From the IMG/VR virus record IMGVR_UViG_3300028908_000006, positions 26,339 through 90,338 of that record: 64,000 nt of DNA; one strand, written 5' to 3'. The stretch is from a virus. The notes below the pieces were generated by a model, which saw only the letters and a program-made list of their open reading frames with translations, was not told the origin of the DNA and made no database searches. This document shows positions 1 to 64,000 of the stretch, one piece after another. Each line of letters begins with the position of its first letter. The first letter of the stretch is position 1. A program made the translations under genes and the position numbers.

Positions 1-2
1 TT

Positions 3-299
3 GGAGCTAAGCTATTCTCTTCAAATCCGCCAGAGAGCACGCCTTACTGCCTGTTTTTTATCAATGTCGTAACGCTTAAGGACGCTTTTACAGTTCGGAC
101 CTCTACTTTCTGGTGGGGCCGGACTTTTCAAGCCAGCGAAGTGATGGAAATCCTTGCTAGTGACGATTTTATGCCAAGCTCTTTGGTCGCTACGACGCCT
201 ATAGGGAATGAAGCACCTAAGGGGGATACAAAAACCATTAAGGAAGATAAGATTGATGGCTACGATGAAAATGCTGTTGTAAGGAGTATTTTCTTGTGA
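3..299 (+). CDS. 3' part of a hypothetical protein truncated by the window edge
   Basis: Open frame from position 3 to TGA at 297-299, overlapping the GTG start of the next ORF. Confidence 0.6.
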   Translation, partial: GAKLFSSNPPESTPYCLFFINVVTLKDAFTVRTSTFWWGRTFQASEVMEILASDDFMPSSLVATTPIGNEAPKGDTKTIKEDKIDGYDENAVVRSIFL

Positions 300-622
300 T
301 GGTAGATTTAGAGAAATGTCTTGCTGACTTTTTCTTTATTGTTTTTGATAAAAAACTTTCTTGTGTAATTAAAATTCAGACTCAAGAAGAATACGGTGAC
401 TTTGTCAAGTTTCTTGAGCCAATTAAAGCAGTTGGGTTTATTGGAAATTATAGTATCACGGATAATAAGTCTTGCGGCTTTCCTACAGCCCTAAAACTTT
501 TTATAGATTTTAATCCTGGGCGGATGAAATTAAATGTCGTTCCAACGCAGGAAGTCTGTGATGCTATTTCCATCTCCGCTTTTTTTGAAAAAGTTACAGA
601 TGTTCTGAAGTTAGAGCTATGA
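296..622 (+). CDS. hypothetical protein
   Basis: 108-aa ORF, AGGAG RBS, stop/start overlaps on both sides. Confidence 0.7.
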   Translation: MMVDLEKCLADFFFIVFDKKLSCVIKIQTQEEYGDFVKFLEPIKAVGFIGNYSITDNKSCGFPTALKLFIDFNPGRMKLNVVPTQEVCDAISISAFFEKVTDVLKLEL

Positions 623-927
623 ATCTTTCTTACCGCATGGTCTATAAGGGAACCACTTATCTCCGCTATGGTTATATCGTAGTGGGCTCATCTTTTCTTG
701 AGAAACGGCCAGAACTTCTTTTTGAAGCCTTCTCGAAAATAAAGTTCTTGCCCACCAAGGTAGTTCATGATATTATAGAGCAGAAACTTACCTACTACGG
801 TCTGTCACCACATTTTGATTTTATCAAGGTTGGAGAGAAGGCACCGCAGTATGAGATCTTTATTTCTCCTGCTTCCTTCCTTGGAAGCAAGGAGACAATT
901 GTAAAAGTAGTCAAGAAAGGAGAATAG
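619..927 (+). CDS. hypothetical protein
   Basis: 102-aa ORF, tightly packed in operon. Confidence 0.7.
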   Translation: MNLSYRMVYKGTTYLRYGYIVVGSSFLEKRPELLFEAFSKIKFLPTKVVHDIIEQKLTYYGLSPHFDFIKVGEKAPQYEIFISPASFLGSKETIVKVVKKGE

Positions 928-930
928 CCT

Positions 931-1479
931 ATGGTTGAACTATCTCCACAACAACTAGCCTATGATCTTACAGAGTCTCTCTTCACCAAGAATATTATCA
1001 TAAGGGACTGTGAGGTTATCCTACGTGGTGGAGAGAAATCAAACTTCTATATTGACTTCAAGTCCTCTGCTATGACTTCTCCTGAGATATTGAACGCTAT
1101 AAACTATGAGCTACACAAACAGCTCACAACGATGTTCTTCCAAAGACCCATCCAGCTGGTAGGAAAAGGGCTTTCTGGTGCCATCATGGTAACCTCACTT
1201 CTTTCTTTTGCCCCCTATATATTTAAGGGTATAATAATCCGTCCTGAAGTAAAATCTCATGGCTATGTCTCCCAAATAGTAGGCGACATAAATCCAACCG
1301 CACCCATTGTTATTTTGGATGATGTTGTGACTACGGGCGGGACTATCAAGGAAATTGCTTCCTTCCTGCCAAGGAAGCCAGACTGCGCTTTCGTTCTTGT
1401 AAGAAGGAATAGTATTGACCATGTGGAAGGAGTACCTGTCTATTCTCTCTTTGAAGTTAAGGAACTTGACACGAACTAG
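931..1479 (+). CDS. pyrE: orotate phosphoribosyltransferase-like type I PRTase
   Basis: GEKSNFYIDFK, KSHG loop, PRPP-binding motif IVILDDVVTTGGT. Confidence 0.8.
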   Translation: MVELSPQQLAYDLTESLFTKNIIIRDCEVILRGGEKSNFYIDFKSSAMTSPEILNAINYELHKQLTTMFFQRPIQLVGKGLSGAIMVTSLLSFAPYIFKGIIIRPEVKSHGYVSQIVGDINPTAPIVILDDVVTTGGTIKEIASFLPRKPDCAFVLVRRNSIDHVEGVPVYSLFEVKELDTN

Positions 1480-1493
1480 AAGGAGGTTCCTCA

Positions 1494-2399
1494 ATGCCAT
1501 CTCTCAAAGACTTTCTAGAAGAGTCCAGAGCAGGTGTTGATGTTTCAATGTTTTATCCAAACGACAACTTCATTCTCTCGGCCCTTGGTGCCCGTGTTTG
1601 TTACTCGGACACCAATGATTTCTGTGTCCTTTATGCTGATCCCAGGGTGTCTGATCTTGGTGAAAGGAAGGCTTTCCTTGAGAGACTTCGTAAGGCAGGT
1701 CATTTCTCTGTCTTTGCTCATTCTCCTGTGGAATTTATGACGGTTGATCCACAACCCTATAGGAAGTTATATAAAGCGTTCATATATCGAAACGAGGTCT
1801 GTCTCAATGGCAGGCATTTGGTCGAGCTTACAGGAAAGCTCAACTTCTTTGAAGAAGATCCAAGAATAGACGGGTTCTTCTTCGCTGATCTTGAGTCTGG
1901 ATTCGCCTTTAAGGCTTCCTCCCTGGCGGAACTCTCTCCATATACGGAAAAGGCTGATTCCTATCTTGTAGGTATTCCTATTCCTGGTATCTTTAACTGG
2001 CTTTCTGTTACAGCGTTTGGAATTTCAAGAGTTACATCCCATCAATGGGTAAGGCACACTTGGCAAAATTTTAGCCAGCGCTCCCACCGCTATACTGCTG
2101 TTGATGGGTTTGTAATACCGCCTTCTTTTGATAAGCTCAGGTTCAGGGATATTCCGGGAAGATTGTTTGTTGAAAACATCTACACGGAAACGGCCACGGC
2201 GTATCAGATTGCTGTCAATCAGGGAATTCCAAAGGAAGATGCCAGGTATTTAATTCCCAACGGAGCAAGGACTACTTTGATGTCTTCAGGGCCGTATTTT
2301 GTCTGGGAAGACTTTGTAGCAAAGCGGGCTGTGAAGGGTGCTCAATGGGAGATTAGGAGAGTGGCTGAAGCAATCTGTAGGTTTCTTTCTTTCATCTAA
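1494..2399 (+). CDS. thyX: flavin-dependent thymidylate synthase
   Basis: ARVCY, GHFSVFAH, SRVTSHQWVRH..NFSQRSHRY, IPKEDARYLIP, AQWEIR motifs. Confidence 0.93.
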   Translation: MPSLKDFLEESRAGVDVSMFYPNDNFILSALGARVCYSDTNDFCVLYADPRVSDLGERKAFLERLRKAGHFSVFAHSPVEFMTVDPQPYRKLYKAFIYRNEVCLNGRHLVELTGKLNFFEEDPRIDGFFFADLESGFAFKASSLAELSPYTEKADSYLVGIPIPGIFNWLSVTAFGISRVTSHQWVRHTWQNFSQRSHRYTAVDGFVIPPSFDKLRFRDIPGRLFVENIYTETATAYQIAVNQGIPKEDARYLIPNGARTTLMSSGPYFVWEDFVAKRAVKGAQWEIRRVAEAICRFLSFI

Positions 2400-2413
2400 A
2401 GGAGGGTCTAAAA

Positions 2414-3073
2414 ATGACAATACAGGAGCTGGTAGAAGAACAGATTGCTCCCTGGGAGTATAGTTTTGCTGGCGAGCCCAAGAACATCTTCTCTATTCCA
2501 GAACCAACTAAAAACTTTAGCCGTGAATGGTTCAAGGCCCTTGAAAAGCCAGGCCAAAACTGGTGGTTGGAATTTTCTGATGACACATTTCCTGATGGGT
2601 GGGAAGATAAAATGCTTGTTGTTCTTGACAAAGCAGGTTTCAAGCCAAGAAAGAAAAGCAGTCTCAAACATTTTTTCCTCATTTTCCTGAAAAGAATGAG
2701 TGCCACTATATCAATCGCCATGCCAGTAAGCTACCTCTACTATATAGCTACTGGAAAATCCATCTTTTCTATGAGATATATGCTTGAGCTTGATAACTTC
2801 CTTGCTTGGTGGAAGGAAATACGCAACAGGCCAGCGGATGAAACTCTTGTTGAGCCGCTATCCAAGCTTTCGCTTTACATAGCCATTATCTTCGCCAAGG
2901 CGATAGACCTCCGCTTCCTTTCACGGGATCGTTGGATCTTCAAAGGGCTAATCTATGTCAGCCGTAATCGCGGAGCTGAAACGCTTCTTCCTGAATTTGG
3001 TGCTTGTGATCCTTACTTTCCCTATATCCTTGAACTTTTGGAATATAGAAAAAGACTTGACATCCATTTGTAG
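2414..3073 (+). CDS. hypothetical protein
   Basis: 219-aa ORF with GGAGG RBS. Confidence 0.7.
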   Translation: MTIQELVEEQIAPWEYSFAGEPKNIFSIPEPTKNFSREWFKALEKPGQNWWLEFSDDTFPDGWEDKMLVVLDKAGFKPRKKSSLKHFFLIFLKRMSATISIAMPVSYLYYIATGKSIFSMRYMLELDNFLAWWKEIRNRPADETLVEPLSKLSLYIAIIFAKAIDLRFLSRDRWIFKGLIYVSRNRGAETLLPEFGACDPYFPYILELLEYRKRLDIHL

Positions 3074-3085
3074 GTTGGTTATATT
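3057..3085 (+). promoter_or_regulatory. sigma70-type promoter
   Basis: TTGACA-17 nt-TATATT. Confidence 0.7.
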
Positions 3086-3091
3086 GAAAAG

Positions 3092-3295
3092 TGAGGGGTA
3101 GCGGGCGGCCTTGGTGAGAGGTCACTACAATCAAGGCTACGGGAGAGGGCTCTAGAGCCCTCTCCCACTTAATGGGGTTTAGTTTTTCTTGGGAAAAAAG
3201 AGAAGAGCTAAGGCAATGATTATAAATTTCATATAAACCTCCTGATAGGTTTTAGTTTTGAAGGGAAGCTGGCACTCAGCTTCCCTTTTTTATTT
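3092..3295 (+). ncRNA. candidate ~200-nt structured small RNA
   Basis: Between promoter and terminator, only ORFs of about 15 codons or less, several hairpins including a 26-nt palindrome at 3141-3166. Confidence 0.4.
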
Positions 3296-3299
3296 TTTT
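3261..3299 (+). terminator. intrinsic terminator
   Basis: AAGGGAAGCTG/CAGCTTCCCTT stem followed by long T-run. Confidence 0.85.
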
Positions 3300-3304
3300 A
3301 ACAA

Positions 3305-3607
3305 TTGGTTGATATGGCCAAGAAATATGTTGATCGAAAACACAAGCTATATGTCTATACCGGTGGAAAGTATCTAAGGCAAGAGCTTTCTTCTGCCCGT
3401 GGATGTAAGGCTTACCGTGTGAAAACAATTGACCCGCAGACGAAACTTCTTGTCTGTGTTACCAGCAAGAAGGGAAAGCGTGGTGGGAAAACAAAGGCAG
3501 TTGCTATCCTTCGGTCGCCAAATAAAGATCTAAGGCGTTACAACAAGCGTGGCAGAAAGTATTTGAAGAGAGCCCTTAAGAAGGCCAGGAAACTTCTCAA
3601 AAACTAA
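3305..3607 (+). CDS. small highly basic protein, probable nucleic-acid binder
   Basis: Very K/R-rich 100-aa ORF; probable start at MAKKY. Confidence 0.65.
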   Translation: MVDMAKKYVDRKHKLYVYTGGKYLRQELSSARGCKAYRVKTIDPQTKLLVCVTSKKGKRGGKTKAVAILRSPNKDLRRYNKRGRKYLKRALKKARKLLKN

Positions 3608-5121
3608 CCAACGGCAATCTTAGCGAGTTCCTTCCTTAATACCCTAGCCGTAACCCTTCCTTTACTCTTGGCTGTCTTTAAGATTCTATCATCCATCAGC
3701 CCCTTAGTAAGGAAGAAATCTACATACACCTTCCTGGTCTGTCCTATCCGGTTAACCCGCCCCACAGCCTGTTCTATGCTTGCTGGAGTCCAGTCATATT
3801 CCACGAACACGACCCGCCTAGCATTCTGAAGATTGAGAGCAAACTCTCCTTTCTGTATCTGTATCACAATAACATCTATCTTTCCATTCTGGAATTGATC
3901 AATCACAGCATCAGCAAGTTTGTCTCTTATCCTTCCAGTAAAGGCTTCAACCTTTATTCCTTTTTTATGGAGCCCTTCAACTATTCTTCCTATGGTCTCT
4001 AAGAACTTAGCGAACACCACAACCTGATCTCCATTTTTTACTACATACTTCTCTATCGTCTCTATAGCTTTCTCTATCTTTGGAGACTCAAACCTTTCTA
4101 CTATATCTCTTTCATAGACCAGGAAGCCAGAGCTCACCTGTTGAAGTTTCATGATCGTGTTCTTGATCTCAATAAGGGTTCCGTTTCTTTCCACAATTTC
4201 TGAAGAGATGTCTCTGGCCAGGTCTACCTGCTTATCCGTGGGATTGACGTATATTTTATTGAACACAACATTTTCTTGCTCTTTCTCTTCCTTTGGAACT
4301 TTTATTGTGTTCTCATCTACTATAGCTTGGATTTCAGCAAGCCTTTGTGGTCTTGGCTCATATTTGACATAATTCTTCCCTTCTATCTTGATGAAGTATC
4401 GGTTGAGGAAGTGCCACCAAGACATCCTAAAGGCCCAGGGATTTATCACAGACAGCTGGAAGAAAAGATCGTTTGGCTGATTTCTGATTGGGGTTCCTGT
4501 CATCAAGATTCTGTAGCGAGCAGTCTTCATTATCTCAGCTACCACAGCTGCTCTAACCGAATATGGGTTTTTTATCAGATGAGCTTCATCACAGACGATC
4601 ATATCTACATTTCTATACTCTGGCCGAATAAGATCAGCCAGATCTCCTTCTTGGTGGAAATAAAGACCATCGTAATTTGTGACTATGATCTTATCTCCAA
4701 ACCAGGATTCTGGAATATCGAAGAATTTCTTTAGCTCAGCTATCATCTGCGTAATTCCTGCCTTTGGGACTACTATCAACGCTTTTCTTATCTTTCCTGT
4801 AATGAGCCTTCTTATGACTACATATCCGGCCATGTATGTCTTACCACGCCCAACTTCACCAAAGAGAAAGGCTCTTCTGAATGAGAGCAGGATCTTTATA
4901 GGCAGCTCCTGGTGTGGCTTTGGTGGATATTTACAGAATGAGAGATCAAGCGGCCTTTCATCTTTCAGCAGCCCTTGATTAAACAACTTACAAACCTTCT
5001 TATATTTTTGGCACTCGTTATAGAGAGCTTTTATGTCTTCTATCTTCTCACCACGTATAAAATTGCTGGCGTGCTTCATTGAAAATATGAGTGGAAATTC
5101 TTTCTTTACACGCTTCTTCAT
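3604..5121 (-). CDS. SNF2-family (SF2) helicase
   Basis: GRGKT, CDEAH, LMTGTPIRN, LNLQNA, QAVGRVNRIGQ; start chosen at MKKRV after GGAGAGG. Confidence 0.92.
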   Translation of the reverse strand: MKKRVKKEFPLIFSMKHASNFIRGEKIEDIKALYNECQKYKKVCKLFNQGLLKDERPLDLSFCKYPPKPHQELPIKILLSFRRAFLFGEVGRGKTYMAGYVVIRRLITGKIRKALIVVPKAGITQMIAELKKFFDIPESWFGDKIIVTNYDGLYFHQEGDLADLIRPEYRNVDMIVCDEAHLIKNPYSVRAAVVAEIMKTARYRILMTGTPIRNQPNDLFFQLSVINPWAFRMSWWHFLNRYFIKIEGKNYVKYEPRPQRLAEIQAIVDENTIKVPKEEKEQENVVFNKIYVNPTDKQVDLARDISSEIVERNGTLIEIKNTIMKLQQVSSGFLVYERDIVERFESPKIEKAIETIEKYVVKNGDQVVVFAKFLETIGRIVEGLHKKGIKVEAFTGRIRDKLADAVIDQFQNGKIDVIVIQIQKGEFALNLQNARRVVFVEYDWTPASIEQAVGRVNRIGQTRKVYVDFFLTKGLMDDRILKTAKSKGRVTARVLRKELAKIAVG

Positions 5122-5131
5122 TCTACCTCTC

Positions 5132-5677
5132 CTAGATCTTGTAGAAACTTGATCTGATAGCGTATGCACAAATATTTTTAAGTGCTTCTTGCACGTCACT
5201 TATTTTCCATAAGACTGAAAGGCAGCATATAAACATACCACTATCAGTAATGACAATATAAGCTTTCTCTATTCCTGGCTTGCCATATCTATCAGGAAGC
5301 ATCAGCATATTTACAGTCCCTATCTGTTTTGGCTCCAGTCCGTAATCAATTATATGATCTATCATAATCTCGTGTATAAACTTCTCATCTTCGTAGAAAT
5401 CTTCTATTGTGGTCAAAATCTCACCACGATACAGTATCGGAAAATCGAACCACAACCCCAATGTCCCGCATCCCTCTATGTATCTTTCATTGATTTTATA
5501 ATGTGTATCACAGAAAAGTATGTAACAATCTTTTTCTTTTATTAGCACCATATCTGGCCTTGTTTTTTGTGTTTCAATATCAGGAATACGGCCTTCTCTT
5601 ATAATAATGTATGCCGGATGAAGGAATGGCTCCTTCGCTGGTATGGTAAAGAACTTTTTATCGTATTCAAGTATCAT
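5132..5677 (-). CDS. hypothetical protein
   Basis: 181-aa ORF coupled to upstream gene. Confidence 0.7.
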   Translation of the reverse strand: MILEYDKKFFTIPAKEPFLHPAYIIIREGRIPDIETQKTRPDMVLIKEKDCYILFCDTHYKINERYIEGCGTLGLWFDFPILYRGEILTTIEDFYEDEKFIHEIMIDHIIDYGLEPKQIGTVNMLMLPDRYGKPGIEKAYIVITDSGMFICCLSVLWKISDVQEALKNICAYAIRSSFYKI

Positions 5678-6030
5678 AATGCCTTCTTTATTACCTTTAT
5701 ATACGGTGTTTCTTCATAGTATCCCAGTTCATCTAGAGGCACCTCAGCTATCTTCGCTATTGCTTTCAGATCACCAACCTTTACGCCCACAACTTTAAGA
5801 AATAAGTCCCATCCTAGCTTCCTATATACGACTGTGGTTATTGGCCTGAAATTTGTCTTGCATTTCTTCACAACTTCAATATCACCTAAGTCAACATCTC
5901 CCTCTATATTTAGGAACAACTCTTCTATCTTCTTCTTTTCATCTCTGAGTTTTTTTAGCTCAGTATTCAAAAATTTGATCTTGTTTTCAATTTCAAGGTA
6001 TCTTTCAGCCTTTTTCTTTAAATTGTCCAT
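5674..6030 (-). CDS. hypothetical coiled-coil protein
   Basis: GGAGGT RBS, 118 aa. Confidence 0.75.
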   Translation of the reverse strand: MDNLKKKAERYLEIENKIKFLNTELKKLRDEKKKIEELFLNIEGDVDLGDIEVVKKCKTNFRPITTVVYRKLGWDLFLKVVGVKVGDLKAIAKIAEVPLDELGYYEETPYIKVIKKAL

Positions 6031-6034
6031 AGCT

Positions 6035-6268
6035 TTACCTCCTCTTTTTTGGTTTTACACAAACTCTGTAACCTTCACCAATCTTATCTCCTTTTATCGG
6101 ATATACGATCCACTCGTGGCGCCCAACACGCTCCATCCATATCCCTTGGCTCTTCTTTAATGCTCCGGCCCTTTTTAGGGCCTTCTTTACAGCCTGTATA
6201 TAGTCCCTTGCATATACAACTTCCACAACAGTATCATTTCTGTATTTGGCTTCAACTTTTACCAGCAC
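6035..6268 (-). CDS. hypothetical protein
   Basis: GAGGAGGT RBS. Confidence 0.7.
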   Translation of the reverse strand: MLVKVEAKYRNDTVVEVVYARDYIQAVKKALKRAGALKKSQGIWMERVGRHEWIVYPIKGDKIGEGYRVCVKPKKRR

Positions 6269-6488
6269 AGTATGTTACCTCCTCAAATCGGATTATATTT
6301 TTATTTGAAGTCCATGGAATACAATGTCGCTTCCCACAGGTCTTGCATTCAAACGGGCGCAATACAGCTCCTGATCTAGCCCTGAATGGTCTTCCAACAA
6401 CGGTTCCAATATGCTCTCCATTTAACTTGCTACGTCCCCAACTGATAACAGCCCTTACCATTTGTCCTTCTTTTGGATAGGCTTTCAT
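6252..6488 (-). CDS. hypothetical protein with CxxC
   Basis: GGAGGT RBS. Confidence 0.65.
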   Translation of the reverse strand: MKAYPKEGQMVRAVISWGRSKLNGEHIGTVVGRPFRARSGAVLRPFECKTCGKRHCIPWTSNKNIIRFEEVTYCAGKS

Positions 6489-6507
6489 AGCCCTACCTCC
6501 TTTCCTT

Positions 6508-6906
6508 TTAGTTTTCGCTTACATCAATCTCTATGGCTTTGGTCATCTTGTTCTCTATGGAAGCTATTACAACAATATCTACCAATGCAGACTTATAAAG
6601 GAAGAGTGTCTTATAGTTTTCCTTTATCCTTTCCACCAGCTCTTCTAGCTCTCCTATATCCCTTGGATAGAAGAGATACCCGCCAGCCTGAGCCACATAA
6701 TCGCAAATATCCTTAAACATTTTTGTTTCTGCATTGTTTACGGCTGTATATGCAGTTATGGCAAGCGATCTTGCTAGCTCTTCTGGAGACATTGTCTGTA
6801 TCAGCACCAAGGCGTCTATAGGCTTATCTTCAAGGAGACACTTAAGAAACATCCTTATCTTGGCTGTTTCTTCATATCTTTGAATCTGGTCTTGTTGCTT
6901 AAGCAT
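6508..6906 (-). CDS. hypothetical protein, paralog of 8138..8572
   Basis: GGYLFYPRDIGELEEL resembles GGQFWFPRDMGDLDRL. Confidence 0.75.
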   Translation of the reverse strand: MLKQQDQIQRYEETAKIRMFLKCLLEDKPIDALVLIQTMSPEELARSLAITAYTAVNNAETKMFKDICDYVAQAGGYLFYPRDIGELEELVERIKENYKTLFLYKSALVDIVVIASIENKMTKAIEIDVSEN

Positions 6907-6909
6907 GGG

Positions 6910-8124
6910 TTACACCTCCGCTCCACAGAATGTGCATTTTCCTTCCTTTATTACCGTCTCATATCCGCAATTCTTGCACTTATGCAGGTCTCCTTTGATG
7001 AGACCTTTCAGATATGAGATATAGGAAGTCTTTGAAGGCTTCCTTCTCGTCTTCTGTTTCTTGGGAACCATCAGCTTTTCAGGCGGGAGCCAGCCTACCT
7101 TCTGTTCTAATCTCCAATCAGAAAGTTCTGTATTTGTGTAAGGCATAAGAAGTCCCTTGAAATATGGCTTTCCATAGACCTGAACCCCTATCTGTTCTTC
7201 CTTTCCCTTTACATGGAATACAACATTTTCGATTTCTTTATCATTGAAAATCCTTATAAGTAGGCGTGGATTTACTGCTAAAGGATATTTTCCATGATGG
7301 TCTGTATGGATTCCATCTTCATCAAGGTATACGACTGGGTTATATGTTTGTGTTTTTACTATTGTTTTTAGCTTGTTTACAAGTTCTCTGGTTACTGTTA
7401 CATTGACGCTATATGCAAATGTTTCAGGAATGACACATTCATATTGTGGAAAATCATAACCTACATTAAAATACAGATAATTATTTATGTTAATTGTGTT
7501 TTCTGCGTATGAATATCTAAATACAAACTCTTCATCACTACTGTTTATCAGCGCCTTAACCAAGTAATGAGGTATGGTGAACGGTTCATTTACCGTGAAT
7601 GTATATGTTGTATCTTCTAACCCAAGAATATGTCCATCCGTAGCTACTACACGCAATTTACCATCAACTTCATCAAATAATATCTCATCTAACCTTCTAC
7701 CTAATACTATTCCGTCATAGTAATTCATAATGTATCTCAGGTTTCTCTTTACAAATCCTTTTGGAAATGTAAGAATCTTATCCCAATCAATAGGTTGTTC
7801 GCATTCCTCAATGTGAGGTTTCCTTGAATGGATCGTAATTCCGTTAATCAAAAACCTACCTTCGTCTTTATTGTAGTGGAAAGCATTCTCTTCAAGAATA
7901 ACATCCTTGAGCTTATTGAATTCTATTTCAACATCAAAAACATCTCCGCTGTATGGAACTTCCTTGATAAAGAAGACGTTGTAACATCTGGCCATAAACT
8001 TAAGGCTCTTTCCATTGGCCTTAAGTCTTACATACCTGTGTTGTGTGTATGCTTCCTTCATGATAGGTTTCAGAGGGTTAACAATATTTTCCTTGATCCA
8101 TTTGCCGGAAATCTTTTGTACCAT
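6910..8124 (-). CDS. DNA polymerase III beta-clamp-like protein with C-terminal Zn ribbon
   Basis: LRVVATDGHILG and DFPQYECVIP are DnaN-like; C-terminal CKNCG..CTFCG; AAGGAGGT RBS before 8124. Confidence 0.7.
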   Translation of the reverse strand: MVQKISGKWIKENIVNPLKPIMKEAYTQHRYVRLKANGKSLKFMARCYNVFFIKEVPYSGDVFDVEIEFNKLKDVILEENAFHYNKDEGRFLINGITIHSRKPHIEECEQPIDWDKILTFPKGFVKRNLRYIMNYYDGIVLGRRLDEILFDEVDGKLRVVATDGHILGLEDTTYTFTVNEPFTIPHYLVKALINSSDEEFVFRYSYAENTININNYLYFNVGYDFPQYECVIPETFAYSVNVTVTRELVNKLKTIVKTQTYNPVVYLDEDGIHTDHHGKYPLAVNPRLLIRIFNDKEIENVVFHVKGKEEQIGVQVYGKPYFKGLLMPYTNTELSDWRLEQKVGWLPPEKLMVPKKQKTRRKPSKTSYISYLKGLIKGDLHKCKNCGYETVIKEGKCTFCGAEV

Positions 8125-8137
8125 AACTTTACCTCCT

Positions 8138-8572
8138 TTAGTGTTTTGTTTCCTTGGTCTCAAGAATCTCCATTCCAGTTATGGCTTCTATGATCTTTCC
8201 TTCTATCCTTTCAAGAACTTCCATATTTCCTTCTATCTCTTTTGCCAGCCTATCAAGATCACCCATATCCCGTGGAAACCAGAACTGGCCTCCTATCTCT
8301 TTGGCTATTTCTGAAAAAATCCCACCTTCACCACTCATGGCTAGTGCTATCGCACCTATTTCAGCTATATACCTGTCATCCATCTCTTCCACAATATCAA
8401 TAGCTTCCGAATATTGGCGATTATATACAGCCACAACTATCTCTGCTAACATTCTCGTTGATTCCGGAAATTTTTTAATGATTTCTCCATATTCCATGTT
8501 TCTATTCCTCCGTTGAAACCACTCATGAATATCTTCTCTTGAAGAGTCTTCTAAAATTTCATAATCACCCAC
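8138..8572 (-). CDS. hypothetical protein, paralog of 6508..6906
   Basis: GGAGGT RBS; shared motif. Confidence 0.75.
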   Translation of the reverse strand: MGDYEILEDSSREDIHEWFQRRNRNMEYGEIIKKFPESTRMLAEIVVAVYNRQYSEAIDIVEEMDDRYIAEIGAIALAMSGEGGIFSEIAKEIGGQFWFPRDMGDLDRLAKEIEGNMEVLERIEGKIIEAITGMEILETKETKH

Positions 8573-8590
8573 AACATTACCTCCTTTCTT

Positions 8591-9007
8591 TTAAAGCTTG
8601 ATTTGGGCAATACTGTCTATTCCACCATATACTTGTTCTGCGTGTGTCTTTGCAGTTTCTATTGCTTCTTCAGGAGTATCGCTCCCAAAGATATAACGCC
8701 CACGCGATCTTCCTTCTTTAAGAACTTCATATGCCCATGTTTCATTATCTACTCGCCATAAAACTATAATTTCGCCGCCATTTGTGGTGATTATATACAG
8801 CTTTAATTTTCTATAATACAGACCATCTTTTATGAGGTTCTCGACTTCTTTTTTAAGACCTTCCTTAGCAGTCTTTTCCTTATGTGAATATTCATAAATC
8901 TCGTCAAATTCTGGATGATCTATCGAGGCCATATATAACTCGCCATACTTTGGATCATATTGTTTCTTAATGACTCCTTTAATAACTGTAAACCTCTTTT
9001 CCTTCAT
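8591..9007 (-). CDS. hypothetical protein
   Basis: GGAGGAG RBS, 138 aa. Confidence 0.75.
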   Translation of the reverse strand: MKEKRFTVIKGVIKKQYDPKYGELYMASIDHPEFDEIYEYSHKEKTAKEGLKKEVENLIKDGLYYRKLKLYIITTNGGEIIVLWRVDNETWAYEVLKEGRSRGRYIFGSDTPEEAIETAKTHAEQVYGGIDSIAQIKL

Positions 9008-9060
9008 TTCTCCTCCTTTTTACATTTCACATAAATGTTTTTCTTATCAAGCAGTATTAT

Positions 9061-9075
9061 TGAGAATGATTATCA
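9061..9075. promoter_or_regulatory. Fur-box-like 7-1-7 palindrome
   Basis: TGAGAAT-G-ATTATCA, one mismatch to TGATAAT-N-ATTATCA. Confidence 0.45.
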
Positions 9076-9315
9076 TTTGTCATTATGGTCTTCTGGGTCC
9101 CACAATGGGACCAATTTCCCGTTTCGTATGAAATAATATTTCCCATCCTTAACAATCACTATTCTTGTTCCGTGGTATCTCATTAGTCTTGATACTTTTT
9201 TTATATCAACTTCTATTCCAGATACTAGTGCAGTTCTTGCTCTATGCATTATATAGCAGTAACTTGCTATCAAGAATAATATTGATAATACAATAACTAC
9301 TATACTAGTTTTCAT
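9073..9315 (-). CDS. small membrane-anchored protein
   Basis: N-terminal hydrophobic helix. Confidence 0.65.
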   Translation of the reverse strand: MKTSIVVIVLSILFLIASYCYIMHRARTALVSGIEVDIKKVSRLMRYHGTRIVIVKDGKYYFIRNGKLVPLWDPEDHNDK

Positions 9316-9586
9316 CTTTATCCTCCAATAACTTCATCAATTCAGCCATATTTCTAGCTTTTTCGTATTTCTCAATATTTTTTCTATCTATTCTAGCAAT
9401 AATTTTGAAATCTCTCCTTTTCATGTATGTGGGCTTGAAGAGATATATAAGGAATCCTTTATGTTCGCACCACCAACAACCTCTTCCTCTGCATATACAG
9501 CATTCTACTATGAACGCTCTATTGGATCTTGTGAGCTTCTCAAGTCTTTCAATATCTCTTAGTATTTTTTGATCTGGATGTGGCAC
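9305..9586 (-). CDS. hypothetical protein, Cys cluster
   Basis: CCICRGRGCWWC; GGAGGG RBS. Confidence 0.65.
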   Translation of the reverse strand: MPHPDQKILRDIERLEKLTRSNRAFIVECCICRGRGCWWCEHKGFLIYLFKPTYMKRRDFKIIARIDRKNIEKYEKARNMAELMKLLEDKDEN

Positions 9587-9606
9587 GTAACAATCCCTCC
9601 TTTTTC

Positions 9607-10272
9607 TTAAGTTTTCTCAAAAACATCAATAAAGACTATACATCCGTCTTTTCGCTTTACGTATTTTACTATGAACCACGGGCAGTCCATAATTATCATA
9701 TATTTATTTCTTTTGTTTATCACTTTATTACCCATATTTATCTGCTGTATCACGCATCTTGGAGAGAATTCCGCTAGAATTCTCTCTTTCCACTTTTCTA
9801 TGAACCTCTGTGTAAAGTAATATCTATCGTTGTATTTGAAACCAAGTATAGTCTTTTTATTTATCTGAATCTTTCCGGCGCTATCACTCGTTTTTCTATA
9901 GATGTCTTCCCAAGATTTCTCTCCTTCATCTATGTCTGTCTTGGCTATGTCACATAACTTCTCAAGAAATCCAGTATGTTGCCCTATCGCTATATCTGAA
10001 ATATAAAAACCAGCATATTTTGGGCGTTTAAATCCGTATTTAACTAGGAATTTATGCCATGCGTTATATATGAACCCAGGTAATGCCTTATCACCATATT
10101 TTAAACCTTCACTGGCGGCCTCAAGGGCAATGCAATAGCCCTCGTGCCGCCAGTCCTGGATTAACCCTCTCTCTCGCAGGCGTGGCCAGACGTGGAAGAA
10201 TCGTTGTTTCCAGATTCTGAAAACCACGCCTGCGAGGCCATTTACAGGCTCGGAGAGGGCGTAGTGCTTCAT
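9607..10272 (-). CDS. hypothetical protein
   Basis: 221-aa ORF in operon. Confidence 0.7.
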   Translation of the reverse strand: MKHYALSEPVNGLAGVVFRIWKQRFFHVWPRLRERGLIQDWRHEGYCIALEAASEGLKYGDKALPGFIYNAWHKFLVKYGFKRPKYAGFYISDIAIGQHTGFLEKLCDIAKTDIDEGEKSWEDIYRKTSDSAGKIQINKKTILGFKYNDRYYFTQRFIEKWKERILAEFSPRCVIQQINMGNKVINKRNKYMIIMDCPWFIVKYVKRKDGCIVFIDVFEKT

Positions 10273-11034
10273 CTATTTACTCTCCCCTTCTTTCCTCATG
10301 GAGAGAACCGGATATATAAAGATTCTATCTTCAATCCCGGCTACTGGTGGTCCATCTGGAGGCCGGGATACGAACGCACCTTCATATCTGTTCACAAAGA
10401 TGCGCATATATGTATAATCAGGGTTGAACTGGAGCATCCTGACCCGGAAGCGCTTGATTGGTTCTCCACTTTTTCGTGGAAACTCGTACATGAATCCGTA
10501 AGAAGAGAGGAGTTGTTTCTTCAGCCAGTTTTCTTCATGATAAACCTGAAGCTTTTGGTTGATGGCCCTAGCAAGCTCCAGGGCCAGCTGATCACGGGTG
10601 CGAGCGATGGATAGAGTGATTACCTCCATACCGTTTGAATCTAGTATCTGTTCTCCAAGAGGGCTGGAGAACTTAAGGATGCCTGCTTCTTTTATTTCAT
10701 CCAAGTGGTCGCAAATCCACCATATCACATATTCTGCAATTGTGAGTGGCATATCATTTATTGGGAGGCCGCCATCATACCACCTACGCAGGTGGTTAAT
10801 ATCTTCGATCTTTAGTTTATCAGGTACTCCACCACGGCAAAGCTCATCTATATCCGCTTTATCTAGCGGTATTTCAAACTTCCATGTATCATCTTCCTGG
10901 ATATCAAAATATTCTGAGATATAAGAGTGAGAGTCTGGGTTTTCTCCTTCGATAATGGCTATCTCACGCTCTTCAGCAAGGAGAGCATATACATGACCGC
11001 CCTTGTCTACGGAGAAACTAAAGAATTGACACAT
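10273..11034 (-). CDS. hypothetical phage protein
   Basis: 253 aa, GGAGGT RBS. Confidence 0.75.
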   Translation of the reverse strand: MCQFFSFSVDKGGHVYALLAEEREIAIIEGENPDSHSYISEYFDIQEDDTWKFEIPLDKADIDELCRGGVPDKLKIEDINHLRRWYDGGLPINDMPLTIAEYVIWWICDHLDEIKEAGILKFSSPLGEQILDSNGMEVITLSIARTRDQLALELARAINQKLQVYHEENWLKKQLLSSYGFMYEFPRKSGEPIKRFRVRMLQFNPDYTYMRIFVNRYEGAFVSRPPDGPPVAGIEDRIFIYPVLSMRKEGESK

Positions 11035-11057
11035 AACCTTTACCTCCTTTTTTAGTT

Positions 11058-11564
11058 TTAATAAATTTCTACAGCTTCCAATGGAAGCCTATGTCCTTCC
11101 GCATTGTATGCGGAAGTTATACAACCGCCACATATAATTACTATCCCACAACACCCAGCGAAGTCCAAATATCCAAGATCTTGTTTGCTTGGCAAAATAT
11201 GAGGGCATGGGTGCTTATGGACGATTATGAAATGAGTTGATGGGAAATCGTTGAAATGTATGGCAGTATCGTCTGAGCTTGTAATTTGTTCTGGAACTGC
11301 TATCTCGTCTCCTATGAATGTTTTGGTATTTGTGTCTATATGACCAAGAATGAAGAAGACCCACTCGTTATCTTTTCCATATTCATTTTCCATTGCATCT
11401 GCTATCTCCAGCATTCTAGCTGGAAGTTTATATTTCTTTATCCCTTTTTTATCTTCAAGGATTTTTTTGAGATCAAGGCTGGTCACTATCACCGCCAACG
11501 ATTTCAAAATTTTCCATATCGTAGTAGTCCCACAGGGCGTTATCTGGATTGTCAGGCTCTCCAT
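11058..11564 (-). CDS. JAB/MPN+ (JAMM) metalloprotease-domain protein
   Basis: HKHPCPHILPSKQD fits HxH-x7-S-x2-D, upstream Glu in NEWVFFILG; true start may be downstream of 11564. Confidence 0.7.
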   Translation of the reverse strand: MESLTIQITPCGTTTIWKILKSLAVIVTSLDLKKILEDKKGIKKYKLPARMLEIADAMENEYGKDNEWVFFILGHIDTNTKTFIGDEIAVPEQITSSDDTAIHFNDFPSTHFIIVHKHPCPHILPSKQDLGYLDFAGCCGIVIICGGCITSAYNAEGHRLPLEAVEIY

Positions 11565-11790
11565 CCCAACAGGCTTTGAAGTCTCCTATCAACTCTGCAT
11601 TATTTGGGACGCCCAAGTATTCAGCAAAGTCTTTTTTTGCTATCACCATTGCCTTACATTTGTAGCAATGTTCATATCTTGTTATACAATTGTGTGGTTC
11701 CCAATCAGATAGTCTGTACACTTTACTACCATCAAGTAAATCATAGCTATTTTTTACTTTTTCCCTCTCTATGGTTTCAGTTTTCTGCAT
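11473..11790 (-). CDS. hypothetical protein
   Basis: GGAGGT RBS. Confidence 0.65.
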   Translation of the reverse strand: MQKTETIEREKVKNSYDLLDGSKVYRLSDWEPHNCITRYEHCYKCKAMVIAKKDFAEYLGVPNNAELIGDFKACWDGEPDNPDNALWDYYDMENFEIVGGDSDQP

Positions 11791-11792
11791 AT

Positions 11793-12254
11793 CTACACCT
11801 CCTTTTTATACGCTTCAATCATTTTTTCTAGAACTTTAATACTATTCTCAGCATCTTCGTTACTACTTTTAATAGTATCTACCAATGCTTCCATAAATTC
11901 AGGAAGCATTTTGGCTGCTTCTCTATATATCTTTGGCGTGCCAGTATATAACCTGCAGTTGTAATCGTTCATATAATACCAAACATCATTTGGTGGTCTA
12001 TCTCCTGTAATTATATAATCATATACATCAACTACCCACGCGAATACTGGTCCGTATGACCACCTTGGATTATGCCCCAAAACATCTCTATACCACATTA
12101 GTCTTTTGTATCTAAACGAGTTGTATGGGATATGTTTACCAATAATGTCGGCTATCTCATCCATCAGTTCTCCGATTCTCCGGAGAGACGAATTATAGCG
12201 CTCTCCAAGAGCGCGGATATTTTCTAGAATGGTTTTTTGGTGTTTGTTTTTCAT
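11793..12254 (-). CDS. hypothetical protein
   Basis: GGAGGT RBS. Confidence 0.75.
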   Translation of the reverse strand: MKNKHQKTILENIRALGERYNSSLRRIGELMDEIADIIGKHIPYNSFRYKRLMWYRDVLGHNPRWSYGPVFAWVVDVYDYIITGDRPPNDVWYYMNDYNCRLYTGTPKIYREAAKMLPEFMEALVDTIKSSNEDAENSIKVLEKMIEAYKKEV

Positions 12255-12268
12255 AGCCTCTACCTCCT

Positions 12269-12928
12269 TTAACTGTAGAAACTACATTGTTTTTCGCCTG
12301 TTATGCGCCACTTATTGTATAGCTCATGTAAGTATTCAATCACACCTTCTGTAAAATGCTCCATTATTTTGTTAACTGCCTTGGCGTAGATCAAGTTTAG
12401 TTTATCAATTATTTGTTGTATAATCTCATCATCGTCTGGCGGAGGTACTGGAGGTGGAGGCCCTATCGTGCTTGATATAGATGGGGTGATGATCTCTACT
12501 ACAACTGGATATTTTTCTTTATATTCTCTTAACTTTTCCAAGTATTTTCTTCTATCTGAAGACATATCATAATGCTTTCCATGATAGTAATATTCTGAAT
12601 AATACCAGCCAGATTTATGAACTTTACCGTTCTCGTCCATTGCTACTATATATTTCAGTCTACCACTAGCAAATAAGATATTGTTTCTACCATTTTTATT
12701 GAGTTTATTTAAGCATTCGTAAAGAATTTCGTCTATTTCTTCGAGAACTTCTTCATCAATGAACTCTTCATCTACTGTTTTGGCAATCCAGTTTACTGTG
12801 TCTGATATTAAGCATAATTCCAATTCATCGAAATCTTCATCAATGTTGTTTATAGTCCTGCTGAGCGATTCTACCGCACTTATAACCATTTTTTCTTTAT
12901 TGTTGTCCATCACCATGCCTCCTTTCAT
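12269..12928 (-). CDS. hypothetical protein with Pro-rich patch
   Basis: 219-aa ORF; probable start at MVMDN. Confidence 0.7.
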   Translation of the reverse strand: MKGGMVMDNNKEKMVISAVESLSRTINNIDEDFDELELCLISDTVNWIAKTVDEEFIDEEVLEEIDEILYECLNKLNKNGRNNILFASGRLKYIVAMDENGKVHKSGWYYSEYYYHGKHYDMSSDRRKYLEKLREYKEKYPVVVEIITPSISSTIGPPPPVPPPDDDEIIQQIIDKLNLIYAKAVNKIMEHFTEGVIEYLHELYNKWRITGEKQCSFYS

Positions 12929-12931
12929 ATT

Positions 12932-13594
12932 CTAATAACCCAAATCTTCAATGTATTCTTCAAGTCTTTGCCTATCTTCTTGTCTCCAGCTATTCAAGAT
13001 TTCTCCGACAATCTTATCAAGGCTATACGCTTCTCTATATGCGCCGCCTACCTTGCATATTAGTTTTGTACATTTAAGAAGATCATGCACAAATTCTTGA
13101 CTATAGCTTGATAACCCACCTATCCCAAAATTATAATCCAGCCAGAATAAGAACTTATCCGGATCTTTTGGCGGTGTATCTTTTATAAGCCATTCAGGAT
13201 AGATCCTTATGGTTCTTGTATCATTATATATTTCTATAACATATCCTCTATCCTTGGCTATTTCTACGGCTTCATCTCTATTTTCAAATATAGCTTCATA
13301 TTTATCGGCTTCCTGTTTTATTGTTTGATATTCCGGAATATCTGCCTGCTCCATATAGGTGATTACTTTTTCTATGAGTTCGTTTATAAGCTTTTCTAAA
13401 GCTTTCTTGTTTTCCATAATCTCTTCCTCCTTAGAATAAATAGATTTCAATCTCTGTGATATTAAGTAACCTATGACCGAACCAAGGAAGAGCCTTCTTT
13501 CTTCATCATTGGTATCATTGAAAGGTTCATTTAAGCCCTCCTTATTCTCAGGAGTGCGTCCATATAAGATCGGCGTATTTCCTCCCACTCGCAT
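12932..13594 (-). CDS. hypothetical protein (probable start at MENKKAL, near 13417)
   Basis: Internal GGAGG RBS before MENKK. Confidence 0.65.
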   Translation of the reverse strand: MRVGGNTPILYGRTPENKEGLNEPFNDTNDEERRLFLGSVIGYLISQRLKSIYSKEEEIMENKKALEKLINELIEKVITYMEQADIPEYQTIKQEADKYEAIFENRDEAVEIAKDRGYVIEIYNDTRTIRIYPEWLIKDTPPKDPDKFLFWLDYNFGIGGLSSYSQEFVHDLLKCTKLICKVGGAYREAYSLDKIVGEILNSWRQEDRQRLEEYIEDLGY

Positions 13595-13785
13595 ATTTTC
13601 TCAATATCTTCATCTCGCATATTGACAAACGCATAGTGATCTTCTTTTATGAAAGTTTCTATCACTTCTTTTGCTAAGTCCATAGCGTATATGGCTGTAT
13701 CTATAACTTGCTCAGCGGCAAGCCTTCTATCAGCGCCTTTTGTGCGTATAGCAATATCTGCAAGGCTTTTAAGGACCTCTTTCAT
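13531..13785 (-). CDS. hypothetical protein
   Basis: AAGGAG RBS. Confidence 0.6.
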   Translation of the reverse strand: MKEVLKSLADIAIRTKGADRRLAAEQVIDTAIYAMDLAKEVIETFIKEDHYAFVNMRDEDIEKICEWEEIRRSYMDALLRIRRA

Positions 13786-14184
13786 TGTCCACTCTCCTTT
13801 CCCTGATTTTCTTGCAGTCCCCGAGAATATCCCAGAGACTCCAGGAAAACCAGAGATTTTTCTATAGCTGTATCTGGCCGCATATAGGGCTCGTTCATTT
13901 ATTTTTCCTTATTTCAGCTAAACATTTTTCGCATATTCCATGGCTTATTCCAAGAACACCGTGTCCGGGCTTTATGCCCAGGAATATTCCACACTTTATG
14001 CAAAAACGGAATATAACCTTATCTCGCAACAAGTCTCTTATTGGCATATTCTAGTCTCCACTATCGTCAAATAAATCTATATTATTTTCTACGATATATG
14101 AGATTATTGCTCTTTCTATAGTCTCAATTATGAAACGTTTCTTATTAGCTATGAATTTTACAATACAGATCAATATATCAAACA

Positions 14185-14601
14185 TTATCTCAGGTCCCCT
14201 CTAATAATATCTTGAATTCTATAGAAGAAACTCTTCTTATACTCGCAGGCATTGTTATATTGCTCGATAATCAGAGTCCTAATTGCCTTTATGGTTTCGA
14301 TATCGGCTAGGATAGAAATAGTATCGGTGGGCAGGTTATTGGCTGGAACATATTTACTTTTCTTGGGACTATAGCGTCTGAATATAATCTTCTTTCTATT
14401 GGGATCATATTTAATTTCTATATCGTTGAACGCGCTTGATATTTCTTGAGACAATATGTCGCTATCAAGGACTATTGTCTGGTTTATGCCAATATTATCA
14501 CGGATATCTTGTGCTAAGGCCGCATAGGCGGCCTTAATATCGCTAAAAGACAAGATCGTGTTTTTCATAGGTTTTTCCTCCTTTTTTTGTTTTTTGACCA
14601 A
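14185..14601 (-). CDS. hypothetical protein (probable start MKNTIL)
   Basis: GGAGG RBS before MKNT. Confidence 0.65.
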   Translation of the reverse strand: MVKKQKKEEKPMKNTILSFSDIKAAYAALAQDIRDNIGINQTIVLDSDILSQEISSAFNDIEIKYDPNRKKIIFRRYSPKKSKYVPANNLPTDTISILADIETIKAIRTLIIEQYNNACEYKKSFFYRIQDIIRGDLR

Positions 14602-14603
14602 AG

Positions 14604-14683
14604 AAAAACCCCTACAGGCCCGATTATGAGCCTATAGGGGTTATAAGACAAAAAAAGGGAGACTCCTTAGTAGGAGTCTCCCC
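14604..14683 (-). terminator. tandem intrinsic terminators
   Basis: Two hairpins (GGGAGACTCCT/AGGAGTCTCCC and CCCCTACAGGC/GCCTATAGGGG), each with a minus-strand T-run. Confidence 0.75.
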
Positions 14684-14689
14684 TAGGCG

Positions 14690-15010
14690 TTACTTAGAAG
14701 TAAGGTCGGCGAGAAGGAAACCGTGCCTTCTTGGTTTAGGCTCGCGTACAAAAGCTTTCGGTAGTGTTACGTTACCAGAGAAGAAATCGTCGCGTTGGTA
14801 ACCGTACTCAGCAAGCTTGCCGAGTACAACGTCGCGGACATAAAAACCGAGACTAGCCAGTTCTTTTTTCATAAACTGGCGGATCATCTTTTTACCGGCG
14901 AAACTGAGCCTTAAAAACTTCTCAAACTCAACGACGGCGAGATTGCCGTCTACCTTAAACCAGAACTTGGTTCCATCTTTACTTTGTTCCTGTTTCTTTT
15001 GTTCTGCCAT
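14690..15010 (-). CDS. hypothetical early protein
   Basis: AAGGAGGT RBS, own terminator. Confidence 0.8.
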   Translation of the reverse strand: MAEQKKQEQSKDGTKFWFKVDGNLAVVEFEKFLRLSFAGKKMIRQFMKKELASLGFYVRDVVLGKLAEYGYQRDDFFSGNVTLPKAFVREPKPRRHGFLLADLTSK

Positions 15011-15328
15011 CTTCTTACCTCCTTTATCTTTTTTCTCTTCCTAAGTAACTTGATTTAAGCGTCAAAAATTTGACACCTTGAAAATTTTTCTTCGATGCAA
15101 GGGTAACTTACAAAAACAAGAACAAAAAACGCAATGCGCAAGAACCAAAACAAACTTTAGTCAATTATACAAGCAAAGCAATTAAATCTCTCACGCAGAC
15201 TGTAAAATTAAACTTTTTTCTTGAAATTTCTTGCCAAACGAAAAAGTTTCGCTTAGTGATTTAGACTAAGTCTCAGTAGTGAATGCAACGTAAAGAATAA
15301 GAATGAAGGAAAAGTGCTACTGGTAGGC

Positions 15329-15357
15329 AAAAAAAAGAAAAGGGCCTAAGCGGCCCC
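15329..15357 (-). terminator. intrinsic terminator
   Basis: GGGCC/GGCCC hairpin with minus-strand T-rich tail, downstream of 15395..15913. Confidence 0.65.
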
Positions 15358-15394
15358 AAAGGAAAAAGAAGAAAAGAGAACCTAGTTAGCCAGC

Positions 15395-15913
15395 CTAGAC
15401 CTTACAGCCCAGACTGGCTAATTTCTTTTCTACTAGCGAGACCTTCTTGGTCTCGCCCTTCTTCTTATACTCACGCAGGAGATCTCTAAGATAGATCTCT
15501 TGCGCAAGCGTGCTCATGTGGGAAAGGCTTTTATCTATGTAGGCCTTGCCGGTGCCGGCTTGGGAAAGAATAACTCCAAGCTGCTCAAAAACTTGTCGGC
15601 ACGCTTGTTTCTCTTTCCATGCTGACAAGTCGCGGTAGCTATCCTCCAAGAATGTTTGATATATCTCTAAAGACTTCTTGACAAAAAAAGGCAAACGCTT
15701 TCGGTGCCGCTTGCCTCTTGCGTGTTCCGCAAGGCTTTCTTCAAGGCTTTGCGGAAGATTAAAACCGTTGTCAATCAGGGTGACGTCCTTTTCGATGTTG
15801 TCGTCTTGGTTCCAAGGATACAAGCTTCTTTCAAACTCTCTCATAGTCTCTTCCTCCCTATTTTTGGTTTTATCCTTTATTTCCTTTCTATCTCTCCTCA
15901 TCGTCTTTGTCAA
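15395..15913 (-). CDS. hypothetical early protein (probable start MREFE)
   Basis: GGGAGG RBS before MREFE. Confidence 0.7.
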   Translation of the reverse strand: MTKTMRRDRKEIKDKTKNREEETMREFERSLYPWNQDDNIEKDVTLIDNGFNLPQSLEESLAEHARGKRHRKRLPFFVKKSLEIYQTFLEDSYRDLSAWKEKQACRQVFEQLGVILSQAGTGKAYIDKSLSHMSTLAQEIYLRDLLREYKKKGETKKVSLVEKKLASLGCKV

Positions 15914-17006
15914 GTTAAAACTTTACTCATTTCCCCTCGTTACAATCGAAACTTATGCCACATGCATCCTATCATCCTAGCCATCTTAGCCACACCACCA
16001 CAACGACAAAAAGCGTACTTACAAAACACCACTATTATCCTTCCCTACCAAACAAGCAAGTGAGAATGAGTCTCAGTAGCTAGTTAAGTGTGTTGGTCCT
16101 TAGTTACTTAGAGACGTAGAAGGCAAGAAGCGCACCCAAAAGAAAGAGAGACAAGCTACAAAACAGGCCAGACAAGAAGGAAGTGTGTAGCTGCTAGTGA
16201 ATCTGAGATACAGTAGAGGCAAGGCGTTTTTGTGGGAGTGGCGAATTTTTCTGGGAGAAGGGGAGGGGCGTGTCTGGGCCATAGCTCCATACAAGTATTT
16301 ACAAGTATTTTATGCAGGTATATTTTATCCTGTAACTGTATCCTACAATCACATAATAATCCCTTTATATATTGTATAGATGGTATCCTGGATGTAAAAC
16401 AGTTTTATTGTGGTTTGGCGTGTGGGAAATCTCTTGTCTCTGTGGTGTGGGTGATGGTTTGGGAGTAATTTTTCTGGGGCAGGGGTAGGGGGGATGTTTT
16501 TTAGAATAGTTTTAATTTCATTGTGGTGGCGTGGTGTTGATAGGCTATTATTTCTGGTTATCTGTTGTTATTGGTTATTATTTGCTGTTATGGCGGATTA
16601 TTGGTAGCGGAGCTGGTTTGGGGGTGGTTAGTGGTGTGGGAGAGGGTTGTGAATGGTAATTTGGCTGAAAGTGTTGATAGAGTAGGGAAAGAATAGAATT
16701 TGTCATTTGAATTCTCCTAGGGGGAAAGTAAAGGGAGAGGGCTGGAATTTTGTGCAGTATAGTGCGTGGAGTGCTCAAAATTTCTTTCGAAATCTATTGT
16801 TTTCTGCTTGGTGGCTATGGGTGTGATTTCACGATGGTCCATTTTTCTGCTAGGGATTGGAATAAGCTGGAACCATTGATAGCCAACGGATTGCTGGAAA
16901 TGTAGTAAAATGAATGGCGATTCAGTTATGATCTGCTTGGGTAGATAAGATAACAAACAAGAGATGGTTAGTCTATACCTGGGTATTCTTGGTAGTGGTA
17001 TATCCT

Positions 17007-17230
17007 TATGGGCATAATTATGCCCATAGAGGAAATGGTCATTTTTATGCACATAAAACCATGACCAACAATATGGGCAATAATATGCCCATAAGCTATG
17101 TAGGTATTTTTATGGATGCTTTTATGCCCATAATCCGTATGGGTAATATTATGCCCATAAAGTTAATGGCCGTAAAAATGCCCATACTTGACAAGGGGTA
17201 TAATTATGGGTATTTTAAGGTATGGGCATA
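17007..17230. repeat. cluster of ~11 TATGCCCATA/TATGGGCATA repeats
   Basis: Direct and inverted copies, some degenerate; perfect 22-bp palindrome at 17007-17028. Confidence 0.9.
17188..17216 (+). promoter_or_regulatory. sigma70-type promoter within repeat cluster
   Basis: TTGACA-17 nt-TATTTT. Confidence 0.6.
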
Positions 17231-17269
17231 AAAATGGTCATAGATACCACATAAAAGGAGGGTCTGTTT

Positions 17270-17560
17270 ATGAAACCATACAAGGTATTGATTGATGAGA
17301 ATCTGGTTCGGTTGGTTCCAAGAAGGAAGCTGAGTGAGTGGGTGCGGGAAGGGCTACTCTGGCGGATTGGTGTGGCTTATGGGATTTCTGATTTTGGGAA
17401 ACTGCTCGAGATGGTGGAAAGTGATGCTGCGTTTCAGGGAGTGCCTGAAGAGTTGCGGGCCAGGCTTTGTGTTTTAGCCACTAAGCTCTTGCTCAAGAAG
17501 TATGGTGCTGATAAACTTATGTCTATGCTTGGAATCGAAAAGGAGGTAAGCCATGATTAA
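17270..17560 (+). CDS. putative ribbon-helix-helix DNA-binding protein
   Basis: N-terminal strand YKVLID then LSEWVREGL helix; GGAGG RBS. Confidence 0.55.
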   Translation: MKPYKVLIDENLVRLVPRRKLSEWVREGLLWRIGVAYGISDFGKLLEMVESDAAFQGVPEELRARLCVLATKLLLKKYGADKLMSMLGIEKEVSHD

Positions 17561-17978
17561 GCCTGGAGACCTGGTTGTTTTTGATGGTTACTATTATGAC
17601 AATAAGGAAAAGAAGGTTGGGGCCTATCTTGGAGAAGCTACGGTATCTGGTACAGAATCTCCCAAGTATCATGTCGTGGTTCCACTCTCAGGTTTTGTAG
17701 AAGAGAAAGACCTTTCAAAAGTCCTTGTTGAAAAGAAAGTGGATTTAAATACCTGCAAAAAGCTCAACGATAGAGAAGTGTATTACCGTACTTTGTTAGT
17801 TCCAGAGATCTGGCCGATTGACGATTTTGATGTCCAGATTCGTGTAAGAGTTTATGGCACGGTAAATATTCCTCTGGAAAGAGCCCATGAGTTACCTTCT
17901 TTGGATCTTCTTGCTGATGTCTGTGAGCTTAAGGTCTTGGTCAAAGACAAACTTACTTCTCAAGGCCAAGAGAGCTAG
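17553..17978 (+). CDS. hypothetical protein
   Basis: GGAGGT RBS. Confidence 0.75.
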   Translation: MIKPGDLVVFDGYYYDNKEKKVGAYLGEATVSGTESPKYHVVVPLSGFVEEKDLSKVLVEKKVDLNTCKKLNDREVYYRTLLVPEIWPIDDFDVQIRVRVYGTVNIPLERAHELPSLDLLADVCELKVLVKDKLTSQGQES

Positions 17979-18094
17979 TGATTGGAGGTGGCCAAAATGA
18001 AACCCAATGAGTGGTTTGAAAGAAAACTTTCCGAGGCCCGTGAAACTATAGAAAACAAAACAGAAAAAGTTAAAGAAAAAAATGGAGGTGAATA

Positions 18095-18466
18095 ATGGAA
18101 AAGTTTGTAAGCTACAAATGGTTTGGTGGGAAAGTATCAGGCACCAGGGATTGGGAGCTTGAAACGTTTATGGGAGCAGTCCCATTCATGGGGACGACAT
18201 CGTTTGATTCTGGTTTTGAGACAATACAGATAGATTTCCCTGTATCCATGTTGATTCATGTTAAGCTCGAATTCGGATGTCTCGTGTTCGTTTTCAAAGA
18301 CAAACTTCAGTTCCTGTATGCAGAAACAGAAAACAGCAGGACCACCGTGCGATCCATGATGGTGTTCAATAAGATAACAGTCCCGGTTGTAAGGGATATT
18401 AAAGGCCTCGAAAAAGAATTGTCTTCTCTTGGGATACAGTTTGTTGGGAGGATAAAAGATGGCTAG
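18095..18466 (+). CDS. hypothetical protein
   Basis: GGAGGTG RBS. Confidence 0.75.
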   Translation: MEKFVSYKWFGGKVSGTRDWELETFMGAVPFMGTTSFDSGFETIQIDFPVSMLIHVKLEFGCLVFVFKDKLQFLYAETENSRTTVRSMMVFNKITVPVVRDIKGLEKELSSLGIQFVGRIKDG

Positions 18467-18628
18467 TCTCAAGGATCTCCCATGTCGTGTATGTGGGGAG
18501 GAGGTAAAAGTTGACCGTAAGGCAATTTCTGTGATATGTGGTTCTTGCTCACAAAAGCTTGTCAATTATATCAGGCGCAAAGAGGAAGAAGCCCTTGAAA
18601 AACAAAAAAGGAAAAGGAGATCCGCCAG

Positions 18629-18856
18629 ATGACCATCCAGGAGATCAAGAAGCTTCTGTGGCAGGCTACCAGAGAGAAATTCCTGATGTCAGGGAAGACG
18701 TATGAGGAGATAGCCAGAGAGATGGGTGTTACTAGACAATGGGTATGGCAGGTCATCGGCCCTCACTTCAAGGAAAATATCTTGCTTGAAACCCTGGATG
18801 AGTTTGCATCCCATTTTGGGATCAAATGTAATTACAAAATTGAAATGGAGGGGTGA
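18629..18856 (+). CDS. XRE-like HTH regulator
   Basis: TYEEIAREMGVTRQWVWQV. Confidence 0.8.
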   Translation: MTIQEIKKLLWQATREKFLMSGKTYEEIAREMGVTRQWVWQVIGPHFKENILLETLDEFASHFGIKCNYKIEMEG

Positions 18857-19197
18857 GAATGAGAAGTGTTATGCTTGCTTTGTTATTTATGGTATTGTGT
18901 ATCGGTCAAGGATTCTGTGGTCCGTATTGTGAGATTGTGGGTGACTTTGTAACAAACGCATACCGTATGGGCTACAACACGAATAGAGACTGTGCTCGTT
19001 TTGGGGAGTTCTTTTACAGAAGCTTGAGGAGAGCGTCTATTGAGGATGCGGCTTATTTTTCTGACCTTGCAAGCAAGGCCTGTGCAATGGGCCGGCTCGA
19101 TAGGATAGCTGGCCGTGGTTCCAGGGAAGACTACGTTAGGATGGTCGTTGTTGATAGATGCAATATGATCGAAGCAGCCAAGAACAAGAAGAAATAA
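18853..19197 (+). CDS. secreted Cys-containing protein
   Basis: Signal-peptide-like N-terminus. Confidence 0.65.
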   Translation: MRMRSVMLALLFMVLCIGQGFCGPYCEIVGDFVTNAYRMGYNTNRDCARFGEFFYRSLRRASIEDAAYFSDLASKACAMGRLDRIAGRGSREDYVRMVVVDRCNMIEAAKNKKK

Positions 19198-19198
19198 C

Positions 19199-19227
19199 TT
19201 GACATTTGTTTTGCTGGTTATTATTCT
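19199..19227 (+). promoter_or_regulatory. sigma70-type promoter
   Basis: TTGACA-17 nt-TATTCT. Confidence 0.7.
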
Positions 19228-19258
19228 TTGTAGAAAAACACGAGAAGGAGGTTTGGTT

Positions 19259-19489
19259 ATGGGTAGGAAGAGGTCTCGTAACATCACCAAGGATGATGTC
19301 AGGTTTGTTTACGAAAACTATGGCAGGATGACCCATCGCCAGATGGCTGAGCAGCTTGGTATCTCCTACTATCAGGTGGCCAGGATTGTTAATAGTTTGC
19401 GGCAAAAAGGAGTCGACCTTCCCACACTCAGGGCGTCCAGGAACCCAATAGATGAGTTTGTGGCCGAGTTGAAGTCTGAGCAGATGTAA
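19259..19489 (+). CDS. HTH DNA-binding protein (monocistronic)
   Basis: THRQMAEQLGISYYQVARIV; AAGGAGGT RBS. Confidence 0.85.
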   Translation: MGRKRSRNITKDDVRFVYENYGRMTHRQMAEQLGISYYQVARIVNSLRQKGVDLPTLRASRNPIDEFVAELKSEQM

Positions 19490-19514
19490 TCCTGGTGAGG
19501 TTGAAGGGATGTGG

Positions 19515-19548
19515 AAAGGCCCGGGGCATCTCTTCCCGGGCCTTTTTT
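19515..19548 (+). terminator. intrinsic terminator, probably bidirectional
   Basis: AAAGGCCCGGG/CCCGGGCCTTT plus T-run between convergent genes. Confidence 0.85.
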
Positions 19549-19550
19549 GT

Positions 19551-19859
19551 TTATGCTTTTCCCGGTTTGATGATTGGCTTTGATTCGATTACAAGCCCGC
19601 TGGTGATCTTGACGTATTCCTTTACAAGCTCCTTGTTTATATCTGGTTCTCTCACAATAGCTGTCACATGATCTTTGTTCACCTTGATGGTTGTATTTTG
19701 TTCTGCTCCAACTATAAAACTCTGAAATGCAATCCCAATCCTCCCATCCGGTGTTGGTTGCAAGAAGATGGACATGGGTTGTTTGAGCTTATAAATATCA
19801 CCCTCTGTCCTGCCAATAACTGTCTCCCCTGAAATAAGCCTTAGCAAAACAAACATCAA
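19551..19859 (-). CDS. Sm-like fold phage protein
   Basis: LLRLISGETVIG..KLKQPM..SGLV pattern recalled from T4-like Sm-like proteins. Confidence 0.55.
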   Translation of the reverse strand: MMFVLLRLISGETVIGRTEGDIYKLKQPMSIFLQPTPDGRIGIAFQSFIVGAEQNTTIKVNKDHVTAIVREPDINKELVKEYVKITSGLVIESKPIIKPGKA

Positions 19860-20461
19860 AACCTCCTTGTATCTAATTTGAATTGTATTGTAAAGTTACC
19901 TGAAAACAGGTTATAGATGACGTTTACAATGCTATCGGTAATGTGTTTTCTCTTGTAGTCTATCAAGAACGGGTATTCATCTGCTATCTTTCTGACGAAA
20001 TCGTCAAATGTGATGTCTGAAACGAGTTTATTGCCTGTATGCTCCAGAAGCAAGCAGGATCTGATGAATCCGAATCCAAGCCCAATGAGGGGCCCGTATC
20101 CAGGATTTCTGGCCTCTTCTTCAGACTCAAATACAATCTCTATCGTAAGCAATGACCACAAGGCGCTATTGTGTAGATGAGTGCTTTCGTGGTCTATGTA
20201 AAAATCATAGGAAGCAAAGGCGTCCCTGGCCATCATTCTCAGAATATCGAGGGTTGCCTCATCATCCCTGTAACTCATTACTTTCTTTTCATCCACTCGA
20301 ATTTCTATCATCTTGTTTTCCTCATAGTGTCGATGACTGGTTGCCACGTATATTATTTGAGAAAATTCCCTTTCATTGTTTAAATCAAGTCTTGATCCAA
20401 CATAAAGCCTGTTATTTACCTTACTTACTATTTCTGAGACTTTGTTCTGTATAGGAGTCAT
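19856..20461 (-). CDS. hypothetical protein
   Basis: GGAGGT RBS, downstream of tRNA-Thr. Confidence 0.7.
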   Translation of the reverse strand: MTPIQNKVSEIVSKVNNRLYVGSRLDLNNEREFSQIIYVATSHRHYEENKMIEIRVDEKKVMSYRDDEATLDILRMMARDAFASYDFYIDHESTHLHNSALWSLLTIEIVFESEEEARNPGYGPLIGLGFGFIRSCLLLEHTGNKLVSDITFDDFVRKIADEYPFLIDYKRKHITDSIVNVIYNLFSGNFTIQFKLDTRRF

Positions 20462-20487
20462 TTGGAAACCTCCTTTGTCCCGATCGT

Positions 20488-20564
20488 TGGAGCCGGTGGA
20501 GGGACTCGAACCCTCAACCTATGGATTACAAATCCATTGCTCTACCAAATTGAGCTACACCGGC
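20488..20564 (-). tRNA. tRNA-Thr(TGT)
   Basis: Full cloverleaf GCCGGTG...ATGGA TTTGTAA TCCAT...GTTCGAGTC...CACCGGC TCCA. Confidence 0.96.
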
Positions 20565-20617
20565 TTTTCAAACGCTGAATAACATTTTATAATCCAATCA
20601 AAAACGGAGGTGATCTT

Positions 20618-20980
20618 ATGGTGCGTGGCGAAACAATAACAGTATCAGCCATTGGATGTTCTTATTTTCCTCTCACTTCCATCGATGTCATCAAAAACTT
20701 CCTTATTAACACAGTTAAACTGCTTGGTATGACTCCTGTAGATGACACTCTCACCATAAGAACCTTTCCAACCCTTGATGGTAGAGGAGACTATGGTATC
20801 TCTGGATTTTTGATTTTAACAGAATCCCACATCTCTGTCCATACATGGCCCCAGGAAAAATTCATCAGGGTAGAGTTCTCGTCCTGTAAACCTCAGGATG
20901 AAAGTGAAAAGATCATAGAATCGTGCATAGAGGCTACATTCATCCCGGATTCCATGAAAACCATGAAATTGAGATGGTGA
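20618..20980 (+). CDS. speD: S-adenosylmethionine decarboxylase proenzyme (SpeD/SpeH type)
   Basis: GISGFLILTESHISVHTWPQ self-cleavage motif. Confidence 0.9.
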   Translation: MVRGETITVSAIGCSYFPLTSIDVIKNFLINTVKLLGMTPVDDTLTIRTFPTLDGRGDYGISGFLILTESHISVHTWPQEKFIRVEFSSCKPQDESEKIIESCIEATFIPDSMKTMKLRW

Positions 20981-21189
20981 CTCAATCGTCATTATTCAGA
21001 AACTCTCTCTGTAAGAACTTTTCATGGCGTTCAAGGGCTGTAATGAATTTCTTGTTTCTTTTGAGATGTTGTATCTTGACATGAGACCGATGTCCTAGTA
21101 AATTGAAGAGGTAACGAGGAAGCTTCTTTTTTGATCTTGGGCTCCTGTATTTAGGCATCACAAAAAATGAGTTAGCATAGGAGGATTCG

Positions 21190-21654
21190 ATGCAGCAGGA
21201 TGTTTCTATCATTGAAAGGTTCAATTTTTCTGGGAGTGACATCCCAAAGACGTTCATGGATCTTGAGAAGTGTATCGGCAAGAGCTATGAGAATGAGAGG
21301 GAACGTGCACTTGTCTCCATTGTTTTGACTGTAAGTTTTTCAGTTGCATCCAACAAGCACCCATCTTTCATCCTCATGAAGGGGCTCCTCTCAAAGGATG
21401 GCGTGACCTACACCTACAATGATATTGCCTGGCGTATCTATGATTTTTTGACGAAATGTATCTCTTATCTTCGGAAAAGAGAATATGAGCGTTATGTCGT
21501 TTCCATCATACAGGAGCTTCTTGCCCTTGATGACATGGATTTCCAGCAGCTGATTAGCGTAGCTCAGTTGCTGGGGGCAATTAAGGAAGACCTCAACATC
21601 AATGATAAGATGGATTTGAATAGGGTCTTTACTGAAAACAAGAAACCAATCTAA
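21190..21654 (+). CDS. hypothetical protein
   Basis: GGAGG RBS, 154 aa. Confidence 0.7.
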   Translation: MQQDVSIIERFNFSGSDIPKTFMDLEKCIGKSYENERERALVSIVLTVSFSVASNKHPSFILMKGLLSKDGVTYTYNDIAWRIYDFLTKCISYLRKREYERYVVSIIQELLALDDMDFQQLISVAQLLGAIKEDLNINDKMDLNRVFTENKKPI

Positions 21655-21667
21655 TCTATTCTCGTGT

Positions 21668-21741
21668 GGGCCTGTAGCTCAGCTGGTTAGAGCCACCGGC
21701 TCATAACCGGTAGGTCCCTGGTTCAAGTCCAGGCAGGCCCA
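21668..21741 (+). tRNA. tRNA with CAT anticodon, most likely Ile2 (lysidine) rather than Met
   Basis: Cloverleaf; GGGCCTG acceptor, CTCATAA loop; CCA not encoded. Confidence 0.9.
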
Positions 21742-21742
21742 C

Positions 21743-22561
21743 TCAAGTCAAAAACCTTACATTAGCATCTAAATTATCACCACGTCTGAAGAATTCGATA
21801 GCCACCGTCCCTGTCACGTTTGGTGGGTAACCGGCCTTTTCTTCATAATCACTTGCATCTGATCTTGATTTTCTGAAACCAGCTATCCTTATCAACCAGC
21901 GTGTTTTTTCAATAAGAGATGTGCCGTTGAGGTTAAGAGAAACTACCCTTTCAGGGGCGGCCATCATATCGTGGGCATGGCCGGCTATGTATATGTCAGC
22001 ATCAAAATTTTTACTCATGAGGGATAATCTGTTGAGTTTGTTGCCTTTGTATAACCCACCTCCGAAGCCGTGGCTCAGATAAAGGCTTGCTGAAAATCTG
22101 CTTTTCTTTCCAAAGAAGAGCTTTACAAGGGCCTCGTATGGATATGAGTTTTGTTTTATTCCCAGACGTTCCGCTATTATAGCTACTATATCAACCCCGA
22201 CAGTTTTCCTGTATTTGTCATCATGGTTTCCACTTAACATCAGAAGCAGCTTGTCCTTTATAGGGGAGAACTCCTCTACGATGAGATCTATGGTGGCTGT
22301 AATTATATCCCCTGCTCTGTTCTTGAGATAGCGATTCAATAACTTGCCATCATATCTGCGGTCCCCAGGGGGGATGAACTCTCCCATATCACCAAGACAG
22401 ATCCAGTAACAGGATGGTGTCTCTTTGATGAATGTCTTTACCCTCTCCCAGGATTGATGGTCGTGGGCTATACTGCCAAAGTGAGTGTCTGATACAGGCA
22501 CTATGGTTATAGGCTTGGTGGTGGTTGGCGTTTCTGGTATCCTTATCTGAAAGCAATCCAT
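21743..22561 (-). CDS. calcineurin-like metallophosphoesterase
   Basis: SDTHFG, LGDMGE, GNHD, SHG, GHAH motifs. Confidence 0.9.
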   Translation of the reverse strand: MDCFQIRIPETPTTTKPITIVPVSDTHFGSIAHDHQSWERVKTFIKETPSCYWICLGDMGEFIPPGDRRYDGKLLNRYLKNRAGDIITATIDLIVEEFSPIKDKLLLMLSGNHDDKYRKTVGVDIVAIIAERLGIKQNSYPYEALVKLFFGKKSRFSASLYLSHGFGGGLYKGNKLNRLSLMSKNFDADIYIAGHAHDMMAAPERVVSLNLNGTSLIEKTRWLIRIAGFRKSRSDASDYEEKAGYPPNVTGTVAIEFFRRGDNLDANVRFLT

Positions 22562-22573
22562 TTGTGAGGGGGA

Positions 22574-22858
22574 ATGTTAGTGAAGGAGAAGATACTTTCC
22601 TTGATACCAAAGGAAAAGCAAGGAGCTATTGTTGGTGATGAATTGTTTTTCGAATGCCCCAATCCTGAACATGATGATGAAAACTATACGAACTGTTCTA
22701 TAAACTTGAAAACAGGCCTGTATTATTGCTTTGTGTGTGGAGAGAAAGGCAACTTGAAGAAACTAAGTCGCATTTACAAATCGTCATCTAACAATATGGA
22801 GTATGATCCATTCAAGCCCGCTAAACAGGGCGTCAAACGAAGCTGGAGAATATGGTGA
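22574..22858 (+). CDS. stand-alone CHC2 (primase-type) zinc finger
   Basis: CPNPEH...YYCFVCGEKGN. Confidence 0.8.
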   Translation: MLVKEKILSLIPKEKQGAIVGDELFFECPNPEHDDENYTNCSINLKTGLYYCFVCGEKGNLKKLSRIYKSSSNNMEYDPFKPAKQGVKRSWRIW

Positions 22859-24318
22859 GTGATCCCAGAATCGAAGTAAGTGACGTAGCCCACCCATACC
22901 ACACCAGTAACGTGTCTTTGTGGCGTGAGTGCCACCTCGCTTTTAGAGGTGGTAAGGAGTTTATAGAGTATGTGATCTCACGCCATCAGCTTGAACTTGA
23001 TGATGATTTTTACATCCGTAAAAAGAGAGCCTTCTACCTGAATTTCGTGAAACGGATCGTAAATACGATGACGGACATCATTTTCGATAATATGATAGTC
23101 CGTCCAACGATTGATAAATACAAAGTTTTAAAACCTTTTTACAAGAAAGCGTCTTTCTATGGCGAATCGTATGAGACCTTCATAAGGAGAGTTTCAAAAC
23201 TCTCCTCTGTTTTTGGTTGGGTAGTGGTGGCCGTTGATTTCTTCGGGACAAAGGTACCCACTCTTGCTGATGTTGAAAATGGTGTTGCATACCCGCGTTT
23301 GAGGCTCTTCACTCCCCTTGAATTTGTTGATTGGCAGAGAAATGGTGATGGGTTCAAGTATGGGGTGGTGAAGAGAGAGGTCTATGTGAAGGAAGATCCT
23401 GACAATCCGTTTTCTGAGACAAAGAACATAGATGAATATATCCTTTATACCGATAAAGAAGTCGTTGTAATCAGAGAGGATGTAATTTCAGCACGTTACA
23501 AGCATAACCTCGGATTCGCTCCTTTGATCCTGGTAAATGATTCCACAGTTGACGAGTTTGGGTTCTCTGAACCCCTCATCAAGGATGCCTCTCGAATAGC
23601 GGCCACAATAGTAAACTGGTCGTCTGTTCTTGATGAGGTCTTTTCAAGACAGACATTGTCCCAGCTTGTCTATCCCAATGAAGGGTCAATTGAAGAGGAA
23701 GCAGCAAGGCTCCTGGATCGTAGCAACATCCAGGGCCAGATCTCAAACCTGGATGATCTGGCTAACTTCGAGAAACTAGTGTTGAAGAAGATAGGGACGG
23801 CCAAAGTATTTACATATCCGGCAAATGCCGGCCACCCTCCACAATATATCTCACCACCGGCTTCTGATATGAGGATTGGCTGGGAGATAATAATGCAGCT
23901 TGCCCAGGTGATGTTCTTCCTTGTTGGTCTTGGTAGTGTGAGAGAAGATATTTATACAGCATCTTCCAAGGCCAGAGAGTCTGCTCTTTCTTTGATGAAG
24001 TCATACCTTAAGGATAAGGCAAACAATCTTCAAACAGCAGAAGAGAATATTCTTCAAACATTCTTTGCCTATATGCCGCCAAGCATTTGCCCTGCATCTA
24101 TTGAAGTTAAGTATCCAGCCGAGATAGATCCTGGTCCTTATATTGATTTCTTTAACGCTACTGTTCAGTCTCTCATTAAACCGAACATATCAACGGAATT
24201 CAACAAGGCAATTCTTAAGAAGCTCGTAGATAAGTGCCCATACTTGACAGATGAAGAGAAGAGTGTTATAAAAGACGAAATAGATGCTTCTTCTGGCATA
24301 TTCAACATTCCAAAATAA
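22852..24318 (+). CDS. portal protein
   Basis: 488 aa; RKKRAFYLNFVKRIV, HNLGFAP; head-module position. Confidence 0.85.
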   Translation: MVSDPRIEVSDVAHPYHTSNVSLWRECHLAFRGGKEFIEYVISRHQLELDDDFYIRKKRAFYLNFVKRIVNTMTDIIFDNMIVRPTIDKYKVLKPFYKKASFYGESYETFIRRVSKLSSVFGWVVVAVDFFGTKVPTLADVENGVAYPRLRLFTPLEFVDWQRNGDGFKYGVVKREVYVKEDPDNPFSETKNIDEYILYTDKEVVVIREDVISARYKHNLGFAPLILVNDSTVDEFGFSEPLIKDASRIAATIVNWSSVLDEVFSRQTLSQLVYPNEGSIEEEAARLLDRSNIQGQISNLDDLANFEKLVLKKIGTAKVFTYPANAGHPPQYISPPASDMRIGWEIIMQLAQVMFFLVGLGSVREDIYTASSKARESALSLMKSYLKDKANNLQTAEENILQTFFAYMPPSICPASIEVKYPAEIDPGPYIDFFNATVQSLIKPNISTEFNKAILKKLVDKCPYLTDEEKSVIKDEIDASSGIFNIPK

Positions 24319-24352
24319 AGAGCCAAATAAATCCTAATAAAGGAGGTTTTGT

Positions 24353-25234
24353 ATGCCTGATAAGGACAAGGATAAAGATGTGCAGAAAGATGTCCATGAT
24401 GGACAACAGCCAAACGTGAATGACGATGATGGTCGTTCAACGACTGATGCCGTTAAGAAAGGTATTGACGACATAAAGAAACAGGCTGCATCTACCAATG
24501 ATCCTGAAGTGTTGAAGATCCTGCTGGACAAAATAACCTCTCTTGAAGAGCGTTTGTTGGAGTTACAACGACAGGAGGCTGAGAGGAAGGAACGAGAGGA
24601 GCAGGAAATACTGAAGCGTATGTCTGAGACTGAGAGGTTACGTTATGAGCTTGAGAAGAAGGAAAAGGAAATTGAGAAGGTTAAGAAGGAGCTTGAGGAG
24701 AGCCTTGGGAAGAAAGCGAGGGAGCTTGAAGAGCGTCTCAAGAAATATGAAGAGGATCGCAAAAAGCTTGCTGAAGCAGCGGCCAGGGCAAAAGCATTAG
24801 AGGCCGCTTCAAGATTTGGAGCATACAATCCTGAGCAGGTTTATCTCCTTATCAAGGACAATCTTGTGGCTGGAGAAGACGGAAGCGTATTTGTAAGAGT
24901 GCGTGATGGTGAGCAATTCAAGCAGGTTCCTGTGGATGAGTATCTTAAAGAATTTCTTGCCCGTCCAGAAAACAAGAACCTCCTCAAAACCAATGCTGCT
25001 ATTGGGGACAGGGATATAAGGCCCGAGGAAGGGGTAAAGACTTCCGCCCCATCTGCTGAAGGACTCACTCCAGAGGTCGAGAAATTCTGGCGTGGTCTGT
25101 CTGAGCGTCAAAAGGAAAACATCATGAACAAAGCTATGATTATGAAGCGGCCGTGGCAGGAACTGGCTCACCTGGAGTATATCAAATATACAAAGGCCAA
25201 ACAATACAAGGAAAAATATATGAAGCGATCTTAA
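24353..25234 (+). CDS. capsid scaffolding protein
   Basis: Acidic N-terminus, E/K coiled coil, GAYNPEQV motif. Confidence 0.8.
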   Translation: MPDKDKDKDVQKDVHDGQQPNVNDDDGRSTTDAVKKGIDDIKKQAASTNDPEVLKILLDKITSLEERLLELQRQEAERKEREEQEILKRMSETERLRYELEKKEKEIEKVKKELEESLGKKARELEERLKKYEEDRKKLAEAAARAKALEAASRFGAYNPEQVYLLIKDNLVAGEDGSVFVRVRDGEQFKQVPVDEYLKEFLARPENKNLLKTNAAIGDRDIRPEEGVKTSAPSAEGLTPEVEKFWRGLSERQKENIMNKAMIMKRPWQELAHLEYIKYTKAKQYKEKYMKRS

Positions 25235-25273
25235 CTCCTGATTCAGAAATGACGAGTCAGGAGGGAAGCTATT

Positions 25274-25519
25274 ATGGCCAGAAAGAAGTCCAAGTTTAGA
25301 GTCCAGGAAGCTATCAAGCGTCCTGGTCGTGTTAGGAGCTACATCAAGAGACTTTATGGTGACAGGGCATTTACCAAGCAGGGCACGATCAAGCAGGAGT
25401 ATCTCATGCGTGCCATTGAACGTGTCAAGAATTCCAGAATGCCTAAGGAAAAGAAGAAGTCGTTACTTTCTGCACTAAATCTGGCAAGGAATCTCAAGTC
25501 TTGGGCAAAGAAGAGATAA
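25274..25519 (+). CDS. basic DNA-binding virion protein resembling fusellovirus SSV1 VP2
   Basis: AIKRPGRV..RLYG.RAFTK.G.IK..YL..PKEKK.SLLSAL.LA matches my recollection of SSV1 VP2. Confidence 0.75.
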   Translation: MARKKSKFRVQEAIKRPGRVRSYIKRLYGDRAFTKQGTIKQEYLMRAIERVKNSRMPKEKKKSLLSALNLARNLKSWAKKR

Positions 25520-25938
25520 ACGAAATTGTCGAGCTTTCAGAGGTTATAGAAGAGGCTCAGGATGATATGGTTGACATTCCTGAGCCTCTTCATGCTGGTG
25601 AAATAACAGATCCCCATGAGATTGAAGAGAAGCTGGCTGAACTTCCGGAGGAGCTAAAAACCCATGCTGCTCAGGGGATATTGAAGAAGATTGATGAGGG
25701 GCTTGAGTGGGCTGAGAGAGGAGTGAGACAGTTCTTCAATACCTCTCCGAAGAGAGCTGTAGAGTTCCAGCAAAACTACATTTCATTCCTGGAACTTAAA
25801 GCCAAAATCCTGAAACTCATCTCTGATACCGGTAGCACGAAACAACAGGCTGTTAGTGCACAACAGAATAACATCATTGTAGATCCTGAATCGGCAAAGG
25901 AACTTGTTAACAAGCTGGTAAAGAAGCTCTATGAATAA
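25501..25938 (+). CDS. putative terminase small subunit
   Basis: Helical 145-aa ORF overlapping the TerL start. Confidence 0.5.
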   Translation: MGKEEINEIVELSEVIEEAQDDMVDIPEPLHAGEITDPHEIEEKLAELPEELKTHAAQGILKKIDEGLEWAERGVRQFFNTSPKRAVEFQQNYISFLELKAKILKLISDTGSTKQQAVSAQQNNIIVDPESAKELVNKLVKKLYE

Positions 25939-27511
25939 CATTGATGTCTCAAGTCTTTCAGACAATGAAAGGAAACTTCTCGGATATGCTTGTTCACTTG
26001 ATTTCAAGGCTTTTATAGCCGTCTGTCTGAGAGACCAACTCAACTATCCTTTTTCGCCCTTCCATGATTTCATTTGTGACCTTATAACCCATAAGCTTGG
26101 GAGCAGGATGCGATATGTGGTAGCAGCTCCCCGTGGATTTGGAAAGAGCTCCATCATAACGGAAGCTGCTGCCTTATGGCTTATCTGTCGTAGAGAATAC
26201 ATTTCTCTGTCCGATAGAGATCCAAGGAATAAAAACTACATCATAGTGATTTCAGACACCATAGATCAGGCCGTGGAGCACCTGGCAAACGTAAAAGAGT
26301 TGCTTGTGAACAATGATACGATACGGATGTTGTTTCCAAATGCTTCTGGTGAGGGGCGGGTATGGAAATCAGACATGATTGTTTCAAGATCCGGGGTTGT
26401 GGTGAGATCTCTTGGAACGACATCCAAGATAAGAGGACGGAGATTTGGGTTTGCAAGGCCGGATCTTGTCCTTGCGGATGATATAGAGAATCTTGAAATG
26501 GTGCAATCTGAATCTATGAGGAACTATCTCTATGAGTGGTTCACGCGTGACGTGTTGAAAGCAGTTGATCCGGAACGCTCAGATGTCATCGTGGTTGGAA
26601 CGATAATATCCAAGAATGCTTTACTATACAAGTTGTTTCACTCTGAAGAATTTGCAGGGTGGGATGGTAGGAAGTTCAAAGCCATTATTTCCTGGCCAAA
26701 GAGGATGGATCTGTGGGATGCCTTTGGTGAGATCATAAAAGATCGCAGAGATCCGAATAGATTCCAGAAAGCTATGGAATTTTATGAAGCGCACAAAGAG
26801 GAGATGGACGAGGGTGCTGAGATACTATGGCCTCAGAGATTTACTCTTGTTGACCACATGACAGAGTTCTATCTCGAAGGCAAAAAAACGTTCATGCTGG
26901 AAAGACAGAATGAGGTTGTGGAAGATGTAGATCGTGTCTTTGAGATTGATAAATACTACTATTATCAGGATGAGGAGCTGGAAGAAATACCAAAATCAAG
27001 ACTCCTTTTCTATATGTATGTAGATCCAGCCACGGGCAAGAAGAAAGGCAGATCACGAAAACAATCAACTGATATGTTTGCCTGTGTGGTGATAGCAAAG
27101 GACATTGGAACGAACGTGTATTATCTGATAGATTACTACGCTGATATTATATCACCCAACAGGCAATTCGCTGTAATAAAGAAATTCATAAACACATATC
27201 CGATATACAGGTTCTTCGTGGAATCAAATACAAGCCAGTTCTACTACTACGAGTCGTTGAGAGATTGGTTGTTGAGGTCCGGGATACATCGCCCGATACC
27301 GAGACCTCATGTGAACAAGGAAAACAAAGAAAGAAGGATTGAGGCTCTGGCACCGTATCTTGAGAACTGGACATTGAGACTGTCTCCAAACCACAGACAG
27401 ATGATAAGGGATCTTGAGGATTATCCGGCAGTAGAATACGATGACCTTCTTGATTGCCTTTCATCCTGTTTCTTCAATGCATACAAACAAAGGAGATTGG
27501 TTATTGCCTGA
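25931..27511 (+). CDS. terminase large subunit
   Basis: APRGFGKS Walker A, RPDLVLADDIE Walker B, YVDPA and DDLLD nuclease motifs. Confidence 0.95.
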   Translation: MNNIDVSSLSDNERKLLGYACSLDFKAFIAVCLRDQLNYPFSPFHDFICDLITHKLGSRMRYVVAAPRGFGKSSIITEAAALWLICRREYISLSDRDPRNKNYIIVISDTIDQAVEHLANVKELLVNNDTIRMLFPNASGEGRVWKSDMIVSRSGVVVRSLGTTSKIRGRRFGFARPDLVLADDIENLEMVQSESMRNYLYEWFTRDVLKAVDPERSDVIVVGTIISKNALLYKLFHSEEFAGWDGRKFKAIISWPKRMDLWDAFGEIIKDRRDPNRFQKAMEFYEAHKEEMDEGAEILWPQRFTLVDHMTEFYLEGKKTFMLERQNEVVEDVDRVFEIDKYYYYQDEELEEIPKSRLLFYMYVDPATGKKKGRSRKQSTDMFACVVIAKDIGTNVYYLIDYYADIISPNRQFAVIKKFINTYPIYRFFVESNTSQFYYYESLRDWLLRSGIHRPIPRPHVNKENKERRIEALAPYLENWTLRLSPNHRQMIRDLEDYPAVEYDDLLDCLSSCFFNAYKQRRLVIA

Positions 27512-28098
27512 TGTTTACCATAGCTGTCAAGCAAAGAAATCCCATCACAAAAGAACCAGCTCTATGGTTTTATTCACCAAGATGTTCTCTATGTTGCCGT
27601 GATTGCATAGTTCCGTTCAAGACGCAGACAGATTACACGAAACTCGATATTGTGCCTGTCACAGAGAGATACAGGAACGAAATATCAAGTCTCGTTCTCT
27701 ATCTTGGTAACATGACACAGAAGCCACATATCATTATAAAATATCTAAACGTGTTCAAATCTAGGTGGCCTGGGCTGAAACGCTACATTGCCTTCGCTGT
27801 CCCAAGCCTTGGTTATCTCTGGAAGTATTTCACCTACAATCTTGCTGATGGGCTTATATTTGATCTCCATGCCCCGGCAGTAGTGCCAAGATCAGGGAAG
27901 CCTCCCCTCATGAAAGAAACCTGCTGCAATGAAAGACAGTTTATCCAAGCTCTCATTTTGTTGAGAGCGCTTGAAACGGACCCAAAGTCACCTCCTCATG
28001 TAATACGGGTGATGTTTGATCCCAGAAGATACAAGGCTAACCATGTTAAGGAATGGATGGGCTGGCTTAAAAATACATTTCCATTGGAGATGCCGTGA
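27511..28098 (+). CDS. divergent radical-SAM (NrdG/PflA activase-like) protein
   Basis: CSLCCRDC = CxxxCxxC; ADGLIFDLHAP; TGATG coupling to TerL. Confidence 0.5.
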   Translation: MFTIAVKQRNPITKEPALWFYSPRCSLCCRDCIVPFKTQTDYTKLDIVPVTERYRNEISSLVLYLGNMTQKPHIIIKYLNVFKSRWPGLKRYIAFAVPSLGYLWKYFTYNLADGLIFDLHAPAVVPRSGKPPLMKETCCNERQFIQALILLRALETDPKSPPHVIRVMFDPRRYKANHVKEWMGWLKNTFPLEMP

Positions 28099-28352
28099 AG
28101 GATAATATCATTTCCCTTTCAGAAAAGAGGAAAGAGAAAAAGGAGTTTGAAAAGGTTGTTCTTTCTGGTATCTGGGAAGCTATCTTCCAGAACATCCTGA
28201 AAGTGATTGAAAAAGATCCAGACGCAGTCTCATTCGTTCTCATCACCTGGGACAAGAACTCAAACACGATAGACTGTCAGGCACACTCAGAGGGACCAGC
28301 TGATGTCCTGGTGATGATTGAGAAGGTGAAACACTACTTGATGGAAGACTAG
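28095..28352 (+). CDS. hypothetical protein
   Basis: Coupled 85-aa ORF. Confidence 0.7.
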   Translation: MKDNIISLSEKRKEKKEFEKVVLSGIWEAIFQNILKVIEKDPDAVSFVLITWDKNSNTIDCQAHSEGPADVLVMIEKVKHYLMED

Positions 28353-28358
28353 TTTACT

Positions 28359-28889
28359 TTAGGTTATTCCAAGTTTTTCTACAAACCAGGGAATATTTGG
28401 GATTACTTCTTCCGGATGCATCTCTTCCATTTTCTTCCTCAGGCTTAAAATAATATCTTCTCTTGCAAACCTGAACGTCTCTAAATCATCCAAAAACCTC
28501 AGAAGCCCAAGATAGCAGAAATCTGCAGGAAGGGGTGCCTTTGGGGAGATGAATCCATGCGGATAAGTCTGTTTTATTTCTTTGTTTTTGATGGTGGTGA
28601 TGTGGTAGAATAATTCGCTGCGCCATTGAACAAAATAAGGAACTCTGATAACTCGCATTCCATATTCTCTTAGAAGGCTTGATTTACTCTTATCGTTGAG
28701 AATCACTTTTGCCTTCGTGTAATGTAACGGACCATCGAACTCTACGACAGTATCAAGGTCTGGGATATAAATATCTGGAATAACTACTCTTCCAGCAACC
28801 TTTATCCTTTTGTTTCTTTCAATTTTTAATTCACATTCTCTTTTTAAGTATCTGTATAACCTTTCTTCCGTTAGAAACTTTTCTCTCAT
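28359..28889 (-). CDS. DUF559/Vsr-like PD-(D/E)XK endonuclease
   Basis: PDIYIPDLDTVVEFDGPLHY...GMRVIRVPY; start at MREKF. Confidence 0.8.
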   Translation of the reverse strand: MREKFLTEERLYRYLKRECELKIERNKRIKVAGRVVIPDIYIPDLDTVVEFDGPLHYTKAKVILNDKSKSSLLREYGMRVIRVPYFVQWRSELFYHITTIKNKEIKQTYPHGFISPKAPLPADFCYLGLLRFLDDLETFRFAREDIILSLRKKMEEMHPEEVIPNIPWFVEKLGIT

Positions 28890-28938
28890 AGCGATGTATC
28901 TACCACAGAAGCTTGTTGTAGTCAAGATTAAAAATTTT

Positions 28939-28988
28939 AGCCTAACTACTTCCTCCCAAAATAACAAGGATAGGAGGAAGTAGTTATG
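28939..28988 (+). promoter_or_regulatory. RBS-sequestering hairpin in capsid-gene leader
   Basis: Perfect 14-bp stem TAACTACTTCCTCC/GGAGGAAGTAGTTA; 22-mer repeated at 32413-32434. Confidence 0.8.
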
Positions 28989-29993
28989 CCCTACGATATT
29001 ACAACCTTTAAAGAGTATATAGAGAAAGAGGCGTATTCGATCTTCTTCGACTCGCTTCCTGCCCCGGACCAGCCTTACTATCAGTTCGTTGAGGTGGATG
29101 AGGATACCGGTAAGATTCTCCACCAGACAGATTCTCTTGCTTACTCCGGGACTCTTGATACCTGGGAAGAGGGAGACACCCTCACTTATGAAGAGCCTCA
29201 GTTCGGTTATCCGGTGTATGGCCGAGTGAGGTTCTTCAGGAAGGGACGTAAGCTTACCTGGCATCAGCAGCAGATTCAGTCCCTCGCGGACCAGCTTCTG
29301 GCTCAGGTGCGTGATTGGGCCTGGGCTTATACCAGGACTAAGAATGAGTGGATTCGCCGGATGATCGAGGAAGGCGCTTTGACGGCTGGTTCTGCAGTAT
29401 TCAACCAGTCCATTGCTGGTTCCGATCCCTGGACAGACCCAACTGGTAACTTTATCTATGATAACAAGCCTTTCTTTGCCAATGACCTGTCTGGGACGGG
29501 TGGAAGCGACAATCGTCACCCTCTCAAGACAGATCCTACTAAGCTTTATGAGAACTATGCGGCTCTTCCGCTTACTTATGATAATTTGCTCACGGTTTAC
29601 AACAAGATGGTCCAGAACAATGTTGACGACTGGGGCCGTAAGATAGAGGTGCGACCTGATATTCTCCTGGTGCCAACTGCTCTTGAAGTAACTGCTCGTC
29701 AGCTGGTGGAAGCCGACTTCGCGCCTCATGATGATACCACTCCATCCAAGCCTAACCCGTTCAAGAATGTGCTTCGGGTAGTGGTATGGCCTGAGCTTCA
29801 GGTAAGTGATGGGTGGTGTTTGATCGATTCCAAGATGAAGGGAATCGTGGTGCTTGAGAATCCGGCTGACGTTGACATCAACGTTTGGATTGATGAGAAG
29901 GAGCGGGCGCTTTACTGTGACATCGTGTGTAAGTTTGGTGCCTATGTAAGGAACTGGCGTCCGTTCTTTGGTTGTAACTATCCTCAGAGCTAA
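28986..29993 (+). CDS. major capsid protein (HK97 fold, Mu gpT-like)
   Basis: 335 aa; YDNKPFFA, IEVRPDILLVPTALE, NWRPFFG. Confidence 0.85.
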   Translation: MPYDITTFKEYIEKEAYSIFFDSLPAPDQPYYQFVEVDEDTGKILHQTDSLAYSGTLDTWEEGDTLTYEEPQFGYPVYGRVRFFRKGRKLTWHQQQIQSLADQLLAQVRDWAWAYTRTKNEWIRRMIEEGALTAGSAVFNQSIAGSDPWTDPTGNFIYDNKPFFANDLSGTGGSDNRHPLKTDPTKLYENYAALPLTYDNLLTVYNKMVQNNVDDWGRKIEVRPDILLVPTALEVTARQLVEADFAPHDDTTPSKPNPFKNVLRVVVWPELQVSDGWCLIDSKMKGIVVLENPADVDINVWIDEKERALYCDIVCKFGAYVRNWRPFFGCNYPQS

Positions 29994-30084
29994 TCCCTGA
30001 GATTATAGGGGTGGCGCTGGGCTTCCGTCTCATGGTGGGTGCCTGGCGCTGCCCTTCATCATATTATCATAGGAGGATAATAAA

Positions 30085-30246
30085 ATGCCAAGGGGCAAGC
30101 GAAGTGAACCAAAGTTTAAGGACTTTGATGTCTTTACTAAGGAAGTTGCTGAGGCTGTTAGAGAAGGCCGTGTGTTGAAAATCAAAAATGGCTGGAGAGT
30201 GTTCTATGGCGAAGAAAAAGGGAAGAAAGAAGAAGAAAAAGTGTAA
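30085..30246 (+). CDS. small basic protein (53 aa)
   Basis: AGGAGG RBS; MPRGKRSEPKF...EEEKV. Confidence 0.6.
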   Translation: MPRGKRSEPKFKDFDVFTKEVAEAVREGRVLKIKNGWRVFYGEEKGKKEEEKV

Positions 30247-30265
30247 AAAGAAGAAGTGATGAAAG

Positions 30266-31237
30266 ATGTTAATTTCTACACCATGCCATCCAAAGGCAAA
30301 TTCCTATGTTTCGTATGAGGAACTTGAAGACGCCCTCTCTGTTTTTGATTGGTGGGAAGCTTTAACACCAAAACGGAAAGAAAACGCCGCCATATTAGCC
30401 GCAAGTGCTATAGACGCCGTCCCGTATATTGGGAGGAAGCTCCTTTTAGGACAAAGGCTTCAGTTTCCAAGAGCAGACCATCCTGTTCTAAAAATAGAGG
30501 GAAACATACTTCTGCTTGTGGAAAACTATGAAGGTGTTGGGGCAGAAGTAACAGAGCCTTCTACGAGCTTTTCATTTGATATAGACATCTTCCCAACCTC
30601 TCTCACTATCAAGTATAAGATAGGCGGGAATGATTATTCTGTTGGTATGGATGACGATGGAAGCATAAATGATTCCTACGTCTCGGGGTATTGTGATCGC
30701 AACCGTGGCCGTGTCGAATTGACATTCACGGTCTCTCCTGATGTTGGGTCTTCGATTACATATAGCGGTGATGGTTACCATAGAAAGAAGGTGAAACACG
30801 AGACTCTTGAGGCCGATCCTGAAAATGTCATGGAAGGGTTCATGAACACCGGGGCCGTTAGATGTGTTGGAGATGACTTTGACATCATTTCAAGTATCAC
30901 GGCATCACACCCCAGGAGTGGTATTCTGGAATTTGAGAACCTCATCCCTGGGCTACCTGATACAGAGACGCATTTTTACATAATTGCACCAATACATGAA
31001 GACATAAAGATTGCTCAGCTCATTCAGACTGCTCATATAATAAACCCAACCGGGGTATTTCCAGTTGAGGGTATCAGGATAAGGAAGATAGCCGATACTA
31101 TGGTTTCATTTTCAGATCGTATTCTTGGTTATTCTCGCTATGTAAGAATGGCCTCCAGGTATGGGCTTCACCCTGCTGCTTTCACCAGATTGATACCTTA
31201 TTCAATATACGGAAAGGCTGAAGTGGGTGTCGCATGA
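30266..31237 (+). CDS. head-tail adaptor (DnaT-like N-terminus) with inserted beta-rich domain
   Basis: ANSYVS..A..AID..YIGRK..QRLQFPR; EDIKIAQ resumes after about 170 aa. Confidence 0.7.
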   Translation: MLISTPCHPKANSYVSYEELEDALSVFDWWEALTPKRKENAAILAASAIDAVPYIGRKLLLGQRLQFPRADHPVLKIEGNILLLVENYEGVGAEVTEPSTSFSFDIDIFPTSLTIKYKIGGNDYSVGMDDDGSINDSYVSGYCDRNRGRVELTFTVSPDVGSSITYSGDGYHRKKVKHETLEADPENVMEGFMNTGAVRCVGDDFDIISSITASHPRSGILEFENLIPGLPDTETHFYIIAPIHEDIKIAQLIQTAHIINPTGVFPVEGIRIRKIADTMVSFSDRILGYSRYVRMASRYGLHPAAFTRLIPYSIYGKAEVGVA

Positions 31238-31599
31238 TCTCTCATATAAGCGATGACATTCTCGCCGGAGCATACAATAATTTTGTCGATATAATACTTG
31301 TCAAACGTGATGAATATCACAATGAAGAATCCGTGCAGGTTGCTCAGGATGTTCCGGCAAGGATCATAAAAGAGTCCAGGTATGTAAGAACCTACCGCAG
31401 GGACAAAGGGATAGCTGAGACTCACGCTTTAATGTATGAGGTAATGATACGGATAGACGAAACATCGCGCCATATACTGACCAAGATAAGAAAAGGAGAT
31501 ATAATAGTTTTCAATAACAAAGAACATTGTGTTATCGATTCGACAATACTATACTCTCTTTCAGGAAGAGAGGAATATGTCAGGATCATAGTAGCATGA
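31234..31599 (+). CDS. putative head closure/stopper protein
   Basis: Size, position, beta-rich pattern. Confidence 0.55.
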   Translation: MISHISDDILAGAYNNFVDIILVKRDEYHNEESVQVAQDVPARIIKESRYVRTYRRDKGIAETHALMYEVMIRIDETSRHILTKIRKGDIIVFNNKEHCVIDSTILYSLSGREEYVRIIVA

Positions 31600-32006
31600 T
31601 AGTGGAATGTCTCCTGGAAAAACTAAAAACATTGCCAGATACACATTCAGCAATAGTGGCCTGGGGAGATAAACTGAAACCAGGCGAAACGTTGTTTGCT
31701 TACAGGGAAGGGGATGAAGAGCATGATTGTGTCTGGATTAGGGCTGATACAGCCTACTCCCCAGATATGACAGATTCAGGGATGTTTGATACGAGAGTAT
31801 CTTTGTTTGCAAGAAGTTTCAATCTTCAGAAGGGAAAGAAGTTTATCGAGGCCATAATAAGTGACTGGGATGGAAGAGAAATGGTATGTGGAGACTATGT
31901 GTTTTTGGTTCGTGCTGAATCTGTTGAGGCGTATGCCTTCCTGCTGGATGCACTTGGAAGGACTACCTGGACGATAACGTTCTATATAGAGGGTCGTCGT
32001 GCATAA
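31596..32006 (+). CDS. putative tail completion/terminator protein
   Basis: Position; ATGA coupling. Confidence 0.5.
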   Translation: MIVECLLEKLKTLPDTHSAIVAWGDKLKPGETLFAYREGDEEHDCVWIRADTAYSPDMTDSGMFDTRVSLFARSFNLQKGKKFIEAIISDWDGREMVCGDYVFLVRAESVEAYAFLLDALGRTTWTITFYIEGRRA

Positions 32007-32400
32007 GGTTATTGAGTATGTAAAAACAAAGCTTGAGACTTGTGTGGTTCCAGAGTTCCCTGGGACTACGATTTACACGTATGCTCCACAGGCAATGAAG
32101 TATGAAAGGCCATTTATAGGTATCCAGTATAAGGGCCACACCAATTCTACTATCATGAGGACCATAGGACGGGTTCCAATAGAACATACTATTGATCTTG
32201 TTATAGGCGCGAAGGAGACATCACCATCCTCATCTGAGGATTGGTTTGTATCAGTTATAAGCAAGGTGAAGGATTGTTTCAGGCCGTGGGTGATAGAGAA
32301 TGATCTCATGCCTATCTCCACAACATCCATGGTGGAAGACGACAACTATTCACGCCTGAAAGATAGCGCCACCATCACGATACGCATACTCGAAATATAA
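31999..32400 (+). CDS. putative tail terminator protein
   Basis: Position just before tail tube. Confidence 0.5.
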   Translation: MHKVIEYVKTKLETCVVPEFPGTTIYTYAPQAMKYERPFIGIQYKGHTNSTIMRTIGRVPIEHTIDLVIGAKETSPSSSEDWFVSVISKVKDCFRPWVIENDLMPISTTSMVEDDNYSRLKDSATITIRILEI

Positions 32401-32412
32401 GCCAAAATAACA

Positions 32413-32461
32413 AGCCTAACTACTTCCTCCCAAACAAAATAGATGAGGGAGGAAGACTATG
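32413..32461 (+). promoter_or_regulatory. RBS-sequestering hairpin in tail-tube leader
   Basis: CTTCCTCCC/GGGAGGAAG stem; 22-mer identical to capsid leader. Confidence 0.75.
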
Positions 32462-33442
32462 CCACAGGTAACAGGCTCGTTCGGTAGAGTAGTAATAGAC
32501 ACTGAACAGACATATAAGACTGAAAAAACAACGAAGGCTGGATGGATTATACCATTCACTACGTGTTCTCTCGGTAAGGATCAGAACCTGCTTGAGAGTA
32601 ACACCATCTCTGCTTCTCGTAACCCACAACAGCCCGGTCTCGGGCAGATAAACGTATCCGGCGACCTGAGTGTTGAGCTTGGTGGAGCGGCCCACACTCG
32701 CCTTCTCTACCTGGCTCTTGGTGGTTACTCTGTAACCGGGACAGGGCCTTACACCCACACCATCAAGGTTGGGTCGTCTATCCCATCCTTTATTACAGAG
32801 GTTCGTTTCTCTGATGGTGATGCTTTCACTCGTTATGCGAAATATGATGGTTGTAAGATCAATCAATGGTCATTTGCTGTCAGGACTGATGCCTTTGTAG
32901 AGAGCACCTTCTCCATCATAGGATCTGAAGAGGTATTCGGCAGCACGGCTTACCAGGCTGATACAGATCTTGAAGATCCCGGCCTGAAGCCATTTACGAA
33001 CTACAATGCTACTCTCTATCTTGGTGGTAGTGCGGTGGCCTTCATTACCGAGATTTCGTTTACTGTTACCAATAACTTGGATGAAAATACATTTGCTATT
33101 GGGTCTGGCTCTGCCAGGACTTCGTTGCCAGAAGGCCGGGTGGCGGTCAATGGTAGCTTTACTGCCCAGTTCGTAGAAGATGTTGAGACCTACATAAACA
33201 TAGCTCAGAATTCTGATGAAACTCAGATTCAGATAGATCTTCAGCGTGGGACTGGTGATGGGACCGATGGTAATGAGAAGATTTCCATTCTGTTTCCTGA
33301 AGTGAAGCTGCAACCGCCCCGTAAGGAAATCCCTGGGCCTCAGGGAGTATTCCTTACGTTTAATTTCATTGCTTATGCTGATGATACTGATTCTGCTATA
33401 CAGGTCACTTGTAACAACAGCATAGCTGATCTGTCCATCTAA
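32459..33442 (+). CDS. major tail tube protein
   Basis: YTHTIK, YDGCKIN, FTVTNNL, LPEGRVAVNGSF pattern. Confidence 0.88.
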   Translation: MPQVTGSFGRVVIDTEQTYKTEKTTKAGWIIPFTTCSLGKDQNLLESNTISASRNPQQPGLGQINVSGDLSVELGGAAHTRLLYLALGGYSVTGTGPYTHTIKVGSSIPSFITEVRFSDGDAFTRYAKYDGCKINQWSFAVRTDAFVESTFSIIGSEEVFGSTAYQADTDLEDPGLKPFTNYNATLYLGGSAVAFITEISFTVTNNLDENTFAIGSGSARTSLPEGRVAVNGSFTAQFVEDVETYINIAQNSDETQIQIDLQRGTGDGTDGNEKISILFPEVKLQPPRKEIPGPQGVFLTFNFIAYADDTDSAIQVTCNNSIADLSI

Positions 33443-33457
33443 GCTTAGAACGAGTGG

Positions 33458-33534
33458 CGGGGAGTGGCGCAGTCAAGTAGCGCATCTGCCTTGGGAGCAG
33501 AAGGTCGGCGGTTCAAATCCGCCCTCCCCGACCA
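33458..33534 (+). tRNA. tRNA-Pro(TGG)
   Basis: CGGGGAG...TCTGC CTTGGGA GCAGA...GTTCAAATC...CTCCCCG ACCA. Confidence 0.93.
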
Positions 33535-33573
33535 CTATCTAAACCAAAACACAAAAAAGGAGGTTTGTTTTAG

Positions 33574-33813
33574 ATGGCCACAACTTACAAGCCGAAGCAC
33601 TACAAGGATGAGATTAAGGTAAGGAGGCTTTTGTGGAAGGAGGTGACAAAACTCCGTAAGCTCGAGGAAGATGCAAAGGACAATTTTGAAGTCATGCGTA
33701 TTGTAATGGAATGTGTGGTTGAACCAAAAGAAGCGATTGATGAACTCGATGTCAAGGAGGTAAAGAACATAGTTGATTACGCATGGGGACTCATAGACGA
33801 TTTGACAACCTAA
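33574..33813 (+). CDS. tail assembly chaperone (gpG-like)
   Basis: Position between tube and tape measure; GGAGGT RBS. Confidence 0.65.
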   Translation: MATTYKPKHYKDEIKVRRLLWKEVTKLRKLEEDAKDNFEVMRIVMECVVEPKEAIDELDVKEVKNIVDYAWGLIDDLTT

Positions 33814-34226
33814 CGAAGTATTGCGAATGGTATTTTTCAAGAGACCAGGAATACTGCTCTCATTGTAAGAAGATCCACAAAGACAGCCCGCCATGTGATA
33901 ACTGTAAGTGGGGGGAAAAGGCAGCCCCCCACTTATCTCCATTCGAGCGAGAAGTCTTCGACATCTACCTGATGATTTCAAATCAGGTGAGGACATCTTT
34001 CGGTGGTGTCGTTGGGCTTGACTACAATGTCCTTTTCAGTTTGTTTGACATCCTTGGAATAGATATGGATGACAGACTGATGTATTTCAATGGAATAAGG
34101 GTAATAGAATCATATTATCTAAAGTCACTTGACGACAAGAGAAGGAAGATGGAAAGGCAGGTTACACAGGCAGATAGTAACACTACCAAACAACTAATAC
34201 CAAAATCAATCTCTGGTAAGAGATAA
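33783..34226 (+). CDS. tail assembly chaperone (DUF1799/gpT-like)
   Basis: NQVRTSFGGVVGLDYNVL motif; -1 frame overlap with upstream ORF. Confidence 0.75.
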   Translation: MGTHRRFDNLTKYCEWYFSRDQEYCSHCKKIHKDSPPCDNCKWGEKAAPHLSPFEREVFDIYLMISNQVRTSFGGVVGLDYNVLFSLFDILGIDMDDRLMYFNGIRVIESYYLKSLDDKRRKMERQVTQADSNTTKQLIPKSISGKR

Positions 34227-34251
34227 TTTTCTGTTTAACAGATAGATACAC

Positions 34252-34692
34252 ATGAGGCTCCATCACCCATCTATGCTGAAAAACATCATTCATGAAAAAG
34301 TATGCAATAGCATGACAAAGAAGCTTGAAGTGTTTATTGATAAGCTCCATAGTGAAGTCCAGCGCAGGACAAGATTCTCATTCCAGAGATGGAAAAAGGA
34401 ATTTCATTTTTCAGGAAGCAATATAAGGGCTGCCGTGTATCTTCCGTTTGATACTGGAAACTCTGCTTCGAAGGTGAGATACACGGCGAACTTATACAAC
34501 AACCCGTATTTTGAGGCGAAGTTTCCAGGAAAGATCCACCAGCCGTTACAGGAAGCCCTTGAGTCTCTTGGTATCAGGTGTGAACCGGCACGTGGGACTC
34601 CGATAAAGCCAACACCGTGGAAGGAAGGCGCTCCAAATCTTGGAGTGAGGATAAATATTCATGATTTTGTAAGGATTCTTGAGGGGATGTAA
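34252..34692 (+). CDS. hypothetical tail-module protein
   Basis: 146-aa ORF abutting the tape measure gene. Confidence 0.6.
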   Translation: MRLHHPSMLKNIIHEKVCNSMTKKLEVFIDKLHSEVQRRTRFSFQRWKKEFHFSGSNIRAAVYLPFDTGNSASKVRYTANLYNNPYFEAKFPGKIHQPLQEALESLGIRCEPARGTPIKPTPWKEGAPNLGVRINIHDFVRILEGM

Positions 34693-37600
34693 ATGGCCAG
34701 AGATACCGTAAGGACGGAAGTAGAGGTCCAGATAAACCCTCTAATTGATGGTCTCAATGACCTCATAAGGGCCCTTGAGATCTATAAGCAGGATATTCCT
34801 CGTGGTCTTGATGCATTCACACGGGCCCAGGAGCAGTTTGCTACCTCTCTGGAGAAGGCCAGCAAAGCGCAGCGTTCTGCTGCTGGAATGCTGATAAACC
34901 AGGTGAAGCGTGATGTAAACTCCGTCCTTAGGGAATTCGATAAACTGAAGGTAAAAGCCGGCCTGATTGCAAAGGAGCTATCGGATATTGCTCCAAAAAT
35001 TGGCGGGGAGCAAGCAAAGGAGCTTGCCAGAGAACTCTCTATTGTTGAGAAGCAGGTCAAAAATATTGCAAACGATTTTTCAACTGTTCTTCCGAAGGCT
35101 CTGAAAGAGAATCGCCAGATACTCACGACTCAGTTCACAACCGATCTCAGGAAGATAAGCAGAGAGTTTGATAACATCGTCAAGAAAGCTCGCCAACTAG
35201 CTGCTGAGAATGAAAGAGCCGAGCGAGCTGAGAGAAGGAGACTTATAGAGACTGAAAGGATACGCGCTCGTTATCAAGACAGAGTATCACGCATAAGAAC
35301 AGGCGAGGAATTCAGGAAGACAGCACGAGAAATATCCTCTGTAAGAAGGAATGTCCAGGCCCTGGGCAGGGAGATAGAGAAGGAAGCTTCCAGGCTTGAT
35401 ACTCTCAATAAGAAGATGATGGCTGGGGCACGGAGCCTTGAACAATTCGAGGCCCGTGTCGCAGCTAGAATGAAACAGCAGGAAAAACTCTATGCCATTC
35501 GTGGACGTGAGCTCTCTCTCATAGCAGAGAGAATGCGCACCTATCCATTTCAGGCCCATGAGCTTGCTCGACCAGCAGAGCAAGTAATAACATCGATGTG
35601 GATTGCCGGGCCAAGACAGACACTCAAGACGTGGTGGGCTGAGGCCGGTAAGATCGCAGAGAAAGAAGGGCGAAGGCAGGCCGGTGTCTTCATCCAATCC
35701 TTTGGGCAGTTCTTCAAACAAAACTTTGCAAGAGCATTTGGGGCCTGGTTGGGTGCCGCCATTACAACCTTCCCAATCGCTTATGGTGTTATTTCTACAA
35801 TTGGGGAGCTGAACCGGCAATATAACGTGCTGGTTGATGTCTCTCGTTATGTCCAGTCAGCAACGGTTGGTGTGGCCGGGACGTTTGCTGATCTCTCCGG
35901 GATAATGAAGAACATCATATCCCTCTCTGTCAAAACAGGAAAGAGCTTCGAGGAAGTTGGTAAGGCTCTCTGGGAAATGAAATCTGCTGGTTTTGGTATG
36001 AGGGAAGCTCTTGCTGGGACAGAAGTGGCATTGAAACTCACCATGTTAGCTGGTGGCGGCATAGACATAGGTAAGGCCACAAGAATAGTGGCTGGTATGT
36101 ATAGATTGTTCAAAGATCAGTTTGCTGGGATCGCTGATGAAACGGAACGCTTCAAAAATATGTTTGGTGAAGTGGTCTATGTCCTTAACTCCAGCCAGAT
36201 AGCATTAGACGAACTATTGAGATCATTTGAATACTTTGGTGCTACTGCCAAAGCAACAGGAATGCCTCTTGAGCAGATGCTGGGCTATCTATCTGTGCTA
36301 TCTGATGAGAGACTTCCAGGGGTAGGTAGGGCGGCCAGGCAGGCTGCGAACCAGATAGCCCAGGCCATTCCAATGATAGCAGCCAGGTATGGGATCGTTC
36401 TTGACTCATCTAAAAGCCTGGCTTCTGAAATGAACAAGGTGTTCGAAGCACTCAATGCCAGGATAAAAGATGGGACGCTATCCCTTGAGGAATTTTCAGT
36501 CTGGATGAAAGAAGCCGGAGTGAGAGGCGGACCTGCTATCATAGCGCTCGCACGTAACTGGGACAAGGTGAAGAGGACAATTGAATTGTTGAAAGACTCT
36601 CAGAAATCTCTCGCAATGGATTTCGATGAGTTCTTCGAAACCGTTGCTGAGATAAGAATGTCAACTTTTGAGATGCAATGGAACCGCCTCAAGAACGCCA
36701 TCTTCGGTGTTACAGCAGAAGGGATACATCCTCTCAAGAACGAGATGGCCGATCTGTTCAAGATAATGGCTGATGGATTTGAGACTTTATGGAAAGCTCT
36801 TGATAATACAAGTCTTGCCCTTGATGCCTTACTTGCAAGTGCCGGCGCCTTCATTGGAGCTCGAGTTGGTGCCGCCACAGGTGCAATGTTTGGTGGTCCG
36901 CTTGGAGCAATGATAGGCGGATCACTTGGTCTTGGTGCCGGTATAGGGCTTGGTAAGTTCCAGCATTGGTCTGAAGAACAGATCCAGAAACAAATAATAG
37001 GATTCACGTATGATGATCTGTCGAAAGCCATAAACAATCTCTTTGCCCCAGAACGTTTCGTGCCGCTCATAGAGGACGCTCTTTCAAATGTCAAGAAGAG
37101 CATGGACACCGTGGATGCCGCTTTTGGAGACGATCTCATAGAATCGTCATTTTCGTATGACGAAGCAAGCGTGAAGGCGGCAGCTGAGAGGATAGCAAGA
37201 GCATTCAACGCCCAGTTCGTGCTGGCTATATCAAGTTCTAATCTGAAAGACGAAATAAGTAAGAAGCTTAGTGAATCGTTCAGGATTGATCCAGATGTCA
37301 TAGCCAATATGATACAGTCCGGGGCCACGACAGAGGAGATATGGAAGTATATAAACGATAGGTTACTTGAGGCCGCTGAAGCTGCTGGTGTAACTGAAGA
37401 ACAGTTGCGATCTCTCACGACAACTTTAAAGGAAGGTTATACAGAGACAAAGAGATATGCCGACAATCTGAAATATTTTGCTGAGACCCTTGTCTTGGCT
37501 TCCACAGGAAAGAAAGGGCTTGAAAACGCTGCCATTGGCATAAATGAGAATTACAAATCCCTTCTTGTTACTCTTGGGCGTCTGTCAGATAAGCTTTATG

Positions 37601-40600
37601 AAATAAAACAAATAGAAGCAAGAATTGCTGCCGGGGAATCTGGTGATGAATTGGCCCGGCAATGGAATGAACTTGTCGCCCAGGCCAACGCCTTATCTGA
37701 TAGTGTTGTAACGTATGCCAAGAATATAGCTTCCAAGTATTCAACAATTTCAAGGGGAATCTCTGAAATAGAGAACAAATACAGGTCTCTTGCAGCCATT
37801 GGGAATCCTTTTGAAGGTATGTTAAAGGCTGCGGATGACATTGAACGTATCAGAAAAACGATAGCGGCCTTGAATAGTGAAGGGACAAGGTTCAAAGAAG
37901 TTGGGAAGAAGATAGAGGAAGCTCTGGCAAATGTATCAGATGAGAATATCAGGAAAGGGCTTGAGGCCCTTCTTGATATATACAAGAAGATAGGAGAGCT
38001 ATCTGGTAAGGATTTCGGTGGTCTTAAGGAAAGTATATTCGATGCTGAACTCGATAAGATCCTGAAGAAACTTGATACCAAGATCAGAAGCCATGTTGTA
38101 GCTCTTGGTGAAGATCTGTCAGGTGATATTGCCCAGATATACAAAGACACCGTGAATGCTGTCCTTTCTGGAGAAGGTGCAGAAGGCACTTCAGCCATTG
38201 ATGAACTTGAGAAACAATTGAAGGCGCGAAGAGATGAGATAGTAAGTAAATACGGAGAAGAAAAGTATAAAAAGATTCTTGATGAGATAATAGACCGTAA
38301 GAAGAAGCTAATCCAACTAGAGGAAATAAGGATAGGACTAGCTGAATCAAAGAAGATAATAGAGGCGCTGAAGAAGGAAAAGGAAGCTGTCCAGTCATTG
38401 GGAGACGTTTACAAAGAAGTTTCTGATATGGTCTTTGAGCTTTATGTATCTTCTCTACCTGAAAAGGAGCAAGAATACATAAAGCTCGTTCAAAAATATA
38501 ACGAGCTGTCAGGGAGGATAGTCCAGGAACGAAACAAAGCCTTAGAGGCTGGTGTTGATATATCTATATATGATAAAGCGCAGGAGTTACTGGACGAATG
38601 GTTAAAGAAACAAAAAGAGATACTTGAAGGGCAGGAAAAGATAAAGATAGGGCTAGCTGAATCAAAAAAGATAATAGAAACTTTGAAAAAAGAAAAAGAG
38701 GCATTACAGAGCCTTGGAGACACATATAGAGAAGTATCAGAGCTAGTATTTGAGCTTTATGTATCATCGCTACCTGAGAAGGAACAGGAATATATAAAGC
38801 TGGTCAGGAAATACAGAGAATTATCTGGGAAGATAATACAGGAGCGTAATAAAGCCCTAGAGGCTGGTATAGATACCTCAGCATACGATAGAGCACAGGA
38901 GTTACTGGATGAATGGTTCAATAGACAAAAAGAGAAATTAAACGAGCAGTATGACATCCATAAGAAAACTACTGAAAAGATAAAGAATATATGGAAAGGA
39001 GTTCCAGACAGCCTAGAAAACGTCATTGCCAATTGGATACGTGAGCTGAAAGTAGATTTTGATGATGTTGTTGAGATAGTGAAGGATGCTGCTGCACGAT
39101 CGGTTGCAGCCTGGATAATGGCCTGGGCACAGGCCCAATTCATGGTTCCCATCCCGATGGCCGCTCCAGCGTATGGTGGCGGCCAGGCTGGAGTTCAGGT
39201 AGGAGGGGCATCTGCTGGCGGTGGATTCGTTGCTCCACCAGGCACGTGGAGTGCCTTCAATAATGGGCTCCAGAATTACTTTACTGCCCCAACACGTTTC
39301 ATGGGCTGGCTTACCTATTCACTCCCATCAGGCCCATGGACAAAGCCTTTAGCATACGGAACCGCATGGCTTTACAATAACCCGTGGGCCTCTGCCGGCA
39401 TCATGTCCGGTTTTACTACCTACCTCTTCACCGGTGATTTGAAATCAGCAGCCTTTTCAGGCTTAGGAGCGGGAATTGGTTATGCACTTGGAGGTCCTGT
39501 AGGCGGTTTTCTCGGCGGGGCCGCTGGTTCATTTCTTGGGGGATTATTTGGAAAGAAGAAATATCCAAAGGTGAAATATGAAGCTGAATTTACTGTTGAT
39601 TTTGTCCCTGGAAGTGGATTCAGGTTAGCAGAATTCGATCTTACAACCACTAGAAAACACGGGGCTAAGAAAGAATATGAGGAAAGTGTCAGGAAGGAAA
39701 TAGAACAGATAATAAATCAGCCTATTGACTGGCTGAACCAGATGTATGCCGAGGTTATTGGAGATCTACCTGACAATTTAAGGCAGCGCTTTGATAGAGA
39801 GCTGGCGCAGATCAAATATAGTGCAACATTAAAAGAAAGAACACACAAGTCCCTGAAGGGTGACATAAATACCATGCAGTTTCAGGCATATATCAGGGAC
39901 TTGTTTCTCACGTATGGCCAGACGTTTGAAGAGGCATTCCAGGAAGAGATGCGGCTTGGTGTAGAAAAGTTTGAAGTCGTATCTCCATATCTAAAAGAGA
40001 ATGTAAGAAACTGGATCGTGGAGCAGGCGCAGGAGCTGTTTCCTGACGATGTGTTCGAAAAATTAAAAGAAATCCCAATAGAAAACATGGGATCTAAGGA
40101 TTTCGAAAAGTGGCTTGAAGAGAACATCAAGCCGCTCTTTGACGACATCTCAGCCTGGGAAGAGTTCTACGACTGGGCAATGGAATATCTGTCCAATGTT
40201 GAAGAGATCGTTACCTCCATCGAGGATGGCCTAAAGTATTTCACTTCATTCGGATCAAAGATGCGCTCGCTGTCAATTGAGTTCAAAGAACTCGTATCAC
40301 AGATGGATGAGATGGGAATTGATTTCTCAAAGCTATATGACTCCTACAAAAACATGGTGCAGCAGCAGTTCAGATTGTCACTCGTCCAACAGTTTCCTGA
40401 GCTATATTCTGGTGATTTGTATCTAGAAACACTTATGAACAATCTTGCACCGGTGATTGATTATCTTGGCATTGGTTATGAGCAAATATGGAACTTGGTT
40501 AAATCTGGAAATTATCAAGCATTTACAGACATCCTATGGAATATAGGCGACAACCTTGAGTTCCTAATGCAGGTCTCAGAAGAAACAGGTATATCAATAG

Positions 40601-41592
40601 AAGATTTGATAGGGTATCTGGCATCTCTTGGTGATGCTGCCTACCAGGTGAACCAGCAGCTGGCTCAGCTCCAATATACGGCAGCATCAAGCGTGTTTGA
40701 GTGGAAAGGTGGAAGCTATGAGCTCTATGTAAAGAGACAGCGGCTTTCAGAAATAGAGGCAAAATATGGTATCTCTGATCGCGAAGTAGAGTATCTAGCA
40801 AATATGTATTACAAGTATCTTACAGGCGACCAGCAGGCTAAACAATTCGCAGAAGAGCTAATTGCTGCCTACGGGACAGAAGGAGAGAGGGACGCTTTAG
40901 AAGCTATCACGATCTGGACAGAACTCCAAAAGAATAATATGCGTGAGGCTTCAGATTATTCCAGCCAGATTCCTGATTACATGGATAAAGCAAAGCAGAA
41001 GATGATAGAGGCGCTCGATCTAATAGATCAAAAAATTACAGATCTAAAGCTTGGATCGCTTAACGTGGCTCTTCCAACTGAAAAACTGTCTGTTGCTGAA
41101 GAAGAATATAGAAAACTCTATAAAGAGGCACTATCAGGCGATAGTGACGCATTACGTGAGTATCTTAGTTTCAGCAGTCAATATCTTGAACTTTACCAAA
41201 GTGTATATAAATCATCGGAAGAGTATCAGAAAAAGTTTGACCAGGTAATGAGAGATCTTGAATACCTGAAACAGGTGTATGGGAGTCTCCCGTCATATCA
41301 GACAGGTGGTGTGGTAGAGGCGAGCCAGCTTGCAATTCTTCACGGGCCCGAAGCTGTGGTTCCGCTTGTAAATGGAGCGATCCCAGTTGCTATATCAGGT
41401 GGTGTTTCAAAAGAAGAGCTGGTAGAAGCTATGAAGGTGGCAATTTTATCAGCAGCAAATGAACGCCCACTAATGATAAAGGTATACATTGGTGGTGAAG
41501 AATTAACAGAGCATATCATAAAACTTGTTGACGAATACCGGGTCCAGGCTGCTGCAAGAAACGTCGTAGCGGATACTGTGAGGGTTTTCTGA
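34693..41592 (+). CDS. tail tape measure protein
   Basis: 2299 aa, helical, TP901-like core, Gly-rich hydrophobic segments, SYQTGGVV..LHGPEAVVPL end. Confidence 0.95.
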   Translation: MARDTVRTEVEVQINPLIDGLNDLIRALEIYKQDIPRGLDAFTRAQEQFATSLEKASKAQRSAAGMLINQVKRDVNSVLREFDKLKVKAGLIAKELSDIAPKIGGEQAKELARELSIVEKQVKNIANDFSTVLPKALKENRQILTTQFTTDLRKISREFDNIVKKARQLAAENERAERAERRRLIETERIRARYQDRVSRIRTGEEFRKTAREISSVRRNVQALGREIEKEASRLDTLNKKMMAGARSLEQFEARVAARMKQQEKLYAIRGRELSLIAERMRTYPFQAHELARPAEQVITSMWIAGPRQTLKTWWAEAGKIAEKEGRRQAGVFIQSFGQFFKQNFARAFGAWLGAAITTFPIAYGVISTIGELNRQYNVLVDVSRYVQSATVGVAGTFADLSGIMKNIISLSVKTGKSFEEVGKALWEMKSAGFGMREALAGTEVALKLTMLAGGGIDIGKATRIVAGMYRLFKDQFAGIADETERFKNMFGEVVYVLNSSQIALDELLRSFEYFGATAKATGMPLEQMLGYLSVLSDERLPGVGRAARQAANQIAQAIPMIAARYGIVLDSSKSLASEMNKVFEALNARIKDGTLSLEEFSVWMKEAGVRGGPAIIALARNWDKVKRTIELLKDSQKSLAMDFDEFFETVAEIRMSTFEMQWNRLKNAIFGVTAEGIHPLKNEMADLFKIMADGFETLWKALDNTSLALDALLASAGAFIGARVGAATGAMFGGPLGAMIGGSLGLGAGIGLGKFQHWSEEQIQKQIIGFTYDDLSKAINNLFAPERFVPLIEDALSNVKKSMDTVDAAFGDDLIESSFSYDEASVKAAAERIARAFNAQFVLAISSSNLKDEISKKLSESFRIDPDVIANMIQSGATTEEIWKYINDRLLEAAEAAGVTEEQLRSLTTTLKEGYTETKRYADNLKYFAETLVLASTGKKGLENAAIGINENYKSLLVTLGRLSDKLYEIKQIEARIAAGESGDELARQWNELVAQANALSDSVVTYAKNIASKYSTISRGISEIENKYRSLAAIGNPFEGMLKAADDIERIRKTIAALNSEGTRFKEVGKKIEEALANVSDENIRKGLEALLDIYKKIGELSGKDFGGLKESIFDAELDKILKKLDTKIRSHVVALGEDLSGDIAQIYKDTVNAVLSGEGAEGTSAIDELEKQLKARRDEIVSKYGEEKYKKILDEIIDRKKKLIQLEEIRIGLAESKKIIEALKKEKEAVQSLGDVYKEVSDMVFELYVSSLPEKEQEYIKLVQKYNELSGRIVQERNKALEAGVDISIYDKAQELLDEWLKKQKEILEGQEKIKIGLAESKKIIETLKKEKEALQSLGDTYREVSELVFELYVSSLPEKEQEYIKLVRKYRELSGKIIQERNKALEAGIDTSAYDRAQELLDEWFNRQKEKLNEQYDIHKKTTEKIKNIWKGVPDSLENVIANWIRELKVDFDDVVEIVKDAAARSVAAWIMAWAQAQFMVPIPMAAPAYGGGQAGVQVGGASAGGGFVAPPGTWSAFNNGLQNYFTAPTRFMGWLTYSLPSGPWTKPLAYGTAWLYNNPWASAGIMSGFTTYLFTGDLKSAAFSGLGAGIGYALGGPVGGFLGGAAGSFLGGLFGKKKYPKVKYEAEFTVDFVPGSGFRLAEFDLTTTRKHGAKKEYEESVRKEIEQIINQPIDWLNQMYAEVIGDLPDNLRQRFDRELAQIKYSATLKERTHKSLKGDINTMQFQAYIRDLFLTYGQTFEEAFQEEMRLGVEKFEVVSPYLKENVRNWIVEQAQELFPDDVFEKLKEIPIENMGSKDFEKWLEENIKPLFDDISAWEEFYDWAMEYLSNVEEIVTSIEDGLKYFTSFGSKMRSLSIEFKELVSQMDEMGIDFSKLYDSYKNMVQQQFRLSLVQQFPELYSGDLYLETLMNNLAPVIDYLGIGYEQIWNLVKSGNYQAFTDILWNIGDNLEFLMQVSEETGISIEDLIGYLASLGDAAYQVNQQLAQLQYTAASSVFEWKGGSYELYVKRQRLSEIEAKYGISDREVEYLANMYYKYLTGDQQAKQFAEELIAAYGTEGERDALEAITIWTELQKNNMREASDYSSQIPDYMDKAKQKMIEALDLIDQKITDLKLGSLNVALPTEKLSVAEEEYRKLYKEALSGDSDALREYLSFSSQYLELYQSVYKSSEEYQKKFDQVMRDLEYLKQVYGSLPSYQTGGVVEASQLAILHGPEAVVPLVNGAIPVAISGGVSKEELVEAMKVAILSAANERPLMIKVYIGGEELTEHIIKLVDEYRVQAAARNVVADTVRVF
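38326..38935 (+). repeat. in-frame 315-bp tandem duplication in tape measure gene
   Basis: I(R/K)IGLAESKKIIE...ELYVSSLPEKEQEYIKLV...AQELLDEW occurs twice, starting at 38326 and 38641. Confidence 0.92.
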
Positions 41593-42974
41593 TGAAAAAA
41601 CTGTTCATTAAGCTGGTAAGCCAGATTGACCCGTCAAAAGAATTTTATTTTGCAGTTGGTGGACACCAAGGAAGCCACAATTGGAAAGATGCAATTCTGA
41701 ATGACGTTCAAATATCATGGGGAGTAAGAAACAATCTTGGCGGATATGCTTATGTCAACTGGGGAAGGCTTGAGATAGCACGAACTGAGATAGATTCGGA
41801 TCCATATAATATGTATGCATATATCGGAGAAGATGAAGACAGCCTGGAATTATTCTTTGAAGGTTATGCTATCCGTGAACAGCTTACATATCCATCGTTG
41901 GTTCTTGGAGTGTATGGTAAAGACTATGATGCACTCGTTCTAGACGAGGGAGTGTTCCTTGACAGGGACGGGAATGCATCACCAGAGAAATACAAGAAGA
42001 TAACATTTGGGACGTTACTGGAATATATTCCATGTCAACGAGTCGGATCGTCGAGTGAGTATAAATACGTAAAGCCGTTGATAAAGGGGACAAGCCCAGG
42101 AACTGATTATCATGTTTATGATGACGGGGTGAATATAGACGGTAACGTGACTGACAATGGCGACGGGACATTTAATCTCAGTAGTGCGCCTGTTGGAGAA
42201 GTATCAATATCAGGGACTTCAGAATATGTGCATTCTACTCCCTATTCTCCATACGGAGATAGATTTTCAGATTCTGTGTATGATTTCGTAGCTGATAGAA
42301 TATCGGCAACACTCATAACAACACCCTACTGGAAAGATTCACCGACAATTTCAAAGTTCGTAAAAACACAACTAAAGATAACCGACTTGCTGGACCATGT
42401 ATCACGGCTCGTCCCAGCAATAGCATATTGTGTTGGTAGTAATGTATATGCGTTTGCAATAGGACGCCTAAAAACATACAGCACTTCATTTTCAGAGTTC
42501 GTTTCGAATCAGCCTGAAGAGGAGCCATACTCATTCTACCTCAACGAAGACATGATGATAGATTTTAAAATCGAATGGCCATCTCCAACAAAATTCATTG
42601 TTGGAAACTACGAATATCGTGAGGCAGTCCTTGATAGGACTGGTTACCATGTAAAGACAGAACGAATGGATCTAAAACATGATGTTGGCTTTGCAGTTGG
42701 TGGAGAATACAATGTTGGAGATTGGATTCATCCATCATTATTTTGGAGCGAAGTAGGAGGAATACATAATTACATCAACAACATCAGATGTAGAGTGAAA
42801 TGTAACCTTGAAGACGTTTATGGAATAAAACCAGGCTACATACTTGGAATTGATGTCCCAGATGAGTTCATGAGTATATTTACGCAAAAGTTTAATATAT
42901 TTGTGGTAACAGGGATAAACATTAACTTTTCAAGATATACGGTTGATCTTACCGGAGTTTGGAGCCCGTTATGA
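41592..42974 (+). CDS. tail tip/baseplate hub protein
   Basis: 460 aa directly after tape measure. Confidence 0.65.
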   Translation: MKKLFIKLVSQIDPSKEFYFAVGGHQGSHNWKDAILNDVQISWGVRNNLGGYAYVNWGRLEIARTEIDSDPYNMYAYIGEDEDSLELFFEGYAIREQLTYPSLVLGVYGKDYDALVLDEGVFLDRDGNASPEKYKKITFGTLLEYIPCQRVGSSSEYKYVKPLIKGTSPGTDYHVYDDGVNIDGNVTDNGDGTFNLSSAPVGEVSISGTSEYVHSTPYSPYGDRFSDSVYDFVADRISATLITTPYWKDSPTISKFVKTQLKITDLLDHVSRLVPAIAYCVGSNVYAFAIGRLKTYSTSFSEFVSNQPEEEPYSFYLNEDMMIDFKIEWPSPTKFIVGNYEYREAVLDRTGYHVKTERMDLKHDVGFAVGGEYNVGDWIHPSLFWSEVGGIHNYINNIRCRVKCNLEDVYGIKPGYILGIDVPDEFMSIFTQKFNIFVVTGININFSRYTVDLTGVWSPL

Positions 42975-43702
42975 AGGTTATCTATCCTGATAGGATACAG
43001 TCGATTTCAGCATCATCGTCTGCAAGCGGATTTCCAGTTGAAAACCTGCTCGATGATTGGCCGCAGAACATCTGGAAGGCTACAAGTAATACAGCTTCAA
43101 TCACAATTGAGGTTGGTGGGAGCTCAGATGCTATTGCAATGTTCAATGTCAATGCTGACACAGTTACAATCAATGTTGAAGATGAAGATCAAATAGAGAT
43201 AGATCTCAGAGTGATCGACACCTATGAAAGCCTCATACTCGACACACCAAACATATACAGAGAGTTCTTTATAGAATATCCGTATAAGGCTGTCCAGCAC
43301 ACAATAACAATTGAGCTGGAAGCGCCAGAAGGAGATATTGTTTCTGCTGGAATCATACGGGCGGGGTTGTCAAGAACTTTCAGTAATCCCGATTACCCTC
43401 TCCAGGAGACCTGGCAGGACTATTCCATCATCAAGAGGACAGTTACAGGGCGAACATATGTGGTCCACAAACCAAAAGCAAGGAAGCTGTCAGGGAGTTT
43501 CCTGGCTCCATTTGAGAGTGATTTCTTGAAGTTCATAACCCTTTATAGAGAGCTTGACTTCAAGCCATTTGCCTGGCTTGTAGCCTCTGATGTTGATGAT
43601 AAACACTTTGCGGTGTTTGCCAGATTTGAAAATCCGCCATCTATCAGACATGCATATCCAGGCTATGTCGTAATAAATTTTATACTTGAGGAGGTAGTAT
43701 AA
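42971..43702 (+). CDS. tail tip protein (distal-tail-like)
   Basis: Position; beta-rich; ASSSASGFPVENLLD N-terminus. Confidence 0.6.
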   Translation: MKVIYPDRIQSISASSSASGFPVENLLDDWPQNIWKATSNTASITIEVGGSSDAIAMFNVNADTVTINVEDEDQIEIDLRVIDTYESLILDTPNIYREFFIEYPYKAVQHTITIELEAPEGDIVSAGIIRAGLSRTFSNPDYPLQETWQDYSIIKRTVTGRTYVVHKPKARKLSGSFLAPFESDFLKFITLYRELDFKPFAWLVASDVDDKHFAVFARFENPPSIRHAYPGYVVINFILEEVV

Positions 43703-44622
43703 TGCCCAGTTACACATGGCCGGAATTCCCGGCTACAAAAGAAAGTAATTTTGAACAAAAAGCCAGAACGGCGTTGAACAGTTGGCGGTCAAATGCCGCT
43801 GATATGGATATACGCATAGAAGACATAGAAGGATTTCTGGAAAATAATTCTGATTTCACACCAGACCCAACAAGGTTCAGAAATAGCGTTCATAATGCGC
43901 TTATTACAGATGGTGTAGCGAAGAACATAAACTATTATGTTGACCCTGATACAGGATCTGATACGAATGATGGATCTTCTAGTGCTCCGTTTGCAACACT
44001 TGAAAAAGCACTTGAAAGTGTCCCACCAGGCGGTCATGCTGTAATATACTTAAATGCTGGGAAAACGTACACACTTACAAGACCTGTAATATTATTTAAT
44101 ACCACTATTCTCGTATCAAAAACGGGAACTGATTCTGTAACTATCACGCCGCAGTATTACGTATCAGGAGATAAAGCGTGGTGTCCGTGTATTTCACTAA
44201 GAAATTCATGTATACGTTTTGAGAAGGTAACCTTTAATATCGTAACCAATACAACAGGTTATTCGTTTTCATTACATCAGAACTCAATAGTAAGAGTAGG
44301 GCGGAATGATTGTTTTGGGGCTGTTCATTTCTATTACTGTGACATTGATATAAATGATATAGATGTAAGACTAGTATCAGGTAATAATTATGGAGATGGA
44401 CCATCAATAATAGGCGTCTCACATTATGCGATTACAATAAACGTAAATGCAGATGGATTTCTTATAGACATATCAAAAAGTACATTGGCATATAGTGTAT
44501 CTGGTGGGACAATAAATGACAACGCCGGCACAGGAAAAACAACGTATCAATCACTTGTAACAGGAGTTGTCAAAGATACAGATGGGAAGCCAAGGAACGT
44601 TATAAGCAATCTCATATTCTAA
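43702..44622 (+). CDS. tail fibre/spike, candidate receptor-binding protein
   Basis: YYVDPDTGSDTNDGSSSAPFATLEKAL beta-helix cap motif. Confidence 0.75.
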   Translation: MPSYTWPEFPATKESNFEQKARTALNSWRSNAADMDIRIEDIEGFLENNSDFTPDPTRFRNSVHNALITDGVAKNINYYVDPDTGSDTNDGSSSAPFATLEKALESVPPGGHAVIYLNAGKTYTLTRPVILFNTTILVSKTGTDSVTITPQYYVSGDKAWCPCISLRNSCIRFEKVTFNIVTNTTGYSFSLHQNSIVRVGRNDCFGAVHFYYCDIDINDIDVRLVSGNNYGDGPSIIGVSHYAITINVNADGFLIDISKSTLAYSVSGGTINDNAGTGKTTYQSLVTGVVKDTDGKPRNVISNLIF

Positions 44623-44623
44623 G

Positions 44624-44940
44624 GACCTCCCTAAACCATAAGCTTTTATGAGTTTTCTTATGGTTTAGGCGGGTCTGAGGCAGAGGTGGTTCCAATGTGG
44701 GATAAGCTGAACTCAGCAAATGTGAAGCTGAGAGGTGAAGAGGAGAGATTAATTCTCTCCCTCCACCTATGTCCCATGGTTACCCACAAGGGTAGGCACC
44801 TTGGGGTGGTGCGCCAGCTCCAAGCTCTGCCGGTGGTGGGGAACGAAACCCAGCCTGAGACGGCGTTGGTGAACATCTCCATCACTATCAGAGACCATGG
44901 GACTTTGCCGAGGCGCAACATAACCCTATTTGGGAGATGG
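44624..44940 (+). ncRNA. omegaRNA scaffold of IscB element
   Basis: 13-bp opening hairpin 44630-44669; CACCTTGGGGTG...CCAGCTCCAAGCTCTG and TGCCGAGGCGCAACATAACCC segments resemble omegaRNA/HEARO; directly upstream of iscB. Confidence 0.8.
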
Positions 44941-44945
44941 CTTAA

Positions 44946-46136
44946 ATGCCAACTACTCAAATGAAAGTTTTTGTAGTAGACGCAGAAGGTGAGCCTCTTC
45001 TACCTACTACTCCAGCAAGAGCAAGGTTATTGTTGAAAAGAGGGAAAGCAAGGGTTTATAGAATGATTCCATTTGCAATTCAGTTAAACAGAGCTGTTAA
45101 CAATCATGTTGGAAAATTCACGGCAGCTGTTGATGATGGAGCTAAGTGGATAGGAATTGCTGTTAAAGGTAAAGATGAAATTGTATTTGCCGCTAACGTT
45201 AGGTTGAGACAGAATGTGAGTAAGAAAGTCAAAGAAAGAGCAATGTATCGTAGGAACAGAAGAAACAGATTAAGATATAGGCCCGTACGGTTTTTGAATA
45301 GAAGTAGGGAAAAAGGTTGGTTGCCTCCTTCTATCAGATATAGGAAAGAGGTTGTTCTGAGAGTTATTAATGACCTTAGAAAATTTCTCAACATTACAGA
45401 TATTGTTATTGAACAAGGTTCCTTTGACGTTTCTTCAATTGCGGCAGGTAAAAAACTTAGTGGTAGGGAATACCAACAGAAGCGATATGAAGGTAAAAAC
45501 TTTAGAGAGAAGGTTCTTAAAAGAGATGGTTATACTTGTCAGATTTGTGGTAGTAGGAGAAGTCTTGAAGTGCACCATATAGTCCCAAGAAGCAAGGGTG
45601 GGACTAATATTGTGGAAAATGGGTTTACACTTTGTAAAGATTGCCACAAAGCTGTCCATGATGGAAAGGTAAAATTGACTGCTAACGTATTATCTCCAAA
45701 GTATGCTTCTATTACTCAACAAGGAAAGTTGTGGTTGTATAGGAAACTGAAAGAACAGTTCAGAAACGTAGAAATGACTTTTGGTTATTTGACAAGAAGA
45801 ATGAGAGAAAAGCTTGGACTTACAAAGGACCACTATGCAGATGCTTGCGCGATGCTTAACTGCAACAGAATAACCTCTCCCGTTTATCTCATCATTCCAC
45901 GAAGGAGGAGACCAGAGGTAAATAATCCAGCTAAAAAACGTGATGAGTATAAAGGTTTCAGACATTTTGACATTGTAGTTGCCTATCATAAGACAAAAGG
46001 AAAGGTAGTTGGCTGCGTGAGGAGTTTAAAAAAGAATGGTTTAGCGATAAGAACAAAGTTTTCAGACAACTTTGTGGTTGGATATACGAAGAGCAAACTA
46101 TTGTGGAGACCAAGAGGGTTAGTGTATGTGGTTTGA
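44946..46136 (+). CDS. iscB: RNA-guided endonuclease IscB
   Basis: PLLP (PLMP) domain, RuvC-I VDDGAK, bridge helix RRNRR, RuvC-II IEQ, HNH EVHHIVPRSKGG..LCKDCH, RuvC-III HYADA. Confidence 0.93.
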   Translation: MPTTQMKVFVVDAEGEPLLPTTPARARLLLKRGKARVYRMIPFAIQLNRAVNNHVGKFTAAVDDGAKWIGIAVKGKDEIVFAANVRLRQNVSKKVKERAMYRRNRRNRLRYRPVRFLNRSREKGWLPPSIRYRKEVVLRVINDLRKFLNITDIVIEQGSFDVSSIAAGKKLSGREYQQKRYEGKNFREKVLKRDGYTCQICGSRRSLEVHHIVPRSKGGTNIVENGFTLCKDCHKAVHDGKVKLTANVLSPKYASITQQGKLWLYRKLKEQFRNVEMTFGYLTRRMREKLGLTKDHYADACAMLNCNRITSPVYLIIPRRRRPEVNNPAKKRDEYKGFRHFDIVVAYHKTKGKVVGCVRSLKKNGLAIRTKFSDNFVVGYTKSKLLWRPRGLVYVV

Positions 46137-46195
46137 AAACTATCAAGAACTAATGGAAACTAATGAAAAACTAGACTATTCAGAAGGGGGATGAA

Positions 46196-46657
46196 ATGAA
46201 GATTCTGAGAATAATAAAGATCGGAGATACGATCTATGAAAATATCTACCTCTATACCGAAGATGAGAATGGTAATAGGATTTATAACATCCCAACGGAC
46301 ATAACGGAATTGAAGCAAGCAGTAAACGATACTCTTGGTTATCTCACAATGAAAAAGATCTCTTCTATCTTGGTGGCAGTAGATAAAAAGGATGCCGCTA
46401 TGACAAAGGCCATCTGTCTGCTGGCAAAGGTGATTAACTCTTTGTCTCCAGATACAACCGTTCTCACAGATAAGGAACAGACAGCATTCAAGGCTATGGT
46501 ATCTCTGGCTGATAGCGGATATACGGATTCAGAACTCCTAAACAACGCTCTAACTGAAATCTCATCCGCCCTGGCCTGGTATGAATCAAAAGCAAGTGAA
46601 CTGGAGTCTTTAAATGATTTTGATTCTATTGTTTCTTTTCTTTCTGATCTCAAGTAA
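46196..46657 (+). CDS. putative tail fibre assembly/chaperone protein
   Basis: Position after fibre gene once IscB is removed. Confidence 0.5.
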   Translation: MKILRIIKIGDTIYENIYLYTEDENGNRIYNIPTDITELKQAVNDTLGYLTMKKISSILVAVDKKDAAMTKAICLLAKVINSLSPDTTVLTDKEQTAFKAMVSLADSGYTDSELLNNALTEISSALAWYESKASELESLNDFDSIVSFLSDLK

Positions 46658-47252
46658 CACTTACGCAGATTCCGTATGTTTATACCTTGATGAGGGAACA
46701 TCAACCTACCAAGAGGTATGTTTGGATGCCTGCCATCTCATTGAAAAATATCTAAATGATAATTGCGAAACAATACCAATAGACCAAATAAACACGATAG
46801 GCCTGTTCAGAGGATACAATGTTGTCTATCTTGCCACACATGGAAATGATGGAGGTATCTTGATAGGGCAGGATAGCATATACACGTGGAAGGACGTTCT
46901 AAAGATCCCATGCTCGCTACTTGTGGTAGATACGTGCTATTCAGGCTACATCCTGGATCATGTTAGCCAGGAAATCAAAAAGACGATAATTACGGCGTCT
47001 GGGAAATGCCTATCAGTAACAAAGGCTTTCATAAGGACACTTGAATGTTACTTTGGAGAATGCCAGACAGACATCTCTTGGTGCAACAATGTCTTTGATT
47101 TTGGTCTTTGTTATATGTGGTGGGCATGGGAGCTTGTGTTGAGGGATAGAATAAGCTCTCTATATGTGATAATGAATGAAAAACAACTTCCTTGCTGTAT
47201 TGGTAGTCCCATGATATACTCACCAGCAGATGGTGCACGCCCATTGCGTTAG
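46614..47252 (+). CDS. secreted caspase-like (clan CD) peptidase
   Basis: Signal peptide; VVYLATHG and LLVVDTCYSG His/Cys dyad motifs. Confidence 0.7.
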   Translation: MILILLFLFFLISSNTYADSVCLYLDEGTSTYQEVCLDACHLIEKYLNDNCETIPIDQINTIGLFRGYNVVYLATHGNDGGILIGQDSIYTWKDVLKIPCSLLVVDTCYSGYILDHVSQEIKKTIITASGKCLSVTKAFIRTLECYFGECQTDISWCNNVFDFGLCYMWWAWELVLRDRISSLYVIMNEKQLPCCIGSPMIYSPADGARPLR

Positions 47253-47277
47253 TAAAAAAAACAACAAGGAGGTTTGT

Positions 47278-48375
47278 ATGCTTGGAATCATTTTTACCGT
47301 TTTCATGTTGTTTGCTATGCCAGCATTTGCTGGTGGGGTGTTCATTGGACATGACAGCTCAAATGAAACACTCGTTTTGAGCAACGATTACCATGCAGTT
47401 CCAATTTTCATCCTCCAGGATGACTCTCAAGTTGGCAAGCCGGTTGAGGTGTCAATAGCCCGTCATCTCAACGGATGCTCGAATAGCGATGTTGTTCAGT
47501 ATTTAACCTACAATGGGCGGGAGTTTGTGTGGGTTGACACGATGGTGAGCATTGAGACTGTCTTTGATGTCAAGTGGTTTAATCTCATGTGGGATAGTGA
47601 AATTTGGACAGACTTCAAGGGAAGCAACAATGATGTGTGCCTTGAATACGACCTCACCATTTGCCTAAAGTATTCAATTTTCGACAATGTCTGTGGGAGC
47701 AGGCATATAAAGGTGATGAAAGACGGGTGTGGTGATGCGTTGATGGAGCCGGTTATATCTGCTCTTACATTTGAGACAGTAGGGAAAACAATCAAATATA
47801 TGCCAAAGACAACTTGTGGAGATGTTCTACATAATTGTATTATAGACAGTAAGCCGCCGTTCGTTTCTGGCATTGATTACAATGATGATACAATCACACT
47901 AAGATTCAAGCCCATGTTTGCTGGAAGTGTTTCCGATACTGTATCCTTGGTCTGTGACGAGGGAGTATTTGACCTCAAGTTAAGCTATACAGCAATCAGA
48001 TTCCCAGGATATATAGAAAAACATCTTGCAGAATGGGAACTGTGGAATGGGCCGTTTCTCGCTGGTATAGCTTATAAGATTCCAATAGATGTCAACACGG
48101 CGAAGAACATTGTCGTGGATGTTCAGGTGGCGTCAGCTTACAGCATAAGTAACCTCAGAATCGCTCTATGCCCATGTGGGAATGAGATAGATACAAGAGA
48201 ACTGTTCTTCGCCACAACAGGCTGGTATGGTTCATGCTATTGTGACACGTCAAGAAGTCTTACGCGTCAGATAAGGAGGTTACTTTCACCTGGATGTTGG
48301 TCACTCCTTATTTTCAACGCTAACCCTGAAGTAACGTATAACGCACCATCATCTGTTGTGTGGAGATTCAAATAG
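47278..48375 (+). CDS. secreted Cys-rich beta-domain protein
   Basis: GGAGGT RBS; MLGIIFTVFMLFAMPAFA signal peptide. Confidence 0.7.
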   Translation: MLGIIFTVFMLFAMPAFAGGVFIGHDSSNETLVLSNDYHAVPIFILQDDSQVGKPVEVSIARHLNGCSNSDVVQYLTYNGREFVWVDTMVSIETVFDVKWFNLMWDSEIWTDFKGSNNDVCLEYDLTICLKYSIFDNVCGSRHIKVMKDGCGDALMEPVISALTFETVGKTIKYMPKTTCGDVLHNCIIDSKPPFVSGIDYNDDTITLRFKPMFAGSVSDTVSLVCDEGVFDLKLSYTAIRFPGYIEKHLAEWELWNGPFLAGIAYKIPIDVNTAKNIVVDVQVASAYSISNLRIALCPCGNEIDTRELFFATTGWYGSCYCDTSRSLTRQIRRLLSPGCWSLLIFNANPEVTYNAPSSVVWRFK

Positions 48376-48379
48376 GTAG

Positions 48380-48916
48380 ATGTTTACAAGTGAATTAAAG
48401 GCAGAACCCATAGATAAAAACTATTACAGAATAATAGATGGGTTCTGCCTAAATTTTTATATCAACCGTGACTTCTTCAAATACCACGCCAATAAATGGT
48501 GTGTCATTACTGTCTATCCAGGGGCGGTAACAGACTTCGCGTCCGTCCCCAAGTTTCTAAGGCATTGGTTCCCAAACAAAGGCAAGAAAGTGGCTCATGC
48601 GGCTGTGGTTCATGACCTGCTTTATCAATTCCAGCTATTTCCACGGATTACATGTGACCGAATCTTTCTATATGGGCTCGCTGTTCTTGGGATGAAGAAG
48701 TGGCGCAGGGAATTGATGTATCTCGGAGTAAGGGCTGGTGGCTGGAAGCCATATACTAGATATAGAAGGCGACATGAACAAGGGTGTGCTCCGCTTAACT
48801 ACTATACGATAGCTGACCAACCGGTAGAGGTAACATTCTTTGATTCTTTTCTTGAAAGCATGACATACACTTATGAAACAGAGAAAATAATAAGCCGTAA
48901 GGAGGACAACAAATGA
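48380..48916 (+). CDS. DUF1353 protein
   Basis: VTDFASVP, AAVVHDLLY, YLGVRAGG. Confidence 0.85.
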   Translation: MFTSELKAEPIDKNYYRIIDGFCLNFYINRDFFKYHANKWCVITVYPGAVTDFASVPKFLRHWFPNKGKKVAHAAVVHDLLYQFQLFPRITCDRIFLYGLAVLGMKKWRRELMYLGVRAGGWKPYTRYRRRHEQGCAPLNYYTIADQPVEVTFFDSFLESMTYTYETEKIISRKEDNK

Positions 48917-49125
48917 AACCTGGCTACAAAACAACCGAGTTCTGGGTAACACTTTTGATTCAGATCCTTGGGATCTTGGTATTGTTTGGGGTTATCACTC
49001 CAGAGCAGAAAGGGACCCTCTCTGAGGCCATCCAGCAGGGAGCAGCTGCGGTGGCTATGGCACTTTCTGCTTTTGGTTACTCTGTGGCTCGTGGACAGGC
49101 CAAGAAAGAATCCAAGAAGGAGTAA
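48913..49125 (+). CDS. holin-like membrane protein
   Basis: KPGYKTTEFW, two hydrophobic helices, charged tail. Confidence 0.7.
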   Translation: MKPGYKTTEFWVTLLIQILGILVLFGVITPEQKGTLSEAIQQGAAAVAMALSAFGYSVARGQAKKESKKE

Positions 49126-49131
49126 GAGAAA

Positions 49132-49539
49132 ATGAAGGGGCGGGCTCTCATTATACCTTTTTTGTTCATTGTAACCTTCTTCATCCATGCCTGTGGAATG
49201 TACCAAAATCCAAATGTCCACAACCTGAGAGATCAGGCAAAGCTTGAACTCAAGGTACTATTTGATTGGTATATGGCCGCATATAGAAGCACGAGTGAGT
49301 TCCTGAACAATCCTTATGTCAAGGAAAGCGCAAAGGAAAAGGTAAGACGTGAAATATCTCCAAAGATAAATGCTCTTAAGTATCAGCTGATCGAACTTTT
49401 CGATTTGCTGGACAATTCAGCAATTCCAGATACTGAATTATACAGGCAGGTAAAACTCCTTGAGGAGAATTTTAAGATTCTTATGACCCAAATGAAGGAA
49501 TTAGGGGTGGTCATCAATGAGCACGGAGAGGAAAAATAA
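49132..49539 (+). CDS. lipoprotein, possibly spanin-related
   Basis: Lipobox-like IHAC after hydrophobic stretch. Confidence 0.55.
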   Translation: MKGRALIIPFLFIVTFFIHACGMYQNPNVHNLRDQAKLELKVLFDWYMAAYRSTSEFLNNPYVKESAKEKVRREISPKINALKYQLIELFDLLDNSAIPDTELYRQVKLLEENFKILMTQMKELGVVINEHGEEK

Positions 49540-49729
49540 CTTTGCTACCAAAGTTGATGAGGCTAGTATGGGGATAATCACGATTCTCCAGGCACTAAAC
49601 AGTATCTTGATGTTGCTTGGAGAGATGACAAAAGCAATTGAATTCCTGAAGAATGGTGATCCGGATAAGGTGGATGTAAGTAAAATGAAGAAGATGCTCC
49701 TGGAGCTTCCTGACCTTCCTGAAAAGTGA
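49517..49729 (+). CDS. hypothetical protein
   Basis: Coupled ORF. Confidence 0.6.
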   Translation: MSTERKNNFATKVDEASMGIITILQALNSILMLLGEMTKAIEFLKNGDPDKVDVSKMKKMLLELPDLPEK

Positions 49730-49932
49730 TGAGAGGGATGGAAATGAGATGTTGTAAATGTGACGGTGAGACGAACAGAATGATCCATCATGAAGTAAGA
49801 AATGCCGTTCTGTCAATCAAGGCGATGGTTATCCTTCTTGGGAAGCGTGATAAATCACCTGATACAGCTCTTGCTCTTCACAACATAGAAGAACAATGCA
49901 AGCGCATCATGAGAGCGCTTGATAGGATTTGA
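49726..49932 (+). CDS. hypothetical protein with HisKA-like motif
   Basis: HEVRNAVLSIK. Confidence 0.5.
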   Translation: MMRGMEMRCCKCDGETNRMIHHEVRNAVLSIKAMVILLGKRDKSPDTALALHNIEEQCKRIMRALDRI

Positions 49933-49941
49933 GCGCCCGTC

Positions 49942-50403
49942 ATGGCTAGAGCTCCCATAGGCCCGCGGTATAAAGACGACGGGCGCTTTCTAGAATTTGG
50001 CCTCAGAGAAATAAAAAAGATCGTAAACACCTACCGTAGAAAACTGACCCACCTCTTTGATAAAGATGATATGGCTCAGGAGCTGGCTATTGTTCTTCTA
50101 CGAGTTATCTCACGTATAGACGAGTCGAAAAATCCTGAGGCTTATATCAAGGCCAGGCTATGGGGTTGTGCTAAAGATCTAATGCGATTGAAGATCAAGC
50201 CAAGATATTATCTCCTGGAATGCGAGCTTGAATGGCCAATAGACAGTTCTGTTGAGGATTATAACTATTATGAAGCAGTAGAACTTCAAGATCTTTTTGA
50301 ACATTATACAAAACGCGCAAGAACGTTTTCAATACATGACTTTATGCACGGTAACATCGGAACATATTGGAGAAAACAATTAAAGAGGGAGTTAATGAGA
50401 TGA
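49942..50403 (+). CDS. sigma-factor-like protein (region 2)
   Basis: DKDDMAQEL..L....D.SKNPEAYIKARL.G...D. Confidence 0.6.
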   Translation: MARAPIGPRYKDDGRFLEFGLREIKKIVNTYRRKLTHLFDKDDMAQELAIVLLRVISRIDESKNPEAYIKARLWGCAKDLMRLKIKPRYYLLECELEWPIDSSVEDYNYYEAVELQDLFEHYTKRARTFSIHDFMHGNIGTYWRKQLKRELMR

Positions 50404-50939
50404 AAGTAGTATTAGCTGTCGGCCATTGGAAAGATGCTCCAGGGGCTGTAAATAAGACCACCGGCCTTACAGAGTTTTACTTCAACTCTGTTGTAGCCAG
50501 CGGCGTTAAGCTATTGGCTACAAGGCTTGGTTATGATGTTGAGATATTCTATCGAGTGAACAACGATCTACATGATCTTGTAAGGCGAATAAATGAATTC
50601 AGGCCTGATTTAGCTATTGAGCTACATTGTAATTCATGCCGTGGGAATGCGAGTGGGAGTGAAGTCCTATTCTGGCATAGCAACAGAAGGATGGAAATCA
50701 TAGCAGAGGAAATGGCAGATCAATTTGCTCTTGCAATCTGTATCCCATCAAGGGGAGCCAAACCTGTTAAAAAAGGCGATCGCGGATGGCTCTTCCTTGG
50801 TAAGACAAAATGCCATGCTCTTCTATGTGAGCCTTTCTTTATCTCCAATGATAAAGACTTGAAACAGGCCATGATAAATATGGGTAAGCTAGTAACTGTG
50901 TATGTTAACACAATAAAGAGATTGGAGGAAACTCTATGA
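50400..50939 (+). CDS. N-acetylmuramoyl-L-alanine amidase (Amidase_3) endolysin
   Basis: LAVGH, TEFYFN, IELHCNS, LCEPFFISN. Confidence 0.92.
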   Translation: MKVVLAVGHWKDAPGAVNKTTGLTEFYFNSVVASGVKLLATRLGYDVEIFYRVNNDLHDLVRRINEFRPDLAIELHCNSCRGNASGSEVLFWHSNRRMEIIAEEMADQFALAICIPSRGAKPVKKGDRGWLFLGKTKCHALLCEPFFISNDKDLKQAMINMGKLVTVYVNTIKRLEETL

Positions 50940-51295
50940 ATATAGACTTAAGATGTGTTGATAGCACATATTCGCTATCAGGAACAATCGCCACTCTTAG
51001 CATAAGATTCCAACTCATAGACCTGGATCAGGTAGATGAAAATGGTGATCCGAAAGTCTTAGATGAAAAGGTAATAAGCGTAAAACAGAATATCCTTGAT
51101 AGTGAGGCAAAAAATAATCTTAAAAAGAAGATTCTTGATGAAGTTGAGGATTATCTAATAAAAGCCAAGGAAAATATATACGCTCTGTATGCTATATTTG
51201 GGACAATAGACCCAAATGAAGTCTTAGGTTTATTGAAAAGTGAAATTGAGACAGATGTAAAGGCCTTAGTAGCGGCTGTATTTGGAGGTGTATAA
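50936..51295 (+). CDS. hypothetical structural protein
   Basis: Coupled ORF. Confidence 0.6.
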   Translation: MNIDLRCVDSTYSLSGTIATLSIRFQLIDLDQVDENGDPKVLDEKVISVKQNILDSEAKNNLKKKILDEVEDYLIKAKENIYALYAIFGTIDPNEVLGLLKSEIETDVKALVAAVFGGV

Positions 51296-51657
51296 TGGCA
51301 GGCTTAGTTGCCCAAACACCAACCGATGTAACACTTGAGACCACAAGTGTATCTGCCGGTGCTGATGTTAAGCTGGCAGATATTACAGTTGATAACGCTG
51401 TCTGTGCTGATCTGATCGTGAGTGCTTCAACCAATTCTTCTTCTACAGATGGATTGGAAATTTATCTCGTGAAAAAGGTTGATACTGTGGTAGCTGATAA
51501 TAGGTATCTTACACTTGAAGTTGAAAAGGCTGGCGAAAGCAAAGATTTATGTTTCCCGCTTGAAGCGGGAAGCTATGAGTTACGAGCCAAGAACAATGAT
51601 GCTTCTTATGCCGCCACGGTAAGTGCGGCCAAACTAAAGACTTACATCTGGCAGTGA
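51295..51657 (+). CDS. hypothetical structural protein
   Basis: GGAGGTG RBS; beta-rich. Confidence 0.65.
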   Translation: MAGLVAQTPTDVTLETTSVSAGADVKLADITVDNAVCADLIVSASTNSSSTDGLEIYLVKKVDTVVADNRYLTLEVEKAGESKDLCFPLEAGSYELRAKNNDASYAATVSAAKLKTYIWQ

Positions 51658-51660
51658 TTT

Positions 51661-53445
51661 ATGCGCATCTGGCGAAAGTGGAGGGATCCTAGACAGAAAC
51701 CGCCCTTCGGTGCCCAAATTGACTGGAGCGACCCGATTACGGAAGGATTGTATGCTTGTTTTCTACTCAATGAGAACGTTGGTTCAAAGACTTTCGATAA
51801 GAGCAAATACGAACGAATTGGGGAAATTAGCGATGGCGGTAAGTGGCAAGCAGGCGGTGTATATCTTGGCTATTCCTCAGCTAATTATCCGTGCATTGTT
51901 TCAGAACCAATAGATCTCCTTTCTAAGGAGAGGTTTAGTATTGTCTCACGATTTACTTGTAACGCTTCTGGAGGTAATAACAGGTATTTACTAAGACTTA
52001 GCTCGTCAAGAGACGGGACAGATGTGCGGATATACTGGGTCGAATATAACCCATATCTTCATGTCATCGTTAGAGTCGATTACATCAGCGTAAGTTTTGA
52101 TGGGCAGAAAACTATAAACGATGGTAAAGTCCACGATGGAATCTTAGTAAGAAAAGGTGACCCAGGTGTTTACCTATATATTGACGGCGAACTTGATAAC
52201 TATGACGATAGTACTTCTATTGGCACTAAATATACTGATAGAAATGCCTATCTTGGTGGTGATTCAGGCCCTGGAGATGTGAACAATTGGCTAGGAACAC
52301 TATTTCACTTTTATTTTTTTGAGCGTGCTCTTACAGATTCCGAAATAGAACGCCTTCACTACGAACCATACTCCTTCTTTCTCGCACCCTTCCCCTGGTT
52401 CATGGTGGATCTGGGTGAAGAACCATCTTTGAAATACCTCACCGTTGATTTACTTTGGAATAATTTTACAGACGCTCAACTAGAAGCTCTTTACCGTATA
52501 AAAACAGAAACAAAGGCTGATGTTTCCTGGGCTGTCTTCAATTCCAGAGAAAAATCCATTGACTGGAAGGTTTTTACTGAAGACGGACGGGAAGTAGTAT
52601 TCAAGATCCTGGATGAAAAAGATATTGATTTCAGATACAAGATCCTTGCTTCCAAAGAAGAAGGATTGGTCTATAAGATCTTCACTTCTGATAAGAGAAC
52701 CTTCCCATATCTGGTAAAGACAGAAAAAGACTACTCCCTACCATGGAAGGTATTTGCTTCTAGTGCCCTTAAAGGGCTTTGGAATGTTTTTAATGAAAAA
52801 GGGGTTGAACTTGAATGGGCTATCCTTAGTGAAGGAGAGCTGGCTGTTACTCTCGAATGGGCGGTCTTCAATGAAGCTGGCCAAAAATACCAATACAGGA
52901 TAAAAGCAGGAGAAGAACTAGAAAGTCTATATGCTATTTATACAGACAGAGAAATAGATTTTGCCTATCGTGTCTTGACAGAACAAGAAAGAAACCTTCC
53001 GTGGAAGATAAAAAGCACCAAAGATGTTGATACCATCTGGAATGTGTTCACAGAAGGAGATCTTACCACCAAGTGGTTAATATACAAGGAAGACGATCTT
53101 TCTGCTATCTGGAGAGTTCTTTCTGAAGGTGGATTATCAGTCACTCTATCATGGAGAGTTTTTGAAGAGGCTGGTCTTTCTGCTATTTACAGAATTCTTA
53201 GAAGTAATGAGCTTGATAGTGGCTGGAAGGTATTCATCGTAGATGATGTTGAGTGTATCTGGAATATTCTAGAAGAGAAAGGACTGTCTGGTGAGTGGAA
53301 AATATTCTCTTCAAACGATGTTGATTTTTATTGGAAAGTAATAACGAGCGACATACCAAAACCTTTGTTCGTTTTCAAAGATCGTCCCTGCAAATTCATT
53401 ACCAACTCAAGGCTTAAGCTAATAATTCTATCTAAAAGAGATTAA
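51661..53445 (+). CDS. LamG/concanavalin-like domain plus 12-aa repeat shaft, fibre-like protein
   Basis: YLYIDGEL, FERALTDSEIERL LamG motifs; repeated W/Y-x-V/I-F/L every 12 aa. Confidence 0.8.
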   Translation: MRIWRKWRDPRQKPPFGAQIDWSDPITEGLYACFLLNENVGSKTFDKSKYERIGEISDGGKWQAGGVYLGYSSANYPCIVSEPIDLLSKERFSIVSRFTCNASGGNNRYLLRLSSSRDGTDVRIYWVEYNPYLHVIVRVDYISVSFDGQKTINDGKVHDGILVRKGDPGVYLYIDGELDNYDDSTSIGTKYTDRNAYLGGDSGPGDVNNWLGTLFHFYFFERALTDSEIERLHYEPYSFFLAPFPWFMVDLGEEPSLKYLTVDLLWNNFTDAQLEALYRIKTETKADVSWAVFNSREKSIDWKVFTEDGREVVFKILDEKDIDFRYKILASKEEGLVYKIFTSDKRTFPYLVKTEKDYSLPWKVFASSALKGLWNVFNEKGVELEWAILSEGELAVTLEWAVFNEAGQKYQYRIKAGEELESLYAIYTDREIDFAYRVLTEQERNLPWKIKSTKDVDTIWNVFTEGDLTTKWLIYKEDDLSAIWRVLSEGGLSVTLSWRVFEEAGLSAIYRILRSNELDSGWKVFIVDDVECIWNILEEKGLSGEWKIFSSNDVDFYWKVITSDIPKPLFVFKDRPCKFITNSRLKLIILSKRD

Positions 53446-53459
53446 AAGGAGGATCATAT

Positions 53460-53954
53460 ATGCCTGCCACAATGGAATTCAGATATACAGGCGGAAGCAC
53501 AAACACCGACCCCAATGCCTCTCTTGGTGGTGTTATGAGTTCTACCGTCATTCCTGACGCCACCATGAACAACCTGTTTGATGACGTTAGTGCGGATGAG
53601 GCTACAAACGGTGTTACTGATTACAGGGCGATAGATATATACAATGCCGGTGATGCAACCGGAACCGCTGTAAAAATCTGGGTAGATCAGCAGCCTGCCA
53701 GCGGGATACAGATAGAGATTGGATACGATGATACAAACTCTCCTCATACAGCTGATGCATCTCTTCCAAGTATAGCAAGTGAGACAGAGGCCCCGACAGG
53801 GATTACGTTTTCTGCCCCAGATGCTGGAAACAAACTGTCTCTTGAAGATTGCCCGGCAGGGCAGGCCCTGCGTATATGGGTCAAGAGGACAGTCCCAGCT
53901 GGGACAGGAAATACGGCCTCTGATTCCACACGGATAAAGATAGAATACGCTTAA
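53460..53954 (+). CDS. structural protein
   Basis: NNLFDDVS..YRAIDIYN..IWVKRTVPAG pattern. Confidence 0.65.
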   Translation: MPATMEFRYTGGSTNTDPNASLGGVMSSTVIPDATMNNLFDDVSADEATNGVTDYRAIDIYNAGDATGTAVKIWVDQQPASGIQIEIGYDDTNSPHTADASLPSIASETEAPTGITFSAPDAGNKLSLEDCPAGQALRIWVKRTVPAGTGNTASDSTRIKIEYA

Positions 53955-54002
53955 TAACATCGCCCCTGGGTGGTCCCCAGGGGCTGTATCTGGAGGTGAC
54001 AC

Positions 54003-54320
54003 GTGCCGTTCATTGAAGTTGATGCTGATACTATCTGTAAACACCCTGATGAGACGTTCTATATAGGCTTTGATTTTGGGGATGATCTTGGTTCTTCAGA
54101 GTTCATAGACCAGACAAAGACGGAGATCAAGACATATCGTATAGCTGATATGACTGAGGTTACTGGTATAGTTAATCCTGATGAAATATATTATGACGGA
54201 GATATTGTTATTTTCAGGATACAGGGCGGGGAGCAGGGAAAGCAGTATTTCATTGAAGTGAAGGTTACCACCAATGAGGGAAACGTTTTTGTGAGTAAGA
54301 GGAGACTCAAAGTTATATGA
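54003..54320 (+). CDS. fibre-adaptor-like protein
   Basis: KHPDE..GFDF..GGEQGKQY..VTT pattern. Confidence 0.6.
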   Translation: MPFIEVDADTICKHPDETFYIGFDFGDDLGSSEFIDQTKTEIKTYRIADMTEVTGIVNPDEIYYDGDIVIFRIQGGEQGKQYFIEVKVTTNEGNVFVSKRRLKVI

Positions 54321-54862
54321 TTAGCCCAGCATACATACCTAACTATGATGAACACGAACACAATGATTTGATAGGACAGTTTAATAGATGTGTAATATGG
54401 TATTATATGAAAGATTTACTTGATAATTTTGTTATCAAACTTATCGCCGCTTTTTTTGTAAATTCTTTTATTCTAATTCACGATAATTTCCCTCCAAAAA
54501 CATTTACAATAGTCACGGCCCTTGGTCTGATAGACCTTGTAGTTGGATTGATTAAAGCCATAAAGAACAGGGAATTGAGCTTGAAGAAGAGCAGTCGTGG
54601 TGTTATCAAGGTGGGGTTGTATGTAGTCCTGATAAGTGTCTCTGTGTTGGTAGAACACCACTTCTTCGGATGCACAAAGGAATACGGGCTCACATATTTT
54701 GTGAGTTCTTACATCATCGTAAACATAGCCATTTCCATCATGGAAAACTTGAGGGATTTAGGAGTTCCAGTTCCACAAAGCTGTCTCAGACTATTCAAGA
54801 AGGCCAGAAACAATATTGACAGTTGTGATAAGATTATCAAGTTTCCCGGTGATAAGAAATAG
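54317..54862 (+). CDS. phage holin (holin_4 family)
   Basis: IDLVVGLIKA, ISIMENLRDLGVPVP; TM helices; start may be at MKDLL. Confidence 0.85.
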   Translation: MISPAYIPNYDEHEHNDLIGQFNRCVIWYYMKDLLDNFVIKLIAAFFVNSFILIHDNFPPKTFTIVTALGLIDLVVGLIKAIKNRELSLKKSSRGVIKVGLYVVLISVSVLVEHHFFGCTKEYGLTYFVSSYIIVNIAISIMENLRDLGVPVPQSCLRLFKKARNNIDSCDKIIKFPGDKK

Positions 54863-54863
54863 C

Positions 54864-54989
54864 TCATCCACACCAGGGATTTCTGTTTGGGTCTTCTTCA
54901 GAGATTCCAAACTCCTTTAAGATCTCATCCAAATCCTTACTCCACCAAGGAGAAAACAGGCCTTCAGAAGTAATAGTGATTTCAATCAC
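54864..54989 (-). CDS. small protein coupled to DUF2997 gene
   Basis: GTG overlapping end of DUF2997; ..LFSPWW..NPWCG. Confidence 0.45.
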   Translation of the reverse strand: MIEITITSEGLFSPWWSKDLDEILKEFGISEEDPNRNPWCG

Positions 54990-55203
54990 CTGAGACAGAG
55001 ATTGTTTCCTGTTCTTGGTAGTATTCTGGCTTGTGTTCTTCATGAGTAGTTTCTCCGCCAAAAGCCGAAATAAATTCAAGAACTTCTTTTTCACAGACAG
55101 GGCCGATAAAACCGTCTGCTTCAACCTTTATGGAGCCGTCCTTGTTGATGGTTATAATTAGCTTTTCTGGCATTTTCATTACCCCAAATGTTCTTCTTCC
55201 CAT
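54982..55203 (-). CDS. DUF2997 protein
   Basis: ITINKDGSIKVEADGFIGPVC..KPEYY. Confidence 0.8.
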   Translation of the reverse strand: MGRRTFGVMKMPEKLIITINKDGSIKVEADGFIGPVCEKEVLEFISAFGGETTHEEHKPEYYQEQETISVSGD

Positions 55204-55386
55204 TCGTTTATTATTTTCTTAGCTACTTCTTCACTATCTAAAAGGTAATTAGTATATGCCCTCAAGATAACAAAAAGAGGCAATTTCCATAAGTGGGTTT
55301 CAAATTTTTCCAAAAATTCCACCCATGCCGGTCTCATTTTCATATCTCCTTAAATTCAAGTTTTACACACTCAGATAGATTATAAT

Positions 55387-56403
55387 TTAATCTTTTAGAA
55401 TATCCCATATCTCTCTCGGGAAGAGAGGAGCGCTACTATTCTTATCGCCTGAAACATGATTGTATTCAAAACCTTCTTGATGTAACTTGAATTTTTCAAA
55501 TATTTCCATCTCCTCTTCAGTTAATAGATGACTATTCTTTGATAACAGCTGGACAATTTTACGGTTGTTTGGAATGATTTTCGTATGAACATATCTAATC
55601 CAGGCTTTATATGCATCCGTTAACAAAAGATCCGAGTGTTCAGAGTGGGGGCCATACGTTTGAAAGATCTGTTCATTTTCCAATAAAATCTTGTGAATCT
55701 CATTTCTAAGGGCGCTACGATCTTTATAAACAGGAACTTCAGATAGATCTCTGTAAAAAGATACTTCTGACGGGTCTTTTTGGCATAGCTTTTCCCTAAG
55801 CTTAAGTTTTACATAATCCATAAAACCTTCGATGTTATCAGGATCGAAAGGGATTTTATTTACGATTTCCAGGAGAATAGTATTGTCTTCCAAACCATTA
55901 TGTTCTTTATTGTAGCTTCCCGTCTTATAGCCCTGCTCTTGCCGGAACTGGTTCAGGGCATTCTTGGCAAAATAGAGCTTGGCAAGGAGATGTAAGGAAA
56001 GTCCGATTGAACGAGCTATTCGTGCAAAATGGACAACAAGAAGGGCCGGATCAGGGATCAGGAAAAAACTTTCAATTTCACCCAAAGTATCTCTGGACGG
56101 CATCTGATTATCTTGAAATACAGAAGCAATGTCTTCTGCTGTTATCAGGTCTTCAATACACCAAGAAAGAAGGAAGTGCCAGATGTCCACAAGCTCAATA
56201 TAGGCGTTGTTCAGATCGGGCTCTTTGTCGGTGTTTGCCCACCACTTCCACGGGAAGCAGTCCATCAGTTCAGCCGCTTCCATCCAGATAGCTCTCCACC
56301 ATGGAAAATTCTTTTCTTTCCAATCAGGCCCTGCTATTTTGGTGTTTAGCCGCTCCTGATGCTCAATCATCTTTTCAACTATTTTAACTATATCATCAAA
56401 CAT
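55387..56403 (-). CDS. dut: dimeric all-alpha dUTPase with extra C-terminal domain
   Basis: EAAELMDCFPWKWW, ELVDIWHF, KNALNQFRQEQGYKTGSY, EDN. Confidence 0.88.
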   Translation of the reverse strand: MFDDIVKIVEKMIEHQERLNTKIAGPDWKEKNFPWWRAIWMEAAELMDCFPWKWWANTDKEPDLNNAYIELVDIWHFLLSWCIEDLITAEDIASVFQDNQMPSRDTLGEIESFFLIPDPALLVVHFARIARSIGLSLHLLAKLYFAKNALNQFRQEQGYKTGSYNKEHNGLEDNTILLEIVNKIPFDPDNIEGFMDYVKLKLREKLCQKDPSEVSFYRDLSEVPVYKDRSALRNEIHKILLENEQIFQTYGPHSEHSDLLLTDAYKAWIRYVHTKIIPNNRKIVQLLSKNSHLLTEEEMEIFEKFKLHQEGFEYNHVSGDKNSSAPLFPREIWDILKD

Positions 56404-56785
56404 TTGCCTTCACCCCCACTATTTGAATTGATCCATTTTCAAGCTCTTGGGTTTCAAAGGTGTAGCCCATCTCCATGAGCTTTACTTCGGCCACTTTCCT
56501 TTGATAAGCTACGGTAAGCTTTTGGGCGGCCTCCTTGATTCTCTTTCCTTCCATACCAAAGAAATCTCCAACAAGGATGTAACCATCATCAGTCTCCTTT
56601 TCCTTCCTGAGACCTATAGTCCAGGGAGTTCCAGGAATGCTGATAGTATAGTCTGCTTTCTGCTCGCCTGCCCAGTAAACAACCTGTCCACCTTCCTTAA
56701 GTTCGTAACCTAGCTCTTGGCAGGCTTCTTCAAGGAGATCCAAATGAAGAATCTTTATGTTTGAGACTTGGACTATGTGGCTCAT
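56396..56785 (-). CDS. DUF1257 protein
   Basis: MSHIVQV..LEEACQELGY..LVGDFFG..AY. Confidence 0.8.
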   Translation of the reverse strand: MSHIVQVSNIKILHLDLLEEACQELGYELKEGGQVVYWAGEQKADYTISIPGTPWTIGLRKEKETDDGYILVGDFFGMEGKRIKEAAQKLTVAYQRKVAEVKLMEMGYTFETQELENGSIQIVGVKANV

Positions 56786-56795
56786 AGCTATCTCC

Positions 56796-58175
56796 TTAAG
56801 GGAGCGCTTTTAAACTCGCTGGTATAGTGCATTTTCTCATGAAGTCCCGTAGTTTGTCAAGATCTTCCTTGTAAATTCTGTAAACAGGATTCACGAAGCG
56901 GGAAGCAGAGACAAGATCAGTCTTCATGATGTGGGCAAGCCTGCAACAGGTCTTAATGTCTGCCCCAGTCCAGAATTCATCATTGGGTCTTGCCTTGGTT
57001 TCTACTTCATAGTAGCGGCCCCAGATCTCCCAGATAATTTCCTTCTCTTCTTCTGTTGGAAAGTCAAGCCCAAAGACTGCGTCCCATCTTTCTGATCTCA
57101 CGAACTCAGGTGGGATCTTTGAAACGTCATTACAGGTGGCGATTACATAGATTCCTTCTGGTCTTTCTTCAAGCCAGCGTAAGAAATAGGAGAAAACACG
57201 AGACCCAGTCCCACCATCAGAAAGATGAGAAGATCTGATTCCACCCATCCCTTTTTCTATCTCATCCACTATGAGCACACATGGTGTAAGCACTTCTATG
57301 AGCTGGAGCGCCCTTCTCATTCTTTCTTCAGACTGGCCCACAAGAGAACCAAATACGGCTCCAAAGTCAAAGATGACAGTTGGAAGGGAAAGAAAATTTC
57401 CTGTCGCTTTCCCAATAGCTGTTTTTCCAGTTCCAGGGATCCCAACGAGAAAGATACCTTTAGCGTCTGGATGATGGGCAGTCTCCTTGATGAATTCCTT
57501 GAGATTGTAAAGCCCACCAAGATATTCAAAACTGTCTTGTTCTGCTGGATGGTAGAGAGTAAGAACTTCTGTCTCCCTTATCCTTTCAAGCTTTAACTTT
57601 TCTACGAACTCACCTATTTCTTTCCCTGTCTTTTTACTATAAAGGATAGCCCTTCCAAAGTCGGTTATGGTTATCCCGGCAGGAACGTCGCCATTTAGGC
57701 TTACCCCGACACTATCAGCAAAAACCTTTATGTCTTCCCTGGCCGGATAACCAAAATCAACCACAAGGAAACTTCCTTTGAGTGTGGATGGGATGTCAAG
57801 GGTGTCGCTTATGAAGATGACAGACTCTCCTTCGTTCAGAAAACGGCTCTCGGAAATAAAGACCATGTCTATGGTATCAGGGCTCTTCAGGAAATGGTGG
57901 GCATTCAGGAAGATGATGTTCTTGATGGAAGTTGTGTCCAGGAACCACTTGAAGGCTCGCGGGAAGTCAAGGATTTTTTGCTTTACATCATATATATTCG
58001 TTGGATCAACGATCCCTTTAGATTTTGTCCACAATAGGACTTCTCGATCTTGTGAACGAAACTCTTGAGCAATTCTTTTAATAAGATACTGAGAATCAGG
58101 CGAAACGGCATAGGCGTAGGAATAAACATTTCCCAGGCCTTCAAAGAGGGTGTTGAGCTTATCGTGGTAGGACAT
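56796..58175 (-). CDS. AAA+ ATPase (Ycf46-like)
   Basis: GIPGTGKT, IVDEIEK, ATCND, PPEFVRSERWD. Confidence 0.9.
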   Translation of the reverse strand: MSYHDKLNTLFEGLGNVYSYAYAVSPDSQYLIKRIAQEFRSQDREVLLWTKSKGIVDPTNIYDVKQKILDFPRAFKWFLDTTSIKNIIFLNAHHFLKSPDTIDMVFISESRFLNEGESVIFISDTLDIPSTLKGSFLVVDFGYPAREDIKVFADSVGVSLNGDVPAGITITDFGRAILYSKKTGKEIGEFVEKLKLERIRETEVLTLYHPAEQDSFEYLGGLYNLKEFIKETAHHPDAKGIFLVGIPGTGKTAIGKATGNFLSLPTVIFDFGAVFGSLVGQSEERMRRALQLIEVLTPCVLIVDEIEKGMGGIRSSHLSDGGTGSRVFSYFLRWLEERPEGIYVIATCNDVSKIPPEFVRSERWDAVFGLDFPTEEEKEIIWEIWGRYYEVETKARPNDEFWTGADIKTCCRLAHIMKTDLVSASRFVNPVYRIYKEDLDKLRDFMRKCTIPASLKALP

Positions 58176-58243
58176 GAGGTCATTTTATCTCTGGTCCTTC
58201 TGCTTGTCAAGCTCATGAGTTAGGGACTGTACCATTTCTTTTT

Positions 58244-58594
58244 TTAAGATTTACTTTTTACATCCTTCAAATTCTTTTGTACCTTTTTCCGACGAAGTTT
58301 TTCAATATCAACAACTATAACTTCATCACACTCTTCAAGTATCTTTTTGATTTTATCCTCAGATCCCCACCAGCATTCACATCCATATATCTTTTTCCCA
58401 TTATCCAGAAGGATACATGGATTTTCCCTCTTGACTTTCTTCAGAGAAACCCCAAAAAATTTCACACTATCCGTTTCTGGTACCTGACATCCAAGATATG
58501 TACCAAAACCGAAAATTTTGGCTATTCGTTTTCCGTCTTTTTCTTCTATATAATTGATAGCTCCTACTCGATCCCCAATTTTGAGTATTTCCAC
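58244..58594 (-). CDS. hypothetical phage protein
   Basis: GGAGGT RBS; NPCILLDNGKKIYGCECWW. Confidence 0.75.
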   Translation of the reverse strand: MEILKIGDRVGAINYIEEKDGKRIAKIFGFGTYLGCQVPETDSVKFFGVSLKKVKRENPCILLDNGKKIYGCECWWGSEDKIKKILEECDEVIVVDIEKLRRKKVQKNLKDVKSKS

Positions 58595-58648
58595 AACTGC
58601 ACCTCCTTTCTGCTGAGTTCTATACCCATGTTATAGAAGGAAAAATAC

Positions 58649-59593
58649 CTAAAGTTCATGTCCAATACATTCATACCCATTCAAGTCTGTTATCCAAATA
58701 CGGTCTGCATATTTTGCGAGGTTACTCTTTTTTATAATTTTAGCAACATCTCCCCACTTCAATTCACCGGCACCACAACCTGGTTTAGGAAGTACAATCC
58801 GATTCCATTTATATTCCTTTATAAGTTCCGCCAACCCATTAGCAGATTTTAAAATGGTATCCAGGTCAGCTTTAAGGAGATAGCCAGGCACAAGATCTCC
58901 TGGTAGGAAACGGTTTCTAGCATGAGATACCAACTCACAGGGATATTGATCTTCTGCACGTTTTACCGGGAACGATACAATAGCAGTTTCTTGAACTTTC
59001 CCAAGTATCCCAGGGCAATTGCCGTTATGTATTAGATGCTTACCAAGCCTATATTCTATATCTGGTAACCATACTTTAGCTTGGTAAGCCACTCCACGGC
59101 CCATCACACCGCGTGGTTTTCTAGTTTTCTTATCCCGGACCACAAAACCATTTGTAGTCACACAAATAGCATCAGATTTCCCTAACATAAACCAAATAGA
59201 AAAGTATTCTGTTCTGATAATCTTCATTCGAACTAGCTTATTGAATTTGTGAGCAGTAATTATTGTATGAGCTGTCCCTCGTGAAACACCATCCCAGAGG
59301 GCAATAATCAGATCAGAGGCCTCAACCATTTTGTGGTTGCGGATCAATCCTGCTCTCTTACCATACCGATACCAATCTGGTAGAAACCTTTTAATAGGAA
59401 TACCTTTATTACTTGCCCACTTTTCTGCAAGACGATCAACGCCACTAGCACCGCCAGAAATGATCGTTACCCGAGTGAGATCCAAATCTGCCGTAAGGTG
59501 GTTAAGATAGTGAAATACACTATCCTGGTCAGTAATAGAACGACTACCACAAATACAAACTCTCATAACTTTAACGATCTCCCATTCAGACAC
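58649..59593 (-). CDS. YspA-type SLOG domain fused to DarG/Poa1-like macrodomain
   Basis: CGSR, ISGGASGVD, RNHKMV, WDGVSRGT; then VTTNG, VMGRGVA, SFPVK, LPKPGCGAGELKW. Confidence 0.85.
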   Translation of the reverse strand: MSEWEIVKVMRVCICGSRSITDQDSVFHYLNHLTADLDLTRVTIISGGASGVDRLAEKWASNKGIPIKRFLPDWYRYGKRAGLIRNHKMVEASDLIIALWDGVSRGTAHTIITAHKFNKLVRMKIIRTEYFSIWFMLGKSDAICVTTNGFVVRDKKTRKPRGVMGRGVAYQAKVWLPDIEYRLGKHLIHNGNCPGILGKVQETAIVSFPVKRAEDQYPCELVSHARNRFLPGDLVPGYLLKADLDTILKSANGLAELIKEYKWNRIVLPKPGCGAGELKWGDVAKIIKKSNLAKYADRIWITDLNGYECIGHEL

Positions 59594-59644
59594 CCCATTC
59601 GGGCTTTGATGTGGATTATGATGCCCTCTGGGAGTATATCACCA

Positions 59645-61225
59645 TTACTTTAAATATTTTTCCTTGATTCTTTCTACTAGTCTTCGAATGTCTCCATCCC
59701 AAAGCTCAAGATAGCTGAACAGTCCTGGAGTCAGTTCAGAGATTCTTAGAACCTGTGGATGTTTGATTACTACACCACCTTTCGTCCCCATGTAGGCAAC
59801 ATTGCAGATTGCTACCTTCTGCTTTGCCTTGTTTGGTAGATATTCAAGTTCCCATGTTCTATTCTCTCGATCATCCCTGGTGATTTCATCTGAAATAATG
59901 ATATACAAATCAGCATCTGGAATATGACGGGTAAAATCTTTATATGCGTCAACAAGAGCCGTCCCGTTATGTGGTGTTCCATGAAATCTCTCATGCAAGA
60001 ATTGACTTAGCATGAACACGCTTTCCGTTCTAGCAATCATGTCCTTGATTTCCTCAAGATCAATTGTAGGCCAATGCTTACCATACAAACCTGGAGGCTC
60101 TATTTTACTCAAATACAGTTTACTGGTAAACGCACCGAGTTCAACAACAGTATACAACCCACCTATTACAGCCAGAAACTCAACCGCTCTTGTGATCCCA
60201 TATCCGTCCATTGATCCTGAAACATCAAGAAGAACAGCAGCTTTCTTTTCCTTCGTGCCTAACCTGTTTGCCCAGTAACTCACATAGCAATCCACCATCT
60301 CTTTTACTACATCCTGTAGGGCACCAAACTTTTTCCAGGAGTCGGATCTTGGAAGCGCCAGAAGATCAAATGGATTGACGACAGCAAGCGCTCGCGAATC
60401 TTCCTTTTTAAGAGCCTCAAGAACGCTTTTGAACCTTTCACGAATTTTAAGCTTCACCTCAAAATCAGAATCCGCAAATTGAGAAAGGTTCCTTACAAGA
60501 GCATTGAACGGTATTTTGTCGATCTGGTCTTCAAGTATCTCTTTCTTCTCCTTATCGGAAAGCTCGGTTGAAGAAAGAGTGGCCGTTATATGCTCATCCT
60601 TCTTTAAAGAAGCATACGGATCATTTTCTATAATGGTTTTGTAAAGCCTTGATCTCTCTTCAGAGGTAGGTCTCGGGCGAAATACTTTTATCAGGTCGGC
60701 CAGCTTTATCTTTCGCCTTCGCATTCGGTTCTTCTTAAGGGTGTATTCGTCATAAGATTCAAGAACGGCCTTAAAAAGGCCTTTATATGGAATAGACGCG
60801 AAAGATTTCACCCCAGCAAGCTGCTTGTAAACAGCTACCGCTTCAGCCATCCGTTTAGGGGTATCTATTATTCTGGCTGAAATGAAATTTGGAAGGTGTT
60901 TCCAGTCAGATTTCTTAGCAAGAAGAAATCCAATGACAGCCATAGGAGAAAGTTTGCGCCCGTGTTCAAAGCGAAGGTAAGGAACCAGCGCTTCCAAGAA
61001 CTCCGGATCTTGTTTGTAAACCTCTTCAAGAGTTTCCAGGAAGCTCTGAAATCGCTCTTCATCCGTATAATAGAAGGTTCTGCGTGGTCTAAGGTTGAGG
61101 CTCATTCCAGAAAGGATTGCGGCTCGAAATACATCATCTTTCCAGACAACAGCACCTTCAGGGTTTACTACCATGTCCTTTGGAAGAGAATTCTTGGAAA
61201 GGCTGGCTTTGGGATTGAGCTCCAT
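59645..61225 (-). CDS. Ro60/Rsr-like TROVE + vWA protein
   Basis: TFYY..DPEF..Y.R, DEYTLKK..KLADLIK..P, ALVRNL, MIDAS LDVSGSM, IISDE. Confidence 0.85.
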   Translation of the reverse strand: MELNPKASLSKNSLPKDMVVNPEGAVVWKDDVFRAAILSGMSLNLRPRRTFYYTDEERFQSFLETLEEVYKQDPEFLEALVPYLRFEHGRKLSPMAVIGFLLAKKSDWKHLPNFISARIIDTPKRMAEAVAVYKQLAGVKSFASIPYKGLFKAVLESYDEYTLKKNRMRRRKIKLADLIKVFRPRPTSEERSRLYKTIIENDPYASLKKDEHITATLSSTELSDKEKKEILEDQIDKIPFNALVRNLSQFADSDFEVKLKIRERFKSVLEALKKEDSRALAVVNPFDLLALPRSDSWKKFGALQDVVKEMVDCYVSYWANRLGTKEKKAAVLLDVSGSMDGYGITRAVEFLAVIGGLYTVVELGAFTSKLYLSKIEPPGLYGKHWPTIDLEEIKDMIARTESVFMLSQFLHERFHGTPHNGTALVDAYKDFTRHIPDADLYIIISDEITRDDRENRTWELEYLPNKAKQKVAICNVAYMGTKGGVVIKHPQVLRISELTPGLFSYLELWDGDIRRLVERIKEKYLK

Positions 61226-61244
61226 GACGTGACCTCCTTAAAAA

Positions 61245-61316
61245 GAAAATCGGCTGGGATTTTACGGTCCCGCAAACCGTTGCACTTTAGTGCAAGCCTA
61301 TGTAATCCCCGCCTGC
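61245..61316 (-). ncRNA. Y-RNA-like module 3 (anticodon-like loop GCG)
   Basis: GGCGGGGATT..AATCCCAGCC stem enclosing GCAC-TAAA-GTGC and ACGGT-TTGCGGG-ACCGT. Confidence 0.75.
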
Positions 61317-61342
61317 TTATAGCCTCTTGTCTCCTTTGAGAA

Positions 61343-61415
61343 GAAATCGGCGAGGACATCTAGACGGCCTTAAAAGGCTATCACCCCAATGGTGTCCTAT
61401 GTAGTCCTCGCCTGC
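61343..61415 (-). ncRNA. Y-RNA-like module 2 (CTTTTAA, Lys-like loop)
   Basis: GGCGAGGAC..GTCCTCGCC stem enclosing CACC-ATTGG-GGTG and GCC-TTTTAA-GGC. Confidence 0.72.
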
Positions 61416-61427
61416 CATAAACAGATC

Positions 61428-61498
61428 GAAATCGGTGGGGATTCTACGGTTTACAAAACCGTTGCACTTTAGTGCAAGCCTATGTAGTCCCCACCTAC
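61428..61498 (-). ncRNA. Y-RNA-like module 1 (anticodon-like loop TGT)
   Basis: GGTGGGGA..TCCCCACC stem enclosing GCAC-TAAA-GTGC and ACGGT-TTTGTAA-ACCGT. Confidence 0.78.
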
Positions 61499-61508
61499 AT
61501 TGTTGTTC

Positions 61509-61537
61509 TTTATATCACGTCACGTAGAAGGTGTCAA
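61509..61537 (-). promoter_or_regulatory. strong sigma70 promoter for RNA array and Ro60 operon
   Basis: TTGACA-17 nt-TATAAA with extended -10 TGn; predicted start near 61502. Confidence 0.85.
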
Positions 61538-61808
61538 GAGCTTTTTTGAAATTTTCCCATTGCGTAAGCTCTCGTTTCCGTTTTTCCACTACATCCTTCA
61601 TTCCTTCTTCCATAGCCGTTTCAATCCGAATTTTCAAATCATCAATAATTTTTTGGAGTGTTTCTTGAACTTTACTACTTAAAGCAATCTTTTCAACAAT
61701 TTGGTAGCAGAAAAACAAAGCTATCTCCTCTTCATAGGTAGAGAACAAACTATCAGGGATAGAAATTTCCACTTTTACATTCTTATCTGTTGACCTAAGC
61801 CACAACAT
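61515..61808 (-). CDS. hypothetical protein
   Basis: GGAGG RBS. Confidence 0.7.
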   Translation of the reverse strand: MLWLRSTDKNVKVEISIPDSLFSTYEEEIALFFCYQIVEKIALSSKVQETLQKIIDDLKIRIETAMEEGMKDVVEKRKRELTQWENFKKALDTFYVT

Positions 61809-61823
61809 ATTACCCTCCAGTAG

Positions 61824-62351
61824 CTACAACCTTTTCACTAGTTCCTTTATCAGCAATCTTACAAAATAAGGACTTCTACCATCTGCCAGCACTTTTTGGT
61901 ATAGCACTTCAAGATAGAGCCCAAGCCTATCCATTCGTTCGAGTGCAATTGCTTGTTTAAATTGACTCTCAATATCTGTTGGAACGATTAATTTTTCAAG
62001 CCCTTTTTCTGAAACTTCCTTACGGATCTCGTATTCTCTCATGATAGCGTTATACCGATCAAACGGCAAGACGCCAACCAGTTTCTCCCTTGGGTCTATC
62101 CCACAGGAACGAAAGGCTTCTTCAAGGAGCTCTGCCACTTCCTTTTTCTCTTCGATAATCTTTGTAGGCATACAAATATAATTTGGTGTTGTTCCTTTTG
62201 TGAAAGCCCCGCACCAACAGATTTTCTTTACATTATAGCTCTCCGCTCCACAGGTAAAACATTTATAGATCTTTCCACTTGGTGACATTTCAGATGTTAT
62301 CATAATTCGTGATCCACATTTTCTACATAGATGATCTACCGGTTCCCACAT
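61824..62351 (-). CDS. Zn-ribbon protein
   Basis: CRKCG, CFTCG, CWCG. Confidence 0.7.
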   Translation of the reverse strand: MWEPVDHLCRKCGSRIMITSEMSPSGKIYKCFTCGAESYNVKKICWCGAFTKGTTPNYICMPTKIIEEKKEVAELLEEAFRSCGIDPREKLVGVLPFDRYNAIMREYEIRKEVSEKGLEKLIVPTDIESQFKQAIALERMDRLGLYLEVLYQKVLADGRSPYFVRLLIKELVKRL

Positions 62352-62470
62352 AGTTCACTCCCATGTTTTAAATTTTACTTTGTTTAGAAACCCTATCGTT
62401 TATTTTGTTGATAATTTCCTTTGCAGCCGCAAGACAAAGATTTTCGCCATTTATTCTGTAAACGATCTTT

Positions 62471-63043
62471 TTATCTTGCCACATAGGTCATTTTATTATT
62501 GATCTTCTTTAGGACAGAATTAAAGGTAATATCATCGTCTGCGAATCTCTTTTTTATATAATTATTATAGAAATCACTTTCCAATTTATTTTTTATTTCA
62601 ATAGTTTTAGAGCCAAATTTAAGCTTGAATATATCAATCTTTTTTATGGAAAAATCACTATCATCTATGAAATACGGCCTCATTACTATATTATTGTCCT
62701 TAAACTTATCAAGATTGGTTTTTAATATATTATGGATCTTAATAACATAGTTCCTATGTTTATGTAACACCATAACAAAAATATAATCCCTATGAACACA
62801 AATTGCTGGAATCAAAAATACATCTTTTAAAGGTATTTTGTTTTCACAAAGAAGACAGTTATCTCCTCTACAAACGGTATTCTTACCGACCAATTCTTTA
62901 GTAACATGATACTTTAAATAATATAGATATGACGGATCGTTTATTTGTGTTGAAAAGAAAATTATTGGTCTAAAAATCATAAGCAAACAAACCATACTCC
63001 AAGAATCTGATTCTAACTGTAACAACCATATATCACCTACCAC
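62471..63043 (-). CDS. AT-rich hypothetical protein, possible gp32-like SSB Zn motif
   Basis: YH..VCRGDNCLLCE. Confidence 0.45.
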   Translation of the reverse strand: MVGDIWLLQLESDSWSMVCLLMIFRPIIFFSTQINDPSYLYYLKYHVTKELVGKNTVCRGDNCLLCENKIPLKDVFLIPAICVHRDYIFVMVLHKHRNYVIKIHNILKTNLDKFKDNNIVMRPYFIDDSDFSIKKIDIFKLKFGSKTIEIKNKLESDFYNNYIKKRFADDDITFNSVLKKINNKMTYVAR

Positions 63044-63555
63044 TCTGTTACGATTTTGATTCCTTCATAGTCTTTCAGTTTGTAATACAACCACTCATGG
63101 AAACGACTGACATCCGGTGATGCTTCCGGGATGATGACCATGTATCCGTTATTCTTCTTTAGGATTTCTATACTATCCTTATTTTGAAAAAGAGCAAGCC
63201 AATTGACCGGTTCGTTCTCAAGCCCTTCTTCCGCTAATTTTCTTTTGTCTATGCTGTAATTACCATGTTCATCCCTATAGAACAGTTCTGAGATAGCTTT
63301 TATTACAACAGATTTGACTTCTTCCGTTGCTTTGTTTATGAGTGGTTCCCTTTCCAAGACACGGATATGATTTTCAAGCTCACAAACAGGGCACTTAACA
63401 TAGTGGCACTTGCATTCCTTTCCGCCTTTACATCCATCATACCGCACATACACCTTACCGAAGGTTTCATTTTCTACATGGATTTTCTTACCAAACTCCT
63501 GCTCCCATACATTCCCACAATTCATACAATCAAACTTGACTTTGAACCTAGCCAT
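63037..63555 (-). CDS. Zn-finger protein
   Basis: CMNCG, CPVCE; GGAGG RBS. Confidence 0.7.
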   Translation of the reverse strand: MARFKVKFDCMNCGNVWEQEFGKKIHVENETFGKVYVRYDGCKGGKECKCHYVKCPVCELENHIRVLEREPLINKATEEVKSVVIKAISELFYRDEHGNYSIDKRKLAEEGLENEPVNWLALFQNKDSIEILKKNNGYMVIIPEASPDVSRFHEWLYYKLKDYEGIKIVTEW

Positions 63556-63568
63556 TCTTGGCCTCCAT

Positions 63569-63754
63569 CTATTTCACTTTGGCTTCAACCGAAACAAATA
63601 CATTGCGTTTACTATTTCCTATTTCCTGAACTGGAATGATTGTTATACTTTCAACACATACGCAATTGTTGAATTTGGCCTCGAACTCTTCTATCAGTTC
63701 TTTTACCTTCTCTTCTAAAGACCGCTTTTCATATATGAGTGTTTTAAGATCCAT
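63569..63754 (-). CDS. hypothetical protein
   Basis: 61-aa ORF in operon. Confidence 0.6.
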   Translation of the reverse strand: MDLKTLIYEKRSLEEKVKELIEEFEAKFNNCVCVESITIIPVQEIGNSKRNVFVSVEAKVK

Positions 63755-64000
63755 AATACGGCCCTTTTCGAAAGATATACTGAGTGTTATTTATCCCAAC
63801 ATGACTAAGAGAAGGGTTACCCCAATCGTATTCTTGATGGGAACTATATTTTATACGATGCATTCCTTCAGCCAACAAATCATATTTTACATTTAAAATT
63901 TTAAATTCTCTATTTATTTCTTCTATATCTTTTTTAAAAGATTTTATCTCATTCTTCAAAGATATTATCTCTTCCTTAAGAAGGGATATTTCTCTTTCAA
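63744..64000 (-). CDS. hypothetical protein, probably truncated by window edge
   Basis: Frame stays open to the window end. Confidence 0.5.
   Translation of the reverse strand, partial: EREISLLKEEIISLKNEIKSFKKDIEEINREFKILNVKYDLLAEGMHRIKYSSHQEYDWGNPSLSHVGINNTQYIFRKGPYYGS

Follow-up and report, generated by a model that had tools for sequence, protein, structure and literature searches.

A VP2-family gene, akin to that of the archaeal virus SSV1, in the head module of a tailed phage

A short open reading frame in the head gene cluster of a phage raises two questions: is it a true relative of VP2, the DNA-binding virion protein of the spindle-shaped virus SSV1, and if so, what could such a protein do in a virus with a head, a tail and a terminase? 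The stretch of 64,000 nucleotides that we analysed (the window) comprises bases 26339-90338 of a 90,338-bp IMG/VR record of an uncultivated virus, whose direct terminal repeats were measured at 127 bp. The initial annotation had described an 81-aa basic ORF between the scaffold and the terminase, and this ORF is present, with a further reading frame, ORF145, also lying before the gene of the large terminase subunit, TerL (Table 1).

Table 1. Positions of features in the window and in other VP2-bearing loci (L numbers).
Feature	Position	Strand	Remarks
Portal protein gene	22852..24318	+	phrog_145 E 1.3e-36
Head scaffolding protein gene	24353..25234	+	phrog_206 E 8.8e-11
Shine-Dalgarno AGGAGG	25259..25264	+	9 nt 5' of the VP2-like ATG
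VP2-family gene	25274..25519	+	ATG start, 81 aa; matches PF25632 and phrog_15706
ORF145	25501..25938	+	acidic N-terminal third, helical C-terminal half; maybe starts at ATG 25567
Large terminase subunit gene (TerL)	25931..27511	+	phrog_38 E 2.3e-84
Major capsid protein gene, Mu gpT / HK97 type	28986..29993	+	PF10124, PF25209, phrog_371
Tail tube protein gene	32459..33442	+	PF18906 Phage_tube_2 E 3.2e-41
Gene of 2299-aa tape measure protein	34693..41592	+	PF10145 PhageMin_Tail E 3.1e-14
IscB gene (RRXRR + HNH), full-length, tail region	44946-46136	+	identity to Desulfurobacterium IscB
VP2-fusion ORF, L004	8627-10195		VP2 twice in tandem
VP2-fusion ORF, L011	8672-10204		
VP2-fusion ORF, L010	88-966		
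L009	9683-10207		two tandem VP2-family genes 3' of tail-fibre/hydrolase-like genes; 13.6-kb virus fragment
L020	9986-17317		VP2 gene, then directly a 2364-aa protein without any family

The relationship to VP2 is clear from several comparisons. The Pfam family PF25632 (Fusello_VP2_Capsid), with a curated gathering cut-off of 27 bits, matches the window protein with 101.1 bits (E 4.6e-29), residues 10-80 corresponding to profile positions 4-74 of 74, and the PHROG that holds VP2-family proteins, phrog_15706, matches it with E 2.9e-24. When the whole virus record was searched with the family in six frames, the ORF scored 100.1 bits. A global alignment with the 74-aa VP2 of SSV1 runs without a single gap and has 46/74 identical positions; SMF1 VP2, with 47/74, is hardly nearer to SSV1 VP2 than the phage protein is, and SSeV VP2, with 36/69, is less near. 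The Smith-Waterman score against SSV1 VP2 is 220, and among 2000 composition-preserving shuffles of the window protein none scored as high (31.7 +/- 5.7, maximum 66). BLASTP with compositional adjustment gave E 1e-18 with 28/42 identical residues, the lysine-rich C-terminal part falling outside the reported alignment. The first reading of the sequence, which proposed a match to SSV1 VP2 over nearly the full length, is thus borne out by the profile, BLASTP, the gap-free alignment and the shuffles, and the similarity survives the correction for composition; the motifs then quoted (AIKRPGRV, RLYG.RAFTK.G.IK and PKEKK.SLLSAL.LA) are found in both proteins in the alignment. A tblastn search against 50,697 phage records gave 19 matching records, 15 of them of fusellovirus type and four from Thermus phages (IN93 twice, Tsatsa and phiFa). 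None of the 19 reached at least 80% query coverage, because BLAST drops the lysine-rich C-terminus.

The protein itself has the features of the family. With 81 residues, 27 K+R against 5 D+E, a pI of 11.6 and a mass of 9.7 kDa, it lies within the size and charge range of VP2-family proteins (about 65-110 aa, strongly basic). Columns with an identical residue in at least 90% of 50 family members are all kept (10/10: G18, R19, Y23, G29, A32, F33, G37, Y43, L70 and A71), and the family core W-I-Q-x-A-[IV]-K-R-P-G-R, Y-G..A-F...G, Y-L and C-terminal L-A is present, its WIQ reading R-V-Q in the window protein. An AF2 model built with the 50 family members (pLDDT 81) predicts helices at residues 17-32, 41-53 and 58-80 and a disordered basic N-terminus. 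Judged by these features the ORF is a member of the VP2 family (PF25632), and it is predicted to be a functional one.

The genes from portal to TerL lie on one strand, tightly spaced or overlapping. The stop of the scaffold gene is separated from the VP2-like start by 39 nt, the 3' end of the VP2-like ORF overlaps ORF145, and the end of ORF145 overlaps TerL. Besides its PHROG match the scaffold gene has a Pfam Phage_scaffold match with E 0.0015, which is under the cut-off, and the matches of the capsid gene to PF10124 (E 1.2e-6) and PF25209 (E 3.5e-6) are both over it. The motif AGGAGG stands not only before the VP2-like gene, it also precedes the scaffold and capsid genes, and the portal gene, ORF145 and TerL are without such a strong motif. 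A consensus scan of the plus strand returned neither a promoter-like site between 23892 and 27706 nor a terminator-like site between 23207 and 32225; the scan is crude and the number of sites was no higher than in shuffles, and for this reason co-transcription of the scaffold-to-TerL stretch is only presumed.

Some further features of this region deserve mention. The position of the TerL block, with scaffold on one side and capsid on the other, is unusual. On the minus strand between TerL and the capsid gene there is a DUF559 endonuclease-like ORF (28359-29003; E 3.1e-4, barely over the cut-off), which may be an insertion of the homing-endonuclease kind. A longer minus-strand ORF spans 28359-29729 and overlaps with the capsid gene; probably only the C-terminal part of this longer ORF is genuine. 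Just 5' of the portal gene lies an ORF of 94 aa (22574-22858, plus strand) that weakly matches the CHC2 zinc finger (E 8.7e-4, sub-cut-off).

That the head module is that of a tailed bacteriophage, as first proposed, is supported by the portal, scaffold, TerL, capsid, tail tube and tape measure genes and by transcription and replication genes of bacterial type. Outside the window the same record encodes a sigma-70 factor (regions 2 and 4), a DnaG-type CHC2/Toprim primase, a Toprim-DnaB helicase (DnaB_C), a UDG-PolA fusion, a RecA-like protein, a class II ribonucleotide reductase and a clamp-loader-like ATPase. By its portal, TerL, capsid and tail genes, and by sigma-70, DnaG, DnaB and PolA, the carrier is identified as a tailed phage (Caudoviricetes) of a bacterium. 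An archaeal host was considered as well, and the same sigma-70, DnaG, DnaB and PolA genes ruled it out. The TerL protein is quite distant from others, with at most about 31% identity to the TerL of Mu-like bacterial phages and relatives at only four loci in IMG/VR, at 24-30% identity. An indication of the host comes from the IscB gene in the tail region, the product of which is over its full length 82% identical to that of Desulfurobacterium crinifex and 79% to that of D. thermolithotrophum, the next named organism following at 43%. The Desulfurobacterium lineage belongs to the Aquificota, and the host lineage, as suggested by IscB, is probably Aquificota too.

The composition of the proteome points to a thermophile. 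In 43 non-overlapping ORFs of at least 200 aa (18,505 residues), IVYWREL residues make up a fraction of 0.425, and the ratio (E+K)/(Q+H) is 3.5. The equation of Zeldovich et al. 2007 is said to translate such a fraction into a growth temperature, which here would be about 63 C. Composition and the Desulfurobacterium-like IscB together make a hot habitat and a thermophilic host likely, in agreement with the hot environment that had been supposed from the outset. The tape measure protein implies a very long tail. Other siphoviruses of thermophiles with a very long tail are on record, e.g. Thermus phage P23-45. On the minus strand further downstream, a gene at 59645-61225 has weak TROVE (Ro60-like) and VWA matches, and it adjoins a gene for a SLOG/YspA-family protein (58649-59593, also minus).

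How unexpected is a VP2-family protein in such a phage? That VP2 is common to archaeal and bacterial viruses is already in print, in the passages on this protein in PMC4158269 and PMC9608457. According to Makarova et al. 2014 (PMC4158269), citing Pawlowski et al. 2014, ORF9 of Thermus phage IN93 is a VP2 homologue, and Makarova et al. themselves found another in an Archaeoglobus provirus, the nearest relative of which was the IN93 protein. The fuselloviruses were probably late recipients of vp2 from another virus group, as a section of PMC9608457 says, citing Quemin et al. 2015. A spindle virus of Bathyarchaeia also encodes VP2. Within the literature searched we found neither a description of a VP2-family gene in a tailed phage nor a publication tying phiFa to VP2, and the term "VP2" is absent from the Thermus-phage paper that contains Tsatsa. 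What is new is modest: a close VP2 of the SSV1 type within the head-morphogenesis module of a tailed phage, a host that is probably of the Aquificota, and the recognition of gp82 of Thermus phage phiFa as a family member.

A comparison with the known systems shows how the phage stands between them. With SSV1 it shares a protein of the same HMM family, the 46/74 identity, which includes the PKEKK-SLLSAL stretch, and the extreme basicity; the SSV1 protein has 74 aa versus 81 here, and both are encoded among virion-protein genes. The hosts and the virions are different, however: SSV1 is a spindle-shaped virus of Sulfolobales, whereas the phage has a bacterial host and, by its genes, a virion with a head, a tail and a terminase motor. 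In the fuselloviruses the gene comes after those of VP1/VP3, which are the neighbours of vp2 in SSV1; adjacency to VP1/VP3, the strict mark of a fusellovirus vp2 locus, is not found in the window, where the neighbours are portal, scaffold, ORF145 and TerL. The homologues of IN93 (ORF9) and Tsatsa (gp10), both Matshushitaviridae, are likewise small basic proteins of the same Pfam and PHROG families in viruses of thermophilic bacteria, and their late-region genes are near that of the packaging ATPase, with the endolysin on one side and the minor capsid protein or packaging ATPase on the other. These phages are in contrast icosahedral with an internal membrane and belong to Varidnaviria, and the identity to the window protein is 27/71 to 30/64. 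Their subtype, with the signature KRPGRLRRYV...EGFT..RGTIRVEVL, forms a clade of its own (SH-aLRT 99; 85/94 in the 38-row tree described below). A further case is phiFa, a tailed phage (Caudoviricetes) of a thermophilic bacterium with a VP2-family gene. Its gp82, annotated as "hypothetical protein", has 29/66 identity to the window protein and is encoded after the muramidase, where it closes the late/lysis block outside the head module. The membership of phiFa gp82 shows that the VP2 family is also present in a tailed phage other than that of the window.

An exhaustive profile search of 1.84 billion representatives yielded 209 VP2 clusters at E <= 0.001; the number fell to 56 at E <= 1e-10 and to zero at E <= 1e-30. 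A word-indexed search gave only three non-self VP2 proteins. Among viral contigs, three of 43 candidate stretches held a VP2 locus with alignment A1 and five of 14 with alignment A3; among genomes it was two of 43, in Thermus composti and a Dehalococcoidia MAG, and among metagenomes 55 of 117. One representative (P0006) is the NCBI protein "capsid protein VP2 [Archaeoglobus sp.]". Sorted by eye, the sequences fall into four subtypes, SSV1-like, Thermus-phage, long-insert and C-terminal-fusion, and the window protein belongs to the first. Loci of the long-insert subtype may be fusellovirus-like in their gene order, with two small proteins beside VP2 and a protein of about 1000 aa nearby. In the fusion subtype the VP2 domain is the C-terminus of proteins of 292-623 aa in large virus records (522 aa in L004, 292 aa in L010, 510 aa in L011 and 623 aa in L070/L071). 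These fusions are in IMG/VR records of 55, 230 and 619 kb, with a G+C of 0.56-0.67. Terminase_6C and Terminase_6N had no match in the records of L004, L010 and L011, and a search for NCLDV capsid proteins, which had zero matches in any record, is uninformative about them. Longer proteins with a VP2 domain are also found among the representatives (P0020, P0141, P0151, P0129, P0050, P0126, P0081 and P0144). The non-VP2 parts of the fusions have no Pfam or PHROG family, save for P0089, in which VP2 is fused to radical SAM, and P0106, a TPR protein with a PF25632 score under the cut-off.

Across viruses the VP2-family gene tends towards late or structural regions, as in the fuselloviruses and the three Thermus phages above. 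At L057 it adjoins a gene for a tail-fibre-J-like protein, and the record of L009 (Table 1) has a weak, sub-threshold Terminase_6N match. Against this tendency, the closest relative of the window protein, with 65% identity, is at L020, on a contig where TRAP-transporter genes and an ATP-grasp gene with an intein also occur; because of the TRAP-transporter genes this is a cellular contig or an integrated element, and the neighbours of the VP2 gene are without any family. The same holds for almost all neighbours at L020, L030, L033, L042 and L045 when searched with Pfam and PHROG, and in most other VP2 neighbourhoods the genes are not annotatable. When all ORFs of the phage were compared by local phmmer with all those of the other loci, the VP2-like gene was the only one in common, besides PolA and ThyX, which phiFa also has, and a weak endolysin-like match in the IN93 group. 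No further gene was shared with SSV1 (L008), which was the sole fusellovirus locus in that search, SSV6, ASV1, SMF1 and SSeV lying outside it. Being nearly the sole shared gene, the VP2-like gene therefore moves as a single-gene module.

In the phylogenetic analyses the resolution of the trees is poor because the alignment has just 74-75 usable columns. In a quick tree of 130 rows the window protein pairs with P0007 (SH-aLRT 88), and both are inside a set with the L020 protein, P0002 and P0010 (SH-aLRT 91), which shares a weakly supported half of the tree with the Archaeoglobus protein and four of the five Fuselloviridae. A separate clade is formed by the IN93-like sequences in this tree (the SH-aLRT of 99 given above), and phiFa is placed elsewhere. 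In a tree of 38 rows, a chosen subset of the 130 with 92 rows excluded, a branch with support 92/97 splits 13 rows of the Thermus and long-insert types from the 25 others. All five fusellovirus VP2s are on the side of the 25, and with them the fusion type, the Archaeoglobus protein and the window protein. A tree constrained to unite the window protein with the Thermus-type rows, a group defined after inspection of the tree and within the 38-row subset, is worse by 15.4 log-likelihood units, and at a p-AU of 0.10 it is not rejected. The trees thus favour, within the limits of a short alignment and short of proof, a nearer tie of the window protein to the branch of the archaeal viruses than to that of the known bacterial viruses. 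As for the cross-domain gene exchange that had been proposed, the occurrence of the family in archaeal and bacterial viruses holds and was already published; the direction of transfer cannot be read from the trees.

The fold searches give no answer to the second question, what the protein does. Foldseek with the AF2 model gave nothing at E <= 0.001 against PDB or against BFVD, the best BFVD rows (E 0.07-0.3) being unnamed or uncultured-virus proteins, AMDV3_4 among them. VIA-align over 48,161 chains reached a top Z of 6.0 with generic helical proteins only, and a sequence-profile search of PDB gave nothing under E 0.049 and no solved structure of the VP2 family. A function based on fold was consequently dropped, these three kinds of search having given no informative match and no support for a DNA-binding fold.

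What remains is the known member and the setting of the gene. SSV1 VP2 comes from purified virions, binds DNA and is a putative DNA-packaging protein, as stated in passages of PMC3367457, PMC9351363 and PMC9608457. We hypothesize, and give this an even chance of being right, that the VP2-like protein is an abundant late DNA-binding protein that coats or neutralises the DNA at packaging and is at least in part carried in the head. It would be produced in large amounts along with the scaffold and the capsid protein, bind the phage DNA non-specifically via its many lysines and arginines, and neutralise the charge of the DNA during or after packaging. A fraction would then go into the head and accompany the genome, like VP2 in SSV1, and the packaged protein would perhaps stabilise or shield the DNA at high temperature or on entry. 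The binding to DNA is suggested by SSV1 VP2, the one member for which it is known, and by the charge, a high late expression by the ribosome binding site and the gene position, and the presence in the virion by analogy with SSV1. A head-tail virion in which the protein is packaged with the DNA, as the initial annotation imagined, is plausible in view of the string of late head genes and of a ribosome binding site equal to those of scaffold and capsid.

There are parallels in other viruses. The internal proteins of phage T4 and protein VII of adenovirus are small and basic, go into the capsid before the DNA or along with it, and leave together with it; those of T4 are loaded via a capsid-targeting signal and a prohead protease. 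We mean this as a functional analogy only, and no relationship of sequence or fold was sought. The DNA in the head of a tailed phage is very densely packed by the terminase motor, which would leave little room for a stoichiometric nucleoprotein. The homologue of phiFa, outside its head module, also speaks against a packaged nucleoprotein. The family can moreover be dispensable, since SSV1 deleted for vp2 was viable and looked like wild type (Iverson and Stedman 2012, as reported in a part of PMC3367457), and the literature is not uniform here, a later study cited in a passage of a 2022 minireview (PMC9608457) listing vp2 among the apparently essential genes.

A wider version of the same idea is that VP2 is a portable genome-coating module, exchanged across bacteria and archaea among spindle-shaped, membrane-containing icosahedral and head-tail viruses of thermophiles, that many copies of it are packaged in this phage, leaving the DNA in the HK97-type capsid partly neutralised by protein, and that a fairly recent transfer between an Aquificota phage lineage and fusellovirus-like archaeal viruses explains the 62% identity to SSV1 VP2. 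Taken jointly, these parts make a reading that we offer with little confidence.

An alternative that we hold to be unlikely is a DNA-binding factor that is made late and acts inside the cell, similar to a nucleoid-associated protein, and is no part of the virion. It could compact or shield replicated DNA, take part in host DNA shut-off or protect from host nucleases, and the generic basic three-helix protein predicted by the model would fit such tasks. The varied settings of the family, from the TRAP contig of L020 to the 292-623-aa fusions and the radical-SAM protein P0089, also suggest a portable DNA-binding module and not one specific for capsids. However, SSV1 VP2, the one member studied by experiment, was isolated from virions, and the position in the head gene string and the structural type of ribosome binding site suit a role at the time of assembly better.

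The gene order VP2-like, ORF145, TerL with overlapping ends raises another thought, namely that the VP2-like protein gives a small-terminase-like complex with the acidic ORF145 its ability to bind DNA, acts at the packaging site and is not itself packaged; we find this distinctly improbable. The N-terminal third of ORF145 is strongly acidic, and the protein has no recognisable DNA-binding domain, no Pfam or PHROG family and no relative in PDB. Its four homologues are at 50-61% identity, its AF2 model is poor (pLDDT 63), and an Atlas match to the small terminase of T5 (0.91, with merely 125 shared features) is a lead only. With Pfam and PHROG no recognisable small terminase subunit (TerS) was found among the ORFs scanned near TerL, and ORF145 is a candidate for it by position only. 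In IN93 and Tsatsa the packaging ATPase gene follows the homologue at a distance of two to three genes. Against such a complex, SSV1 VP2 is a virion protein of a virus without terminase, and the family works without ORF145, as phmmer finds no homologue of ORF145 in any other VP2-bearing locus. The gene is furthermore away from the terminase in phiFa, L009 and L057, and a strong ribosome binding site would be unusual for a terminase component here, TerL and ORF145 having none.

That the gene is a recently acquired passenger with no important role in the phage is very unlikely: the patchy distribution, the dispensability in SSV1, its being the sole gene in common with other VP2 loci apart from the few named above, and the odd position of the TerL block near the DUF559-like ORF, which suggests a rearranged, mosaic region, would agree with it, but the ORF is intact, has kept all nearly invariant positions, has a strong ribosome binding site and is tightly packed in the operon.

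Head-tail is the third virion architecture in the VP2 family, added to the spindle-shaped viruses and the membrane-containing phages of Thermus, and Aquificota probably a new host phylum for it; the likeness to SSV1 VP2, the founder of the family, is unusually close. Should the protein be packaged, as we hypothesize, the phage would make a nucleoprotein within a pressurised tailed-phage capsid accessible to study and give a handle on how thermophilic viruses protect their DNA. Overall this is a well-supported annotation with a hypothesis attached to it, and no new principle.

One more gene of the phage may bear on the condensation of its DNA. A little upstream of the head module, flanked by tRNA genes, there is a gene for S-adenosylmethionine decarboxylase (20618-20980, plus strand; PF02675 E 5.1e-17). 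Polyamines are counter-ions of DNA and stabilise the DNA of thermophiles, and the decarboxylase may hint at polyamine synthesis and at polyamine counter-ions for the phage DNA.

What the first reader, a model, noticed from the sequence alone, without database searches (positions are those of the whole stretch)
61444..61475. Module 1 matches the phage's own tRNA-Thr(UGU) with only compensatory changes
Seen: tRNA-Thr (20488-20564) reads GAGC-A-ATGGA-TTTGTAA-TCCAT-AG and module 1 reads GTGC-A-ACGGT-TTTGTAA-ACCGT-AG. That is 19 of 24 identical with an identical loop. Four differences are paired stem swaps, and the fifth is compensated in the D-stem (GCTC to GCAC). Inference: the module derives from, or is selected to mimic, tRNA-Thr. 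The phage would then carry both a replacement tRNA and a mimic for the same anticodon, pointing to host attack on tRNA-Thr(UGU).
Basis: partly seen in the sequence, partly recalled or inferred. Interest (0 to 1): 0.8.

Follow-up and report, generated by a model that had tools for sequence, protein, structure and literature searches.

The report
Threonine tRNA arm on phage Y-RNA
A small RNA unit encoded just ahead of a phage's Ro60 gene carries an exact copy of the lower half (D stem plus anticodon arm) of a bacterial threonine tRNA, a form of tRNA mimicry not described for the known partner RNAs of Ro60.

Summary
Observation confirmed. The minus strand of 61444-61475 reads as stated. It is 19/24 identical to the phage tRNA-Thr(UGU), and every change preserves pairing. 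Structure-preserving shuffles reach 19/24 in 11 of 200,000.

A stronger fact emerged. The 17-nt hairpin is the anticodon arm of genuine bacterial tRNA-Thr(UGU) genes: 119 of 123 exact matches, with four tRNAs identical at all 24 positions. The model is therefore a bacterial-type tRNA, not the phage's own.

The module is one of three tandem units. They share a stem + YUACAUA...CCGAUUU "handle" in the leader of a gene that folds as Ro60. The same handle precedes distant phage Ro60 genes: 28 sense, 1 antisense, shuffles 0.72.

Best reading: a Y-RNA-like partner RNA that displays a tRNA-Thr anticodon limb as bait.

"Host attack on tRNA-Thr" is untested:
- ACA is simply the phage's commonest Thr codon.
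- Modules 2 and 3 match no tRNA.
- No expression data were found.

This scan noted similar anticodon-arm cargos beside Ro60-like genes on other phage DNA (unchecked by me).

Verdict: new variant of a known kind.

The parts
61509..61537 (-). Promoter-like site: TTGACA (61537-61532), 17-nt spacer, TATAAA (61514-61509), preceded by TGA. The TGA is also the stop codon of the upstream ORF. The start would fall a few bases before module 1.
   Evidence: Read. The consensus scan did not list it, because its rule needs T at the last -10 position. Function not shown.
61434..61495 (-). Module 1 (62 nt). Closing stem GGUGGGGA/UCCCCACC (61488-61495 with 61434-61441) encloses the handle and the tRNA-like cargo.
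   Evidence: The stem covaries with modules 2 and 3 (U-A to C-G, G-C to A-U).
61476..61487 (-). Handle linker CUACAUAGGCUU. YUACAUAGG is shared by all three modules. U[UA]CAUA is shared with modules upstream of distant phage Ro60 genes.
61464..61475 (-). D-stem-like hairpin GCAC-UAAA-GUGC: a 4-bp stem with a 4-nt loop in place of a D loop.
   Evidence: The same GCAC/GUGC D stem occurs in four bacterial tRNA-Thr(UGU) genes.
61463..61463 (-). Single A in the place of tRNA position 26.
   Evidence: A at this place in 111 of 115 natural tRNA-Thr hits.
61446..61462 (-). Anticodon-arm copy ACGGU-UUUGUAA-ACCGU: 5 bp, 7-nt loop, U33, anticodon UGU, A37, A38.
   Evidence: 119 of 123 exact matches in bacterial genomes are tRNA-Thr(UGU) anticodon arms.
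61442..61445 (-). AGAA joining strand. AG matches tRNA positions 44-45. Alternatively GUAG (61444-61447) pairs with CUAC (61484-61487) of the handle.
   Evidence: The alternative pairing has about 0.7 probability in the thermodynamic model and covaries with module 3 (UUAC/GUAA).
61428..61433 (-). Conserved 3' tail GAUUUC. CCGAUUU follows the closing stem in all three modules.
61349..61412 (-). Module 2: same closing stem type and handle, but different hairpins (CACC-AUUGG-GGUG and GCC-UUUUAA-GGC). No anticodon-arm geometry.
61252..61313 (-). Module 3: near-copy of module 1 with the same D-like stem, A and 5-bp stem, but loop UUGCGGG. One G.A mismatch in the closing stem.
   Evidence: 5 of the 10 differences from module 1 lie in the 7 loop positions (P = 7e-4; counted by eye).
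59645..61225 (-). Ro60 (TROVE + vWA) gene, 526 aa, with RBS AAGGAGG just after module 3.
   Evidence: AlphaFold2 model pLDDT 85. The 12 best Foldseek PDB matches listed, down to E 3.6e-08, are all Ro60 proteins. DxSxS metal-site residues are invariant in 17 homologues.
20488..20564 (-).

Best explanation
Module 1 is one of three tandem Y-RNA-like units in the 5' leader of a phage Ro60 gene.

Each unit has a 'handle': an 8-bp closing stem, YUACAUA after its 5' strand and CCGAUUU after its 3' strand. This handle most likely docks the RNA on the phage Ro60 ring. Each unit also has a variable cargo.

In module 1 the cargo is a faithful copy of one whole limb of a bacterial-type tRNA-Thr(UGU): D stem, A26, anticodon stem and loop, and A44-G45. 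The D loop is trimmed to four bases and there is no T arm.

I think the particle displays this limb as bait for a protein that reads or cuts the tRNA-Thr anticodon arm. It would either sequester that protein or tether it to Ro60 and its partners.

Shown: the sequence identity, the shared handle and its link to Ro60 genes, and the Ro60 fold of the neighbour.
Inferred: transcription and processing, Ro60 binding, and the nature of the protein that is baited.
For: tRNA likeness:
- 19/24 to the phage tRNA-Thr with only pair-preserving changes.
- 11 of 200,000 structure-preserving shuffles do as well.
- The 17-mer is a natural tRNA-Thr(UGU) anticodon arm in 119 of 123 exact genome matches, with 24/24 identity to four tRNAs and 23/24 to 64.
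- ARAGORN in its permissive mitochondrial mode makes a single default call in the 361-nt region: Thr(UGU), on this strand.

Y-RNA-like setting:
- The downstream gene matches phage phiLo Ro60 by sequence (E 1.7e-8) and by fold. The 12 best Foldseek matches listed, down to E 3.6e-08, are all Ro60.
- phiLo Ro60 binds two Y-like RNAs encoded upstream of its gene (PMC12135203, sections 8 and 17 read).
- Bacterial Y RNAs lie near Ro60 on the same strand and mimic tRNA (PMC4201824, section 4 part 1 read).

Handle:
- A strict stem + U[UA]CAU[AU] ... GAU[UC][UC] search finds 28 units on the Ro60-sense strand against 1 antisense, in 22 loci (104 kb). 50 shuffles give a mean of 0.72.
- Some relatives carry T-arm + D-arm cargos on the same handle. 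One has a sub-threshold YrlA match: 25.1 bits, E 0.17.

Cargo as the specificity part:
- Modules 1 and 3 differ at 5 of 7 loop positions but only 5 of 55 others (P = 7e-4).
Against: - No transcript, processing or binding datum.
- The canonical Ro60-binding motifs (GGUCCGA, GNCGAAN0-1G, CGAA in a bulge) are absent from the modules. No Rfam family matches.
- The thermodynamic model slightly prefers a fold in which CUAC of the handle pairs with GUAG and opens the two lowest pairs of the anticodon stem: -27.7 against -24.2 kcal/mol, with pair probabilities 0.23-0.32 against about 0.7. That pairing covaries with module 3.
- UGUA of the loop could also pair with UACA of the handle as a pseudoknot, which I did not evaluate.
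- Module 3's loop (G37, G38, anticodon GCG) matches none of 271 tRNAs. Module 2 has no anticodon-arm shape.
- Of 26 modules in relatives, none has an anticodon-arm cargo. Within the loci I could fetch the design is therefore seen only here.
Confidence: 0.6

Rival explanations
1. A host anticodon nuclease attacks tRNA-Thr(UGU). The phage answers with a spare tRNA-Thr(UGU) gene and with module 1 as a decoy substrate or inhibitor.
For: - Module 1 and one of only three phage tRNAs share the anticodon.
- The mimic is an authentic anticodon arm.
- Phage tRNAs are known to neutralise tRNA-cutting defences: abstract of PMC11464382 and the abstract of PMC11555353 in the search listing.
- The phage tRNA differs from the mimic in two stem pairs. 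If the host tRNA is of the module-1 type, that could matter to a nuclease that reads the stem.
- Unchecked notes of this scan report Thr(UGU) and Lys(UUU) arms on Ro60-partner RNAs of other phages.
Against: - The anticodon loops of mimic and phage tRNA are identical, so a loop-reading nuclease would cut both.
- ACA and CCA are the phage's commonest Thr and Pro codons, an ordinary reason for these tRNA genes.
- The chance that a tRNA-arm cargo shares its anticodon with one of three phage tRNAs is about 3/40 (my estimate).
- No RNA repair genes.
- I found no tRNA-Thr-specific defence nuclease in print: listing, and 0 occurrences of tRNA-Thr or threonine in PMC11464382.
- Host unknown.
Confidence: 0.2
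2. tRNA-derived relic. The unit arose from a tRNA-Thr gene, as Y RNAs are thought to have done. It keeps the D/anticodon limb only as a stable folded body, and the anticodon identity has no role.
For: - Chen et al. suggest that YrlA and Yrn1 originated from tRNAs, and that the tRNA fold may simply protect the RNA from nucleases (PMC4201824 section 10).
- Ro60 genes of relatives sit among tRNA genes: 24 tRNA matches in 20 loci.
- Module 3 keeps the stems but not the loop, as expected if loop sequence is free.
Against: - All 17 hairpin positions and 7 flanking ones are still identical to living tRNAs.
- The D loop and T arm were removed cleanly, which looks like selection on this limb rather than decay.
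- Differences between modules 1 and 3 are concentrated in the loop (P = 7e-4). That also fits a swapped specificity element.
Confidence: 0.2
3. Cis-acting leader element. The anticodon-arm mimic in the Ro60 mRNA leader binds threonyl-tRNA synthetase or another tRNA-binding factor to regulate Ro60 expression, in the manner of the E. coli thrS operator (recalled, not checked here).
For: The three units lie between a promoter-like site and the Ro60 RBS, with no terminator-like site between them.
Against: - Module 1 is the unit farthest from the RBS, about 200 nt upstream.
- The same handle units occur in arrays, up to about 1 kb from the gene in relatives.
- phiLo Yrl RNAs act as separate RNAs in vitro.
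Confidence: 0.05
4. Chance resemblance of an ordinary hairpin.
For: - The 17-mer is a near-perfect palindrome and also occurs as a non-tRNA repeat (4 of 123 matches).
- 6 of 200 genome shuffles give a 19/24 site somewhere.
Against: - (11 of 200,000; 24/24 to natural tRNAs, including the D stem on both strands, A26 and A44-G45).
- The location inside a tRNA-mimicking RNA class.
Confidence: 0.02

Closest known systems
YrlA-type bacterial and mycobacteriophage Y RNAs with Rsr/Ro60 (Rfam RF02553; Chen et al. 2014, PMC4201824; Wang et al. 2018, bioRxiv 10.1101/312249)
   Same: - Encoded next to a Ro60 orthologue on the same strand.
- A stem formed by the two ends plus a tRNA-mimicking module.
- A YUAY motif after the 5' stem strand (YUAC here).
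- Relatives of this locus carry T-arm + D-arm cargos with a weak YrlA match.
   Different: - YrlA mimics the acceptor/T/D part and 'lacks the anticodon loop' (passage of 10.1101/312249). Module 1 mimics the opposite limb (D stem + anticodon arm) and has no T arm.
- No GNCGAAN0-1G motif.
- 62 nt instead of about 100 or more.
- Three units in tandem.
- No Rfam match.
Thermus phage phiLo Ro60 with Yrl1/Yrl2 (Hu et al. 2025, PMC12135203; PDB 9KOP, 9L5Y)
   Same: - The best solved relative of the neighbouring protein by sequence and fold.
- Partner RNAs encoded upstream of the phage Ro60 gene.
- A phage of a hot habitat.
   Different: - Yrl1/Yrl2 were picked by a CGAA motif in a bulge and are not described as tRNA mimics (sections 8 and 17 read).
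- The window's modules have no such motif and carry a tRNA limb.
Deinococcus radiodurans Yrn1
   Same: It can be drawn with an 'anticodon arm' of 5 bp (PMC4201824).
   Different: That loop has 6 nt, and no identity to a real tRNA anticodon arm is reported. Module 1 is identical to natural tRNA-Thr(UGU) arms.
Phage tRNAs that defeat tRNA-cutting defences (T5 tRNA-Lys against PARIS, PMC11464382; phage tRNAs against retron effectors, PMC11555353)
   Same: Phage-encoded RNA aimed at the host-phage contest over one tRNA species.
   Different: Those are whole, functional tRNAs. Module 1 cannot be charged (no acceptor end or T arm) and is tied to a Ro60 handle. No nuclease for tRNA-Thr is known to me.
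thrS operator of E. coli (anticodon-arm mimic of tRNA-Thr that binds ThrRS; recalled, not checked here)
   Same: A copy of the tRNA-Thr anticodon arm in an mRNA leader.
   Different: The operator abuts the thrS RBS. Module 1 is about 200 nt from the RBS of an unrelated gene and is built on a Y-RNA-like handle.
Handle-tagged tRNA-mimic RNAs beside phage Ro60-like genes, noted earlier in this scan on other DNA (e1-5983402, e1-5976570, e1-5699884, e1-5653576 and others; AI notes)
   Same: Anticodon arms, repeatedly Thr(UGU), displayed on a conserved handle upstream of a Ro60-shaped protein gene.
   Different: Those notes name other handles (for example a helix plus ACAGCAA or CAGCWA). I could not see their sequences, so kinship of the handles is untested.

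Membership tests
Y RNA in the broad sense (partner RNA of Ro60) | Encoded close to a Ro60 orthologue, on the same strand | tested here: met
   The modules end 24 nt before the ATG of a protein with Ro60 sequence and fold. The same arrangement holds in 11 of 22 related loci under a strict search.
Y RNA in the broad sense (partner RNA of Ro60) | Stem formed by the 5' and 3' ends | tested here: met
   An 8-bp stem with two compensatory changes among modules 1-3. 7-9 bp stems of different sequence in 26 further modules.
Y RNA in the broad sense (partner RNA of Ro60) | Known Ro60-binding motif (GGUCCGA; GNCGAAN0-1G; CGAA in a bulge) | tested here: not met
   Absent from the three modules on the sense strand. 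YUACAUA and CCGAUUU are conserved instead.
Y RNA in the broad sense (partner RNA of Ro60) | Expressed as a small RNA and bound by Ro60 | not testable with these tools
YrlA (Rfam RF02553) | Match to the covariance model at the gathering score | tested here: not met
   No match at gathering or at E up to 10 in 61100-61650. A relative's T+D module reaches 25.1 of 69 bits.
YrlA (Rfam RF02553) | T arm with T loop and D arm with D loop; no anticodon loop | tested here: not met
   No GUUCRANYC in modules 1-3. The D loop is replaced by UAAA. An anticodon loop is present.
tRNA (RF00005) | Cloverleaf with acceptor stem, T arm and 3' end | tested here: not met
   Not called by ARAGORN in bacterial mode or by Rfam. 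Only the permissive mitochondrial mode calls it, with an implausible acceptor and T arm.
tRNA (RF00005) | Anticodon arm: 5 bp, 7-nt loop, U33, purine 37, joined to a 4-bp D stem by one base | tested here: met
   Identical to natural tRNA-Thr(UGU) genes.
Decoy for an anticodon nuclease | A nuclease of the host that cuts the mimicked tRNA and is inhibited by the mimic | not testable with these tools
   Host unknown. No such nuclease for tRNA-Thr found.
thrS-operator type leader | Anticodon-arm mimic next to the RBS of the regulated gene | tested here: not met
   Module 1 is the distal unit. Module 3, next to the RBS, has a non-tRNA loop.

The most novel reading that the evidence does not exclude
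Phage Ro60 particles are display stands for interchangeable pieces of tRNA. In this phage the stand shows the complete anticodon limb of the host's tRNA-Thr(UGU), to trap or redirect a host protein that reads or cuts that anticodon (a defence nuclease, the t6A37 machinery or ThrRS). That would make Ro60/Y-RNA particles a general phage counter-measure in the contest over tRNAs.
Probability: 0.2. Interest if true: 0.85.

Novelty: new variant of a known kind. Interest (0 to 1): 0.62.

Why it matters
What the tRNA-like part of bacterial Y RNAs is for has been open since 2014 (PMC4201824, section 10).

Here a Ro60-linked RNA carries an exact, nameable anticodon arm rather than the elbow of a generic tRNA. 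That turns the question into a direct experiment: pull down what binds a tRNA-Thr(UGU) limb mounted on a Ro60 handle.

It also extends tRNA mimicry by Y RNAs to the half of the tRNA that YrlA lacks. And it links phage Ro60 genes to the current work on tRNA-targeting defences.

My two paper searches on the topic found no description of an anticodon-arm cargo on a Y RNA.

Tried and rejected
Closer relatives
The contigs of the 49-64% identical Ro60 homologues P0001-P0007 could not be read. This is the main gap.
- The search for related loci in viral contigs gave nothing with the single protein or with P0005. It gave the same three about 30% relatives with two alignments.
- The metagenome scan gave 22 loci at 28-38%.
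- blastn of 59000-63000 against GenBank phages: no match.
After a stem filter, 0 convincing modules remained and 1 weak one (L141).

RNA families
- No match for the modules.

Expression
- No RNA holder listed. No reads were laid.

Promoter
- The scan tool lists nothing at 61509-61537. The site is my own reading.

Strand from G.U pairs
- Equivocal. Both internal A.C and G.U mismatches occur. Strand rests on the gene orientation, the T/D-arm cargos of relatives and the tRNA order of module 1.

Modules 2 and 3 as mimics of other tRNAs
- The module 3 loop is absent from 271 tRNAs.
- Local alignment of the inserts to 168 unselected tRNAs is no better than shuffles.
- Module 2 has CUUUUAA, the loop of two tRNA-Lys(UUU) in my set, at a hairpin tip. 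But the stem has only 3 bp, and 259 of 2000 shuffles hold some natural loop heptamer.

RNA repair partners
- No RtcB, RNA ligase or CCA-adding enzyme. PF09511 rang in no control genome, so says nothing.

Host
The host was not identified.

PARIS paper
- No mention of tRNA-Thr.
Full report
THE OBSERVATION

On the minus strand, window 61444-61475 reads GCAC-UAAA-GUGC-A-ACGGU-UUUGUAA-ACCGU-AG. ARAGORN and Rfam find three tRNA genes in the window, and in the whole 90,338-base genome: Thr(UGU) at 20488-20564 (minus), Met(CAU) and Pro(UGG).

Positions 22-45 of the tRNA-Thr read GAGC-A-AUGGA-UUUGUAA-UCCAU-AG. The two 24-mers agree at 19 positions and the loop is identical. The five differences are two base-pair swaps in the 5-bp stem and one change in the 4-bp stem. 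That last change is matched on the other strand (GCUC to GCAC).

IS IT MORE THAN CHANCE?

Yes, by three tests.

- Whole-genome scan. A scan of the genome on both strands with the tRNA-Thr 24-mer finds module 1 as the only non-self site at 19/24 or better. 6 of 200 dinucleotide shuffles of the genome give such a site somewhere. Taken alone this is a modest P of about 0.03.
I permuted and flipped base pairs within each stem and permuted the unpaired letters. This reaches 19/24 against the best of the three phage tRNAs in 11 of 200,000 trials. Module 1 also scores 15/24 and 14/24 against tRNA-Met and tRNA-Pro, where the null median is 8-9. It therefore has general tRNA features as well.
- Natural tRNAs. 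I scanned the exact 17-nt hairpin in one genome for each of 185,579 prokaryotic species.
  - 115 matches are the anticodon arm of ARAGORN-called tRNA-Thr(UGU) genes.
  - Of the other 8, four are tRNA-Thr genes cut by the locus end or missed, and four are non-tRNA palindromes.
  - Among the 115, the seven flanking positions read GAGC-A...AG in 64 (23/24 to module 1) and GUGC-A...AG in 4 (24/24).
  - Those four, from uncultured Gammaproteobacteria, also have GCAC as the other D-stem strand.
  - 17 of the 24 positions are identical by construction of the scan. Only the flanks are free evidence.

The hairpin is thus a natural tRNA-Thr(UGU) anticodon arm found in many phyla. Module 1 is closer to such bacterial tRNAs than to the phage's own tRNA.

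WHAT THE THING IS

The finding lies in a 289-nt spacer (61226-61514) between two minus-strand genes. The spacer holds three similar units. Each unit has:
- an 8-bp closing stem, with compensatory changes between units;
- YUACAUAGG after the 5' strand;
- two hairpins;
- CCGAUUU after the 3' strand.

The downstream gene (59645-61225) encodes a 526-aa protein.
- It has weak Pfam TROVE and vWA matches.
- It matches phrog_850 'RNA-binding protein'.
- By sequence it matches the Ro60 of Thermus phage phiLo at E 1.7e-8 (PDB 9L5Y/9KOP).
- An AlphaFold2 model has mean pLDDT 85. Its 12 best Foldseek matches listed for the PDB, down to E 3.6e-08, are all Ro60 proteins: phiLo, Xenopus, human and Deinococcus Rsr. 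TM-scores are 0.48-0.66.
- The DxSxS metal-site residues are invariant in 17 homologues.

Y RNAs are the partner RNAs of Ro60. In bacteria and phages they lie near the Ro60 gene on the same strand and mimic tRNA (PMC4201824, section 4 part 1). phiLo Ro60 binds two Y-like RNAs encoded upstream of its gene (PMC12135203, sections 8 and 17).

THE HANDLE IS A FAMILY TRAIT

Relatives of the protein at about 30% identity were fetched from viral and metagenome contigs. Their upstream regions carry units of the same frame with quite different stems and cargos.

A strict search asked for a 7-bp stem with at most one G.U, then U[UA]CAU[AU] within 2 nt after it, then the complementary strand followed by GAU[UC][UC].
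- It finds 28 units on the Ro60-sense strand and 1 on the other strand, in 22 loci (104,482 bases).
- 50 dinucleotide shuffles give a mean of 0.72 and at most 6.

Ten of the 26 units from other loci carry a T-loop. Some carry a T arm plus D arm, as in YrlA. One of these has a sub-threshold Rfam YrlA match: 25.1 bits against a cut-off of 69, E 0.17.

The window's modules match no Rfam family. They also lack the known Ro60-binding motifs. I therefore call them Y-RNA-like, not YrlA.

THE CARGO OF MODULE 1

A 4-bp stem, one A, then a 5-bp stem with a 7-nt loop is the geometry of the D stem, position 26 and the anticodon arm. In a folded tRNA these stack into one limb of the L (textbook knowledge).

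Module 1 keeps that limb letter for letter. It replaces the D loop by UAAA and has no T arm. YrlA is the reverse: it keeps the acceptor, T and D parts and 'lacks the anticodon loop' (passage of bioRxiv 10.1101/312249). Deinococcus Yrn1 can be drawn with a 5-bp 'anticodon arm', but its loop has 6 nt.

- Of 29 modules examined, only modules 1 and 3 of the window have a hairpin with 5 bp, a 7-nt loop, U33 and a purine at 37.
- Module 3 is a near-copy of module 1. By my count on the alignment, 10 of 62 positions differ. Five of those fall in the 7 loop positions (hypergeometric P = 7e-4).
- Module 3's loop UUGCGGG occurs in none of 271 tRNAs collected from the session's loci. In that set G38 occurs in 2 tRNAs and G37 in 14.
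- The module 2 and 3 inserts align to 168 unselected tRNAs no better than shuffles do.

So one unit is a true tRNA-Thr arm, one has the same arm with a foreign loop, and one is different.

CAVEATS ON THE FOLD

RNAfold prefers a fold of module 1 in which CUAC of the handle pairs with GUAG. This extends the closing stem past an AA bulge and opens the two lowest pairs of the anticodon stem.
- Energies are -27.7 against -24.2 kcal/mol.
- Pair probabilities are 0.23 and 0.32 for the two lowest pairs, against about 0.7 for the extension.
- The extension covaries with module 3 (UUAC/GUAA).
- UGUA of the loop is also complementary to UACA of the handle. I did not evaluate that possible pseudoknot.

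Only probing can settle this.

HOW IT MOST LIKELY WORKS

A promoter-like site (TTGACA, 17 nt, TATAAA with TGn; 61537-61509, my reading) would start transcription a few bases before module 1. The scan tool does not list it. The three units would be part of, or cut from, the Ro60 leader.

By analogy with Y RNAs, I infer that the handle binds the Ro60 ring and the cargo engages another factor. For module 1 that factor should be something that recognises the tRNA-Thr(UGU) anticodon limb. Candidates are a tRNA-cutting defence nuclease, the t6A37 enzymes or ThrRS (from my own knowledge). The particle would sequester it or couple it to Ro60 and, as in Deinococcus and phiLo, to PNPase.

None of these steps is shown.

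The pairing of mimic and 'replacement tRNA' is suggestive but weak.
- The loops are identical, so the phage tRNA is not a loop escape variant.
- ACA (34%) and CCA (41%) are the commonest Thr and Pro codons in a crude set of 110 ORFs. That is the ordinary explanation for these tRNA genes.
- The genome holds no RtcB, RNA ligase or CCA-adding enzyme.
- I found no tRNA-Thr-specific nuclease in print.

EARLIER NOTES OF THIS SCAN

Notes on other genomes describe conserved handles beside phage Ro60-like genes that display anticodon arms, repeatedly Thr(UGU) and Lys(UUU). One of those phages has no tRNA genes at all.

I could not see those sequences and did not test them. They are leads, not evidence. 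If they hold, they would argue that the Thr(UGU) cargo is a recurrent, selected design, and that it does not depend on a matching phage tRNA gene.

VERDICT

- The reading as tRNA-Thr mimicry or derivation is supported, with the correction that the model is a bacterial-type tRNA.
- The decoy-against-host-attack story remains a hypothesis.
- It is a new variant of the Ro60/Y-RNA kind.

Noticed in passing
window 61252-61313 (-): Module 3 has the same D-like stem, A and 5-bp stem as module 1, but its loop is UUGCGGG. Half of all differences between the two units fall in the 7 loop positions (P = 7e-4). The loop matches none of 271 tRNAs.
   Followed up: partly
window 61349-61412 (-): The tip of module 2's second hairpin holds CUUUUAA, the loop of two tRNA-Lys(UUU) in my tRNA set. 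The stem has only 3 bp, and 13% of shuffled inserts hold some natural loop heptamer.
   Followed up: partly
window 61484-61487 with 61444-61447 (-); module 3 61302-61305 with 61262-61265: CUAC/GUAG (module 1) and UUAC/GUAA (module 3) can extend the closing stem past an AA bulge. The pairing covaries and competes with the base of the anticodon-like stem.
   Followed up: partly
window 61509-61537 (-): Near-consensus promoter-like site (TTGACA-17-TATAAA). Its TGn element is the TGA stop codon of the upstream 97-aa ORF (61515-61808).
   Followed up: no
window 56796-59593 (-): The Ro60 gene is followed in the same direction by a YspA-type SLOG domain fused to a phosphatase/macro-like part (58649-59593; Pfam PF10686, phrog_289, phrog_335). 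Next comes a 116-aa ORF and then an AAA ATPase (56796-58175). This may be one operon.
   Followed up: no
L008, L009, L013, L016, L024 (upstream of the Ro60-like genes): Tandem units with the same handle but a second flank type (CUCAUAMA before the stem, GAUUUYGGAG after it). Their cargos are a T arm plus D arm or a lone T-loop hairpin. Rfam does not call them at gathering score.
   Followed up: partly
L005, L012, L014, L015, L019, L021, L023: Ro60-like genes of related phages sit beside tRNA gene clusters: 24 tRNA matches in 20 loci. In the window the tRNA genes lie 28-41 kb away.
   Followed up: no
L252 6013-6029 (+) and 6151-6167 (-); L151; L154: The same 17-mer occurs outside tRNA genes as part of longer repeated palindromes, twice within 150 nt in a Nibrella viscosa contig. 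This may be a repeated operator or REP-like element.
   Followed up: no
whole genome (G000): 90,338 bases with a 127-base direct terminal repeat, 42% G+C and only three tRNA genes.
   Followed up: no
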